NCBI GenBank assembly: GCA_976551045.1
Contig: CDPCPM010000233.1
Coordinates: 7,006,001 to 7,070,000, forward strand
Direction: 5' to 3'
Length of the DNA: 64,000 bases
DNA from: Glaucostegus cemiculus
Lineage: Eukaryota
This document shows positions 1 to 64,000 of the stretch, piece after piece. A program made the translations under genes and the position numbers. The notes below the pieces were generated by a model that saw only the letters and a list, made by a program, of their open reading frames with translations, did not search any database and was not told the origin of the DNA. Positions within the stretch are counted from its first letter, which is position 1, and every line of letters starts with the position of its first letter.

Positions 1-189
1 TTTCATTCAAGTTTTCATACTGGAATTACCATGTTCATGGGTTCAAAAACTATAACCAGCCATTTATCTGGCATAACAAGTTGTGTGCATGTAACTTTCC
101 TTTTCTGATATTTTTAGATACATTCTACTTCCTAATACATTAGAGCTGATTGCTTTTGGTTTAACTATTTGTGCATTTTATACAGGTTT

Positions 190-665
190 GATTGACTTGC
201 ATTTCTATCATACCTTTCAAATCCCTTTCAAGATGTCCTAAAGTACAACACAGCCAATGAATGTCTTTTGAAGTTGAGGCATTACTGTTATGTAGGAAAC
301 CTGGCAACAAATTCATGCGCAATGAGCTCCCACAGCCTGAAAAGTGTGAATATCCAGGTAATCAGACATAAATACATCCTTGATTGAAAGACTGTCCATT
401 GTTGCCACACCAGATTCCAGTTTCAGTGCCTTACATGGAACTTAATTTGGAAGCAAAGTGTAACAATACCTCATGTTGTACCCATGCAACTAAGGACAAT
501 TTTATTTCCTTTGATTTCAGTAGTGCTTAATGGGGGATAAATGTTAGTTGGGACCTTGGGATAATTTGCCACAGGATCTGATCTTTTACATTTACCTGTG
601 AAAGTAAATGGCTTCACTACTTAACGTCATAACCAGGAGGCAAGAACTGTACAGCACTACCTCTG
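190..665 (-). mobile_element. Degenerate Deu-domain SINE (SacSINE1/AmnSINE-like)
   Basis: Reverse complement resembles the Deu core (GAGGTAGTGCTGTACAG...GACGTTAA...CAGGTAAATGTAAAAGATC...ATTTATCCCCC) and a tail ending in ATAGAAATGCAAGTC. Family recognised from memory; boundaries approximate. Confidence 0.55.
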
Positions 666-2086
666 TTTAATGGATTGTTTGCTCTTTTGAACAAACAAAT
701 TTGAAAAAATCTGGGGCAGTATATGTCAAGACTGAGAGTGTTGAGAGAGGGACAGACAGAAAGTAATCACCGTCCTCCAATAGCTGGAAGAAATTTGATG
801 ACCCATTGCTTCATACCTCTGACAGATTTGTTGGCAAGGTCCATGAAACACTGGTGTTTACTGCAGACTAAAATATGAAACTCTGAGGGATAAAGCACAT
901 TCATCCACTAAAGTTCGAGCTGAGCACTTCATATGGAAAAGTATGTACAAGATTATTAATCTATAATGTATTTGTGTCTTTCAAACATTATCTGTGGCAA
1001 AGTAAAAAAGCTGTGATCTCAAGAGGTAGCTTGTGGTTTGTGATAGTTATATTATATTTATTTTTTAGTTTCATTGTAGATCTTTGAAGGTCTATTTAGT
1101 GGTTTCCTTTTACAAGTAGTTGCTTTGGATAATGAGGGAATGTCCTTTTGCTATCCATGGATAATTGATGTTAATGTTACAGTACAGATAATGTGCTTTG
1201 CTGAGATGGAACAAAATATGAGCTTGTGTGAGAAATGGGAAGCATTCATAAAGTGGATAACTATTGTAAGCTACATTTAAAATGTTTCACTTTTGCAAAA
1301 TCATAGAAGTGCATTGCCAAAAAGGCACAGTCAAAATTAAAAGCTAAGCTGCCATCATTCAACTTACTTATTTTCATAAATTATGACATGTAATAACATA
1401 AGGAATTTTGGTAGTGAACAAATAAAAATGATGGAGTATAGTTTCTGTCTTTGGCACAACCAGCAATCCAGGTCGAAATTATACCCAGAGTACCTCTAGC
1501 TTTGAGAACTGATTTTATTTTTCCCTCTAGAAACTGCTCAGATTTATTTCTGTATTAACAAAGACAAAACTAGCTCTGATTGGACAGCACATTACATGCA
1601 ATTTTTTTTTCAAAAATTACTTTAAAAATGTACTTTATTAGTTTTAAAAATAAAAATAGCAGAGTTTGATTAATACAGTGGAATTTTTTTAAAGAAAGTA
1701 CTTTAATAACAATCTGGAACACTATCTATGAGTCACCTGATTTTAAATAACTAAAAATTACCTCAGAAATCTATATTGAACCTTTTGTCAGTTACATTAT
1801 GGCATACTAACCAATTTCTGAAGAAGCCTTAAAAAATTTGCACTTGAGTTCCACAATATTACCATGATTTCATCTGATGTAGATGAATTACACTAACAAA
1901 TATAACTGACCAGAAATTTCAATATATCAATATTGTTAAATATAAACTGGACTAAGTAAGCAAAGAATGTATGTTAATATCAGGTTATTTTGTTCCAAAG
2001 GATATTGAAAGTGACAATATCTGGGTTGGTCTATTGAGAAATTGCTCAATGCAGTCTCTGAGAGACCTCTTCAAGATATCATCTTA

Positions 2087-2588
2087 CAGGCCATCACTGG
2101 GTTACAAACGGGTTCTGTTTATATAAACATCCATAAGTCATTTTTGTTCATAAGACAGAAAATACATAAAATCACTTGATATGGTACCATACTGTCCCTC
2201 ATTTATAAGGGACAATTAACATGGACACTTACTTAATGTCTTCCCCTTCTACTTACAATGGCACAGGATCAGGCGATCCGATGCTTAATGGCTGGTTTTG
2301 ATGGGATTGAAGTATCAGTGCAGGTTACATTGTTTAATAGATATTATTGCAAAGTATCAACAGAAACAATTGCTTATCAATTTCCGAAACAACAATCTTA
2401 AGTGGCCTCTCACAATGAAACAGGCAGCCCATGTAATTAAGAAACAATTTTGTCTGATTAATTCCAGGAGGTTACATGTAAACAGGTTTTTTTTCCAAGA
2501 CTGGTTGCATTTGAATTTAGTCATATTTACGTGAGCTCATTGGTATGAGTGTCCATAAGTTGGCCGTTCGTAATCTAGGGAGAGTCTG
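2087..2588. mobile_element. Old non-autonomous Tc1/mariner (Tigger-like) DNA transposon remnant
   Basis: Imperfect terminal inverted repeats: left TA|CAGGCCATCACTGGGTTACAAACGG; right end reverse complement CAGACTCTCCCTAGATTACGAACGG. Left flank is TA, right flank is CA (possibly a mutated TA). Confidence 0.45.
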
Positions 2589-3398
2589 CATACTTTATTT
2601 CCAAATTTGACCAGCCATGATATAACTTTATATTTTTTGGACCAGTGCTTCACTCCCTCAGATAGCCAAGCCATTATTCTTGTTTTAAGTAGTTGTTCTT
2701 TTGGAGTACATTACAGCTGGCAAACACTGATCTTAATTAGTAACCTCCAGTACATGTTTTATGCTGTGCTCCTAATGAGTGATTTACCATAATCACTTGC
2801 TGGCAAGTAGAGATAGAAGTCTGTGATTATGCAATAAATTAATCTCAGGAAAAATATACAATTTTATATGCATGATAAAGCAATGGGTAACTGTGGTAAT
2901 TGAAAAATAAAACTGCAACTACTGGAAAACCTGAAATTAAAAAAAAAATGCTGGAAATACTCAGCAGGTCAATGTAAAGAAATATCATTTTAGATTGAAG
3001 ACCCTTCCTCTAGCTTCATTTTTATCCATGAACAATGTGTACTGCTGTTGGGAAGTTAATCAATTCTCATTTGGATCAACAGATTTCTAGATATTAAAAG
3101 ATACATGGGATGGGAGAATAATGCAAGGAAATAGTGCTGAAGTAAAATGTTGCCAAGATTTTGTTAAATAGGGGAGCTGTATGTTCTCAATCTGCCCCGC
3201 CTCTTTTATCCTTTTCACTGTTCAGTAAATACACAATTTTGTAAAAGTTTTGGTGAAGAAATTTGAATTTATGAAAACATCAGTAGGTATGTGTTATTGA
3301 TATAGGTTCCACCACTTTTAACTAACTTAACTAAGTGGAAAAGTGAAAGTTCAAAGCAGATCACAGAAGTTAAGACAGGTTGGTGTTTTGTGTTTGGT

Positions 3399-3414
3399 TG
3401 CTGCCACCTAGTGG
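3399..3414 (-). promoter_or_regulatory. CTCF-binding motif
   Basis: Minus strand reads CCACTAGGTGGCAGCA, a very close match to the CTCF core consensus CCASYAGRKGGCRS. Confidence 0.6.
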
Positions 3415-3763
3415 ATTTCATCCTTATTCTGTACATATTATAAATTGAACTGATATTACTGAGCTGAATGTGACTAAGGTGGGTAAATATTTTATCTGGT
3501 TTCTGTTACTAGGACACATCCTCAATTAGAAAAGGATAGTATTAAACTAAATAAATGTACAAGTGGTCAGGGGCATTGACCTTAAAGAAATTACAGAAAG
3601 TAATTGCAATTTGCGGTTTTATTGCATCAGAAGATTCCTGTACAGGGTAATAAGGTCTATTAACAATTTACCTCTGAATACATACCTCCGAACAACTGTC
3701 TTCACTTTTGGTCTCCACTAAAATCGTACTGAAATAGTAGTCAGCACATGGTTACAGAGCTTT

Positions 3764-3838
3764 TAGAACATAGAACATAGAACAATACAGCACAGAACAG
3801 GCCCTTCGGCCCATCAAGCTGCGCCATCCTACAAACAT
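3764..3838 (-). mobile_element. Ultra-short 5'-truncated CR1 LINE 3' end, same family as 21331-23757
   Basis: Reverse complement ATGTTTGTAGGATGGCGCAGCTTGATGGGCCGAAGGGCCTGTTCTGTGCTGTATTGTTCTA(TGTTCTA)2 differs by one base from 23672-23733 before the tail. Confidence 0.9.
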
Positions 3839-3984
3839 TTTGTTGTATAAATGGCTTGATACATTATTCTGATGCAACCCACTTTAAGATTTCAAGATTA
3901 GATACATGATTAGTTAAATTAGCTGAGTAGATAGATAGAGAAACAAATAGAGAGACAGCTGGACAGATAGCTAGACAGATAACA

Positions 3985-4320
3985 GTGGCAGCACAGTTAC
4001 TTATCCATTGCTTCACAGCTCCAGTGACCCAAGTTCAATCTTGAACTCGACTGCTGTCTGTGTGCAGCTTGCTTGTTGTCTGTATGTCAGTGTGAGTTTC
4101 CTCTGGGTGCTCCAGTTTCCTCTGACATCCCAAACACTTGCAAGTCAGGAGATTAATTAGCCTGCGTAAATTGCCCCTAGTTTGTAGGTGAGTGGTTGAA
4201 CCTGGGGAGAGTTTAAGGAAACGTGGGGAGGTTAGGTTCCAAGGAAAATTAGTGAGAAATGGAATTGCTCTGTGAACTGGCGTAGACTTGATGGGCCAAA
4301 GAGTCTACCATCTATGTCAT
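3985..4320 (+). mobile_element. tRNA-derived V-SINE (HE1-like)
   Basis: tRNA-like head with B-box-like GTTCAATC, V-domain GTTTCCTCTGGGTGCTCCAGTTTCCTC..ACATCCCAAA, and CR1-like tail GACTTGATGGGCCAAAG. Confidence 0.8.
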
Positions 4321-5048
4321 AAAGAAATATTAAAATTGAAGGTAGATCCTATTTTACTGCAGTTTTATTGCCTGCATATGATCAGAAGATTCTTGTACAG
4401 CATTATAAAATCTACTAACAATTTGCCATATTAAAATGGTTAGTGTCTCAATGCTACCAAAAGTTTTTGGCATGCAGAAGAGGTTCTAGTCATCTGGACG
4501 AGTTGAACAAGTGTTCAAAATCATTCATGTATTCGGTTCCACAACATAAATTAAAACAGCAGATCATTGAATGTTGAGGTAATATGAATTTGTAGTTTGC
4601 AAGGTTTAAAATTGTACATTATTAAAAATGCTAAATAACTGCATTTTAAGTTCATTTTTTTATTACTTTGATTGTTCCTAATTTGGTACCTTTTATTTGG
4701 CACAAAGATGATGGACTTAATGGCCTTACTCTGCTACAAGATTTTCTTCATTTAGGCCAATTACTCACACTGGAAACAGATAGATTACCTTCATGAAACA
4801 GATACTCACAAAATAGTGGAGCAATTTACTAACATCCTTATTCTTCATGAACATGCTAAAATTCCCACTTACTCCTAACTATTCATAACTTCAACATACC
4901 ATGTAGATTTAAGTTATTATCTGTATTTCACCGAACTCAAATATGTCAATACAACATCTTTTAAGTGATATGTATTTTCTTGGCACATTTCAGTATCATT
5001 TAATTTTACACTTGCAAATAAATAAATTAACTTATTTGGTTCATTTTC

Positions 5049-5156
5049 TATAAAAGTCATGTTGAAGTATTATGTTTAGTACCATCGAAAATTTTGGGCA
5101 AAGATTCATGTGTTACTCTCCTGTCTCTTGAAAAGGTTTACAAGTTTTACAAACAG
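5049..5156 (+). promoter_or_regulatory. IGFN1: Candidate TATA box and non-coding first exon of IGFN1
   Basis: TATAAAAG at 5049-5056, with donor-like ACAG|GTAAAA about 100 nt downstream (GT at 5157). The ATG exon has its own acceptor at 7985-7986, so an upstream exon is expected. The location is inferred. Confidence 0.35.
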
Positions 5157-6229
5157 GTAAAATGAAAAGATTAGTCAAAGTATGTGTGGATCTCAGAAGC
5201 AGATTAGGAAGAAACCATAATGGGGAATAAACAAGTGCCAGGGCAAAGGCCTAAGCATTGCTGGAGTGGTTTCTCATGCACACTTCACTCTTACTCTGAC
5301 TGGGTCCCTAGCTAGTTCCGATCTGATTGAGAAGGCCAAGAATTACACAGGGCTTTGCAATTGTAAATCTACAAGGAATGTCCTTGAGCTGAACTGGATG
5401 TCAAAACTGTCAAGAACTTGAATCATCATAAATATCTCTGACAAGTGAATGCCTTTGGTACAACCAAAGATAGTGTAAAGCATGGTGATGCCACAAAGCT
5501 AGGCGAAAAAGTAACCGAGAGGAAGACATAAAAAGGCTTCCTAAAGAATGTAAACTGGTGAAGTAGATTCTCAAGTCCATAATCTTTTCTCAATAAAGTT
5601 TCTTCATTTAAGTCCATTCTTTCTGTGTCCTAAATTTGCCACATTGTGTATTATGTAGCAGGTATATGTAACATTAATCTCCTAACCAAAATTAAACAGA
5701 TTAATGCCACTTCCCAACTCTTGGTTAATAGACCTGCATGTTATGACTGTGACAGTTATCATTCATCACTTCGAATTCACATTTTATTTCTATTTCTATT
5801 TCTCTTTCTGTATCTTATTTAACATTAAATTCATCCTTCACCCTCAGTCGTTGTGTGGTCAGTTTCCTGATCCTTTGATCTGATTGGTTGAGAAGTTGCA
5901 GCCCTGCTTACACAGAGCATTAGTTTATTGCAGAATGTAGAATGATGTTTCTATCTTTCTCCTCCAGCAAATTCTAGTGGAAAATATTATCGCTGTTAAA
6001 CAGATGAGCTTACTCCTAAAAGTTCAAACGTCCAGTTATAGCTTCGATCCAGTTTGCAACAAAACTGTGCTAAAAGAAAATCTAAATTCCAGCACTTCCC
6101 ACATGTGTTCAAAGAGCATTGTAGTTAAACAAATCTTAGCACCTCAGGCTAATATGCACAGCAGTGATTATGAACTGCGGAATTTCAGGCAACCTTGAGG
6201 AAATAGTACTTTGATAGATAAAATTCAAC

Positions 6230-7070
6230 AGGTCTTGACTTCTTTTTAAAACACTGGGGTGCCTCATCCAGAATAGTGTGTTCAGTGCTGATAGCCTCAT
6301 GAAAGGAAGAGTGCAGAATCATTGGACAGAGTTCAGAGGAAATTTCCTGGGATGAGGGACTACAGACACAAGGATAAATTGGAGAGGCTGGAACTTTTTT
6401 AGGGAAGGTTAAGAGAGATTTGAAAGTACTATACAAAATAATGCAAAGGCTGGACTGAGTGGACAATGGAAGGTTGTTCCCATTGAAGTAACAATTGAGG
6501 ACTACGATCGCAAGTAATAAAGAAATAAGAGTATAACTTTTTTATGCAGCATTTGGTTGGACTATGGATTGTACTGCTTGCAGATGAGGTGAGGTGGCAT
6601 CTATCATTAAGGACCCCCACTACTCGGGACATGCCATCTTCATGTTACTACCATCGAGGAGGAGCTACAGGAACCTGAATACACACACTCAACGATTCAG
6701 AAACAGCTTCTTCCCTCTGCCATCAGATTTTTGAATGGTCCATGAACCCATGAACACTACTTCATTATTCCTCCTTTGTACAATTTATTTATTTTTGTAA
6801 CTTATGTTAATTTTTATGTCTTTATGTCTTGCACTGTACTGCTGCCACAAAACAACAAATTTCATGACCTACGATAATAAACCTGATTCTGATTCCACAG
6901 TGACCTTTAAGAGGGAATTAAATAGATACATGATGAGGAAATATTTGCAAGGTCCTGAAGAAGGGGCCAGGGGAGCAGCAGGCAATGGAACTAGTGAGCT
7001 GCTGTGGTAGAGTTGGTGTGGACCAGGGCATTGAATGACCTCTTTCTCTACTGTAACCACTCTTTGATTC
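6230..7070 (+). mobile_element. Degenerate CR1 LINE 3' fragment, interrupted by a Rex1/Babar insertion
   Basis: CR1-type ORF2 C-terminal and 3'UTR sequence (GGAAGGTTAAGAGAGATTTGAAAG...; CCTTTAAGAGGGAATTAAATAGATACATG...) lies on both sides of 6591-6895. Confidence 0.7.
6591..6895 (+). mobile_element. Rex1/Babar LINE 3' end
   Basis: Encodes a decayed ASIIKDPH..GHAIF.LLPSRRSYRNL.THTQRFRNSFFP.AIRFLN C-terminus, followed by AATAAA and a (CTGATT)n tail. Confidence 0.8.
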
Positions 7071-7714
7071 AATAATTTGTTCTATGATTGTTCTGTAATA
7101 TAAATAGAAAACATTTCATTAGTGATGGACTACTTGCAATTACTTCACCAAGGTCTTGGATGCATAAAGGTGTAGGTGTCATATGACCTTCAACAAGGAA
7201 AACAGGGAACCTCTCAACCACTTGCAAAGTATTTTGTTCAATCAATAGGCATGTGGCTCCTGAAATGAGTCATTTAAGTATTTATATTACCCAATGCACT
7301 ACATATTGATGATTTCTGATATAACCTTGAAGTGTCATTCTCTGAGAATAAGTTGAAATGGATCACTGCATTTGTATTGAAGATGTCAGTGTTTTGATAA
7401 TTGTGCAATAAGAACCAGGATTTCCCTTCGTTCAAAACATTAGTCCTCTTAGTGGCACTTATATTCAAAATAAGTTCTCTGTTAATCTTACAACTTCCAT
7501 GTCTTAACATTAAGAATAAATGTTAACAGTAACAATGAGGACGTTATCTGATGAGTCTCATTCGAGAACAGGCCCAAGAACAGTAATTCCAACTTTCAAT
7601 CCTGGCCCAGTATAAGTAGGAAGTGGAGAGGACTGAGAGAAACAAGAAAGTTTAAAAAGATGTTAAGCATATCTGGTGGTTTTGCATCTGTGACTGGGGT
7701 ATGATTGCAAAAGA

Positions 7715-7840
7715 GTTTGCCATTGCTCAGTTGGTAGCACTCCCCCCTCTGACTCAATCCCATTCCAGAACATGGAAATCTTGCCGAAACTCAGTGCAGT
7801 GATGAGAGAGTGTAGCATTGTTGGAGAGGTGCTGTCCTTC
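7715..7840 (+). mobile_element. 5' fragment of a tRNA/Deu-SINE
   Basis: A-box-like TTGCTCAGTTGGTAGCAC followed by Deu-like CAGTGCAGTGATGAGAGAGTGTAGCATTGTTGGAG. Confidence 0.5.
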
Positions 7841-8032
7841 AAATACTTAAGTTTATGTGTAGTTATCAAAACAATAACATTCTTCAATGCAAACACAGTG
7901 ATCCATTTAAAATTATTCTTCAAGGCTTTATCGGAAATAGTTTCATAAAACCTGATAATGATATATTACTTTCTTTCAATTAACAGCTTTGAATCATAAT
8001 CTTTTGAGAAAGTTGAAAACGAGAGGCAAACC

Positions 8033-8078
8033 ATGGACAAGAAAGTTATTAATCAAGCAGCTAAAAGCTCTGCACCAG
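8033..8078 (+). CDS. IGFN1: IGFN1 coding exon 1 (MDKKVINQAAKSSAP); exon starts at 7987 with 5'UTR
   Basis: Acceptor TTTCAATTAACAG (AG 7985-86), strong Kozak AAACCATGG, donor G|GTAAAT. Phase 1 joins exon 2 in frame. Confidence 0.75.
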
Positions 8079-9062
8079 GTAAATCCTTTTAGTTTTTGAT
8101 AGCATGCATTCTTTTAGTGCAAGAATGAAGAAGTTTTAAAAGTTTCCAAAAATCATCATGTATATCCCACGTAGGTATTTTTAAAATGCGATTTTGCTGC
8201 AGACGAGTTACATTGAACCCAGGTCAATTCCAAACTACTGGCCTATGTACTGGAGAGAATCTCCCATTTCCACATTGCAGCTATCAGCTATCAAGTGACT
8301 GATCTGATTACTGAGTCTGCCAACTTTGCAGTTGATTCACGCAAAGTGACTTTCTCTCACTGCTTGGATGAATATGATCAAAGCTTCTTTCCTTAATGAT
8401 TAAATGGCAAAATATTGTGCTTCAAGTATCTTATTTTTGCTCAGTTCTATGATCAAATCATGATCCCATCATGGCATCTAATTACTTTTTAAATGATTCC
8501 CTGGTTGTTCTCTGCATAATGATACCTACAGATCCATTCCATATGTTTTATCACTTTCAATATGCAAAGCTATCTGTTTTCATTCCTACATTTCCCTTGT
8601 CTTATATGAAGATGTATCCTCATACTTTAGTTCAATGCTATTTTGGTTTTCCATATTTTCTTGAACTTCATGCTGTAACTTCTCAGTCACTGATCTTGAA
8701 GGTTAAAAACTTCAAGTTTCTAGCTAGGATGATTAGTATTAAGTCTCCCTAACAATAATAGATCTAAGCATAAGATCCAGGAGATTCACAATGTTATCAG
8801 TTCTGCTTATCTACTCTAATTCCCATGAACCAACATGAATGATTTCTGCATTTATCACTATTTCATTTGTGGTAGTATAAAGGTCGATTTGGAAGTCAGG
8901 GCAATGTGCACAGTACTATGTCAATGCTTGTGAGTGGTTCCCAATAATTTGAAAGCCAGTTTCCCAAGGAAAATAAGAGTGAGTCGTTAATTAAAAAGAA
9001 ACCCTTTACCAAAATAAAAACTACAAGGTTCTGTTTTTGTTTTCTCTTGTTGAAACCTGTAG

Positions 9063-9185
9063 GTGTCAAGATAAAAAAATCATCGGTTCCAGGAGTCACA
9101 CTGGTCGAATATACAGAAAATATCCCAGAAGGATGTAGTCCACCTGACATTGAACGCCGACCAATCTCACTGACTATGCAGGAGG
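9063..9185 (+). CDS. IGFN1: IGFN1 coding exon 2 (GVKIKKSSVPGVTLVEYTENIPEGCSPPDIERRPISLTMQE)
   Basis: CTGTAG acceptor, G|GTAAGG donor; IGFN1-type N-terminal motif IPEGCSxPDxExxP. Confidence 0.92.
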
Positions 9186-10241
9186 GTAAGGAAATAAAGA
9201 AGTTGTGAGAGTTCTGATGTGTCCTTGTATCTTTAGAGACAATTCTCCTTCAGAAAATCTTCTCTAAATCTCAACCTACCTGTGGCTACATTTTCACTGC
9301 CGGTTTATCAGTGGTGCAATATGATTTGGAGATCATGATGACACTCAGTTGATAGCATGAACCCGAATTTCTGGGCAACAGAAAGAAGTAGAGTAAGACT
9401 GCCTTTTTTTGAAGCTGAGTGGATTGTGACAGAGTATAAATTGGTGAGAGATTAGAGCCACTAATAGTATTCTCCTGAATAACAGAGAAGGGGACAATAA
9501 TATTGTTGAAATGAATGATGGGTTTGGATTAAATAAGGAAATTCTATTTCCACCGGCAGGACCTACCCAAGGATACAGATTCAAAATAACTGACAGTAAA
9601 CCTAGAAGTGATATGAGGAGACATTTTTAAAAAATTCATTGAGTTTATGAGAATCCGCAAGGTGATATGTGATCTGCAAGGTTGGTGTAACCTGATTTAA
9701 TTGTAGCTTTCAAACTGCATTTTGACATAGAATTGAAAAGCAAAAGCATGACAGGTAATGGAGTGAGCCAAGGAGTGGAAGGTCGAGTGGGAGGAGTGGC
9801 TTCCTACCCTACAGTATCCTGTAACCCTGTAGCTTTGCAGTCTAGATTTGATGCTGTGCTGGAGTAATCAAGGGTCAGTCATTAAACACTCCCATTACTG
9901 ACATAGCATCTCCTACCAAGCTGAGAGTCGCTGAACTGTCAATGTCTAGGTAAACAAAAATGTACAAAACAATGGGATGATACCATTTGCTGTGATCTCA
10001 CATGCAACACTTTATTCGTTTCCCACTCTTCAGAATGTGGAGTGGAAACTGAAAAAAAAGTTGACTGTGAACAAATACTCCTGCTTATCCTACCTTTAAC
10101 ATAAATATCTGCCATTGAATCCAGACCAGTCTGGAGTATCCATAAATGTAATCATTATTTACATACTGCAATGAAACTCCAATGATTTTTTTTGTCTTTT
10201 GGAAGTAGTTTAATTAACATATGTTAACACTTCTTCAAAAG

Positions 10242-10381
10242 GTAAAAGTGCTAATTTTAAAGCACTCGTACGAGGAAATCCAAAGCCTACTGTAGTCTGG
10301 ACCTTCAAAGAGAAAAATCTAACAAATGATAATAATTACAAGATCTACCAAGACACGGTTACACAAGAGCACATTTTGCAG
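10242..10381 (+). CDS. IGFN1: IGFN1 coding exon 3, first half of Ig domain (GKSANFKALVRGNPKPTVVW...EHILQ)
   Basis: AAAG acceptor, CAG|GTATGA donor, I-set Ig motif GxPxPxVxW, phase 1 to 0. Confidence 0.93.
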
Positions 10382-11661
10382 GTATGACTTGTACTTTGTT
10401 TAATAAATGTTTCTATGATTCCTCTGTGTCTCTGTAAATACTTGCAGTTTGGCATGTGCAAAACCATGATGTATTATCAACTTCTATTTTGTTAATGAGA
10501 GCATTGGCCTGCTAAATACATAGTTAAGTTGGAATGTAGATATCACTGGCTGCTTACGATGGACCTCCCATAGAGTACCGATTATTATTATAGTTATTTT
10601 TTTTATAATAGACTATATTGCTCCTGGGACAAACTATTACAAAGTGTCAACTAGCTACTTGCAATACTTAGTCTTAAAACTGCTAATGCAGTGGCCACTG
10701 TATTTCTACAGGAGCTCATGTTTTCTTCCATTTTATCGCACTAACAATATCACAGAACCAGTTGTACATCATATGTAGACAATCCATGTTGAGCAAATGT
10801 TTCGCTGGAGTTTTACGGTCCTATCAATCGATTAACTGAAACTCAGCAAGTGAAGTAATTCCTAGCTTTCTTTAAAATCAAAAACAGCTCTTCAGCAAAT
10901 CTTTATTGCAATGCAATAGGAAAGTGTTGGCTTTCCTTTTTCCTGAACAATGTAGTTGACATCCTTTTCTGTGTGAAGACAGAATATACAGAACAGAATC
11001 AAAATAGTAATTTCAGTCTACCTCCCAACTTACAAAATGCCCTCCAAAACAACCACAAGGACACATGGAAAGCTTTTTTTTATCAAATCTGCACATGGCC
11101 AAACAATAAAACATATGATCTAAGCAGAAAATGTTGGAGGTACTCAGCAGGTCAGATGGACTACCCAACAAGAGTAGAGTTAATATTCCAGGTAGATCAT
11201 TCATCAGAATAAAATAAGTTTAAGCTATTTAATTTTTATTTAAAGAAATGTATCTGGTGCTTCATCCAAAATTCGCTGAATTCTAGGGTGAGTTTAATTG
11301 GTATAACAATAAGTAACTTTTTTTATCTACCTGCTCAAATATTCATGAATTTTCTATTTTATATGTATCTTGCCAATACTGAAATCTGACATCAAAAATG
11401 TACTTACTTTTATTCCGAAGCACACAGTCTTTACTATTTGACTGCAAAAACTACCATTTTACTTTTTACACTGAGAATAACATGCAAGTTTCAACAGTAG
11501 TTTTTACAATCTGTGCAATCCTCTCACCTCTTCATGGGTCATAGCCAATGGGTTGAGAACCATTCACCAAGTTTGCAGTGACAGTTAAACCATCTGAATA
11601 TGATGCAGGAAATTGTATAAACGTTTCCAAAATGGAGTAATTCATTGTGTTATTATTTAAG

Positions 11662-11761
11662 GTAAAACAACTGACTACAGAGGATGCTGGTTCCTATAAG
11701 TGCATCTTTTCTAATGAATATGGAGAAGCCAGGTGTGTAACAAATCTGAATATTATAGAAG
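11662..11761 (+). CDS. IGFN1: IGFN1 coding exon 4, second half of Ig domain (VKQLTTEDAGSYKCIFSNEYGEARCVTNLNIIE)
   Basis: DxGxYxC..NxxG motif; TTAAG acceptor, G|GTGAGA donor. Confidence 0.93.
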
Positions 11762-12559
11762 GTGAGAATCTATCATAATGCCTCTAAGGCTAGAAGTAAA
11801 CAGCTTGAATTAACACTTAAAATATATATAAGCAATCGTCAATACTTCTGCGTTGTTCTGATCACTACTCCCAGTACTACTACTAACTGGAGTTTTTTCC
11901 AGCACCAAAAGAAGGAAAAATATGAAAAACAATTACATGATTTAAATTATACCCCGAATGATGAACCCTTTATGATCACTAATGATCTTTAGCTAAGGAC
12001 ACTTGTTTTATCCCATTCTGTCTTCCATCTTTGAGGGTAATTTAACTACCCCCTGAAATGACCTAGTATGTGCAATAAATAATATTGGAGTTTGAAAAGT
12101 GAGTGTAAACAGAAATATCAAGATATGTGAATATATCAGAACAGAGAGATATGATAAATAATGCCATTTCTAAAACTAATTCAATTACTTATGAATGACA
12201 AAGTTGGAAGAAAGTCATGTGCAATCCTGCATCCACAACAGAATTGCATGATCCATTCCCAAAATTTAAAATTTTCCAAGTTTTACTGGAATCATCAAGG
12301 CTTTATTTGTTTGCAATTGTAACATAGCTGGGAAAGGCTGAAATATGATCAATTCATATTTTCAAACATGAGAAATAGAAGGAGATGCAGACAATTCAGC
12401 CCCTTGTGCCTCCTGCACCGTTTAAATGGATCTTGGCTTATCTTTTACCTCAGTGCCACCTTCTTGAACTAACCTCAGACATTTTTGTTTTTCTTCCAAT
12501 GTCATTTTTTGTATATTAATTCATGCATTTATCTTCTCTGTTGACATGAATATAATCAG

Positions 12560-12601
12560 TTGGCTTCAAGAAGAAACTTAAAAAACCTGGAGAAATAAAA
12601 G
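12560..12601 (+). CDS. IGFN1: IGFN1 coding exon 5, 42-nt mini-exon (VGFKKKLKKPGEIK)
   Basis: ATCAG acceptor, G|GTGAGC donor, phase 1-1, in frame with neighbours. Confidence 0.8.
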
Positions 12602-12795
12602 GTGAGCAAAAATACTTCAAACGATGAAGTATTTCTTTATATCTTGCAAAGAAACATTATTGTTTAGCATAGCAACAAGACAAACTGAAAAGGAAAACTT
12701 GCATTTATATAAAACCATATGAAAGAGGACATGTGACAAAATACCACCTGCTGGCTGTTTCTGGAATAGCAGAGTTTGCAATTACAGAATATAAA

Positions 12796-13160
12796 GAATA
12801 AGTTCATGAATAAGTCCCCTTCGAGCCTGCTCCACCATTCAATAAAATCTAGACTGATTCTTAACCCCATTTTGTCAGCTGTTCGCCATATCCCTGATTG
12901 CCTATTAATCTCAGTATTGAATATGCTCAGTGACTTGGCATCCACAACCCTCCAAGGTTGAGGGTTCCAAAGGTTTACAACTCTCTCTATGAAGAAATAT
13001 CTCCATATCTCTAAATGCCCAAATGCTCATTCTGAGATCATGCCCCCTCATTCTGGACTCTGCAGATAAAGGAAATAATCTTTCCTCCTCTACCCAGTCA
13101 ATCTCTCCTAGTATCTTATATGTATTAGTGACATCAGCTCTCATTCTTTGAATTCTGGTA
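12796..13160 (-). mobile_element. CR1 LINE 3' fragment
   Basis: Minus-strand ORF remnant TYKILGEIDWVEEERLFPLSAESRMRGHDL, CR1 3'UTR hairpin and tail. Confidence 0.75.
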
Positions 13161-13499
13161 AGTGTCAGTCGCTGAGTATAGAATAATATGGGAAGAGATC
13201 TATATTTTCTTATCAGGTAAAGAAAACTTTACTATAGTAACAGCTTGATTCAGAGGAAGTCTGGCATTATTAACTCTTTGTATTTGAATGCAACGATACA
13301 TGTGTCTTGCTATTCATCCCCCATAATTAGTACTAAACATGCTACATAGCTGCATAAACACATTTATCTCTTACACTAAAATTCACAACATAGAATAATG
13401 TTTTGGAATCAAAATAGAATATTCTACCTTAACTATATAAAGGCCAATAATTTGGTCCAAGTTTAAATATATTGTGATCTTTTATTCTATTTCCTAAAG

Positions 13500-13545
13500 A
13501 AAAAGTGGCTGACCCAATGGATTTTCGGAAGATGCTGAAGAAACG
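13500..13545 (+). CDS. IGFN1: IGFN1 coding exon 6, 46-nt mini-exon (EKVADPMDFRKMLKKR)
   Basis: CTAAAG acceptor, CG|GTAATC donor. It supplies the phase 1 to 2 change needed to join exon 7, and resembles the MyBP-C DFxxLLKKR motif. Confidence 0.88.
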
Positions 13546-14077
13546 GTAATCACTTAGAGAATATACCCTTCATCATTTAATTTTATTTTAAACATATGGT
13601 TAATCTTGTTAGAAGACAAAGTGTGCCACCAATTAGAATTTGCGTAGAGAAAAAAACTTAATAAAGTTTGCAACCTGTACTGGAAGAGTATTAGATATTT
13701 TACAGAGATTTCAAGATTGTAATTTACCTGTCCAGCCAACATAATGGACTGGAATAGCCAGTCAATGTTTCTGTGGAGAAGCACAGATTAGCTGCTTTGA
13801 GATTTCTGCACCTGAACACTACATGTCAGGGGGGCCTTAACAATTGGGTAATATCTCCTTCAGTTAATTTTCAACCACACAACACAGATTTCTTTGCAAT
13901 GCTATGATGGAATGTCTAGGTCTAATCATTAAATGTGCACTTTTTGTGGATATCTGATAGTATAGGCATTGGTATTGATGTCTCACTGAATTAAATGCAT
14001 GCATTTTATGATCTTTCACTGTGACGTATATATAATTAAATCATTGAATAATTTCATCTTACATTGACATTTTGCAG

Positions 14078-14255
14078 TGCCCTGCCTGAAAAGAAACGAG
14101 ATAATGCTGTGGATGAAAAGGTCTGGGAAATTCTCATGAATGCTGACAAGAAAGATTATGAAAGGATCTGTATGCAATATGGCATCACTGACTTTCGTGG
14201 CATGTTGACAAAGCTGAAGCAGATGAAAATTGAAAGAGAAGAAAAGCAAGCAGCG
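14078..14255 (+). CDS. IGFN1: IGFN1 coding exon 7, MyBP-C-type tri-helix bundle (VWEILMNADKKDYERICMQYGITDFRGMLTKL)
   Basis: TTGCAG acceptor, GCG|GTAATG donor; THB signature of the MyBP-C/IGFN1/IGSF22 family. Confidence 0.95.
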
Positions 14256-14594
14256 GTAATGTAACTCATGTTTCTTTTAAAGAGCTGATAACTGTGGCTA
14301 TATCATGGTTTACTTTAAGTAAGATCATATCAGAAAGAGATCTGAAACTAAGCAAAATATGTCATGACAGATTAAATGTAATGATAGGTTAATGTCCTAT
14401 AATAATGGTTACATAAAATGGGAGAATTGGTTGAGAAGCTGGGGTGGATTATGAATCTAAATGTCATGTAAAATGGGTATGCAGATTATGCATATGCTTA
14501 ACCAGTGCCCTTTGCCTCCACTGCCAGTGGCACACTGACTTTGTGCTGGTTGCTAATCTGCATGGTTGATCCATGCAGTGCCATCTGAAATAAT

Positions 14595-15185
14595 ATGTAG
14601 AGTTTTGGTCCATTTATTTAAGAAATAATTTACTGGTATTTGAGGTAGTCCTGAAGATTCTTGATCCTAAACATCAACTGTCCATTTCCCTCCACAGATG
14701 TTGCCTGACCTACTGAGTTCCTCCAGCATTTTGTTTGTAGTCCAGAAGAGGTTCACTTGGCCAATTCCTGGAATGAGAGGGTTGCCCTATCACAAAAAAC
14801 TAAGGAAATTGGAACTGTATTCTTTGGAGTTCAGTAGAAAGAGGGATGAGTTGACTGAAATTGTAAAATCCTTTGAGGGCATGACAGGGTAGATGTTGAG
14901 ATGCTTCCACTTGTAGGATAGTCTCAGACAAAGGAACATAATTACAAGATGAGAGGACTCTCACAGAGGATGGTGAATCTCTGGAATTCTCCACCTCAGA
15001 GGGTTGAGGAGGATAAATCTTTGGAGATGTTAAAAGAAGAGGAAGATAATTTTTTGAATGATCAGGAAATTGCTGACTCTATAGCATTGAAACAAAGAGT
15101 AAATGAGGCCCAAAGAAGATCAGCCATAATCTTAATAAATGACAGGACAGGCTTGAAGGGGAAAGTGGACTATTCCTGTTCCTAC
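14595..15185 (+). mobile_element. Degenerate CR1 3' fragment with a nested 79-bp Penelope pLTR piece (14658-14736)
   Basis: CR1 remnants ..VQKRFTWPIPGMRGLPY..LELYSLEF.. and ..SQRMVNLWNSPPQRV... The insert is flanked by GTAGTCCTGAAGA / GTAGTCCAGAAGA. Confidence 0.75.
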
Positions 15186-16349
15186 AAAAAAACAGAAGGC
15201 TGGAAGAACTTCCAAGCAGCATCTATGGAGGCAAAAGGTATATGTTGACATTTCAGGTCGAGACTCTGTATAAGGACTGAGAAGGAAGAGAAAGGGTCAT
15301 CAAGATATGACAGTTCGAGGGAGAAGTGGGATCAGATGGTAGATGATGGGGGGAATCAGATGGGTAGGGGATGATTGGCAGATGGGACCAGGTAAGGATG
15401 GGGAGGGAGGAACGCAATAGAAAGGGTGATTTGCATATCATATTTTGATGCATTGACAGATTTTCCTGAAGGATTCTACAAAACACTAAATAAGATGTAG
15501 TACTCAAGCACTGTTTTTGAACATGGCTTTACGTGGAGCTTGAATGTCTTCCTTCTCTACATGGGCAAAATTCCATCCGTACAGAATTCATTAGCACACA
15601 TTTGGCCCTAACCATGACACAGGGCCTGACAATGGATATCTCAGCCTTTGCTCCAGTGTCAGAACAAAATATTGAATATTTAGATTCTGCACTGAAGAAT
15701 TACACAACTCAGCTTGTCTTCCTGTAGGCACAGACTGTTCTCACAGAAGTTCAGTTTGTTGCCATGCCAGCTTTGTTCATGGCCATTTATACAAATGAGA
15801 TTGAAGAGTACCACAGCAGTAGAGTAACGTGGCCTCCAGCTGATTGCTAAGATTGTTGAGGCCCACCCAGGGTGTATGCCAGTGACTACATGAAAGACAA
15901 ACCTATAGTCATCCCTCTGAATGGCAACATTTGTACAGTGGCATTACCTATCAGCCAGCTGGTAAAGACTGCTGGCACACACCAGAACTTAGCTTTCTAG
16001 GCCCAGAGCTGCTCATGTTTGACCAAGATCATCTACAATCTCCTCTACTGAAAGTCAATATCCACCTCCCATAAACCTTGCTGGGAGAGCACTGTGAAAT
16101 GGGATGAGGCAAATGAGAAATTCACACCATTGGAAGACACAGAGATGATTAGTTCCCCTTTGTAAGTGAGATGTGATACATGAATTTGGTCTATTATGCC
16201 CATTTTGTTTTGCTTTTGTTTGTACGTTGCTAATCAAGTAGACAATTTGATTGTCTTTGTCACAGGGACCAAATTGAGGATTGCTGTGGAATGTGGAAAT
16301 GAGATTGCATTAACTTGTGTTACAATTGGATGGGTCAGTCACAGGAAAG

Positions 16350-17200
16350 GAACATCTTGGTTATGTCCACACTTCAGCTCTCTTTCCGATTCCTGTGTAC
16401 CACAGCATATCAACTCATTTCTTGCAGTACCCATCACCAAAGGTGATAAGGTTCCTCCAGACAGGAGAGCAATTTTGTCAGCATGCTATTGGTTTATTCC
16501 ATGCATTTTGTGTAGCAGCATTGTTTTTGTTAGATGCACACTGATTTTGTGCACATGGACTGCATAGTGGAGCCATGACTTAGCAAGATGAAGCATTTGT
16601 CAGCTAATAGCTACCCTTCTGTTTGTTGTGGCTGCTCAAATGCAAATGACATGACAGACTGTCATAGAATGAAGGCATCATATCTCCTGCCAGATATATC
16701 AGCACACTGTGACACCTAGGGTTACTCAAGCTTGATGTAAAGGACATGGAATCTCTTTTGCTTGCAGTACCTCTCAGCATTGATGCACATTACCAAAGGC
16801 AATTTCTGCTCAATCATTGGCATCCTGCACCATTAAGGAGCTACATACTTGGAGGAGCCACATTTCTGCTGCTCTCTGGCAAGAGGGAATAAAATGTAAG
16901 CAGCCCTCCGAATTGGTGTCCTTCTGTGGAAAGTAATCTGAGGAGTGTTGCAAATGGAAGCAGCCCAGTGCACACATTTTTAATGGCCATGGTGACCTCG
17001 ACAGCCCCATGACGACCTCGACAGCCCCATGGCAGCACAGTCTTCACCCTGCTCTAAGACTACAGTTGCACCAGGAAAGTCCAGCAAAGATGATCTCACT
17101 GAGGTGCAGGCCTCTCAAAGACCTAGAGTCACTGAAGTTTACATAGAATTGCTCTGTGAACTCTCAAGCTGGACATGGCCAGAGTACTTCTGTCTCTTTT
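16350..17200 (-). mobile_element. Fossil PIF/Harbinger DDE transposase (frameshifted, with stops)
   Basis: Minus-strand fragments appear in the expected order: AVEVTMAIKNVCTG (~AVKVTVALNFFASG), VQDAND*AEIAF (~VQGAIDCTHVAL), KQKRFHVLYIKL (~NRKGFHSLNVQL), GRRYDAFIL*QS (~GSSHDAFILRQS), G*LLADK (~GWLLGDK), NNAATQN..E*TNSML (~HAATRNxIEQTIGML), SGGTL...ICC. Consensus recalled from memory. Confidence 0.7.
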
Positions 17201-18828
17201 ATAAATTCTCTACTACCACCTCTTTATTCTTCAACTTAGTTGAGATTGGTACAATAAACCCGTATCTCGGAGTGACTAGTTTGTTCAGAAACCTACAGCA
17301 CCTAATATCCCCTGCCTTCCCAATTTCCTTCACATTAAAAAGCTCTAATACGCATCAGGAATCATCACAACAGCCAGTGGGAGTCAGTCATCAAAGATAG
17401 TTTACAATGATCCTCCCTGTTACTGACTGGACATACAACTTCACACTCATTTGAGGCTACATTAATAGAAATCATAATCTGCTTTCTTTGCATATTGCCA
17501 GCATTAGCTGTAGTTGCAGAAGTGCCCTTCTCAGAATTACTGTTCACAGTGGAAATGTGGCTGTGAGACCTGAAACCACCTTGTTATCCCTCATGTCAAA
17601 AATTGCACATAGCAGAACCAAATTTTGTGGTACATGATTCCACAAAATTGATGTGACAATGAAAACTTTTATTTCCCAATAATATTTTCAGCTTTTTTGG
17701 TCAAAAGGGATCAATTGGCCGGCAGTCACTGTGATGCATCTGGAATCCTGTACTGACAAACAGGGGACTGGGTGCAAATCATTACATAAACTGTCAGTAA
17801 ATTGGCTCACATTTCACTCATGTGCTTGACTTGAACCATAAGTGGTAGAGTATTGACTTTCACAGCCTGTAATAGAGTTTAAACCATCTAGTGTATATAT
17901 AGTGATATTGTATTTGCACAGACCATCATTTTCCATTCATTGAAACAAATTAAATCGAAGACTGTGAGTTGCATATAAGATTTTCAAATACCTACTACCC
18001 AGCAGGGAAATGTGCTGAAAAGCATAGGAGGAAAATGTATTTCCTCCAGTTTAAAACATGTGATGACTGGTTTATGTCCCAGGGCACTGGTCATGCCAAA
18101 GTTACCAAAGTACATTATACTTGTTATTGAAACATAAACTTATTTCACATGGAGGCATAATAACCAGTACTTTACCATGATAACTAGAAATTCTGTACTG
18201 ATCTCTTTCATTCTAATGTCTTTTCAGATTATTATTTCATTAAAGACCTTATCATTGGGAAAATTATAATTATTGGGAGAAATTATTGGGAAAGTGCAAC
18301 TTCACAGGAATATCAAGCTATTTCAATCCATTCAGTTATTGGGAGACAGTAACCAAAGACATATAATCAGAGAATTGCCACAAAAGAGTTGTAGATGGAG
18401 AAGACCACTGGTTTGTCAATACTCATTCAACCATCATAAAACTTTATGATAGAATTTGTCCCTCCACCGTGCATTGATCATCATTTTGCTGAAGAAGCAA
18501 TTCAACACAATCTTTGAGTTATGTTTTTGAATATTTGACCAAGATCCTAATCTCACAGATTTTCTTCATTTGACTTTTTCCACAAGATACACAACTTTGT
18601 ATCCTGTTCTAGGGTCATCTCCAGAAATGTAAATGTTATAGGTTGAAGTATAAAAATGTCTGAAACCACTGGAAACGGACAACCTACCGAAGACTTAACC
18701 TTAGAGCTAGCTGCACCTAAAATTATTCTAGTGCACCTATAGCATTGCCTTTCACTCAACAAAGATAAGAATTACCCATCTGAATGATATCCACAAAAAG
18801 TAGGTCAAATCCAATCCAGCCAGTTCCT

Positions 18829-19252
18829 GTTGAAGGAACTCAGAAGATTAAGCAGAATCTGTGGAGGCAATGGGGCAAAGGGATAGTTGATGTTTTGGGT
18901 CAAGACCCTGCATCTGGCCACTGTCTCCCAGCCCATCACAGATCTCATCACATCAGGAGATCTTCCCTCCACAGCCTCCAACCTGATAATGCCCCAATCC
19001 CGCACTTCCTGCTTCCATCTCTTATCCAAGATTCACATACAGGACTGTCCTGGTAGAGTCATTTGTTTCTGCCTGCTCTTGCCCCACTGAACCTATGTCC
19101 TCATGCTTCAACTCTATCCTGTCTCCTCTTGTCCAGTCCCTTCACAGTTATATCTAGGAATGCCTCAACAGATGCTGCTCGATCTGCTGAGTTCCTACAG
19201 CAGTTTGTTTCTTGCTCCAGATTCCAGCATTCACAGTCTCTCATGTGTCTCC
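18829..19252 (+). mobile_element. Penelope-like element fragment: RT piece between inverted pLTR arms
   Basis: 18918-19145 translates ITDLITSGDLPSTASNLIMPQSRTSCFHLLSKIHIQDCPGRVI (Penelope RT FYLLPKIHK..PGRPI motif). Flanks 18829-18917 and 19163-19252 are inverted copies of the pLTR. Confidence 0.75.
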
Positions 19253-19369
19253 ATCTAATGGAGGAGTCTATTCTCAATCATCAGTCATATGATTTAAATG
19301 CCGTTGAACAGTGGTATTTACTCAGTAATAATCTGCTAGTCAATGATCAGTCTGGATTTCCTAGAGAAT

Positions 19370-20445
19370 AACTTGACTCTAGACCTCACTACAACCTTGT
19401 TCCAAGTATGGAGAAAAGCCACTCATTTACCCAAGTGACATCAAAGAGCCCTTGTAAAATTGCAGACATCAGGAAATAAGAGGAAAACTCTCCACGATCT
19501 TGCACAAATAAAGATGACTGTAAATGTTGCAGGCCAAGTAGCCCACTTATAGGGATTCCTCAGGGAAATGTACAAAGTTTAACTATTTCCAGCTACTTCA
19601 TCAATGATCTTCCCTTTATCAGAGGCCAAAGGTGGGAATGTTTGATGTCATTTGCAATATCTCAGATAATGGCTTCTAGCTGCAGGCTGCAAGAGTGGAT
19701 GCCATTCAGGCCTGAACTGATGTGGCAAGTAACAGCTGCACCACACAAGCACCAGCCAATGACCACCTTTAACAAGTGAATGACTAATCAATTGCTCTAA
19801 CATTCAGAGGAATCACTGTCTCCAGATCCCCACTATCAACAGCTTGAGGAATATCACTGACCAGAAACTTAACTGAATTTGCCAGATAAATACTGTGACT
19901 AGAAGCGCAGATTAGAAGCTTGTTTTTTGCAGTGAGTGATTCATTCCCCAATTCTTCAAAGTCTTTCCTCCATCCACAACACATTCCAGCAATGTGATGG
20001 AATACTCTCCTGGATGAGTGCAACATCAATGGCACTCAATGTATTTAACACCATACAGGACAAACCAGCCAATTTGATTGCATCCTATCCACCAAGCTGA
20101 ACATTCATTCTCAGTACATTCAGGGTATTGCAGCGGAAACATGTAACATATGTAATGGCACTACAACAACTCAATATATGCCAAATACCTTATTAGAAGG
20201 ATGTAGCAATAAGGATATAGAAAGCTAATTGCAAGCTTCCTTCCAAGTCACATAAGTCACACATCATTCTGAAATATTTTGCCATTCATTTCTACTTGCC
20301 TACTGTTCAAAATCCAGGAATTCCCTGGAGGACGTTCATAATGAGGATTGCAGCTGATCAAGAAGGTGACTCACTATTCCTTTTTTGAGGGTCTGTAGAT
20401 ATGGGAATTAAATGCTATTCTTTTCTGTAACATTCACTTCCCCTA
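19370..20445 (+). mobile_element. Old, decayed CR1/L2-clade LINE 3' half (Deu-SINE partner type tail)
   Basis: RT-like remnants (GGGATTCCTCAGGGA..., CTTCATCAATGATCTTCCC) and 3' end CAGCTGATCAAGAAGGTGACTCAC...GGAATTAAATGCT. Confidence 0.6.
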
Positions 20446-20863
20446 AACAAAAAACACTTACAAACTTGCTGAATCCAAGTTTCATTCTTTGCTTATCAAT
20501 CATATCTCCTGGTCAATAAATTATTGCCATGTAAAACTTGAGGTTGAAGTATTATCATTGATTCTTAGCAGCCAGAATGGAGCGCTCATGCTGGGATCTG
20601 ATCAGAACAATGTGATCATTAACTTCTCTGACCTGTATTGACAGTTAATCTTTAAATTGCTCTGAAATAGTTAGATAGCATTTCACAAAGAATACAAATT
20701 CAATTTGCTATAACAGGGAGTTTTGGATATTCCTTCCTTCACCAATTCACTTATTGAAAATAACTGTATCTTTCAAATGCTGATATTTAACAGCTTTACT
20801 GAATGTACTTCTGATCAGCGCAACCTCTAACTTAATTTTCTTGTTCCTGTGTTTTACTTCTAG

Positions 20864-20977
20864 TACTTGAAATATATTGGCAATTTGAAACATGTTGAAA
20901 CAAAGACAGATGGTTCAGCTAACTTCGGATTTGATATGGAACTCAAGAATCCAGATCTGAATATTTTCCTATATAAG
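20864..20977 (+). CDS. IGFN1: IGFN1 coding exon 8 (YLKYIGNLKHVETKTDGSANFGFDMELKNPDLNIFLYK)
   Basis: Pyrimidine tract plus CTAG acceptor, AAG|GTGACT donor, phase 0-0; first half of an Ig domain. Confidence 0.92.
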
Positions 20978-21330
20978 GTGACTATGAGTTGTTGTTTGAT
21001 AAAAATTTTAACAGTAAAATATAACATATTAGATATGGGCAAGAGCATTCAATCTGAATTTACCCAAGGCACCAAACTCATTATTTTCCATCTAAAAGTT
21101 ACTTTCTCAGATATCACCTTACCATATAATACTTTATCTTCAATAATTTAGTTACAGTAATGCAATATGTTCTCCCTATGATCATTTGTCCAGCTTTCTT
21201 CCTTTCTTTCAATCTTCCAGATGCAAGGTTTAGATTAAAATGTGCCTTTTCACATTTTTGTGAATGTAATAGGTGGGGTTCATCTGGATCAGATGCCTAT
21301 CACTTTTCTCCTTACTAATTCATATTAGTA

Positions 21331-23757
21331 TGGGATGGGAATGGGAATGAGTTTGTTAAGTGTGTCCAGGATGGATTTCTAGAGCAGTATGTTGACAAAC
21401 CGACTAGAGGGAATGCTGTGTTGGATCTGGTCTTAGGAAATGAACCGGGACAGGTGAGAGATCTACTAGTGGGTGAGCCTCTGGGAGACAGTGATCATTC
21501 CTCGATAAGCTTTAGAATTGTCATGGACAGGCATAAGTGCAGGGAGCGTAGGAAGATATTCAATTGGGGTAGGGCAGACTATGAGGCTATAAGGAAAGAG
21601 CTTGGGAGTGTAAATTGGGAAGTCCTTTTTGAGGGGATGTGTACTGTAGAGATGTGGACGTTGTTCAGGGATGTTTTACAGGATGTTGGGGACAGATATG
21701 TTCCGGCAAGACGGAGGAAGAATGGAATAGTGAAGGAACCGTGGGTGACAAGAGAGGTAGAAAGACTGGTTAGGAGGAAGAAGGAGGCTTACGTAAGGTG
21801 TAAGTGGCAAGGCTCTGATGTGGCCCGTGAGGAGTATAGTATAGTGAGAAGGGAACTTAAGAAAGAGCTGATGAGAGCTAGAAGGGGACATGAAAAGATG
21901 TTGGCTCGTAGGGTTAAGGAAAATCCCAAGGCTTTTTTCTCTTATGTGAAGGGCAAAAGGATGACTAGGGTAAAGGTAGGGCCTATTAAGGACAAAGGTG
22001 GGAGGATGAGCCTGGAGGCGGCAGAGGTAGGGGAGGTACTTAATGAATACTTCTCCTCTGTATTCACCAAGGAGAGGGGCCTTGATGATGTGACAGTGAG
22101 TGCTGACAAGGGTAATATTCTTGAGTATGTAGCTATAGAGAGGGAGGAGGTGATGAAATTGTTAAGTAGTATCAAGACTGATAAGTCTCCGGGGCCCGAT
22201 GGAATATTCCCCAGGCTGCTTCGGGAGGCGAGGGAGGAGATTCTTGATCCGCTGGTGAGGATCTTTGAGTCCTCGTTGTCCACGGGGATGGTGCCGGAGG
22301 ATTGGCGGGTAGCGGATGTTGTTCCCTTGTTTAAGAAGGGCAGTAGAGATAGTCCGGGAAATTACAGACCGGTGAGCCTCACGTCTGTGGTAGGTAAGCT
22401 GTTGGAAAGAATTTTGAGGGACAGGATCTATGAGCACTTGGAGAGTCATGGACTGATTAGGGACAGTCAGCATGGCTTTGTGAAGGGAAGATCTTGCCTC
22501 ACGAGCCTGATAGAGTTCTTTGAGGAGGTGACGAGGAAGCTTGATGAGGGCAGGGCGGTGGATGTAGTGTATATGGATTTTAGTAAGGCGTTCGATAAGG
22601 TTCCTCATGGCAGGCTTCTTCAGAAGGTCAGAGGTCGAGGTATCCAGGGGAGGTTGGCTGTGTGGATAAGAAATTGGCTTTCCTGTAGAAGGCAGAGGGT
22701 TATGGTGGAGGGAGTGCCCTCGGATTGGAGGGCTGTGACTAGTGGAGTCCCGCAGGGATCGGTTCTGGGGCCTCTACTCTTTGTTATATTCATAGATGAT
22801 TTGGATGAAGGAGTGGAGGGATGGGTTGGTAAGTTTGCAGATGACACCAAGATCGGTGGTGTGGTAGATAGTGTGGAGGACTGTAGGAGCTTACAGGGGG
22901 ATATTGATAGGATGCAGAAATGGGCTGACAGGTGGCAGATGGAGTTTAATCCGGAGAAGTGTGAGGTGGTGCACTTTGGGAGGACAAACTCCAGGACAGA
23001 GTATAAGGTAAATGGTAAGGTTCTTGGCAGTGTAGAGGAGCAGAGGGATCTGGGGGTTCATATCCACAGTTCGCTCAAAGTTGCCTCGCAGGTGGATAGG
23101 GCTGTTAAGAAGGCTTATGGGATGTTGGCTTTTATAAATAAAGGGATTGAGTTCAAGAGCAGAGAGGTGATGATGCTGCTTTACAAAACTCTAGTTAGGC
23201 CGCACTTGGAATATTGTGTTCAGTTTTGGTCGCCGCATTATAGGAAGGATGTGGAGGCGTTGGAGAGGGTGCAGAGGCATTTTACCAGGATGATGCCTGG
23301 ATTGGGGGGTATGGAATATAAAGAGAGGCTTAAGGTGCTAGGGCTCTACTCATTAGAGAGGAGGAGGATGAGAGGGGACTTGATAGAGGTGTTTAAGATA
23401 TTAAGAGGAATAGATAGAGTTAATAGTCAGCGCCTCTTTCCCAGAGCGCAGATGCTCAAGACGAGAGGGCATGCCTTTAAGATAATTGGTGGAAAGTATA
23501 GGGGAGATGTCAGAGGGAAGTTTTTCACCCAGAGAGTGGTTGGTGCATGGAATGCACTGCCTGGGGTGGTAGTGGAGGCAGATACATTGGACAGGTTTAA
23601 GAGATTGTTAGATAAGCACATGGAAGAATGTGGAATAGTAGGATATGAGGGTGGAAAGAGTTAGTTTGGGAGATGTTTGTAGGATGGCACAGCTTGATGG
23701 GCCGAAGGGCCTGTTCTGTGCTGTATTGTTCTATTGTTCTATTGTTCTATTGTTCTA
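21331..23757 (+). mobile_element. Young 5'-truncated CR1 LINE: C-terminal part of endonuclease, complete RT, 3'UTR and (TATTGTTC)4 tail
   Basis: Frame uninterrupted from 21331 to the stop at 23662-64. Motifs PTRGNAVLDL, GDSDH, YRPVSLTS, DFSKAFDKV, QGSVLGPLLF and FADD. 3'UTR hairpin GGCCGAAGGGCC; 8-bp microsatellite tail at 23724-23755. Confidence 0.97.
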
Positions 23758-23877
23758 TATTAAGTGTTAGAATTTGGTTGGGTTAAACGCTGTAAAAGTA
23801 AATTTACATCTAAAAGAGTAAATATTCTTAACTTCTTCATTCCATTTGGATTCTGTTTGGTTTGTAATTTGTTAAAG

Positions 23878-24046
23878 GATGAAGAAATGATCCCATATTC
23901 AATGAGTGAGGATGGAAAGCATCACCTTAAAAAGGTTGGCAAAAGGTATAACTTCTGTATCAAGGATCTTCAGCCAGATGATATTGGAATGTACAAGATA
24001 AATGTTGAAGATGCAGATGTTTTTGCAACAGAGGTTGATATCAGTC
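23878..24046 (+). CDS. IGFN1: IGFN1 coding exon 9 (DEEMIPY...DDIGMYKINVEDADVFATEVDIS)
   Basis: TAAAG acceptor, C|GTAAGT donor, Ig DxGxY motif, phase 0 to 1. Confidence 0.92.
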
Positions 24047-24150
24047 GTAAGTGCTGTTTCTGCCTATCACAGAATTAACGCCTGCACAATCTGATAATAT
24101 GCCTTCATTATAATTTTAATAGCAATGTTCATTCTTTTTTGTAATTGCAG

Positions 24151-24420
24151 ATATTCCTGTTACTTTCAAACAGCCATTGCAAGAATGTAAATGTGCTGAA
24201 ACAGAAGATGCTGTCTTTAAATGCACCATTTCAGTACCCATACCTGTAGAGTGGCTATACAAAAAGATGACACTGGAAGATAGTGATAAGTATCAGATTA
24301 TGGTCTCACCAGATGGTTTAACACATTGTCTGATTGTAAAGGATGTACGTCCTGTAGACAAAGGAGTGTATACCATTATAGCAGGAGCTGGATCCTCAAG
24401 TGCATACCTAACAGTGGGAA
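24151..24420 (+). CDS. IGFN1: IGFN1 coding exon 10, Ig domain (HIPVTFKQPLQE...DKGVYT...AYLTVG)
   Basis: TTGCAG acceptor, A|GTAAGT donor, 270 nt, phase 1-1. Confidence 0.94.
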
Positions 24421-24764
24421 GTAAGTCTAACCTGTTATAAGGACATACCACTTTTGTAAAATCTGACTTCATTTGCATCTTTCATGAGTATACCTTCAGA
24501 AACAACGCACCTAAGTATTACAAGTGTGAACATTGGAATTAAGAGTTAAAAAGCAACAAAGTCATATTGCAATTCTGTTGTAATGATCTGTAAGAGAGCC
24601 ACTTTACTAGACCAGGACTCATACTTCAAATATACCAAGTTGATGTTAACTCTCTCTGTCAGTCAGGGAACATGGGAAGCATGTGGTGATGTTACTGTTT
24701 TCCAGAGTGGGCAGGCATTAGTGACAGATGTGCTCATTTGTTTAAGATATCAAGATCATAAGAA

Positions 24765-25440
24765 TCCAAAGCAGTAGACTGTATACTTTTCAAGTCTGCT
24801 GTACCATTCAGTAACATCATCGTTGATATTCTCTCTCTACTTTTCCCATTCCTATAGTCCCTTGGTGTCCAGAAGTCTGTCATATCAGTCTTATATATTC
24901 CTGACAAATGAGCATCCTCGGCCCTTGAGGATTCCAGTCCAATGATTCACAGCCTCCTGACTTAAGAAATTTCTGGCTCATCTTAGTCTTAAGTGGCTGG
25001 ACACTTATCCTGAATCTGTGACGCCAACTGTGGACTTGAATTCAAGTAAAATACATTCTCTCATTTTCTCTCCTTTCAAATATTATAGGAAGTTTATAAT
25101 TTTAAATACCATCTCTTAATCTTCGGTATTCCAGAGAATATATAAGTCTGTCCATTCTGCTCAATCTCTTCTCATAAATCAGCCATCTCCTCCCAGGGAT
25201 CAATTTATTGATTTTTTTTTGTTGCAGTCTTTGCGGTAATTTTATCTTTTCATAGATGAAGAGCTCAGAATTACTTAGATATTGTCTAATCAAATCATAT
25301 TATAAGATTCATACAGCAGCTCACTTGCAACAAAGATGATTATACCATTTGCCTTCCCAACTTCTTATTGTATCTGTAAACTTCTTTGTGATTTGTATAC
25401 GAGGCCATGTAAATCCCTCTGAATGCTAGTATTTATTAAT
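24765..25440 (-). mobile_element. Decayed CR1 LINE 3' portion
   Basis: Minus remnant LIPGRRWLIYEKRLSRMDRLIYSLEYRRLRDG and a CR1-type 3' end. Confidence 0.65.
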
Positions 25441-25554
25441 TTCTCACTTTTTCAACTGTTTTGCTTTTTTATTCTTCTGACCATATTTCTCCATATTACA
25501 CTCTATTTGTCATCTTCTTGCCCATCCACAATCTTCTTATACCAGTTATATCTT

Positions 25555-25801
25555 ACAGAAGGATCTATTGCAGAAGGAGGCCGTTTGGTCCAGCAAGTCT
25601 GTACCAGCTCCTGTCTTCTTGTTTCCTTGTAGCTCCTTTAATTCATTTTGCCATTAACCTATTTGAGAGGATAAGTTACAGCACCCACAGGAAACACATG
25701 CAGTCATGTTGGGAACATGCTAACTCTGTACAGATAGCACTTGAAGTACTGAACCTGGGTTCCTGGAGATGTTAGATAGCAGAATTAAGTGTTGTACCAC
25801 C
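25555..25801 (-). mobile_element. Decayed V-SINE
   Basis: Reverse complement shows a tRNA-like head (CCCAGGTTCAGT), GTTTCCTGTGGGTGCT V-domain, and tail GACTTGCTGGACCAAACGGCCTCCTTCTG. Confidence 0.6.
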
Positions 25802-28730
25802 ATATCACCCTTTCCCTTTGGATCTTCTTAGTCCTCTCATCACAGTCCCCTGCATCTTTGTAAGATCAGTGCATTCTTGGATTTATTACAATTAGTTTCT
25901 TCATCTAAGACATTAGCTTAGATTGTAAATAGTTCAAGTACAAGCACTGATTCCACTAGTTGCATTGACACATCCCAAATTGAAAATATCCCAATTATTC
26001 CCATCCTCTGTCTTTAGTCACTGAGTTAATCCCCAGTGCATGCAAACATCTTGTCCTCATCTCATTATCCTGAATCTTGTGTAAAAATTCCTTGCATTAT
26101 ACCTTATGTCTTCTGAAAATCCAAAATTATATTACTTACCTATCTCCCTGGCTAGAAATATATTCAAAATCATTCTGAAAGATCCAACATAATTTCCCTT
26201 GCATAAAATGGTTCTGATCCTGTCCAATTGTGTTCTGATGTTCCATGTACCTTGTTCTCTGACCCAAGTAATAGATCATTGTCTAATGGTAGATCTCTAG
26301 CTATTTCCCTGCGCTATATTAGACCAACTGACTTAGATTTCCCTATTTTCTTTTTCTTTTAAACAGCAGTATTATAATAATGACCTCCCAAAACAGGAGA
26401 TTTTTCTAGAACTTTGCATTTATCATTTCTGGAGCACTGCTTTTAAAAGAAAAATAATTTTCAGCGGTTAACAAATGTAAAATTTAAAAAGACAAACAGA
26501 ATTAAAAAAGGATTCATCTGTACTGGTTCATTTTCTTGTTGCATAACCTAATAGGTTCATGGATTTACAGGCTTTAGTCCTATTACATTTTCCAAGGTTT
26601 GTGATTTATTTATATAAATTATTACAATATTTTTCTTTGCATATACTATTAGATTACTTTCATTTGCCTAGAAATTGGATATTACTCTTTTTTTTGGTAT
26701 GGTAAACATGTACTATTTACAGCACTAATGCCCAGTAACATTCCCTGAAAAAGTTTCTAGGTTTGGTCAAAAATACATGAAAAGTAGGACTATTGCAATA
26801 TAATGCATGAATTCATGCGTAAAAACAGGACCTCTTATGCAAACTTTGTAAATTCCATGTTATTACCCCACAATACAGCTGGCACATGCATCATCACTCA
26901 CTCCTGTTCCCATTACAGCCACAGTACAGTGATGGAAAAGTCCACAGCAAAAGGGAAGGAAAACATAGGGAAGAGGGGCCACTGCACTCTACATTTCTGG
27001 TAGAGGACCATTGACCTGAAATATTGATTCTGATCGGCTCTACATAGATGTTGATTTTTTTTCTCTCTCATTTTCAGTTTTTATTTTGGATTTCCAGCAT
27101 CTGCAGTGGCTTGCTTTTGGACAGAAAAGCAAGGCCTCAAGATGTGTAATGTAGGATATCAATATGACAGTGTAGACTCATTAATTGGGATCTCATTCCA
27201 GAACCGTGTGCAAGCACCCCTTGTTTTTTTTGTGATGAAATAATGAAAGTCAAAGGTTTCTCTAAAAATCTCCAATTCTGTTGGCAATGAAGGAAATATG
27301 AGCAGTCCAAGATATGATATCATTAGTGATACAACTGAGAGTGGGCAAACATTAGTTGTGCTGAGGTGAATCATGCCCAAACGTTCAAACATGAACTAAG
27401 TGACTTTTATGGTGCATTACAAATGAATAAAAATGGGTCCAATTTTTAGGCAATTTTCCTTTTTTTCTTCTTTGTCAATGTTTTAATCATCCTTTGCTGA
27501 TTTCTGACACCTTGACCTAAGTAATCTTTTTGGGAACTTTGCAAGCATTTTTTAATCTCATCTTGTCCTTCTCTAATTAGCCACAGTTGGACTATTTCTT
27601 CAATTCTTCTTTTTATTCTGCAGGCGAGTGTATATTCTTTAGGAATTATAAATTATATATTTTATTGATTAACATTGCCTATATGCCATTACATATTTTA
27701 ATCTAATTTCCCAGTTCACCTTTGCCAAATGCATTTTTCTTCCTGATTATGGTAACAATTTATAAATACAGATGGTAAGGGTATGTGCCTGAACTAGTGA
27801 AAACCTATTTATATACACAGATCAAGCTCCAATAATGTCCTTGGGGTGTAATTTGCTATTTTAACCTGAATGGGTTGCAATGTAGTTCTGGTGTTGAGCC
27901 AAACCTGCTGGGAGCAGCACTCCGTGTGAAATAACCAGCAAAGGAAATCATTAAGGGAAGGAGTATTCCTTGATGCTCCGTAAAATCCTTGGTCTTCCTT
28001 GTCCCAATGATCAGCTTCAATCTGTTCACCCCATACCCAACCAGTCCCACTACATTAATACCACCACTGCATTTCAGTCCATTCAATTATCTTTCAATGT
28101 CATTGTCCACAGAAGGAAGCTATCAGTGACTAAGAATGGGAGTACTAGCCCACTAAAGCACTCTCTCTTATTACATAAGAGGTGAAGAGGTTGATAAAAG
28201 GAATGACAGAAGCAATGCTGAAGTATGGGTTTTGGATAGATAGGAAATGGGTAGCAGAACTTTTAAGAGAAAGGGACAAAAATGTCAACAGACCAAGAGT
28301 GAGAGTTGAAGGGCTAGATTATATAATTAGCAGAAACTATTACTTATATTAGACAGCCAAAAGATAGTCACAAGACTAATCTGCAAAAAGCTGATGCCGG
28401 GAGGAATGAAGGCTTGGTAAATATTTCCATCATTTGTAGACTGTGAAAACTCTGAGAAAAATGGGTGAGTAAGTGTATGAGATTAACAGAGGTTTGCTAA
28501 TACAACCTAAAATCTGAACCATTTATAGAGTAAAACATTCAAAAATGCTTATTTAAAAAATGTATACACTACTTACATATATTTTTTGCATTTCTTTCTA
28601 ATTCCTTAAATATAGTTTAAAAATTGTTAGTAATTCAAATTTCTATTATTTGGAATATTTCTCTTTTTAATCATTTTAATGATATACAAATTATTACATG
28701 ACCAATAATGCAATCTACCTTTCATTTTAG

Positions 28731-31340
28731 AAAATCTAGGTACTACCTCACGTCATTCAAGAAATGGAAAGGACTCTTCGGATATTAATCTGAAGCAAGA
28801 TTTGAATGACTTAAAGAAAGATGGCATAAAAGGCACCACAGACAGATTACCACATGACAAAGATATGACTAAAGGTGGTCTGAAGAGAGGAAATGATCTC
28901 TCAGAAGATGACAGAACTCTGTTTGGTAGAAGAGGTTTGCAGGACTCTGCAGCAGATGGACTGCATGGAGATGATATAAGTGACATTGGGGAATATGGCA
29001 GAATGGGAAAAGATGGTAGTGGAATTGGAAGTGATGATTTTGATGGATTAGGTGGAATAGGTAAAGATGGCATGGGCAGACTCGATGGCAGTGGAAAAGA
29101 TAGCATGGGTGAATTGTATGGAATGGGAAAAGATGGCAAGGGCGGTTGGGATGGAATGGATAGAGAAGGAATAGGAAAAGATGGGAAAGGCAGACTGAGG
29201 GGGATGGGAAATGAAGGCAAGGATAGTTGGGATGCAATGGGAAAAGATGGAAAGGGCAGTTTGGGTGGAATGGGAAAAGATGGAAAGGGCCAATTGGGTG
29301 GATTGGGATTAGATGGTATGGATAGTTGGGATGGAATGGGTAAAGATGGGAAAGGCAATTTGCATGGAATGGGAAATGAAGGCAAAGACAGTTTGGATGG
29401 AATGGGAAAAGTTGGGAAAGGCAGCTTGCATGGAATGGGCAAAGAAGGAAGGGGAATTGGCAGTAAAGGCAGACTGGATGGATTGGGAAAAGATGGCATG
29501 GGTGGATTAGGTGGAATGGGAAAAGATGGGATGGGTGGTTTAGGTGGAATGGGAAAAGATGGCATAGGTAGATTAGATGGAATGGGAAAAGATGGCATGG
29601 GTGGATTAGGTGGAATGGGAAAAAGTGACATGGGTGAATTAGATGGAATGGGTGGTTTAGATGGAATGGGAAAAGGTGGCATGGGTGGATTAGATGGAAT
29701 GGGAAAAGATGGGATGGGTGGATTAGGTGGAATGGGAAAAGGTGGCATGGGTGGATTAGATGGAATGGGAAAAGATGGGATGGGTGGATTAGGTGGAATG
29801 GGAAAAGGTGGCATGGGTGGATTAGATGGAATGGGTGGATTAGGTGGAATGGGAAAAGATGGCATGGGTGGATTAGGTGGAATGGGAAAAAATGGGATGG
29901 GTAGATTAGGTGGAATGGGAAAAGATGGCATGGATGGATTAGATGGAATGGGTGGATTAGGTGGAATGGGAAAAGGTGGGATGGGTGGATTAGGCGGAAC
30001 GGGAAAAGGTGGTATGGGTGGATTAGGTGGAATGGGAAAAGATGGGATGGATGGATTAGTTGGAATGGGAAAAGATGGCATGGGCGGATTAGATGGAATG
30101 GGTGGATTAGGTAGAATGGGAAAAGATGGGATGGGTGGATTAGGTGGAATGGGAAAAGATGGCATGGGTGGATTAGGTGGAATGGGAAAAGGTGGCATGG
30201 GTGGATTAGATGGAATGGGAAAAGATGGCATGGGTGGATTAGATGGAATGGGTGGATTAGGTGGAATGGGAAAAGATGGCATGGGTGGATTAGGTGGAAT
30301 GGGAAAAGATGGCATGGGTGGATTAGGTGGAATGGGAAAAGGTGGCATGGGTGGATTAGATGGAATGGGAAAAAATGGCATGGGTGGATTAGATGGAATG
30401 GGTGGATTAGGTGGAATGGGAAAAGATGGCATGGGTGGATTAGGTGGAATGGGAAAAGATGGCATGGGTGGATTAGGTGGAATGGGAAAAGATGGGATGG
30501 GTGGATTAGATGGAATGGGTGGATTAGGTGGAATGGGAAAAGGTGGCATGGGTGGATTAGATGGAATGGGTGGATTAGGTGGAATGGGAAAAGGTGGCAT
30601 GGCTGGATTAAGTGGAATGGGAAAAGATGGGATGGATGGATTAGGTGGAATGGGAAAAGGTGGCATGGGTGAATTAGATGGAATGGGTGGATTAGGTGGA
30701 ATAGGAAAAGGTGGCATGGGTGGATTAGGTGGAATGAGAAATGATGGGATGGATGGATTAGGTGGAATGGGAAAAGATGGCATGGGTGGATTAGATGGAA
30801 TGGGTGGATTAGGTGGAATGGGGAAAGATGGCATGGGTGGATTAGATGGAATGAGAAAAAGTGGCATGGGTGAATTAGATGGAATGGGGAAAGATGGGAA
30901 AGACAGATTGGGTGGTATGAGACTTGGTGGTAAGGGCAGATTGGATGAAATAGGAGAAGATGGCATGGATGGATCAGAAGGAATAGGAAAAGATGGAAAG
31001 AGCAGATTGGCTGGAATTGGAAAGGATGGAAAGCACAGTTTGGATGGAATGGGAAGAGATGGAAGGGACCGATTGGATGGTGGCCTTGATGACGTTGATG
31101 CCTTAAGTGGAGGACTGTTGAGTATGAGTGGAAGTGCTGGAGCTGCAAAAGGTGGACGTGCCTCATCAGCAGGCAATAAAACAGGTTTACTGGGAGATGA
31201 TAAAATGTCAATCCAAGATGAATCCATGGCTGAGGGTATACAAGATCTGTTGGCTTCTGATTTATCCCAGAGTGCTAGAAGGAGAAAAGGAAGACTTTCA
31301 GAGAGTGAATTTACAGCAGACCAGAATCTCAAGAACAAAG
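28731..31340 (+). CDS. IGFN1: IGFN1 coding exon 11, giant 2610-nt low-complexity Gly/Met-rich exon
   Basis: TTTCATTTTAG acceptor, AAG|GTAAAT donor, open for 870 codons, phase 1-1, in frame with exons 10 and 12. It sits where IGFN1 is known to have a large disordered insert between its N- and C-terminal globular blocks. Confidence 0.9.
29480..30905 (+). repeat. Coding minisatellite: 33-nt unit GGAATGGGAAAAGATGGCATGGGTGGATTAG(G/A)T interleaved with 18-nt half-units
   Basis: About 37 copies of the 11-aa unit GMGK(D/G)GMGGL(G/D) and about 11 copies of GMGGL(G/D), counted by eye. Diverged 11-aa copies continue out to about 28990 and 31080. Confidence 0.95.
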
Positions 31341-32595
31341 GTAAATATACACTGGAATAAATCTTATAATAATGAGATAAAATAGTGCATTTCTGTGATA
31401 ATGGATATGTATCTTACTCCTGAAACTATACCTTTAGGTAACTGCTTTGAGACGGCATCACAAACCTTTGGCTAAAGTCTGGTTCTTATCAGACTTCTGG
31501 AATCTTACTCCTCCTGAATTGATCATTTCTAGATATTAGAACTCTGGTCCAGTGTTTTCATTTTGTATGCACAATAATTCTGGTGCAAGGTGATTCCAGG
31601 ATAATCTGTACTTGCAGAAGTGATTTGGTTCCCAAACTTCTGCTCAAATATCTTCAACTTAAAATCTACCTTGAAGTAGTGCTTTAGAACTTATTTTAAA
31701 GAATTGCTTCATAATATTCCATGTGATGTAATGTTATTAATGCCTCTGAGAAGTGAGCAAATTTAGTCATTCACATGCAGCATCATGTGAGCAACCTGAT
31801 TTAAAAATACTGAAAATGACATTGAAATTGCTGAACCATTTGTATAGCATAGGTGCTTTCTTAGTATTTAAGAAAAGGTGCTCGTTCAATCTCTTTAAAA
31901 TTATACCTTGTCGTGTCCTTGTGTCCAAACAACTAATTTCAATAAGCTCCACAGAGCCCCAAAGTAGTGAAAAATTGCACTGGTTATTACTGCAATCAGC
32001 AGGCCATGACACAAATGATTATAGTAACATGAATTATGCTGGATATAATTTCTTCTTGAAATTCTCTGATTCTTTTCTACTGGTTAGGCCAAATTACAGT
32101 GTGTAAAAGAAGTGCAATCCAGTAGAAAGTCCAGACCACAGTACCTTCGACATCTCTTCATAATAACAAATTGGTCCATTACTTGAAACAGAGCCTTTCA
32201 TGGTTCCACTTATTTGATGTTATATCATAATGTTATTAATTTAAGCTGGAAGGACAGAAAGGTCAAAATATCTGGGCATTTTTAAAATTGCACTTGAAAT
32301 AATCTCCTCTGTCATAATTATGCATGGATAAAGAAATTTATGTTGTATTAAAATAACTTTCAAAAATGAGACCTAGTTGTATTAAAGTTTTGACCCCAAT
32401 TCAAATTATGTTAGAAATCAGATATTACTGAAAGATATGAACATTTAACCCAATACAGAAAATGTCATTAAAAATCAAATGATTAACATTATGCCATGCA
32501 ATATTAGTCTCTTTCACTCAATTTCATAGATCAGATTAATTTTTGACTTGTATCAGGCACTTCATTCACATCAGATTTTCTTTGCGTTAATACAG

Positions 32596-32717
32596 GAGCT
32601 CACCACTTCAAAAGTGGTCTTACAGACATCAGTGCCAGGAAGGGAGAGGCAGCTGAACTTTGTTGTGTGATGAAGAATGAAGAAGCACAAGGTTCCTGGT
32701 TTAAGGATGGTAAAAAG
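32596..32717 (+). CDS. IGFN1: IGFN1 coding exon 12 (GAHHFKSGLTDISARKGEAAELCCVMKNEEAQGSWFKDGKK)
   Basis: TACAG acceptor, AAG|GTAGCT donor, WFKDG Ig motif. Confidence 0.93.
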
Positions 32718-33629
32718 GTAGCTCAGAAACTGATAATTAAATATTTTTAAATTGAGTGAATAACTTAGAAGCTCCTGTTTACTTAAGGAATAAATAGGGC
32801 CCAATTCACCTCTGCAACACATAATAAGCAGTGTTGTACAAACAAAAATCACATAAATGAGACATTAACTAATTTTATCTCTGCTTCTGAGTTTTTGCAA
32901 ATAGTTAATAAAGTAGGAAGTTCTTGTGGGAGAAGTTTGTGAAATCTTGTACATCCAAATTGCTAAGTGACATTAATATATGCACAATACACAAAATTAA
33001 TTTCTGATTAGATTTTCATTGATGTTGGTGTGAATCACAGTTTTGGTGTGAATCACAATTGTTGCTGTTGACTCGAAGAAGAACCAACCTGTAGTAAAGC
33101 CAAAGGCTCACTATATTTGAGTTATTTACATGGTGAGATGCATGTTTCCTACTGTTACTGACAGAGAGCTAAACAAATGTCTGACAAAAGTCAAAGTCAG
33201 GGTAATCTTCACTCATAGAAACCTTGCTCAGGACTCTTGCAGGCTGGCCCTACTGTGATATGCCACATGTAACACCTTACTGCACATAAATGAATTACAA
33301 AAGTCAAGAATATGTACCTGATATAAAAACAGAAGAAGCTGAAAAGACTTAGCAAGTTAGGCAGTATTTGCATAGAACAAAACAGCTAATGTTTCAGGTG
33401 GATGATTTTTCATTTGAAATAGGGAACGATAGGAATAAAACATGTCATACATTGCAGACTAAGGGTGGAATTCTCGATAGGACAAAAGGGAAGGATTGCA
33501 ATAGGGTGGAAATAGGAGGGATTGAATGGCACAAGTAATGGCTCTATGTGGGAAAGGCTGGTGAAGGCAAGTGAATAATAGGACTGGACAGAGACCTTGT
33601 GGTTTATGAAAAAGACATTTTTTTCATTT

Positions 33630-34720
33630 TGAGATTGCAGCAAGCAGAATGGATAACATAAGGCCAGATGATGTGGTGTATTTGTCCTTTCAGACATTTA
33701 ATACTGTACCACATGAGACTATCAAAAGAAATTTGAGTAAATGGGTTTGGGAGCATTATACTAGAATGGATAATGGACTAGTATTGGAAAGAGAACAGAG
33801 ATTAGGAATAAACAGTTTATTTTTAGATTGGGAGCTGTAACCAGTGAGATGTCTCAGGAATCAGTGCTGGGGCCCCAGCTCTGCAAATCTACATCAGTAA
33901 TTTGCGTGAGGGGATCAAATGTAATATATCCAAATGTGATGATGATACAAAGTTAGGTGGCAATGTGGGCAGTGAAAAGGATGCAAAAAAGGCTTTGGGA
34001 GTTATAGGCAGACAAAGTTGATGAGCAAGGCAGCTGGAATATAATGAAGAAAAATGTGAGGTCAACTAGTTTGTGTAAAAAAAAGAAAGGCATACATTTT
34101 TTACCCAGAAGGTGATTGAAAGATGTTTGTGGTCACAGGATCTTGGTTGTCTATATACATGAAGCATTGCAAGTTAACATGCAGATTCGGAAGCAAGTAA
34201 AAAGGCTAAAGATTGCAAATGAATTTAAGTCAATGAGTGGAGCTCTCTTTTTACAATTATAGGGGACCTGGGTGAGACAATATCTAAAATATTGTACACA
34301 GGTTTAATCACTGTACCTTAGGAAAGATTTACTTGTTATAGAAGGAATGCAGTGGAGGTTAGCCAGTTTGATTCCCAGGATGGTGGATTTTTCTTATGAG
34401 GGGATGGTTTTAAAGGGATTAACGAGGTGGTTACAGTGTTAATGTTTTCCATGGCTGAGGTGTCTTGGATGTTAAAGTCAGTAGTCGGCCATTCAGGACA
34501 AAGTTGGAAAGAAATTTCTTCAACTGGTGTGGCAGAAGGCTGTGGTGGCTCAGTTGCTCAGTATATTCAGCGTTAGATCTTTAGATAGTGAAGAAATCAA
34601 GGAATATTGGGTTAATGGAGGAAGTGGCACAGGAATAAAAGATCAACCATGGTCTTAATGAATGGCAGAGTGGTAATTAGGGGTTGGCCACTTCTACTTC
34701 TACTTATGTTCTTACGTTCA
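33630..34720 (+). mobile_element. Decayed CR1 LINE (RT to 3' end)
   Basis: Remnants DVVYLSFQTFNTVPH, CAGGAATCAGTGCTGGGGCCCCAGCT and GATGATACAAAGTTAGGTGG; tail CTTATGTTCTTACGTTC. Confidence 0.8.
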
Positions 34721-36626
34721 CGGTGGGTGTGTCTGTAAATCAAGCGAGCTGTGGGAGTCCACCGGCTTGCTATGCATATTGATCTACCTCCTGAAATAGA
34801 GAAGAGAAAAATCACAAAAGAGTAGGGAAGCACAGAAATGAGCAATGTGAAAGTGAAAGAAAGGTGGAAATTGATGAATAAGATGATGAAAGTTTTGAGT
34901 TCTGTACTAGAACAGGAAGCAGCACTGACTGGCAAAATGGGAAATCTGCATTTACACCAGGAAGGAGCATTTGACTGTCATGCAAAGCTTCCAGAAGTGC
35001 AGGTATTCATAAAGGGAGTTCATATCCTTTCAGGCACCTCCCTGACAACTCTTTCCATGAGTTCCCTTTGTCAAGAAGGGGTCTCTATTCTTCAGAAGAC
35101 TATGAACTGTTTTCTGTATCCCTAGGAAGAATCTGCTGACTCTCTCCCACCCATATAGCCTGCACTAATTCCTTGGAGAATGTCCCCAATATCTGAAAGA
35201 ATATCAATTCTGGTGTCGTGTGATCCAATAAAGGCTTCTCCTTGAGTTCAAAGTCATGAGGAAAAGTGCTCCTGACATGGTAAATTTGACTCCTAATACT
35301 GACTATTCCTGAAGCGGAAGAGAGTTACATGAAGAAACTTGTGTTTTGGACTGTTTGCCTACAAATCTCATTTTTATAGAGTTTTTTGTTCAGAGTTAGG
35401 GAGATTGCCCACCAACGCTGATTTAATGTTGGAAAAAATGTGAACTTCTTGGCCTTGGTTTCTTCATTACCTTGCTTGTAAGGATATACAGAATGGTTAC
35501 TGACAATCATTCCATCCTCATTATGTGTACCTGCTTTCAATGCAAAAAACTTTCCCATGAGAGAAAATTCCATGTAAATCATATGTGATCTAAATCCATC
35601 AATAGCATTTATTCTTGGGAACTCAGGGAATTATGTGGTCACAGGTTAGTTGATTTTGCCAGATATAATTTCTGTTATCCTTCCCCCTTTCATTGGCATT
35701 GGAAGATTGGCCTAGGGCTGTTGTCCTGGCTGACTTAAAGTAAAGGACAAGGAAGAATGTCTGTGCCCTCCCAGGTGTCTCCTCACCATCACGGGGTAAC
35801 ATATCTCACTTTAGTAGATGTTGCAGTGGTGGTTCCTGAAAAGAAAATGTACCAGCAGACTCCAGTAGGGTGCAGTCCATTGCAACCACCTGAGAGTGTC
35901 AAATAGCATCTCATCCAAACTTCAGTAACCATTAAAGAAGGGACTGAGTGCTGATCTATAATATCATCAGTCTGCAATCTCTAGCCTGATTCCAGGACTT
36001 CATTTCTCCAAATTCCATTGACTGTTTCTTCGGTGTTGGCAAAAGTGCTACTGATAAGTTTGGATGCTTCTCCAGAAGCTTTTGAAGTTTTGCCCCCCAT
36101 GCATCATACATTACTGTGATGCTGGCTTTAATTCCCACAATACTGCACGGGAAACAATTCCAAGGTTTCAACCTACCAGCAATGAAACTATTAAACATCA
36201 TAAAAATAGTGTCATATGGTGGAATTGAAGCACCTTGGATCTATCTTATCATTTTCAAATCTTTGCTGGTAAGTGTATCATAATTCATATTGAGGAGAAA
36301 GAGACTGGATATATGAAGTTCTCTTCATGGGTAATTACACTGAGTAATTATATTGGAGATAAGTTCAGAAGAATTTTGTGCATTATAATACAGCAATTTA
36401 TAATGAAGAAATACCAACAGATTGAAATAACTTTATTCGTGTATCTGGAAGTTGTCATTATTTGTATCACCTGCTATGTTTCTTACATTATAATGTCCCC
36501 AGAGTTTCAGTTGAGAGTTATTGCCTTCAATAAAGAATGTTCTGTTTATCTGTCTACCTCAATTTATTTGTTTACTCAAGCAGCTACACAATAGAACCCA
36601 TAGATAATCCATTTGTGTGCTCATAG

Positions 36627-36768
36627 ATTACCTCCGGAAATGGAAAGATTATTACAAAGGAAGGAGCAGTACAAAAATTGACCTTAGCTCATGTCCAAGA
36701 GGAGGACTCGGGGTTATATACATTTGAATCAGATGGAGGAAGAACAGAAGCTTCACTATTTGTTAAAG
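36627..36768 (+). CDS. IGFN1: IGFN1 coding exon 13 (ITSGNGKIITKEGAVQKLTLAHVQEEDSGLYTFESDGGRTEASLFVK)
   Basis: CATAG acceptor, G|GTAAAT donor, DSGxY motif. Confidence 0.93.
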
Positions 36769-37464
36769 GTAAATTGAAATGCTCATGAAATTTGCGGTAG
36801 CTTTTGTGACACTAAATTCAATTTAAATCCAAAATAAACCAACAAAGACACGCAACAGTAGGAGAAAAGAAAATCTGACAGAGTTCTAACCTGTTAATAG
36901 AAATCCTTCCCATGATATCTTTAATTTTCTTCTCTATAAGTTTACTTACAATTGTAGAAGTACAATAATATTGCATCTGAAGGCTTTATGAATCTTCTCA
37001 TCAGTTCAGATTGCTTAGTAGTGTAATTCATAGGTCACCAATGTATTCCATAATACATGGATATTTCACCCACTAGATACTTATTTTTTAGAAGTGGCTT
37101 TTTTATGTTAAATCAAATATTCAAAGATTTTGTAAATGTGTTGGCTGGAGGCCAGCTCCAATGTTAGCTTTATAAATCAAAGTGACTAAGTTTCTTTGTA
37201 CTTTGTCAAGTCAGTAAAGCATTCGTTATAATCATGAAAAAAGGGAATTCTTATTTATTAATGCCTTGGAACTTATGAGCCTAGTGCTTTAGTCTTGCCT
37301 TTTGGAATATACATTATGATATTAATTTATAAGAACACCATTATCCCATTCTCTAGAAGGATATAAATTGCAGTTACTCCTATTAATGCACTACAAATAA
37401 TCTTCAAATTTTGAAGCTAAACTAATTCATTTTGCTTTGCCTGCATATAAGTAGTGATGGAAAG

Positions 37465-37685
37465 ACAGAAAATGATGAAGATACTCAGCAAGTTTGACAG
37501 CATCTATGGAGAGAGAAACAGAGCTAACATTTCACGTTGGTGATCTTCTGTCACAGAATGAAGCTCTGTTCATCCTACAGTCAACCTCTTTTTCTTTCTC
37601 CAGAGAGGTTGCCTGACTTGCTGCGTAACTCCAGAATTTTCTAGTTTTATTGTGGATTACCAGCATAAGCAGTCTGTTGCTTTTT
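37465..37685. repeat. Penelope pLTR-derived fold-back element
   Basis: Arms ATACTCAGCAAGTTTGACAGCATCTATGGAGAGAGAAA and TTTCTCCAGAGAGGTTGCCTGACTTGCTGCGTAACT are imperfect inverted repeats. Confidence 0.7.
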
Positions 37686-38141
37686 GATTACAATAAATAC
37701 TGACTTTGGCTAATTGGCCAAATAGCCAGGATCTATGGTGTTATGTTGATGCAACCTGATATCTATTAAGTACCAATATAGCATTTGTATGTTTTAACCA
37801 TTCAGATGCATTCAGTGAAAGATTCCATATATTGCACATTAATATGCTTCCTTCAGCAATTTCAAGTGAAATTAATTATGAGACAAATAGCATAAATCCC
37901 TAATATGTTGGAGTTTAAATGAACTAACAAAATGCAGTTTCCCTGTACAGCATTATTAGCCACTCATCCTGCAATTCATCAATGTATGTACCCTTACCTT
38001 CAATGTGTACCTGCACATAGTAAGTGATAGCAATAAAACTCTTTCAGAATGCATAATATTTTAAGAGAATTGTATTTCTAACTATTCATTTATTGTGAGT
38101 TGTTGTCCTTGATGCTCATTAGTGCTACTGGTTAACATCAG

Positions 38142-38441
38142 ATCCACCAGAATTTGATCAGGATGTGCTTGACCAACTGGGAAAGAAACCTATACTTGTT
38201 AAGGCTGGTCATACTGCAACAGTGAAAGTACCATTCGCAGGAAAACCACCAATGAAGGTGTCTTGGTACAAGGATGGGGATGAACTGTTCAACGACAACA
38301 GGATCAAAATTGATAATATTGGAAATTTTACACGATTGTCAATCTCCAACTGCAATAGAAAGGACAGTGGAAATTTAACAGTTAAATTGAAGAATGAAAG
38401 TGGTACAGCAAGTACAAACAACATTAACCTGTGTGTCACTG
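38142..38441 (+). CDS. IGFN1: IGFN1 coding exon 14, Ig domain (DPPEFDQ..VKAGHTATVKVPFAGKPPMKVSWYKDG..DSG..KNESG)
   Basis: ATCAG acceptor, G|GTAATG donor, 300 nt, phase 1-1. Confidence 0.95.
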
Positions 38442-38713
38442 GTAATGTATCCTTTTATTCTTGTTCCTTTTGAAATACTTTCCACTTCATCTTCACTCAC
38501 CTGGTAGACATATCAAATTCAGATCCTGTCTGGTTAGGTAACACCTCTGTTCATATTTAGGTTATAAATAGGCCCTTGTGTGTTGATTTTTCCCCTTTGC
38601 CTAGCACCAGCCCCAGGTTGCTCTGTTTAGTTCACGGGGCTGGTAACTGACAGCAGTGGAGACTAATCCCTCTCATGGTTCTTTTCCCCATGACTGGAAA
38701 AAAAAGCTGGACT

Positions 38714-38782
38714 TAGAACATAGAACATAGATACCTACAGCACAATTCAGGCCCTTCGGCCCACAAAGCTGTGCCGAACATG
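38714..38782 (-). mobile_element. Ultra-short CR1 3' end (second subfamily)
   Basis: Reverse complement CATGTTCGGCACAGCTTTGTGGGCCGAAGGGCCTGAATTGTGCTGTAGGTATCTA(TGTTCTA)2. Confidence 0.8.
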
Positions 38783-39418
38783 ACCCCATTTCCATTTGAC
38801 TTCATTTCCATTTAGTTGAGATTGGAAAATGCTTAGAGTGCCTATGGTTTTCTGCATGGGCATCTCAAAGTTGTTCCACTGTGTTTTCATAACTATTGTT
38901 ATTATAACTGTAAGAATGTTTAAGGATCAATATTATTATGGGTAGCAGTATACTTTTGTACTATTTCAGACACTAATGCACCATATCCTGTGCAGAAATC
39001 ACTCATTACATCTCTTGGTCATCTGAAAATAAACACAATGTACACTATAGATATGAGTTTTAAAGTCTTATTAAGAAACAGAGTTCAGGGGATGGTACAG
39101 GGTTGTCTGAAAATGAACAATACAGGGTACTAGTACCATGATCAAGGCCCATGAGTTTCAGAGCCATTATGAATTTTGTTAATTTTTGCTGTGTTGAATA
39201 TAAAAGAGCATTATCAATGTGTTGCCGGAATATAGAATGTGGGGTTGTAACATTCCATAAAGTCTCTTGAATCTGCAAATATTCATAAATTGCCAAGTTT
39301 TCCTTGATATCACCTGAAACCTTTACCCCTTAGCATGTCAACTCTTATGCCAGGAAAAATAATATTCAGTTTGATTTGAAACCAAATTATTGAAGGTTTT
39401 ATTGATGATCTTTTTCAG

Positions 39419-39718
39419 ATAAACCACAGATACCTCAGGGGCCGGTAGAGGTTCTTGAAAGTTCTGAAGGTTGTATCTCCTTTAAATGGAAACCACCCAA
39501 AGATGATGGCGGTAATCCTATAAAAAACTACATAATTGAAAGACAACAGGTAGGAAGAAGTACGTGGACTAAAGTTGGTGAAGTGGATGAATCAAATACA
39601 ATGTTTTCTTTTACCAAAGTGGAACCTGGAAAGAATTACAAATTCAAAATTTGGGCAGTGAATTCTGAAGGTGTAAGTGAGGCATTGGTATCAGATGCAG
39701 TCACAGCTGGTAGAAGAG
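39419..39718 (+). CDS. IGFN1: IGFN1 coding exon 15, FN3 (DKPQIPQGPVEV..WKPPKDDGGNPIKNYIIER..YKFKIWAVNSEG)
   Basis: TTTCAG acceptor, G|GTGGGT donor, titin/MyBP-C type FN3 motifs. Confidence 0.95.
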
Positions 39719-39816
39719 GTGGGTTCTTGTAATGTTGAACCAAGTCCTGCTCATTTTTATATAAAGCTCCAAGATAGCCACCAAAAATAACATTTGGTGA
39801 TAAATATATTTTCCAG

Positions 39817-39990
39817 CTGTTCCTGGACCTGTTGCAACACCAAAAATCATGAATGCAAACAGCAAGTCCATTACATTGTCATGGTCTCCCCCAAAAAAGA
39901 TTGGAAGTTCCAGCTTAATTGGTTATGTCATAGAAAAGCGCAAGAAGGGCAGCAACACATGGACTGTTGTCACTGACCCACCAATTACAG
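39817..39990 (+). CDS. IGFN1: IGFN1 coding exon 16, first part of FN3 (AVPGP..ITLSWSPP..GYVIEKRKKGSNTW)
   Basis: TTCCAG acceptor, G|GTAATA donor. Confidence 0.94.
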
Positions 39991-40091
39991 GTAATAGAGG
40001 CTTAAACCATTTTCAGAAAACTACTCAAGAATTATTAACTATTTAATGTATGATGCATTCATACCAATACTTAACAACTAATTTCACACGC

Positions 40092-40265
40092 AGAAACAAG
40101 AATGTGTGAAATAAATACAGCAGGTCAGGCAACATCTGTGGGAAAGAAACAGTTTCTCTTCCCAATGAAGGGTCCCTGACCTGAAATGTTCATTCTGTTT
40201 CACAAAATGCTGCCTGACCTGCTAAGTATTTCCAGCATTTTCTGTTTTTATTTTAGATTTCCACG
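40092..40265. repeat. Penelope pLTR-derived fold-back element
   Basis: CAGCAGGTCAGGCAACATCTGTG ... CACAAAATGCTGCCTGACCTGCTAAG inverted arms. Confidence 0.75.
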
Positions 40266-40943
40266 ACATTCGAGTTTTATTTATTTTCAACTTATTTCAC
40301 ATAACAGGTCACCATATTACTTAAGAAATAGCGAAGATCACAAACTCCATTTAGGAATCTTGCTAACATTTGAAGTGAATTTTAATGCTCTAAATTAATC
40401 TAGCCAACCTGCCAGACAACTACCATAAATGGGTGATAGCTAAAATCTCTGCCTCTGAGAAAAATGTTAAATGAGGCAAAATATTCACATTTATTATTTT
40501 GCCAGAAGAAAAATGTACTTTAGAATAAGATTGCATAAATGCCTTGGCTTTCAATTTTAGCATGATTTTAAAAGAATCTAGAATAAAATTAACTATCTAC
40601 ATACAAAGAGACATCTAGATTCAGAATGAAAAATAAGGAGTTCAATGGTATGGGTCAGTTTGGTCTGCATGTATACAATCATATCTGTACTTAACAAACC
40701 CATTTTAAGTACAACTTAAAGATTGGTACATTTAAATCACAATGTTCTGTTTTTGCTGAAGCTGCTGGCATACAAACAAATCAGGGACATTTATCTGAAT
40801 TCTTAGAATCTGAAAAGTTAAAAATTAAAAACCAACATCCGTTTTAGTGGTACATAATGTTCATTCATTGAGCTAAACAATGGGCATGAAAGCTTCTTGA
40901 GGTTGCCATGATTCCTAAAATGTTTTGGACCTATTTTACACAG

Positions 40944-41072
40944 AAAGGAATTGGACAGTCACTGATGTTGTTGAAGGGCTAGAATATGAATTCCGAGTGA
41001 TTGCAGTGAACTCTTCTGGTTTGGGAGAACCCAGCTGTGAAACTGATTCTGTGTTTGCTCGGGAACCCATAA
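40944..41072 (+). CDS. IGFN1: IGFN1 coding exon 17, second part of FN3 (ERNWTVTDVVEGLEYEFRVIAVNSSGLGEPS..AREPI)
   Basis: ACACAG acceptor, A|GTAAGT donor, YEFRVxAVN motif. Confidence 0.95.
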
Positions 41073-42344
41073 GTAAGTCTTTCCTTGTTTACTTCGCCAA
41101 AAGGGTAATAGGTCAGAACAAGAGCATACAATGGTGCTTAAAGAGAAGCCATGGGTCAGAAATGTTACTGTGCTTGCTGAATTTATTGTCTGAACTTCGC
41201 TGGTAATTCAGTAATCTCCTCATGTTGTTTCACTTCTGAACTCTGCACGGAGTCCAATAATAGGGCTAGAGCTTGTCAAGATTCCCTAGCACTTATGTTA
41301 GGGAAGCTACTCTCAGAGCCTATAGCAGATTACATGTGGTGCTGGATTTGTGATCCATTTCATTTGCATGGGGATTGTATGGAAGCAGGGAAGAATGATA
41401 TGTATAAGGTAAATTATGCTATATTTAATTAGTCGTGTTTCATTTAAAATTATTTAAGAATGCTTTCAGTTGATTTTATTAATTATTTTCTGAAATACTC
41501 AATTGTTTATTTCATTTTTAATAGTTTTTGAATGTTTTTAAATGTCAAAAATATTGAAAAACTTACACAACCTTGCTAGACGTCAAAACTGGGGTGGGAC
41601 TTTGACATCTGTGTGAGGATGGATTATTTTGGGCCTATTTTCATGTTTCTTGAATCGTTGCTGCAGCTGAGTGCATCTTCCTTGGGCCACAGAGCCATCC
41701 TTGTAAGCAAGAGTGACCTTCTCCATCTTTCTGGCCTACTATGAATATAAGATCACAGGAAGTGAAATTACCCAGGAGTGACAAGAAGTACTGTCTATGA
41801 CTGTCAGTAATCTTGTTGGTCATCAAACAAATGAAGTCCTCTTTAAGTGTCGTTAATGTGAAGTTTCAAAACATTAAAGAATCCATTTGTATTCTACTGG
41901 TCGGATTATTGTTGTTCAGTATGTACCCTCATTTTTATACCCAAGAACGTTAGAGAAAATGCTGTAGCGATGTTACTTTATCAATAGTTATTTAATTATT
42001 TTGCCAGAGATGGAATTTATTGGAAATCACTTTAATCAATGGGGCTTTGTGAGAGAGGTACTTACCTTTCCCTTTCATCATCCAAGAACAAGAATCAGGT
42101 CAGTGAGATATCCTAATCTTAGTCTCCTGCCGCTCGCATCAGTTAATAAGGGCCACAGTGGGGGGGCTCTCCTTATGTTTCATGGGGAAATGTTAGATCT
42201 TCATTCAATCACACCCTTTGGTAGAAAAATTGAGAGAAAAGAAAGAGCAAGTAATTGGGATCGAAGGTGCCTGTTACTTGACCTGTTAAGGAGACCAAAT
42301 ATTATCTGTGCCTTCTGCTATATGTCAAATGTCTTTTCTGTTAA

Positions 42345-42565
42345 AGATGAGTCAAGCAGCATCTGGGGGAGGGTGGGGGTGGGAGGGGGGAAGGAAATGT
42401 TGATGTTTCGGGTTGAAACCCTTCATCAGGTCTCCAATGCAGGGTTTTCTCCCAAAATATTGACAATTCCTTTCTGCCCCCACAGATGCTGCTCAGCCTG
42501 CTGAATCCCTCCAGTGGATTGTTTGTTGTCGCTGATTCCAGCGTCTGCTGCATCTTTTGTCTCCA
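42345..42565. repeat. Penelope pLTR-derived fold-back element with hammerhead core remnant
   Basis: Inverted arms AGCAGCATCTGGGGG / CCCCACAGATGCTGCT. The minus strand at 42398-42430 reads CTGATGA-A-GGGTTTCAACCC-GAAAC-ATC. Confidence 0.75.
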
Positions 42566-43348
42566 GGCCCAATTTAATGTTGAGGAACAGTAATTCATGT
42601 TCTGACAGGTCATGGTGCATCTTGTGGGACTTTATATTGGATTCAACAATTCCAGGTAACTTGCTTTTCCTATTTGTGTCTGAGCAGGCTGGATCTGCTG
42701 TAAGCTTATTCATCTGCAATTTTAATTCAGATTTCCTCTCTCCACAGATATTGTCTGATCTGCTGCCACTTTCCAGTATTCTCTTTTTTGTTTCAGGTCT
42801 TATCAACTTTAAGCTGATTTCAGAGTTTGATCATGTCCTTTATTTTGTTTTCCCTCTCTCTGTCTCGATAATCTATCAATTATACGGTGGTCTCAATAGT
42901 AGAATCACCTCAGCAACCCTGGCCTCACCTCATTAGTGACATTTCTATCCATTTCTCCCCAACTCCCTTGCTTGCTCTCTTCCCCAGTTCTGATGATGGG
43001 TCTTCACTCCAAAGCATTAACTCTTTCCACAGATGATGCCTGAATTGTTTCTAACATTTTCTGTTTTTATTTCAGATTTCCAACAATTACAGCTGTTTTT
43101 GCCTTTTATGCAATATATCCAGGGTTTCTGGCAGAATGCACTGTGAGGAGAATACAAAGAGGCTTCACGAGGTTATAGATGGGCTGTGAATGGCTGAGGA
43201 CAGGGAAGATAGAACTAGAAGGGAGGAAAATAATTTATTGTCTGTTTTGATTTTCAACAAGATATGCAGCAACTATTGCATTAAATGAGTACGAGTTAAT
43301 TATGGTAGAGATAAACCCTGTTCATTTCATGTTTTCTTCTGCCTACAG

Positions 43349-43651
43349 GGCCACCTGGCACTGTGAGAGACCTCAGAATGACTGACTCCACCTTCTCAAC
43401 TATATCTCTGGCATGGACTCCACCAACATACCAGGGCAATGAAGCAGCAAAAAGTTACATTGTTGAAATGAAATCTTCTGGAAGTGCAGCTTGGACTATG
43501 TGCAGTCATGTTCCTATTGGAATGAATTCATATACTGTGAAAAATTTAAAACCGATGGGATCATATTTTTTCCGTGTGAGAGCTGTCAATGATGGTGGAA
43601 TGGGGGAGCCTTTAGAATTAGACAATTATGTCCTTGCCATGCCGCCACCAG
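43349..43651 (+). CDS. IGFN1: IGFN1 coding exon 18, FN3 (RPPGTVRDLRMTDST..ISLAWTPP..YFFRVRAVNDGG..AMPPP)
   Basis: CTACAG acceptor, G|GTAATT donor. Confidence 0.95.
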
Positions 43652-43834
43652 GTAATTATATTTCTGATTAATGCTTATTGATTTATCTGTATAGATTATC
43701 TGAATGCTGCCATGGTTCATTGGCCCTGAATGTAAATCAACAAGATTATTCTTCAAGTGAGAATGTTCTATTAGCTAAAAATCCATGAAAGTGCTGAGAA
43801 TTAGAAAGCGTGCTTGATATGTACAATACTACCA

Positions 43835-44260
43835 CGAGTTATACAGCATGGAAACAGACCATTGTCCTCAGCAACTATAGGCACCCATCTGTGTTACTCC
43901 CATCATCTAGCACTTGGCCCATAGCCTTCTATGCCTAGGCCTTTGAAGTAATCGTCTAGGAACTTCTTCAATGCTGTCAGTGACTCTGCTTCCACCATCC
44001 TTCCCGTCAGTACTTTCCAGGTACTCACCACTCTCTGGGTGAAAAGGTCCCACTCTAAATTTCCCATCCCTTATCTTAAATCTATGCTCTCTAATTTTAT
44101 CTACCACTGATATGGTAAAGGGTCTACCCTATCCATACCCCTCATAATTTTATACACCTCAATCACATTGCTTTTTAACCTCTTCCTTTCCAGGGAAAAC
44201 AGATCTAACCTCTCCAGTCTCTCCTCTTGATTGAAACATTCCATTGCAACATTCCAAGCT
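43835..44260 (-). mobile_element. CR1 LINE 3' fragment
   Basis: Minus remnant VDKIREHRFKIRDGKFR... plus CR1 3'UTR. Confidence 0.7.
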
Positions 44261-45280
44261 CAGGCAACTTCCTTGGATCCATCGACACCTGAAAGTTGTT
44301 TAAGTTATTCAGACAGAGAAATCCATATCCTACAAAAATATAAGTACCTCATTCTGTCTGTTGATCCACCCATTATTTTTTGTTTCTATACACAAAGGTT
44401 AAAGGTTTATGGTTGCTTGACTCGGCACGTATAAATGAAAATCATGTCAATCGTAGATTGAGGGGTCAAATCAAAAATGAAAGTCTGTTGTTTGAATGCT
44501 GAACATGAGGGACCATCTGTTAGATAGCGGTGCTTAGAGCAGAATGGTCAGTGAAGAAATTCTTTGGACCAGGCCTTGTACAATCATGCTCGAAGCACTG
44601 TCTAATGCAGGTCCCCAAAACAGCAAGTTTAAGGTCACTTTTAATTTCTCAGTTTATCACCAGAAAGTTATTTTACCTCTTTTATATTAAACAGGAATTT
44701 ATTTCATTTAAGCACTGACTTTTTAAAGATTTACAACTGAAGATCCAATGACATTTTTGCTAACATTTCTATCCAGTTAATTTTCAGCAAATAAGAATTT
44801 TCTGCAGATCTCTATTTAATCTTGCTGAAACTATCTGTTGCCTTTATTAATGGACTCTTAAGTATTCTTTTCTATTTTGCACATGACCTAATTATTGTAC
44901 GTTCACTCTTCTCCAATTATTCTCCAATTCTTATATCTGTTAGTTCACTGCTTTCATTTTCCAGACATTGCTACCCACCATTATTCACATCTCCAGATGC
45001 ACCAACCATTGAAGATTTTCAAATATAGAGGCTATTATGTAGATAAAAATGACAATCAAATTGCTCCAGTTATAGGCCACATGAAGAAATATAACACTCC
45101 AATAAATGATCAAATAACCTATTTAATGGTTGAATAGAGGGCTAAATGACAGCCAAGGCAATGGAAGTGTAGAAGATTTCATTTTGCTCTTAAATATTTA
45201 TAAGTCCTCTTAGATAAGCCAACCATGAACACATTGAACCAAAACCAACCAAGCTTCCTTACAAATACTTAAGTCATTAC

Positions 45281-46023
45281 GGTTATGAACCAGCAACAAA
45301 AGAAACACACCAAGTCATAATTGTGTTAAAAACTATTCTATTAATAACTACTTACGATAGTAAGAAAACTAAAGGTAAAAATGTTAGAATGTTAGAAGCA
45401 AAAATGTTAAACCTTAAACATTAACCCCAAAAACTAATCCTGTTATGTGTGTGTGGCAAATTCCTAAATTCGAAGTCCAGGAATGGTTCTTAAAGTTCAG
45501 TTCAGCAAGTCGTAAGGTGAAACATGAGTAAATGCTTCTTCACAACCACCGTTGACTGAAGACAAAACATAGATGTGGAGAGGACATAGAGTGTAATTAC
45601 AAAATCCAAGTGTTCCACTTGGAACCCAAACAACACATCAGTGTTTACTCGGTAGTGACTTCCTCACCCCGAAAAACCTCTGAATCGTAGCCATCCACAC
45701 AAGTACCTGTTTCCCTCTACAGGTTAGCAACAAAGTGAACTCGACTACTTTGTTTCAAAGCATCTGCCACTCCCAAAAGCATCTGAGATGTGACCGTCCA
45801 CGCAAATACCTGTTTCCCTCTACAGGTTAACGACAAAATGGACTCCACTGGATTACTCCAAAAAAATCCATACGTGGATTGTAGTGACAGACACTGTTAT
45901 TGTTTTTCATCCATCAATAGAGACTGGCAGGCTGCTCTCTCTCTCTCTCTCGCTCGCTCAGACTCCAACTGACTTCTTCAACAACATCATTACGTCCTTT
46001 ATCTTCTGTTGACATAAGCACAC

Positions 46024-46056
<33 letters not shown>

Positions 46057-46116
46057 AGACACACACAATGCCCTATCTTAAAGGGACATTAACTATTAGT
46101 AACCTAGTCCATAACA
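45281..46116 (-). mobile_element. Solo LTR (836 bp) with 5-bp target-site duplication ATTAC
   Basis: ATTAC at 45276-80 and 46117-21. Termini (G)GTTATGAAC ... GTCCATAACA form an inverted repeat of TG...CA type, with the first T replaced by G. Orientation is inferred from a decayed polyA-signal-like motif near 45340. Confidence 0.8.
46016..46067. repeat. (CA)n microsatellite inside the solo LTR
   Basis: CACACCACACACACACACACACACACACACACAGACACAGACACACAC. Confidence 0.95.
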
Positions 46117-46221
46117 ATTACACAGTGTCTATTATACACCAATGATATCATTTAAATTGCAAAGATTTATAATCTCTTCTAATTCCAGAAATTTATGCCT
46201 TACCTCCTTCTTCTATTTCAG

Positions 46222-46310
46222 TGCCCCCCAAGTTTAAATTGAATGAATCCTTCAAAAGTTTTATGATCATCAAAGAAGGAAATTCACTTCAAGTCCAGAT
46301 GCCATTTCAA
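46222..46310 (+). CDS. IGFN1: IGFN1 coding exon 19 (VPPKFKLNESFKSFMIIKEGNSLQVQMPFQ)
   Basis: TTTCAG acceptor, CAA|GTGAGG donor, phase 1 to 0. Confidence 0.93.
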
Positions 46311-46396
46311 GTGAGGAGCTCACTTTATCTGTTTTATTTATTTCTTCATATTTTAATCATAGATTGCAAGTTTACTCATTTTTTGTATATCTTTAG

Positions 46397-46589
46397 GCAT
46401 CACCTCCTCCTGAAGTAATTTGGCTCAAAGATGGATTACCTTTATCAAAACAAACTTCAGTAACCAATACCAATAACGGCACTCAGCTTTTTATTCCAGC
46501 TTGTCAAAGATCTGACTCTGGAATTTATTCCATAACACTGAAGAATCCTTTCGGACAAGATTCATTTAGTTTTGAGATAAGAGCTACAG
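46397..46589 (+). CDS. IGFN1: IGFN1 coding exon 20 (ASPPPEVIWLKDG..QRSDSGIYSITLKNPFG..EIRAT)
   Basis: CTTTAG acceptor, G|GTATTT donor, Ig motifs. Confidence 0.94.
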
Positions 46590-47164
46590 GTATTTAAATG
46601 TCTTTACTTTCATTCTTCATATAAAAATTTGGAGATCTTCCAATTAGATCAATAAATTAAAGATGGAAGAACTCAACGCAGGGTTTCTACCTGAAACAGC
46701 AACAATTCCTTCTCCCTCCCCCCAGATGCTACTCAACCCACTGAGTTCCTCCAGCAGACTGCTTGTTGTGCCAGATTCACCATCTCCAGCCTCTTTGTCT
46801 CCAATAAATGAAAGAACATGCTTTCTGAGCTAATTTCATAATCACAGAATGTTCCAATCCAATTTAAACCTAATAACTGCTTTTATACCCTGTTCATTAT
46901 TGCTGTTTAAGGAAATGCAGTAATCAATTTATGCACAGCATGGTTTCACAAATTGTAGTGCAATCAGCAGCAAAATTTGCATTTATTTTGTACCTTTTAA
47001 TCTGGTAAAAAGTCCTAATGTACTTTTGGAGATTGTGCAAGGTATAAGAGTTGTCTCATATCTGCAGATGTTAAGGAGGCTGTGGAGATGTGCATCAAGA
47101 AGGCAGTGAAACTAATCCATTTCCTTTATGTTTAAATGGTATAGAGGAAAACAATCCCAAATGT

Positions 47165-47351
47165 CAGAATCAGATTTATTATCACTGTCTTATATGATGT
47201 GAAATTAGTTGTTCTGTGGCAGCAGTACAGTACAAGGACATAAAATTGCTATAAATGACAAAATAAATAGTGCAAAAAAGGAAATAACAAGGTAGTGTTC
47301 ATGGGTTCATGAACCACTCAGAAATCTGATGGCAGAGGGAAAAAGCTGTTT
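47165..47351 (-). mobile_element. Rex1/Babar LINE 3' end, same family as 6591-6895
   Basis: Reverse complement AAACAGCTTTTTCCCTCTGCCATCAGATTTCTGAGTGG..CATGAACCCATGAACACTAC..ATAATAAATCTGATTCTG matches 6701-6895. Confidence 0.85.
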
Positions 47352-47863
47352 ATTTAAATAGTACTCTAAGATCTATTTCCCTGGTTCAATTCAAAGGACT
47401 GCACTTTGAATTTGAAAGCCTCCTTCAAGGCCTGCAAATGAGGGCAATTAGTGGAAATTCCTGTGTGTAATTGATTCATCCTGGAGGAATGGCCAGTTTC
47501 AAGGGGATGCTTCCAATGCAGCACAAGTTGTGATTAACAACAAAAAAAATTCTGTTTAAAATTCTGGAATGTTTTGTGTCAGTTATATATCTGCTGAATA
47601 GAGCGTCAAAATTAAAAAAAACTATATAACGTAGACTCTCAGCCAACACATATTAATTTGTAATGGCACAATTCCACCTCTTTTGAATTTAAAGAATAGA
47701 TTGGCTTATCTTACTTTCTTTTGTCTGTTAGTCATGAGGGTTAGACATATGTAATTGTGAATTATCTGTAGCTTTGCATGAAGAACATTATTGGAATCAA
47801 ATGATTAAAACACTCAAATAATTTATGTGCATCTATAATTTTCCTGCTGTTATTATTCTGCAG

Positions 47864-48163
47864 CTATCCCCAAACCTCCAGGTCTGGTGACACTGAATGA
47901 AAATGTCCCAAATACAGTGACAGTTTCTTGGGAACCATCCAGAGATGAACCTCTTGATGACCATCTGCATTATGTTGTCAAGAAAAGAGATTCAAGCCGA
48001 CAAATGTGGCACACCGTGGGAGATAACATCTTTAACAATAAATTTACGGTCATAAATGTGATTCCAGGCCGTAAATACTACTTTAGGGTTCTGGCAAAAA
48101 ATGACTTGGGTTATAGTGAACCTTCAGACACACAGGAGCCATGGTGCATTACAAAGCAAAGAG
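47864..48163 (+). CDS. IGFN1: IGFN1 coding exon 21, FN3 (AIPKPPG..VTVSWEPS..PGRKYYFRVLAKNDLG)
   Basis: CTGCAG acceptor, G|GTATGT donor. Confidence 0.95.
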
Positions 48164-49401
48164 GTATGTCATTTTTGCCGCCATTTTAGGTTTTGCTAAC
48201 AGTTGCAACACCTAAAACAGAGTTCCCAGATTTAAATTCCACATATTTAACCCAATTGTTCTACACTTGAAGCATTTGAGCAAAAGTACTTTTGCATAAT
48301 TAGAATAAGGATAATCTGAAACATATTTCATATGGAATAGATTGCCTTGAAAATTATTCCAGCTCAGTAGCACTAATCTTACAATATAGCAACTGTTCCA
48401 TATTTTCTGCTTCTGAAATTTGTTCCGCTGACTTCAATGGAACCAAATTTCAGTAACAGACTAAAATACCCAGCTACTGCTATAGATCACATGACTCGAG
48501 ATAGATTTCTAGACATGAAAGAATTAGAAATAAAAGATGAAAACTTACAAACTGAAGCTTTGCATAAGATATGATTTTTATCTTAATAGTTATTTACTTT
48601 AAATATTCAGGCACTTGGAGCCTCTAATATTCACCTTGAATATTGTCAATGTTCAACTGACTAACACCAAAATTCTTGTGTTGCATCAGATTGGCTCCAA
48701 TGTTTTTCTATCTTTGTTCTTTTCCAAAAGAATTGACATTTCACATTAGAAAAGAAAATTTATCAGAATAGTTCAATATCCTATCTTATCTTATCTTATC
48801 ATATCAAAGATAAGACATTTCAAATAGACCAGAAGATCTAGTATTTGTTCTCCTGGGAAGTAGGTCAAGAGGAGGTTTCATAGTGGATAATGTAATCTTG
48901 GCAGATTTTGATAATGTGAACTGGGAAAAACTGTGCTCAATGATTATAGTATATAGATGTAATGTGACTGCCAAAAGGTCCTGGATGACAGGAGGAGAAT
49001 TTCTTTCAGCAGCAAGTAGCCAATAAGGAATTGGCTAAATAGTTGTAGATTAAAAGAAATGCAAAGCAATGGGGGAAAAAGTGGGAGGAGGCATGGTATA
49101 GAATGAAGTGGATTACTCTGCAGAGAACACCACAGACACACTCTGTTGTAACAATTCTGGATCCTATTGCCCACAATATCAAAAACTTCATCCCAATTGA
49201 AAGAGCTAAGCACAACTATACATTCAATTGATATCAATGGAACCAAATATCAGAAGGGGAGTGAAACTCACAGTCTTGCTATATAGTACATTTAGCATTA
49301 CTGAATGGATGTGAATTTCCAAATCTTTGATTCTATGAAATTGTTTCTGCTGTGGCAAAGTTCAAAAATATTGAGGTTAATGATCATGTTTCTTTTCCCA
49401 G

Positions 49402-49728
49402 ATCCATTTACTTTAAAATTCCCAGACTACAAGGATGTGAATAATATGAGAGCCCCTGAATTTACTGTGAAGTTAAAGACTCATGTTGCACCCACTGGAA
49501 CTGACGTTTGCATGAGCTGTGCTGTTAAAGGGTACCCACCACCTAATGTGACCTGGTTCAAAAATAATATAACTATCATGAGCAATGCAAATTTCTGGTC
49601 GACAAATGTCTGTGGGGTTTGTTCCCTTTGCATCTTTGGTGCAAGCCCAAAAGAAACTGGAGAATATATGGCCATTGCAGAGAATTCAGTTGGAAGAGCT
49701 ACCTGCTCAACCAGGTTAACAATCAAAG
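49402..49728 (+). CDS. IGFN1: IGFN1 coding exon 22, C-terminal Ig (APEFTVKLK..MSCAVKGYPPPNVTWFKN..GEYMAIAENSVG..LTIK)
   Basis: CCCAG acceptor, G|GTAAAT donor; resembles the MyBP-C C10 domain. Confidence 0.95.
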
Positions 49729-50507
49729 GTAAATATAGGAATTTCACATTTTTATTACTTATGTGTGCAGCTTAGGTATGTGAAAGATAACGTGACGGAC
49801 TCGTGAGATAATGTTCACATGAATGAGTTATGAGCAGTAAATGAGTTCTCAGTTTTGAATAAGCCCAAAGGGTGAGGTCTTGGGTCTTGCCACATTCAAA
49901 GAAATCTGAAAACCTAACTTATTTTGTGTCATGGACAATTTAGAAGCAAAGAATTTGATACTTGTTGAAGAGAAATGAAAGATGTAAACTGCAATTATAA
50001 TAGTAAATCCTCTGCAGTATTGCTCAATTGGCTGTATGATTTTGATGTTTATCAAAGTGTTTCTGAATCTTGCTCACAATGGCAGTTTGCTCATCATCAG
50101 AAAAGAGAGACATCTCCCAATTTAATTTAAGTCAATAAGACGCATGCTGACACACCAGTACCCACTTCAAACAATTGTGAATGGGTGAGATTTATCCCAC
50201 TTACTGCAAGCACAATATGCAAGGCCAGAATCAAGTATTCCTAGCACAGCCCTATCTACCTCATTCCAGACATCATTATCAATTTAGATTTGTTTCAATA
50301 GTTTAAACTGGATTTAAAGCCAACAAGATACCACCACAAAGTATCATTGTTTCAGTACATCTTTAAGACCCTTCTCAGATAATTTATTTTGGTTGCACAT
50401 TTCCTTTTGCACTTCAAATTTATATTATTACTACAACACTTTAATATGCTGTTGCATGGGAATAGTAGAGCTGTAAAAAAAACTGATGGTTTCACTTTGT
50501 TTTACAG

Positions 50508-50512
50508 AATGA
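50508..50512 (+). CDS. IGFN1: IGFN1 last coding exon (completes Glu, then TGA); 3'UTR follows
   Basis: Pyrimidine tract TTTCACTTTGTTTTACAG|AATGA; the summed CDS of 6222 nt is divisible by 3. Confidence 0.75.
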
Positions 50513-50676
50513 AGCAGCTTTGCGGCGAGCTTTGATGTTTTTAAAAAGCCAGACTGGATGGAGAAAACATTAGGTCACATCATTATCACAGGTCATTTCT
50601 GAGTGTTATAGATCAGTATGATACATTCTGAGTTGTTCATCAATTCATCTGCGAAAACATAAAGAAATAGGCAAGA

Positions 50677-51366
50677 AATAAATTGCACTGGAAGAATTGT
50701 AAAATGCGCCTCTAAGCTGATCACAAAACTTTGTTTTACACTTTGTTGTGGCATCTTTTGACTAATGATTATTTTGTCAAAGTTGTTCTTTATTCCAATA
50801 AATAGTATTGCATTTTCAGTAGTATTAAGATAGCAAAAATAAATTCTGTTATTAGTCATTAATGTTTCCTTCAAGCTGTGCACTGCCAATTCCATGACTT
50901 ATTGTGTTTCTTCAAACCGGAAATATATGCAGACCTACACTGGAGAGAATACAATACTCTGCTGCATTAAATAGTGAAGCTTATTGTATTTAATGGTTAT
51001 AAAACCAGAAATTTGTTTACCTTTGGCCATAAAACTAGCCATTTCATTTCACAATGTCACAAGGCTGAAAAGAAGGCAGTTCCTGTTAATTAGACTGTGT
51101 TGCACTACTGATATTGTCCTTGCTTGTGAGAAAAGAACACATATAAATACAAATGTGCAAAATAGTTAAAATTTATTCAGATTATAGGAAAATATGCTTT
51201 TATGTTGTTTATTGTGGTGTGCAAATTGTTCTAAGTTAAATCTTCCAAGAGTGATCATTATTGCTAGAAATGTTATTTTCACATGAATTAAAATTCTGCT
51301 GTTACATTTCAAATCTAAAGTCCTGTTTATGTTCTTAATTTCTCTTTGCTGAATCATAGAAATAAA
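50677..51366 (+). terminator. Candidate IGFN1 polyadenylation signals
   Basis: AATAAA at 50677, 50797, 50838 and 51361. The sequence alone does not show which is used. Confidence 0.4.
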
Positions 51367-51779
51367 ACATTTCAACCTGCAATGTTGATATTCATGACCC
51401 ATAAAATACTTTAATTTTTTATTACATTTTTCTAGTATTAGTAGCTTTGTGTTAAGACGACCCAGGTAACCTGTTTATTTTCTTTAGTTTCCATTAATAT
51501 TCCATACAAGTGCTGTTATAATATGATGTTATAGTCAGAGCGACTTGCATCTGGTGTGTGCCAGATGCAAGGCATGTTTATAGTTACAAATAACTCAGAA
51601 ATTTAGAGGTCAAAATTTCTGAAAATGATCAATAACTCTGAAGTGAAATAAGAATAAATAGAAACAGAAGCAGCTTCATAGCTGTTATAGGTGGAAAATC
51701 CTAAAGATTCATGATTTGTTGAGTGAATTTTTTTTTCTCTTATCCATCATTAATTGCTAACTTTGAGAATGTGACACCT

Positions 51780-52400
51780 GGTTCTAGATAACTTAGCCAG
51801 GGCAAACAACATCTCTTCATCCATCCCACTGAGTCATGTAAGAACTTCATTTGTTTCAATGAGTTTCTCTCTCATTCGTCTAGATCCTGCAGAGCATAAA
51901 CCCAGTCTGTTTAACCTTTCCTTACAGGATAATCCTGCCCACCATTCCAAGAATCAATCTGTTTATCCTTCATTATGCTCCCTCTGCTGCAACTGTATCA
52001 TTCTATGAGTAGGGAGACCAGGCCTGCACACAATATTGCAGGTACTCTATCTGATGCAGTCAGACATATTTATTCTTGTGCTCAAATCCTCTTCCAATAA
52101 AGGCCAAATGCCATTTGTGTTTCTAATTGCTTTATTTCCCTGCATGTTAATTTTCAATGATTTGTGTACAAGGACACTATCATCTCCCTTTGCACCAACA
52201 CCTTTCAATTTCTCACCATTGAAAAATCATTCAAATTTCCTTTTTTCCATCAAAGTAAGTAACATTTTCTCACATGATATTCCAGCTTTCATGTCCTCAA
52301 GCATTCACAGCCCAACTCTAACCCTTTGAAGCCTCTCTGGATCCTCCACACATCCCATGTTGCCACCCAAATTTGTATCATCAGTAAACTTGGAGATACT
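51780..52400 (-). mobile_element. Decayed CR1 LINE fragment
   Basis: Reverse-complement RT and C-terminal remnants (CCAAGTTTACTGATGATACAAATTTGGG; TATTGTGTGCAGGCCTGGTCTCC). Confidence 0.7.
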
Positions 52401-52409
52401 TCACTAAAG

Positions 52410-52580
52410 GCAAAAACTAACTGCAGCTGCTAGAAGTCTCAAATTAAAACAGAAGGAGCCAGAGATACTCAGAAGGTCTGTGGACACAGAGCAGAGTTAA
52501 CGTTTCAAGTTAATAACATTTTATCAGAAGCCTGTCGCTCCCTAATGTACTGAGTGTGTCTATCATTTTCTCTTTCTACT
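52410..52580. repeat. Penelope pLTR-derived element with hammerhead core remnant
   Basis: Minus 52493-52530 reads CTGATAA..stem..GAAACGTTAACTCTG; partial inverted arm at 52545-52580. Confidence 0.65.
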
Positions 52581-53599
52581 TTTGCTATATTACACATGCT
52601 CCTCTCAAGAATTGGACTTAATTGACTTGTTTGATGATGTGATCAAGAAGGTCGATGAGGGTAGGGTGGTAAATGTGGTCTACATGGTCTGCAGTTAAGG
52701 CCTATGATAGGATTCCCCTTCATTTAAATAATCATTTGCTTTATGATTTTACCTTCCAAAGTGGATAAACTCGCATTTTGCCACATTATATTCCACATAT
52801 AAACTTCTTGCCTGTTCACTCTCCATATTCTTTTGCAAGCTCTTTGCATCACAACTTGCTAACCCACCTATTTATGTCAAAATATTGTGTGAAATTTGTG
52901 GGTTTCCAACCCCTCTGAATGTCTCCACAATCTAATGAACCTTGGCAGAGTACAACCAACGCATTTACTATCTCTGCAACTAGTTAAGACCCTAGCGTGC
53001 AGCCCATCAGAGCCGAGTGATCTCAGACCACAGTAGTTTGGCCTGTGCTCCTCTGCTGTTAGAGCTTGCTTTAAGTTTCTATTCCCTATTAACCTCCTTG
53101 ATTATCTATTATTTGGATGTTTACAATGAAGGACGAAACAAAGTAATTATTTAGAATCTCTGCCATTTCTCTATTCACCATTAATTCCCAGCCTCATCTT
53201 CTTAAGAAAGTAACTTTAATCTCTTCCTTGTCACATACTCTGGAAACGCTCCCTACTTGTTTTTATTTTGTTTGCTGGTTTACTCTCATACTGTTTTTTC
53301 CAGCTGTATTTGTTTCTTTCAGTCCTCCTTTGCAGAGCACTAGAAACATGCCACTCCTGCGGCCTGCCCCTGCTCTTCACTCGGCTTTGCTTTTATTTCC
53401 ATTTCAGACCATTCTTGCGCATTGATTCCTTCAGCACACAGCCTGCGCTGGCAATTTTGCATGAATACATTGATTTTACTCTATTTTACTCATTGTTTCC
53501 GCCACGACTTCAACCTGGTTTCAGCAAGGATCGAATAAGTTGTATAAGAGTTAAAACTCATGAGGGGAACTTTCTGATTTTCATTATTTGTAGCGTCAC

Positions 53600-53806
53600 A
53601 ATTCAGGTTTGTGATTGGTTGGTCTAAAGCCGGGTGTCCTCGTCTGATTGGCACAGGTAGCTGTCAAACAGCGCCTTGCCTCTGATTGGGCGGTCCCTAT
53701 GCCCCCGTGGCTCCGCCTCCTACCGCCTGGGAATCGGCTGTCAATCAGGTTAATTCCCAATCCACGGGCGAAATAAGTTGAAAAAGTTTTGGAGAAGTTG
53801 GTAACA
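53600..53806 (+). promoter_or_regulatory. CpG-rich promoter with clustered CCAAT and GC boxes
   Basis: ATTGG at 53614, 53647 and 53685, CCAAT at 53757, GGGCGG at 53689. CpG density rises sharply from about 53630 to 54200 against an otherwise CpG-poor window. Confidence 0.8.
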
Positions 53807-54082
53807 ATGAGAAGTCGGAAGGGGAAAAGCGGGCAGCGGGGCGAAGATAACTCCGTCCGGGCTGACAGTAGGGATGTGCCCGTCTCTGCCCCCGCCTCGG
53901 CCGGACTGGCCGTGCTGTGGGCTTTGCTGCTGCTCTTGGTGGCCGCTGGTGGGGTTGGCGGCTGGTACATTCAGCAGCAGCTCCGCACCATCGGCAGCCT
54001 GGATCACACCGTTCAGATCCTGCAGAAGAAGCTCTCTCAGCTCGAAACGATCCATTCTCAAGTGAATGAGCTGAACGAGAAG
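53807..54082 (+). CDS. IKBIP/CKAP4-family type II membrane protein, exon 1 (basic N-terminus, TM helix, start of coiled coil)
   Basis: ACAATGA start; MRSRKGK; hydrophobic stretch LAVLWALLLLLVAAGGVGGWYI then QQQ; ends ELNEK|GTACGT at phase 0. Recalls IKBIP WFVFQQ...LISEK at an exon end (from memory). Confidence 0.8.
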
Positions 54083-54321
54083 GTACGTACCGACCTGGGG
54101 ACTCGGCGCCCTCCCCCCTTGAAGTTTGCAATCGTGGCAGGGAGCTAACTCCCTGCAGAGCAAAGCGAAGGAGTGACATCCTGGAAAACTTTTCTCGTGG
54201 AACATCTTAGAGACGATTTCTAGACAAACGTCTCCAATATCCGATCAATAAACTGACTTCAGATATGATGTGAAAGTCACTGCCGTTGATTTCAAAGCAG
54301 GAGTTGATTTACTATGGGTTG

Positions 54322-54480
54322 AAAAAAAAAACGTTGGAAACACTCAGCAGGTCAGGCAGTATCTACAGAAATTGAAACAACGTTAAAGTTTCAGGTGGGA
54401 AAACTTTCGACCTGAAACATTAACTGTTTCTTTTTCCACAGATGCCGCCTGACCTGCTGAACGTTTCCAGCATAGTTTTT
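54322..54480. repeat. Penelope pLTR-derived fold-back (hairpin) element
   Basis: Arm 54333-54396 (TTGGAAACACTCAGCAGGTCAGGCAGTATCT..GTTTCAGGT) is inverted relative to 54410-54471 (ACCTGAAAC..AGATGCCGCCTGACCTGCTGAACGTTTCCAG), with a 13-nt loop. Confidence 0.85.
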
Positions 54481-55331
54481 ATCTCAGATTTTAAGCACCG
54501 AAACAGCACTTCGAGGCTAATGCTATTTTATTCCCCTCGCATTCCCATTAATTTCCTCCCCATCCACTCCTTGATTCAACCTCGCAGCGACTGGAGCTAT
54601 TTTTTTATTGATTGAGCATGGCACTGGGGGAAAAGTAACTTAATGGGAATCAAAGGGAAAGCTTAGATCAAGCCAAAAAAACAAACTGCTGGAGGGACTC
54701 AGTGGGTCAGTCAGCATCTATTGAAGGGAAATGGACAGTCTGCATTTCAGGTTGGGACTCTTCATCTGCGTTTCCATTAGATCAGGTCAATCAGCATAAA
54801 GGATTTGTTTGCATCAGACTAATGTCCAAGCTGGAGCAGTTCCTGAATGCAGTGTCCTAAGTCCAGTCACCTTAAGTTGCTTCGTCATTGACCTTTCTTC
54901 TGTATGTAAGAAGGTGGGAACTTCTGATAATATCATGGAGTTCAGTTCTGAAGCAGACTTGCCCTCATACAGGAAGACACGGATGTTATTCAGACCTACA
55001 GACTCACGCAATGGTTACAGTTCAGAAGGGTACCATTCAGCTCATCAGGTCTGTACTTGCACTAGCTGTGTTGAACATAAGATGTTTCCTTGTGTCATTT
55101 TGATCAACAGAATTCTATGACCCCCTAGTACTTGATCTGTCAGCCAATGGGGACAGTTTTTCTCTATCTTTCCCTCATGGTTTTAAATACATTCATCAGT
55201 CCTTCTTGTAACTTATTCTCTTTCAATGAGATCAGCCCCCATTTGTCCAATCCATCCACATACCCAAGGTCCAACATTCTCTGGAATCATGTTGGTAAAT
55301 CCCTTTTATGCCTTCCTCAAAGCACATTTTA

Positions 55332-55585
55332 ATTAGTAATTGATTTATTATTGTCAAATGTACTGTCTTGCATGCCATCCATACAGATCATTTCAAAACA
55401 TAAGTATGTTGAGGTAGTACAAAGGGAAAAACAGTAATAATGCAGATTACAGTGTTACAGTTACATAGAAAGTGCAGTGTAGGTAGCCAATAAGTTTCAA
55501 GGGCCATGACGATGTAGATGTGAGATAAACAGTTTATCTATTATCATACAAGAGGTCCATTCAAGAGTCTTATACCAGTAGGCCT
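55332..55585 (-). mobile_element. Rex1/Babar-type LINE 3'UTR fragment
   Basis: Reverse complement ends ACAATAATAAATCAATTACTAAT and is preceded by a TATAAGACTCTTGAATGGACCTCTTG ORF end. Confidence 0.55.
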
Positions 55586-57683
55586 TTTGACCAATCCAGG
55601 CTGGCACTTCAGTATCCACCCATACTTGTCAAGATTACTACTGATCCTATCCCTGCTTATTGCTTGTACTTCTAGGTTTATCCCTGCACGATTCATTTGA
55701 AAAGAGTACAACACCTGGAATTTTCCAGTCTGTGCACCCCCTCCCTGTAGATGTTTGGAAGATTGTGGCCAGCAGTTACTTCCCTTACTTTTCTCAGCAA
55801 TCTGGACCAGATGATTTAACGTATTAAGTGTGGCTAGCCTTTCTGGTACCACCACCCTATTGAATTTTTACCCCACCAGAATCTCAGTTGCATCTTTGCT
55901 GAGACTTCATTGGCAGTTTCATTGGTAAAGTCTGATGTAAATTACTCACTTAGTACCTAAAACATGCACACAGCTTTCACAAGTAGATTTTCTTCTTGGC
56001 CTCTCGCTGGCCATTCTTCTCCTTTTACAATCCTTTTCCCGTACACATGCCTGTAGTTTGCTGCTTTACAGTACTATACATAAGAGAGAGGGAGAAGACA
56101 AAGGGAACTGACAACTAAGGAAGATTTGGACAACATTCTTATTATTTTGGAGTTTAAGAACAAAAATAAGTGAAGGAAACTTGTACAGAAACAAAATGGA
56201 CATTCACAATTGGTGCTATAAATGGAAGTTGTTCGAAAGTCATTATGGAGTTTGGTGTTGTCTTCTGGATCTCTAATCATTTGGATGTTGTTGTTATTTG
56301 GAGAACAATGCTAGGAATCTATATTTCAGAGGTGTCCTTAAGCTCTGGAGTTTTGCTTACATGTGTTTCATCTGTTTAAATCAAACAATGCAGATTACAG
56401 TGTCATTAGTGAACTTCCTACTTCCACATGGCTCTAGCACCTGTAACTCTTGTTAGTGCAGAGGCACTCCAAATATTCCTTCCAATGAGCTTCACCTGGA
56501 TGTATTATTTGAAGTAGTCTTGTAATGATACTGTGCATGATATTTTATACTTGTAAGAGCATCTGCATCTTCCTCAATTGAATATTGAGGTAAAGGTAAT
56601 GCACTTTCATCCTTTGAGTCTCGATGTATTTCATTTACACTACATCTTCATTTGCCAATCTAACACAGCTAGAAACTTTTGATCCTACTCCTTGTCTTTC
56701 TGACATTGTTTCAGAGTTTTCCTCACATTCTCAATTTTGTCAGTGGACTGCGGTGAGTAAAGTGATTGTGTCACATGTTTAAGTTCATTAATATGCATGT
56801 TAATATTTGCACAAACACCACAGATTTTGCAGAGGTAAACACCAGAATGTTTGACACCACAAATCTGACATGCATCTGTCGTAATTTTTGAAATACAGAC
56901 AGAAAATACAAGACTCAGCGTGTCAGGTAGCATCTGTTTGGAGAAAAGCAGTAAACATTTCAAATTGATGGCTTTTCTTCAGAATGGGACAAAGTTAGGA
57001 AACCAACATATTTCAAGTTGCAGAGGATGTGGATGACTGCAGAGAGCAAAGGGAAACGAGAGCATGAAGACCCAGAGAGACTGAAATGTAAATGATAGTG
57101 CTGATATCTGAGAGAGGGTGGTGAAGTTGTCTTAGGACCGTGCATAACAAATTCAATAAAGCTGGTTATGGTATAAAGTTACTGAAATAATCACATGCGG
57201 GAAGCACTTTAAGGTCATCCAACTGGAAAGATCAATTTTAACCCCTGACTAAAGCCCAACCACTGTATCATGATGCAATAATTTATTTTTACTTGGTGCA
57301 TCAAAGATAAGTCAAATAAATATGACAATATTGTAATGTATATTTTAAGGTCTGCTAATATTTTGGGCCAATAGATTTAACCCTTTGAGGTATCAATGTT
57401 CGCCACTTACCTAATATAGGGATTTCTTAATTTATGAACAATGTACAGATTTTTGCCATGGTGCCATTGACTTTTTTAACTCTGTCTTCAACTATTCAAT
57501 TTTTCATTATAATGAATAGTGCACCACTCTCCACTCATATATATACTGTGCCCAAAAAACCATAATGTACTTACACAGCCAAATTCTGTTCAGAAAGTTG
57601 GTTTGATGAACAAGTCCCTTTTGTAAATTAATGAGTTTATGGCTAATGCAAAAAGCACCTGACCTTTAAACATTAAATCTCTT

Positions 57684-57840
57684 CATAGAATCATAGTTAT
57701 ACAGCACGGAAACAGGCCATATGGCCCAATTTGTCCATGCCAACCAAAGTTCCTTGCTGAGCTAGTCCCATTTGCTTGCATTTTGCTCACATCCCTCTAA
57801 ACCATTCCTATCCTTGAGCCTGTCCGAATGTTTTTAATGT
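57684..57840 (-). mobile_element. CR1 3' end fragment
   Basis: Reverse complement ..GCATGGACAAATTGGGCCATATGGCCTGTTTCCGTGCTGTATAACTATGATTCTATG. Confidence 0.75.
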
Positions 57841-59139
57841 CATGCAAATAATTAAATGTGAAATTCAAACTAAGTTTGGTGGGACTTGAGTATTATTTTC
57901 CTGATTCCAAGCCATGATGAAATTAGTTGTTTTTGATCAGGGTCAATGCTGAACAATAAGTCACTTTAAGCAAAACCTTGAACTGAAAGTGATTAATGAT
58001 AATAATTTCCTTTCAGCTCCCTTGTAAAATCCCAGGTGTTAACATATGGCGGCTATGTTCTACTCAATGTGTGTTTCTCAGTCTTTATTATTCTTCATAA
58101 AGGCTATTTCGAGGCTTGAAAATTCCTGTTTCTAATGGATGGTGATCCATTTCAATATTCTTCACATTTGATAATAGATAGAAGTCTCAGGTTTATCGCA
58201 GTCAAACACATCTGCTGGAAGTTCTTTCCTAATATATGCACACCTCACACTTGCCCAGATTAAACTCCAATTAAATAATTATTTGCTGCCTTCTACATTC
58301 ATTCTACCTTCCAAAGTAGATAAACTTGCATTCTGTCACATTATACTCCGTCTGCCAACTTCTTGCCTGTTCACTTAACATGTCTACATTCTTTGCAAGC
58401 TCCTTGCATCACAACTTGCTTGCCCACCTATCTATGTTGAAAAGTTGTGTTAAATATGTGGCCTTCCAATCTTCTGAACCTCTCCAGGATCTAAGGAAAT
58501 TTGGCGGATTACAACCAATGCATTTATTATCTCTGCTGACCTTAATGTTCTTGATATGCGCATGGTTGGTTATATGTTCCACATCTGTACTGCTCTAAAT
58601 CCAGATTGAGGTGGATTGCATTGTGGGAGCATTTCCTCCTTGAACTTTAACACCAGGAAGCTGCTGTCCTCTTCCCTGTTGCCTTACATTGTTGCAGTGC
58701 CAATTTCTGAGGTTTTCTTTGGAACAGCAGTGGATCTTCTTTATTAAATTTCTAAGTGGTGCAGTTACATCTGACAGGTGTAGAAGAAACATTTTCAGAT
58801 ATCAAATAAGTTCAGGTAGTTTCTGGATCCCTGAATCAGCTTGGGTTGCATTTCCAAAACTATAAGCCTCGTGGATACACACAGGATCCTACACTAGAAG
58901 TGTATCCAATAAGAGGTGCTGCTTGTCGACAAGTTTAATTTTTTTCCATGTCTAACATAACATCATGGTTCTTCAGTTATGTGGGAGTCATCTTTTTTGA
59001 TATTTGAAGCAATTCTCCAAAACCGGCTGTTTCAAATGATCAATAATGACCTATGTCCTGTAGTGATTCCATTAGTTAATACATTTTTCTGTCAACAAAC
59101 TCGTACTGATTGACATATGCTTCTAGATATATCATCTAA

Positions 59140-59600
59140 AAGAGATGAAGTGTTGTAAGAAGTAATGCCTTTTCATCACTATCCCTTTCACTGGGATGCT
59201 TGCTAAAACCCATTTTCAACATCAGGCATCATTAGTTTAAAGTCCATGCATTTCTGCCTCTATATGAATAACTCCACCTGCATCCTATTTAGCACACAGC
59301 TTGTTTCCAATCGTCCATTAAAATATCTTGCTGACTGTTCGGAAGCTTCTGGTATATTCCCAACAAGGTGTGTGCACCCTTTTTGTTCCTAAGCTCTATC
59401 CAAAAGGCCTTATTTGAAGAAACTTCCAGTATCTTCTCTCCCTTCATTGCAGTAATGGACTCCTTAATCAATAATGCAGTGTTACTTCTTTTGCATCCCC
59501 ATCTCAGAAGATTGTATACCCTGTTGAGTTGCCAGTCCTGCTCTTATTTCAACCATAACTTCTTTCAATCATATTCTCATGTGCTGATCAACACTGTACA
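59140..59600 (-). mobile_element. CR1 endonuclease-domain fragment
   Basis: Minus ORF IKESITA....FWIELRNKKGAHTLLGIYQKLPNSQQDI (CR1 EN WVELRNKKG..TLLGVYYRPPNS). Confidence 0.75.
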
Positions 59601-61385
59601 TCCATTTGTCTTGCAAGTTGTCATGATTTTGAATGACTCACAGGCAAATTGGAGCTGCAAATGTATAGGTCTTTATTCAGCTCAAGTGTAGACAGAAGGA
59701 TTTTGGTGGAAGAAGCTCCCTGAACGCAAAGTACGTTGAGGTGTTTTACTCTTTAAGCACAAAGATAACAGAGGTGATTGATTACATTTTCTACAGTAAC
59801 AATTGCATAGTGCATTTCAGTGTTTTGGTTCCCTACAATTACATGGTCACAGAAGAAGCACATCTTAACTGACAAGACCATCACACCCATCTCTGTTCTG
59901 CCTTCTAAATTGAGTTAATTTTCATTCTGTATTTGACTATACCTTCCCTTGCCCCCACCCACCCCACTCCCCTCCCCAACTGTGCATCTACTCTGTGCAG
60001 GTCCCACCGACTCCAGAACCAGTCCAGTGATTCAGAAACCTAAAACCTTCCCTCCTGCACCATCTTTTTAGCCGTGTATTCATCTGACCTATAAAAGATA
60101 AAATAACGAGTTTACAATGAAAGGATGGCTTGCACTTACTCAACGCCTTTCATGTACTTAGAGACATCTGAAGTGTAATCATGGTAGTAACACAAGAAGT
60201 TATGAAGCTCCAGGGGTCTGCTACTTCACATACAGGGAAGAAAGGAAAAATAATGAGTCAAATCGTATGGCCCGGACATGCCACCCTACCATGGGCACCC
60301 TAACTTGGTATGGACATAGGGATCCAATTGTCATTGGCATCCCAGTCCCAGAGAGGTCAATGAAACATTGCAAAGATTCAGCAGTGGTGCTGGCTGAGGC
60401 CTCACTCTGAGGATGTCTGATGACCTTTGATAGCTTGCAGTCTGTTGAAGGCATTTGAACAGTTTTTAAATGTCTCTAGCTCTACAAATATTTTTTAAAA
60501 AGTTAGTTACTAAAAGTTTTAAAAAAAGCACCTAAAATATATGAAAATTGCAACATATTGAAAAGTATTAAAATTATACAAGAACTTACCTTTTTCCCCA
60601 CAGGATTAAATGAATAGGTTGCAATTTGTACATTTTTCCTGCTTGGCATAAAGCTGAAGCCTGGATGTGAAAGGCACTTGGACCCTGGACTCGATGAGTC
60701 AGCACTTACCCCACTGGACTCTTAGATCCAGTCATGGATTTCCAATGGAAATCCAAGGCATATAGAATATTGAACGGCTGATAGGTGGCAGTTCATATTC
60801 ATGGAATCATGAACTAAGATAGAACTGTCCCTCAGGAACTCCTGGTAAGCAAGTTTCATCCCAATAAAATCACTTGCCAGTGAATCAATGATTTGCATTT
60901 AGGGTGTGCATGCCCTGAATCTCTCACAAGAAGATGGAGATCCTTTTTGCTGTTAACAGAGTCTCACGTAATTCTGTTGTTCCCAGATGCATGGATAGCT
61001 TGGGACCATTGCCATAATGAGGAAGTGAAATGGAAAACATACTGTTCAGCCACAAAATTATGTTTTGCCTTTACTTCCCTGCTAGTTCTTTGCAGGTTTC
61101 CTTGAAGCTTGTTTGAATTTTAATCATTTGGGGGTCAACAATAAATGAGGTTAAGGAAAACTGAGGAAGAATTTATAAATACTTTGCTGTATTGGTTATT
61201 TTTGAGAAATGCATTGAGAATCATTGAGAAATTACAAAGTAAATGAAGTGAAAGTATGTACAAAGTGGAAAAATATTCTACTTTTCTTCATTGTCTGTGC
61301 CTTCTTAATGGACGACAAATAAGCTTAGTAAACTCATTTGTATTATTTCCCTCCTCTGAAAAAGATATTTCTCCTTTTATTTCAG

Positions 61386-62011
61386 TTGTTGATCACAGAA
61401 GGTCATGAACAAAGGTTGCAGGATCTCGAGGTTACATGGGCTGATTCTAAAAGGAAAATGGAAATGACAATGGAGGCCGTGACACAGATTGAGTCAGCTA
61501 ACCTAAATAGTAAGGTGGCTGTACTCCAGTCAGAGATGGGTAAAAGCCTGAGTGAGCTCAGGAAGGACTTGCTCACAAAGAGCGACCTGGAGCATCTGGA
61601 GGATATGGTCGAAGTTCTTCGAGAAGTTGAGTTTGCACGGGCAGAGCAAGAGGTTGCAAGTATGAAGGCTACAACCTCCAAACTTGAAGACAGTGTATAT
61701 TCACTTTCTGCTTCATTTCCAGCTTTAACAAGTCGTGTTGCAAGCCTAGAAGCAGAAAGGCAGGACTTTCAGGCTCTTCAGCGAAGTGCTGAGGACATCA
61801 ACTCAGTCAAAGAGTTAATGGACCATAGTTTTCCCTCCCTCTCCAATGGCGTGATTGAATTGTCAAAACAAGTAAATCAGACTACCCAGGTGACTGATGT
61901 TATTCAGTCACAATTAGCCCAACATAGCAAAGAATTATCAGCACTGAAAGACTATGCATCTGATCAACAAGTTGAGCACCTGTCCAGAAAAGAGGAACTG
62001 GAAAACATCAG
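61386..62011 (+). CDS. IKBIP/CKAP4-like gene, exon 2 (long luminal coiled coil)
   Basis: Pyrimidine tract plus TTTCAG acceptor; 208 open codons rich in L/E/Q/K/S heptads; AG|GTTTAT donor. Phase 0 to 2 fits exons 1 and 3. Confidence 0.85.
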
Positions 62012-62216
62012 GTTTATAAATGGTTTTTGCCTGCAGGATTGGAAAATTGTGACTGAATACACTGAAAATGAAATATAATGTTAAGAAGGAATATGGCACT
62101 GATGCTTAGTGCTTTTGATGTATTTGATATTTTTGGATGCGTTTTGAGATTTTTGCATTCTACTTAAAATGAGTACTGCTCAGGTAATGTCTTATTCCTT
62201 GCTGTCTCCATCTCAG

Positions 62217-62370
62217 GAAGCTGGCCAATCAGTTGCAGATGGAGAAGATTTCTATGGAAGAGCTGGAGAATGCTGTTCGAAGCACAATAACCAGTGATAT
62301 CAGCGAGCTGCAAAGGAGAACTAGCAAAATAGATGAAATGCTAGCCACTCTGCAGAATTATGTCACAAAG
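62217..62370 (+). CDS. IKBIP/CKAP4-like gene, exon 3 (RKLANQLQMEKISMEELENAVRSTITSDISELQRRTSKIDEMLATLQNYVTK)
   Basis: CATCTCAG acceptor, AAG|GTAACC donor, coiled-coil composition. No terminal exon was identified in the window. Confidence 0.82.
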
Positions 62371-64000
62371 GTAACCCACTCCCCCTACCAAAAAAAGTTC
62401 AGCTTCTCAATTTGATCAGTTCTGAAAAAAAAACCTATTTCAAATTTGTCAGCATGTTTATTTTGGTACTGCTTTGGAATCGCTGATCTTCAGTTGACTA
62501 TTGTCTGATCCAGGCTACATTGAGTATCTTTGATGCAGTACAAAGTAAGCTAACCTGGACTTTTTGTCACTTAATTCTTAAAGCATTTTGGATCAATGAT
62601 TGAAAAACAAGTTGTGTGCACCTACTTAACTGGTAGTGGTTACCTCAAGAATTGTTAGTAAGTTGGTTGAGAAATATAATCCCATAGTAACCAAAATGTC
62701 ACAATATTTAAAAGTTGATACTTTGCCTAGTTATTTCAAACAGTGGAAGTGGCATTTGATATTAGATTCTGACAACCAATTTTCCAAATTAATTCATATT
62801 TATATCTTTTCTTAAAATACCAATTCTTTTCTATGGGGCATGCACGTCTGCAGTTCACCAATACTGATTTGAATGCTGTCAATTCAGATCAGCAAGGCTT
62901 GTGTCTTGCTTTACATTTGACAGGTAGTCTCAGAAAAAACAGGAAGTACCATGTGGTAACTATAATTGCCAAACTCGTAATCTGATAGATGGCAATGATT
63001 TGGTATTTTCTTGAATTTTAATGTTATAAAAAGGGATTGAAATATGGTCCTTGATCAGTAGTTTCAAAAAACTTAGTATTGTAGCACTGAACATCATGTT
63101 CCTCTTTCAAAATTCAGTTCCATTGATGTCAACAGATATCAGTAAGTAGCAGGGCACATTAGCTAGCCACTATTATATTGCACATTTAACACAACCCATT
63201 GAGGATAAGTTACTTTCTGAAATGGGATTCTTATCCCTAGTTTTAAATTTAAAATCCATGCTTTGGAGTTCGAATGTGTGGAAGTGGAAATTTGTATGTC
63301 GTATTAATTTCAGAGAGGCTTTCATTGTGAGAAACTCTTGGTTTGATTCAACAATGTGTTTTTAAAAAATAAATCATCCTTCTGTTCTTAAGCTCACTGG
63401 AATAGATATTCACTTCCTGATTCTTCACAAGTCAATGGACAAATTGCCTCAAGGCAGTTTTGATAGTAGAAGCCATCGCATCTAACTGCGTGATGGAATT
63501 CTTCACTGCTTGTTTGCTGTGCTTTTTGCTTCTTAGAATTGCAAACTATTGTTTGGTTGCAGGACCTCATTTTAAAATTAATGTGTAGCTTGAGCAAAAT
63601 GGCTGCTGGCTCTAGGTCTCATTGAAGTTTTGGGTCTGTTCCATCAGTTTTTCCATCATTTCAATGTACTGTTTGGAGGGTCTCAGACTTTTTTGAAGTA
63701 ATTTTTCAGGTTATTTGATTACCATACTATTATGTTGTCTCAATCTACGATGAGGAATTCAGTTGATGTGTTTGAAGCTTTGAGTTCAGCCAACTTATTT
63801 AATGAGAATGCTATCAATAAGGAATGCATAATCAGTGATTAATAATCAGCATTTAAAATTTATCTTTAAGAAATGTAATTGTATGGAATTCACAATTTTT
63901 TTTTAAATGTGATTCCCTGGAACTTTTATTTCCATGCCAGTGTTAATAACAGGGATTTGCCAATTTCCCCTTGAAAATCCCAGTTCCCAACATTAGCATA

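Follow-up and report, generated by a model that had tools for sequence, protein, structure and literature searches.

What kind of protein segment is encoded by a giant exon whose core consists almost only of glycine, methionine, leucine, aspartate and lysine codons, and is it peculiar to the animal that carries it? The question was raised by the window, the 64,000-nucleotide stretch of Glaucostegus cemiculus DNA analysed here (contig CDPCPM010000233.1 of assembly GCA_976551045.1), for which an earlier note made from the letters alone had proposed an IGFN1 gene with an elastomer-like Gly/Met array. The function of IGFN1 is stated to be unknown in the accessible sections of PMC5493368. In mouse, its central segment is described as disordered in the available text of PMC7584501 and is spliced out in the isoform IGFN1_v1. 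According to the same sections of PMC5493368, an isoform without the segment partly rescues the loss of Igfn1 in mutant myoblasts, so the segment is dispensable for that function; mouse IGFN1 localises to the nucleus and the Z-disc, and the insert-free isoform shows both locations. A meeting abstract (PMC2712976) states that the three N-terminal domains are enough to direct the protein to the Z-band and the nucleus.

Results

Gene model and identity

A gene model was assembled from tblastn matches and splice signals (Table 1). With the junctions 24420>28731 and 31340>32596 it gives an open 2072-aa model over 22 exons, and when exon 11 is left out, an open model of 1202 aa. Exon 11 measures 2610 nt, or 870 codons, with acceptor ttttag/AAAATC and donor AACAAAG/gtaaat, and its phase of 1 at both ends makes in-frame skipping possible. 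A single frame of the plus strand is open across it (869 codons), with 70 and 44 stops in the other two plus frames; one minus-strand frame is also without a stop, which we read as a by-product of the repeat.

Table 1. Coordinates of the IGFN1 gene model and of the parts of its giant exon in the window.
Feature	Position	Strand	Remarks
IGFN1 gene model	8033..49728	+	ATG at 8033, 22 coding exons, 2072 aa without stop; final short stop-codon exon not located
Exon 7	14078..14255	+	tri-helix bundle (Pfam THB), as in the myosin-binding protein C motif
Exon 10	24151..24420	+	third of the N-terminal Ig domains (I-set); donor site at 24420
Exon 11 of 22 mapped exons, giant coding exon	28731..31340	+	870 codons, phase 1 at both ends
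Exon 11, non-repetitive N-terminal flank	28731..29000	+	about 90 aa, alignable across sharks and rays
Exon 11, degenerate 11-mers	29001..29485	+	several with shark-type Lys at unit position 7 (GMGKDGK)
Exon 11, homogeneous core	29486..30850	+	455 aa; 11-mers GMGK(D/G)GMGGL(G/D), 17-mers with one extra 6-mer
Exon 11, degenerate 11-mers ending the array	30851..31080	+	
Exon 11, non-repetitive C-terminal flank	31081..31340	+	about 90 aa; basic RRRKGRLSESE patch, final ADQNLKNK
Exon 12	32596..32717	+	first C-terminal Ig domain begins

The Pfam families found on the window exons were I-set, fn3 and THB, the THB exon 7 matched myosin-binding protein C structures, and the exon order was colinear with five full-length models. 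The globular part was 84-86% identical to the IGFN1 models of Hemitrygon, Hypanus and Mobula over about 1190 columns, and the flanking domains kept 44.9-85.6% identity across the IGFN1 models compared. In trees made with FastTree only, from 32 and 43 chosen proteins besides that of the window, the gene was sister to stingrays and mantas (support 97) inside batoids (100), and the expected vertebrate order was followed. Records named IGSF22 were placed outside IGFN1 at a support of 99; in P0316, which belongs to these records, a further Ig domain occupies the insert site of IGFN1. The high identity, the nesting within batoids and the exclusion of IGSF22 together identify the gene, by sequence comparison, as the IGFN1 of a ray sister to stingrays and mantas, in line with the earlier assignment.

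Composition and layout of the giant exon

The homogeneous core contains G 51.9%, M 17.1%, L 10.1%, D 9.7% and K 7.7%, five residue types making up 96% of it, with zero Pro, Phe, Trp and Tyr and only 4 Arg in 455 residues. The Gly/Met core of the earlier note was thus recovered by measurement (52% Gly and 17% Met, no Pro or aromatics), its length being 455 aa in place of about 470. The whole exon (869 residues) has 1 Pro, 3 Phe, 3 Trp, 2 Tyr, 17 Glu, 3 Val, 76 Lys and 101 Met. The alternation of K and D charges that had been noticed by eye was also borne out, the frequency of sign alternation being 0.75 in the core and 0.63 in the exon against 0.50±0.03 in shuffles of the exon.

The core could be parsed into 35 five-residue modules (GMGKD/G), 36 six-residue modules that follow them and 10 extra six-residue modules, resulting in 11-mers and 17-mers with DNA units of 33 and 18 nt. 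The peptide DGMGGLGGMGK, of the type named in the earlier note, is predicted to arise 12 times from the core. Tandem Repeats Finder reported periods of 33 nt and two of higher order, 117 and 150 nt. In the 2.85-Gb genome, a 30-base piece of the DNA unit was found 12 times, always within the exon, and since the unit is confined in this way the repeat is not a dispersed satellite; origin from a dispersed satellite or a transposon was ruled out on this ground. The ADQNLKNK ending of the ray exon recurs close to where the coelacanth insert ends.

Of the alleles counted among the copies in the window, 18 were non-synonymous and 7 synonymous, the corresponding numbers of sites being 107 and 36 (p=0.80). 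Stop alleles were absent, 1.7 being expected (P=0.17). In this low-power comparison of allele counts with sites, no purifying selection was detected among the repeat copies of the window. The changes from copy to copy seem, from the aligned units, to be near-neutral at the residue level and the exact sequence to be loosely held.

The 11-mer across cartilaginous fishes

When the exon was searched among longer proteins, 25 matches were obtained, which were 19 chondrichthyan IGFN1 models and 6 weakly matching bacterial collagen-repeat proteins. The top period of the insert was 11 or a multiple of it in all 19 chondrichthyan models, covering sharks, skates, rays and a chimaera, within the frame G-M-G-K/R-D/G-G-x-x-G/R-L-D, and the flanks of the exon were alignable across sharks and rays. 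The consensus unit was GMGRDGRSGLD in the chimaera, GMGKDGKGGLD in sharks and GMGKGGMGGLD in Mobula, whose insert contains 12.5% Met. The number of anchored units per insert ranged from 3 to 70, the units being degenerate in skates and Narcine, and the insert length from 330 to 1340 aa, a fourfold spread. The window has the 11-mer frame in common with models such as Mobula birostris P0001, Carcharodon P0007 and Callorhinchus P0016, and it differs from the other chondrichthyans in keeping Asp5 in most units, in a frequent Gly11 and in added 6-mers that turn 11-mers into 17-mers (7 spacings of 17, with none listed elsewhere).

At unit position 2, the consensus was Met in 19 of 20 chondrichthyan rows. 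Position 7 was Lys or Arg in 13 of the 15 chondrichthyan species outside the clade of the window, the exceptions being Ser in Narcine and a tie in Scyliorhinus. Within the clade, position 7 was Met in the window (31/40) and in Mobula (67/70 and 32/34), and a mixture of Met and Val in two stingrays, with 15 Met and 14 Val among the 32 units of Hemitrygon and 13 Met and 8 Val among the 26 of Hypanus. Mustelus has gained a second Met separately, at another unit position. The class-wide Met2 and this second Met in Mustelus leave room for a preference for Met.

As judged from these protein models, the 11-mer repeat is not an invention of this ray lineage. The earlier statement that this lineage has built the array could not be upheld, the 11-mer being common to 19/19 chondrichthyan models and Gly-rich arrays occupying the site in most jawed-vertebrate groups sampled. 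A frame-broken exon in close relatives, which the note had named as evidence against its own reading, was not what their annotated models contained; the frame was open in them.

Exactly the insert is removed in isoform models of bichir, reedfish and rodents, and no insert-free model was present among the chondrichthyan IGFN1 records examined. Within the array, differences of 33 and 66 residues separate the isoform models of the chimaera, so transcript reads probably covered it. In human, a haplotype with a 108-bp insertion in IGFN1 exon 12 is reported in the accessible text of PMC10475782; the insertion would be one 36-residue unit.

Inserts at the same site in other vertebrates

Beyond the cartilaginous fishes, the proteins of two further searches (the best 120 of 592 and the best 120 of 806 matches) were used. 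A total of 170 inserts was measured and the 95 long ones (>250 aa) were counted. The counts leave out the six bacterial proteins, P0030 and P0051, in which no anchor was found, and the fused teleost models P0027, P0028 and P0127; frogs and zebrafish are absent from the named rows of the survey. The comparison of repeat units across vertebrates that had earlier been called for was thus made on protein models, and it returned the 11-mer in chondrichthyans and other units in bony vertebrates. Gly-rich arrays with different units were found at the same site in coelacanth (17-mer), sturgeons (16-mer), lizards, birds and a crocodilian, the alligator (21-26-mers around YGKDG), turtle (23-mer with GKSG) and mammals (18/36-mers around GY[RK]DGL). 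One teleost insert has an Ala-rich 13-mer. Salamanders, lungfish, bichir and bowfin have short inserts that are weakly repetitive or non-repetitive, those of salamanders being acidic (-0.06 to -0.08 net charge per residue). The insert of a musk-deer model reaches 2249 aa. Copy numbers are assembly-dependent, as is seen in two coelacanth models whose arrays are 393 aa apart. From the protein models only, we infer that the insert is one exon in other species too.

Gly amounted to at least 20% in 64 of the 75 long bony-vertebrate inserts among the best 120 of 592 and the best 120 of 806 matches, and Met to 0-5.4% in all 75 of them and to 2.7-12.5% in the 19 chondrichthyan models. The net charge per residue was within 0.03 of zero in 88 of the 95 long inserts, and the commonest unit had a net charge of 0 in 15/15 non-mammalian arrays. 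The mammalian 18-mers were charged, two arrays having means of -0.33 and -0.79 per unit and a third giving one unit. By random signs, all five separately expanded unit types would be neutral in about 0.9% of cases, a rough figure for a pattern recognised post hoc in copies that are not independent. The loss of Lys7 was paired with the loss of an Asp, D5>G in myliobatiforms and D5 or D11 in the window, where the D5 and D11 losses tend to be alternatives (1/13/4/3, Fisher p=0.025, the copies not being independent). A G-K/R-x-G motif was present in most units of 14/15 non-mammalian arrays and not in the teleost or in mammals. These comparisons suggest that high Gly, little Pro and a near-zero net charge have been kept across vertebrates, and that Met has not.

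Two more specific rules were considered and rejected. A universal GKDG motif is contradicted by the units of manta, stingray, coelacanth, sturgeon, turtle and mammals, which are without it. A universal Gly-X-Y triplet code reached p<0.05 in 5/13 units, and coelacanth, sturgeon, egret and mammals are without it.

Predicted structure

No Pfam family was detected on the exon. The AlphaFold prediction for 165 core residues from a single sequence gave a pLDDT of 48 and that for the whole exon with 20 sequences a pLDDT of 38; in both jobs no residue was above 70 and no confident element was formed, a failed prediction being weak evidence in itself. The segment is accordingly only predicted to be disordered, and its position in the gene, the pLDDT of 38-48 and the accessible text of PMC7584501 agree with the earlier recognition of the exon as the disordered insert of IGFN1. 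A sequence search of the PDB returned compositional matches only, a spidroin construct (E 1.8e-7) and dermcidin (E 0.059), and the best score in the ESM Atlas search was 0.77, which is at chance level. Gly at a lag of 3 in the window was 1.6-fold over the expectation from its frequency; when units were shuffled, the excess had p=0.024 in the window and 0.010 in lizards and was not significant in 8/13 units. The longest run of Gly-X-Y in the window has 8 triplets, and the register breaks every 11 or 17 residues. By standard polymer formulas, the exon product as a coil would have a radius of gyration of about 11 nm and a contour of about 330 nm. The GGM tails of GroEL/Hsp60 are given as 41-47% non-cooperative PPII in the available text of PMC12571646, and by analogy a non-cooperative, partial PPII state is likely for the ray chain.

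Discussion

A proposed length-variable tether and its alternatives

The exon encodes the ray form of the Gly-rich middle segment of IGFN1. What the sequence shows is where the exon lies, its open frame, its orthology and composition, its repeat units and a net charge close to zero; from there we lean, with a little better than even confidence, to the explanation that the segment is a disordered, length-variable and charge-balanced tether. Such a soft tether would space the three N-terminal from the eight C-terminal domains described for mouse and human IGFN1. Selection may act on bulk properties, which are Gly, the absence of Pro, balanced K and D and a small hydrophobic residue every few positions, and may leave the exact sequence and the copy number aside. 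The array would grow and homogenise through in-frame 33- and 18-nt duplications. We propose that the high Met of the ray array goes back to a replacement of Lys7 by Met in the common ancestor that this ray shares with stingrays and mantas, a replacement that such duplications may have spread. The chain would behave as a partly PPII coil of the size calculated above, and it would be an entropic spring only if both of its ends were anchored; the anchor reported in the meeting abstract PMC2712976 is the N-terminal one alone. In favour of the tether, the insert varies in length (330-1340 aa, and 2249 aa in musk-deer) while the flanking domains stay conserved, and the units differ at the same site among vertebrate groups with the commonest non-mammalian unit remaining neutral. 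The groups without arrays, the charged mammalian units and the rescue by an insert-free isoform speak against it.

The neutral change from copy to copy fits a tolerated passenger equally well, that is, a weakly constrained and skippable linker exon in which minisatellite slippage sets length and unit without adaptive meaning beyond frame and solubility. We judge this unlikely, even though a lack of stop alleles says little when only 1.7 are expected, the chondrichthyan models spread fourfold in length, the inserts of amphibians, lungfish and bichir are short or non-repetitive, a 108-bp insertion is reported in the human exon 12 (PMC10475782, accessible text) and mouse cells are rescued by an isoform without the insert. 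A mere passenger would not readily explain why arrays of differing units have come to resemble one another in high Gly, low Pro and a net charge of zero, why G-K/R-x-G recurs in most units of 14/15 non-mammalian arrays, or why an 11-mer frame with alignable exon flanks runs from chimaera through rays. Decidedly less probable is a sticker-and-spacer condensate, in which Met and Leu (Tyr in birds, lizards and mammals) would be weak stickers in a neutral Gly-rich polyampholyte that phase separates at the Z-disc or in the nucleus. The neutral and alternating charges and the hydrophobic residue before G-K-D-G, Met in sharks and Tyr in sauropsids, would suit it. Aromatic residues and Arg are the strong stickers, and the core has no aromatics and 4 Arg in 455 residues; well-mixed charges would moreover favour solubility. 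The nuclear and Z-disc localisation in mouse (PMC5493368, accessible sections) agrees with a condensate, but the insert-free isoform is already at both places.

An array of short motifs, each x-G-K-D-G-x turn binding a partner with avidity along the filament, is very unlikely in our estimate. Where about 0.4-3 are expected, G[KR]DG was counted 28-79 times in several inserts from sharks, the chimaera and the window and 13-39 times in five from lizards; bird inserts have 9-35. In sauropsids the spacing around the motif ranges over 21-26 residues, and a shuffled sauropsid unit keeps it about 1% of the time. The motif is nevertheless replaced by GKGG in mantas, stingrays, coelacanth and sturgeons, by GKSG in turtle and by Y[RK]DG in mammals, amphibians lack it, and no binding partner was found in the literature covered. 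A redox element, in which roughly 100 Met scavenge oxidants or tune stiffness on oxidation, was the suggestion of the earlier note, and we regard it as highly improbable. The exon does have 101 Met; throughout the class there is one Met in each unit, and another was gained in this ray clade and separately in Mustelus. The low Met of all 75 long bony-vertebrate inserts and the alternation of Met7 with Val in two stingrays (Hemitrygon and Hypanus) weaken the suggestion; the enrichment may go back to a single AAG-to-ATG substitution that was copied along the array, and any Met-rich coil is oxidisable, so a reaction with H2O2 alone shows no function. Scarcely probable at all is a folded polyglycine-II helix bundle or a collagen-like rod, to which the lag-3 excess of Gly in the window and lizards and the weak matches to six bacterial Pfam collagen-repeat proteins might point. 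Neither AlphaFold job contains a confident residue, the lag-3 signal is not significant in 8/13 units, and for collagen the Gly-X-Y runs stop at 8 triplets, the core has no Pro and no Pfam collagen family matches the exon.

Relation to known systems

The ray segment can be set beside several kinds of known sequence. The mouse and human IGFN1 segment belongs to the same gene, lies at the same site between the N-terminal three and the C-terminal eight domains and is removable in frame (PMC7584501, PMC5493368 and PMC2712976, in the parts accessible). Those parts call it disordered or unstructured only and describe no repeat. In protein models the mammalian segment is Gly-rich and in many cases repetitive with a period of 18/36 aa, and its 18-mers contain Tyr, some Pro and a net charge, whereas the ray unit is an 11/17-mer, rich in Met, free of Pro and aromatics and neutral. 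The PEVK region of titin is likewise a long, repetitive and disordered segment between Ig domains of a sarcomeric protein and is proposed here as a functional analogue. It differs in composition, the ray exon having 1 Pro, 17 Glu, 3 Val and 76 Lys of 869, and in that extension under load is established for PEVK while the ray segment is known here from sequence alone. The elastomer abductin carries a Met/Phe motif. Abductin is listed among the elastomeric proteins in the accessible part of PMC5424786 and has high Gly in common with the ray core. Gly-rich elastomers as presented there are self-assembling and high in Pro plus Gly, whereas the ray core is free of Pro and Phe and lies within an intracellular multidomain protein; on the Pro/Gly measure used for elastomers it scores Gly 0.52 and Pro 0, and its resemblance to abductin is one of composition only. 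The tails of GroEL/Hsp60 are Gly/Met-rich like the core and about 40% non-cooperative PPII in the available text of PMC12571646, but they are terminal stretches of 24 residues in the chaperonin cavity, without K/D pairs and without homology.

The earlier supposition that the repeat is undescribed agrees with searches confined to open-access article text, which does not include the original IGFN1 paper; no description of an IGFN1 repeat was found there. The main text of PMC13243192, in the part available, does not mention IGFN1. The gene, its segment and the skipping of the segment are already known, and the repeat is present in public protein models. The value of the finding is the cross-vertebrate pattern and not a ray-specific elastomer.

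A bolder extension of the tether is that IGFN1, a protein like myosin-binding protein C, is an overlooked second elastic element of skeletal muscle in vertebrates. Its ends would be linked by a splice-switchable, Pro-free and charge-neutral Gly spring with a contour of roughly 125-800 nm, which jawed vertebrates would have rebuilt on several occasions from unlike tandem units that follow one physical grammar, Met being the hydrophobic residue chosen by rays. We place this on the doubtful side. If the segment bears load, it would be a muscle spring besides the PEVK of titin, with length variation reported in humans, and if it does not, it would be a coding minisatellite of the usual sort within a linker exon that is already known. 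As the simplest of the versions found, the ray core would suit as a clean model peptide. The largest segment of IGFN1, which has been treated as featureless, is a tandem-repeat chain in which the unit differs among vertebrate groups while Gly and the balance of charge persist.

The IGFN1 locus and its neighbourhood in the ray

The features located in and around the IGFN1 gene of Glaucostegus cemiculus, and a related match elsewhere in the genome of the same ray (G000), are collected in the table.

Features of the IGFN1 region and a second genomic match to its last Ig exon
Feature	Position	Strand	Remarks
LINE reverse-transcriptase frame	window 21319-23664	+	open, 781 codons; Pfam RVT_1 match
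(TATTGTTC)4.4 tract	window 23724-23758		3' of the LINE frame; about 120 nt upstream of the IGFN1 exon 9 acceptor
IGFN1 exon 11 (Gly/Met repeat)	window 28731-31340	+	contains the repeat core
Gene 3' of IGFN1	window 53807-54148 and 61392-62030	+	product with a hydrophobic stretch close to its N-terminus and, likely, a long coiled coil
Second match to the last IGFN1 Ig exon	G000:C23:4239246-4239563	+	39% identity

The LINE, which we take to be CR1-like, lies within intron 8 of IGFN1 on the same strand as the gene. The gene downstream of IGFN1 returned no family in a Pfam search and its best ESM Atlas value was 0.89; its product presumably resembles IKBIP/CKAP4. The second match to the last Ig exon probably belongs to a paralogue, for example IGSF22 or one of the myosin-binding proteins. 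The plus strand of exon 11 was observed to be extremely rich in purines, with a GC skew of 0.84-0.90, and in the repeat core Leu is encoded by TTA only and Lys by AAA only. Splicing-enhancer or G-quadruplex content is possible in this purine-rich exon.

The insert site of IGFN1 in other vertebrates

The central insert of IGFN1 was found to be occupied by different repeats in other vertebrates. Very long perfect Gly-X-Y runs were present in the gecko Sphaerodactylus (46 triplets) and the ground squirrel Urocitellus (38 triplets) (records P0112 and P0046), and these inserts are stronger candidates than the ray repeat for a polyproline-II-type or collagen-like structure. The bird and alligator inserts (P0162, P0175, P0164, P0170) contain 15-35 copies of a near-invariant (P/L)YGKDG(L/V) motif separated by Gly/Ala/Val spacers of variable length, which is reminiscent of Tyr-Gly motifs of the resilin type. 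The teleost inserts (P0107, P0277, P0080) carry Ala-rich repeats of two kinds, one a 13-mer with no net charge and the other AAADK runs with a Gly/Ala tract after them, and thus a probably helical spacer can occupy the same site.

Among the 170 inserts measured, partly from the best 120 of 592 and the best 120 of 806 matches, 64 were of 70 residues or less, mostly in mammalian models (e.g., P0075, P0137); these short mammalian inserts keep 50-65 residues rather than none. The short insert of Mus caroli resembles both ends of the long insert joined together; it may reflect genuine splicing within the insert or an error of the gene model.

The record P0285 (XP_032836792.1), named IGFN1 and presumably a lamprey protein from its accession range, formed a long branch outside the jawed-vertebrate IGFN1 in the tree. 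Its fourth Ig domain is followed by a Gly/Asp-rich insert with 37-residue repeats. A low-complexity insert in IGFN1 may be older than jawed vertebrates.
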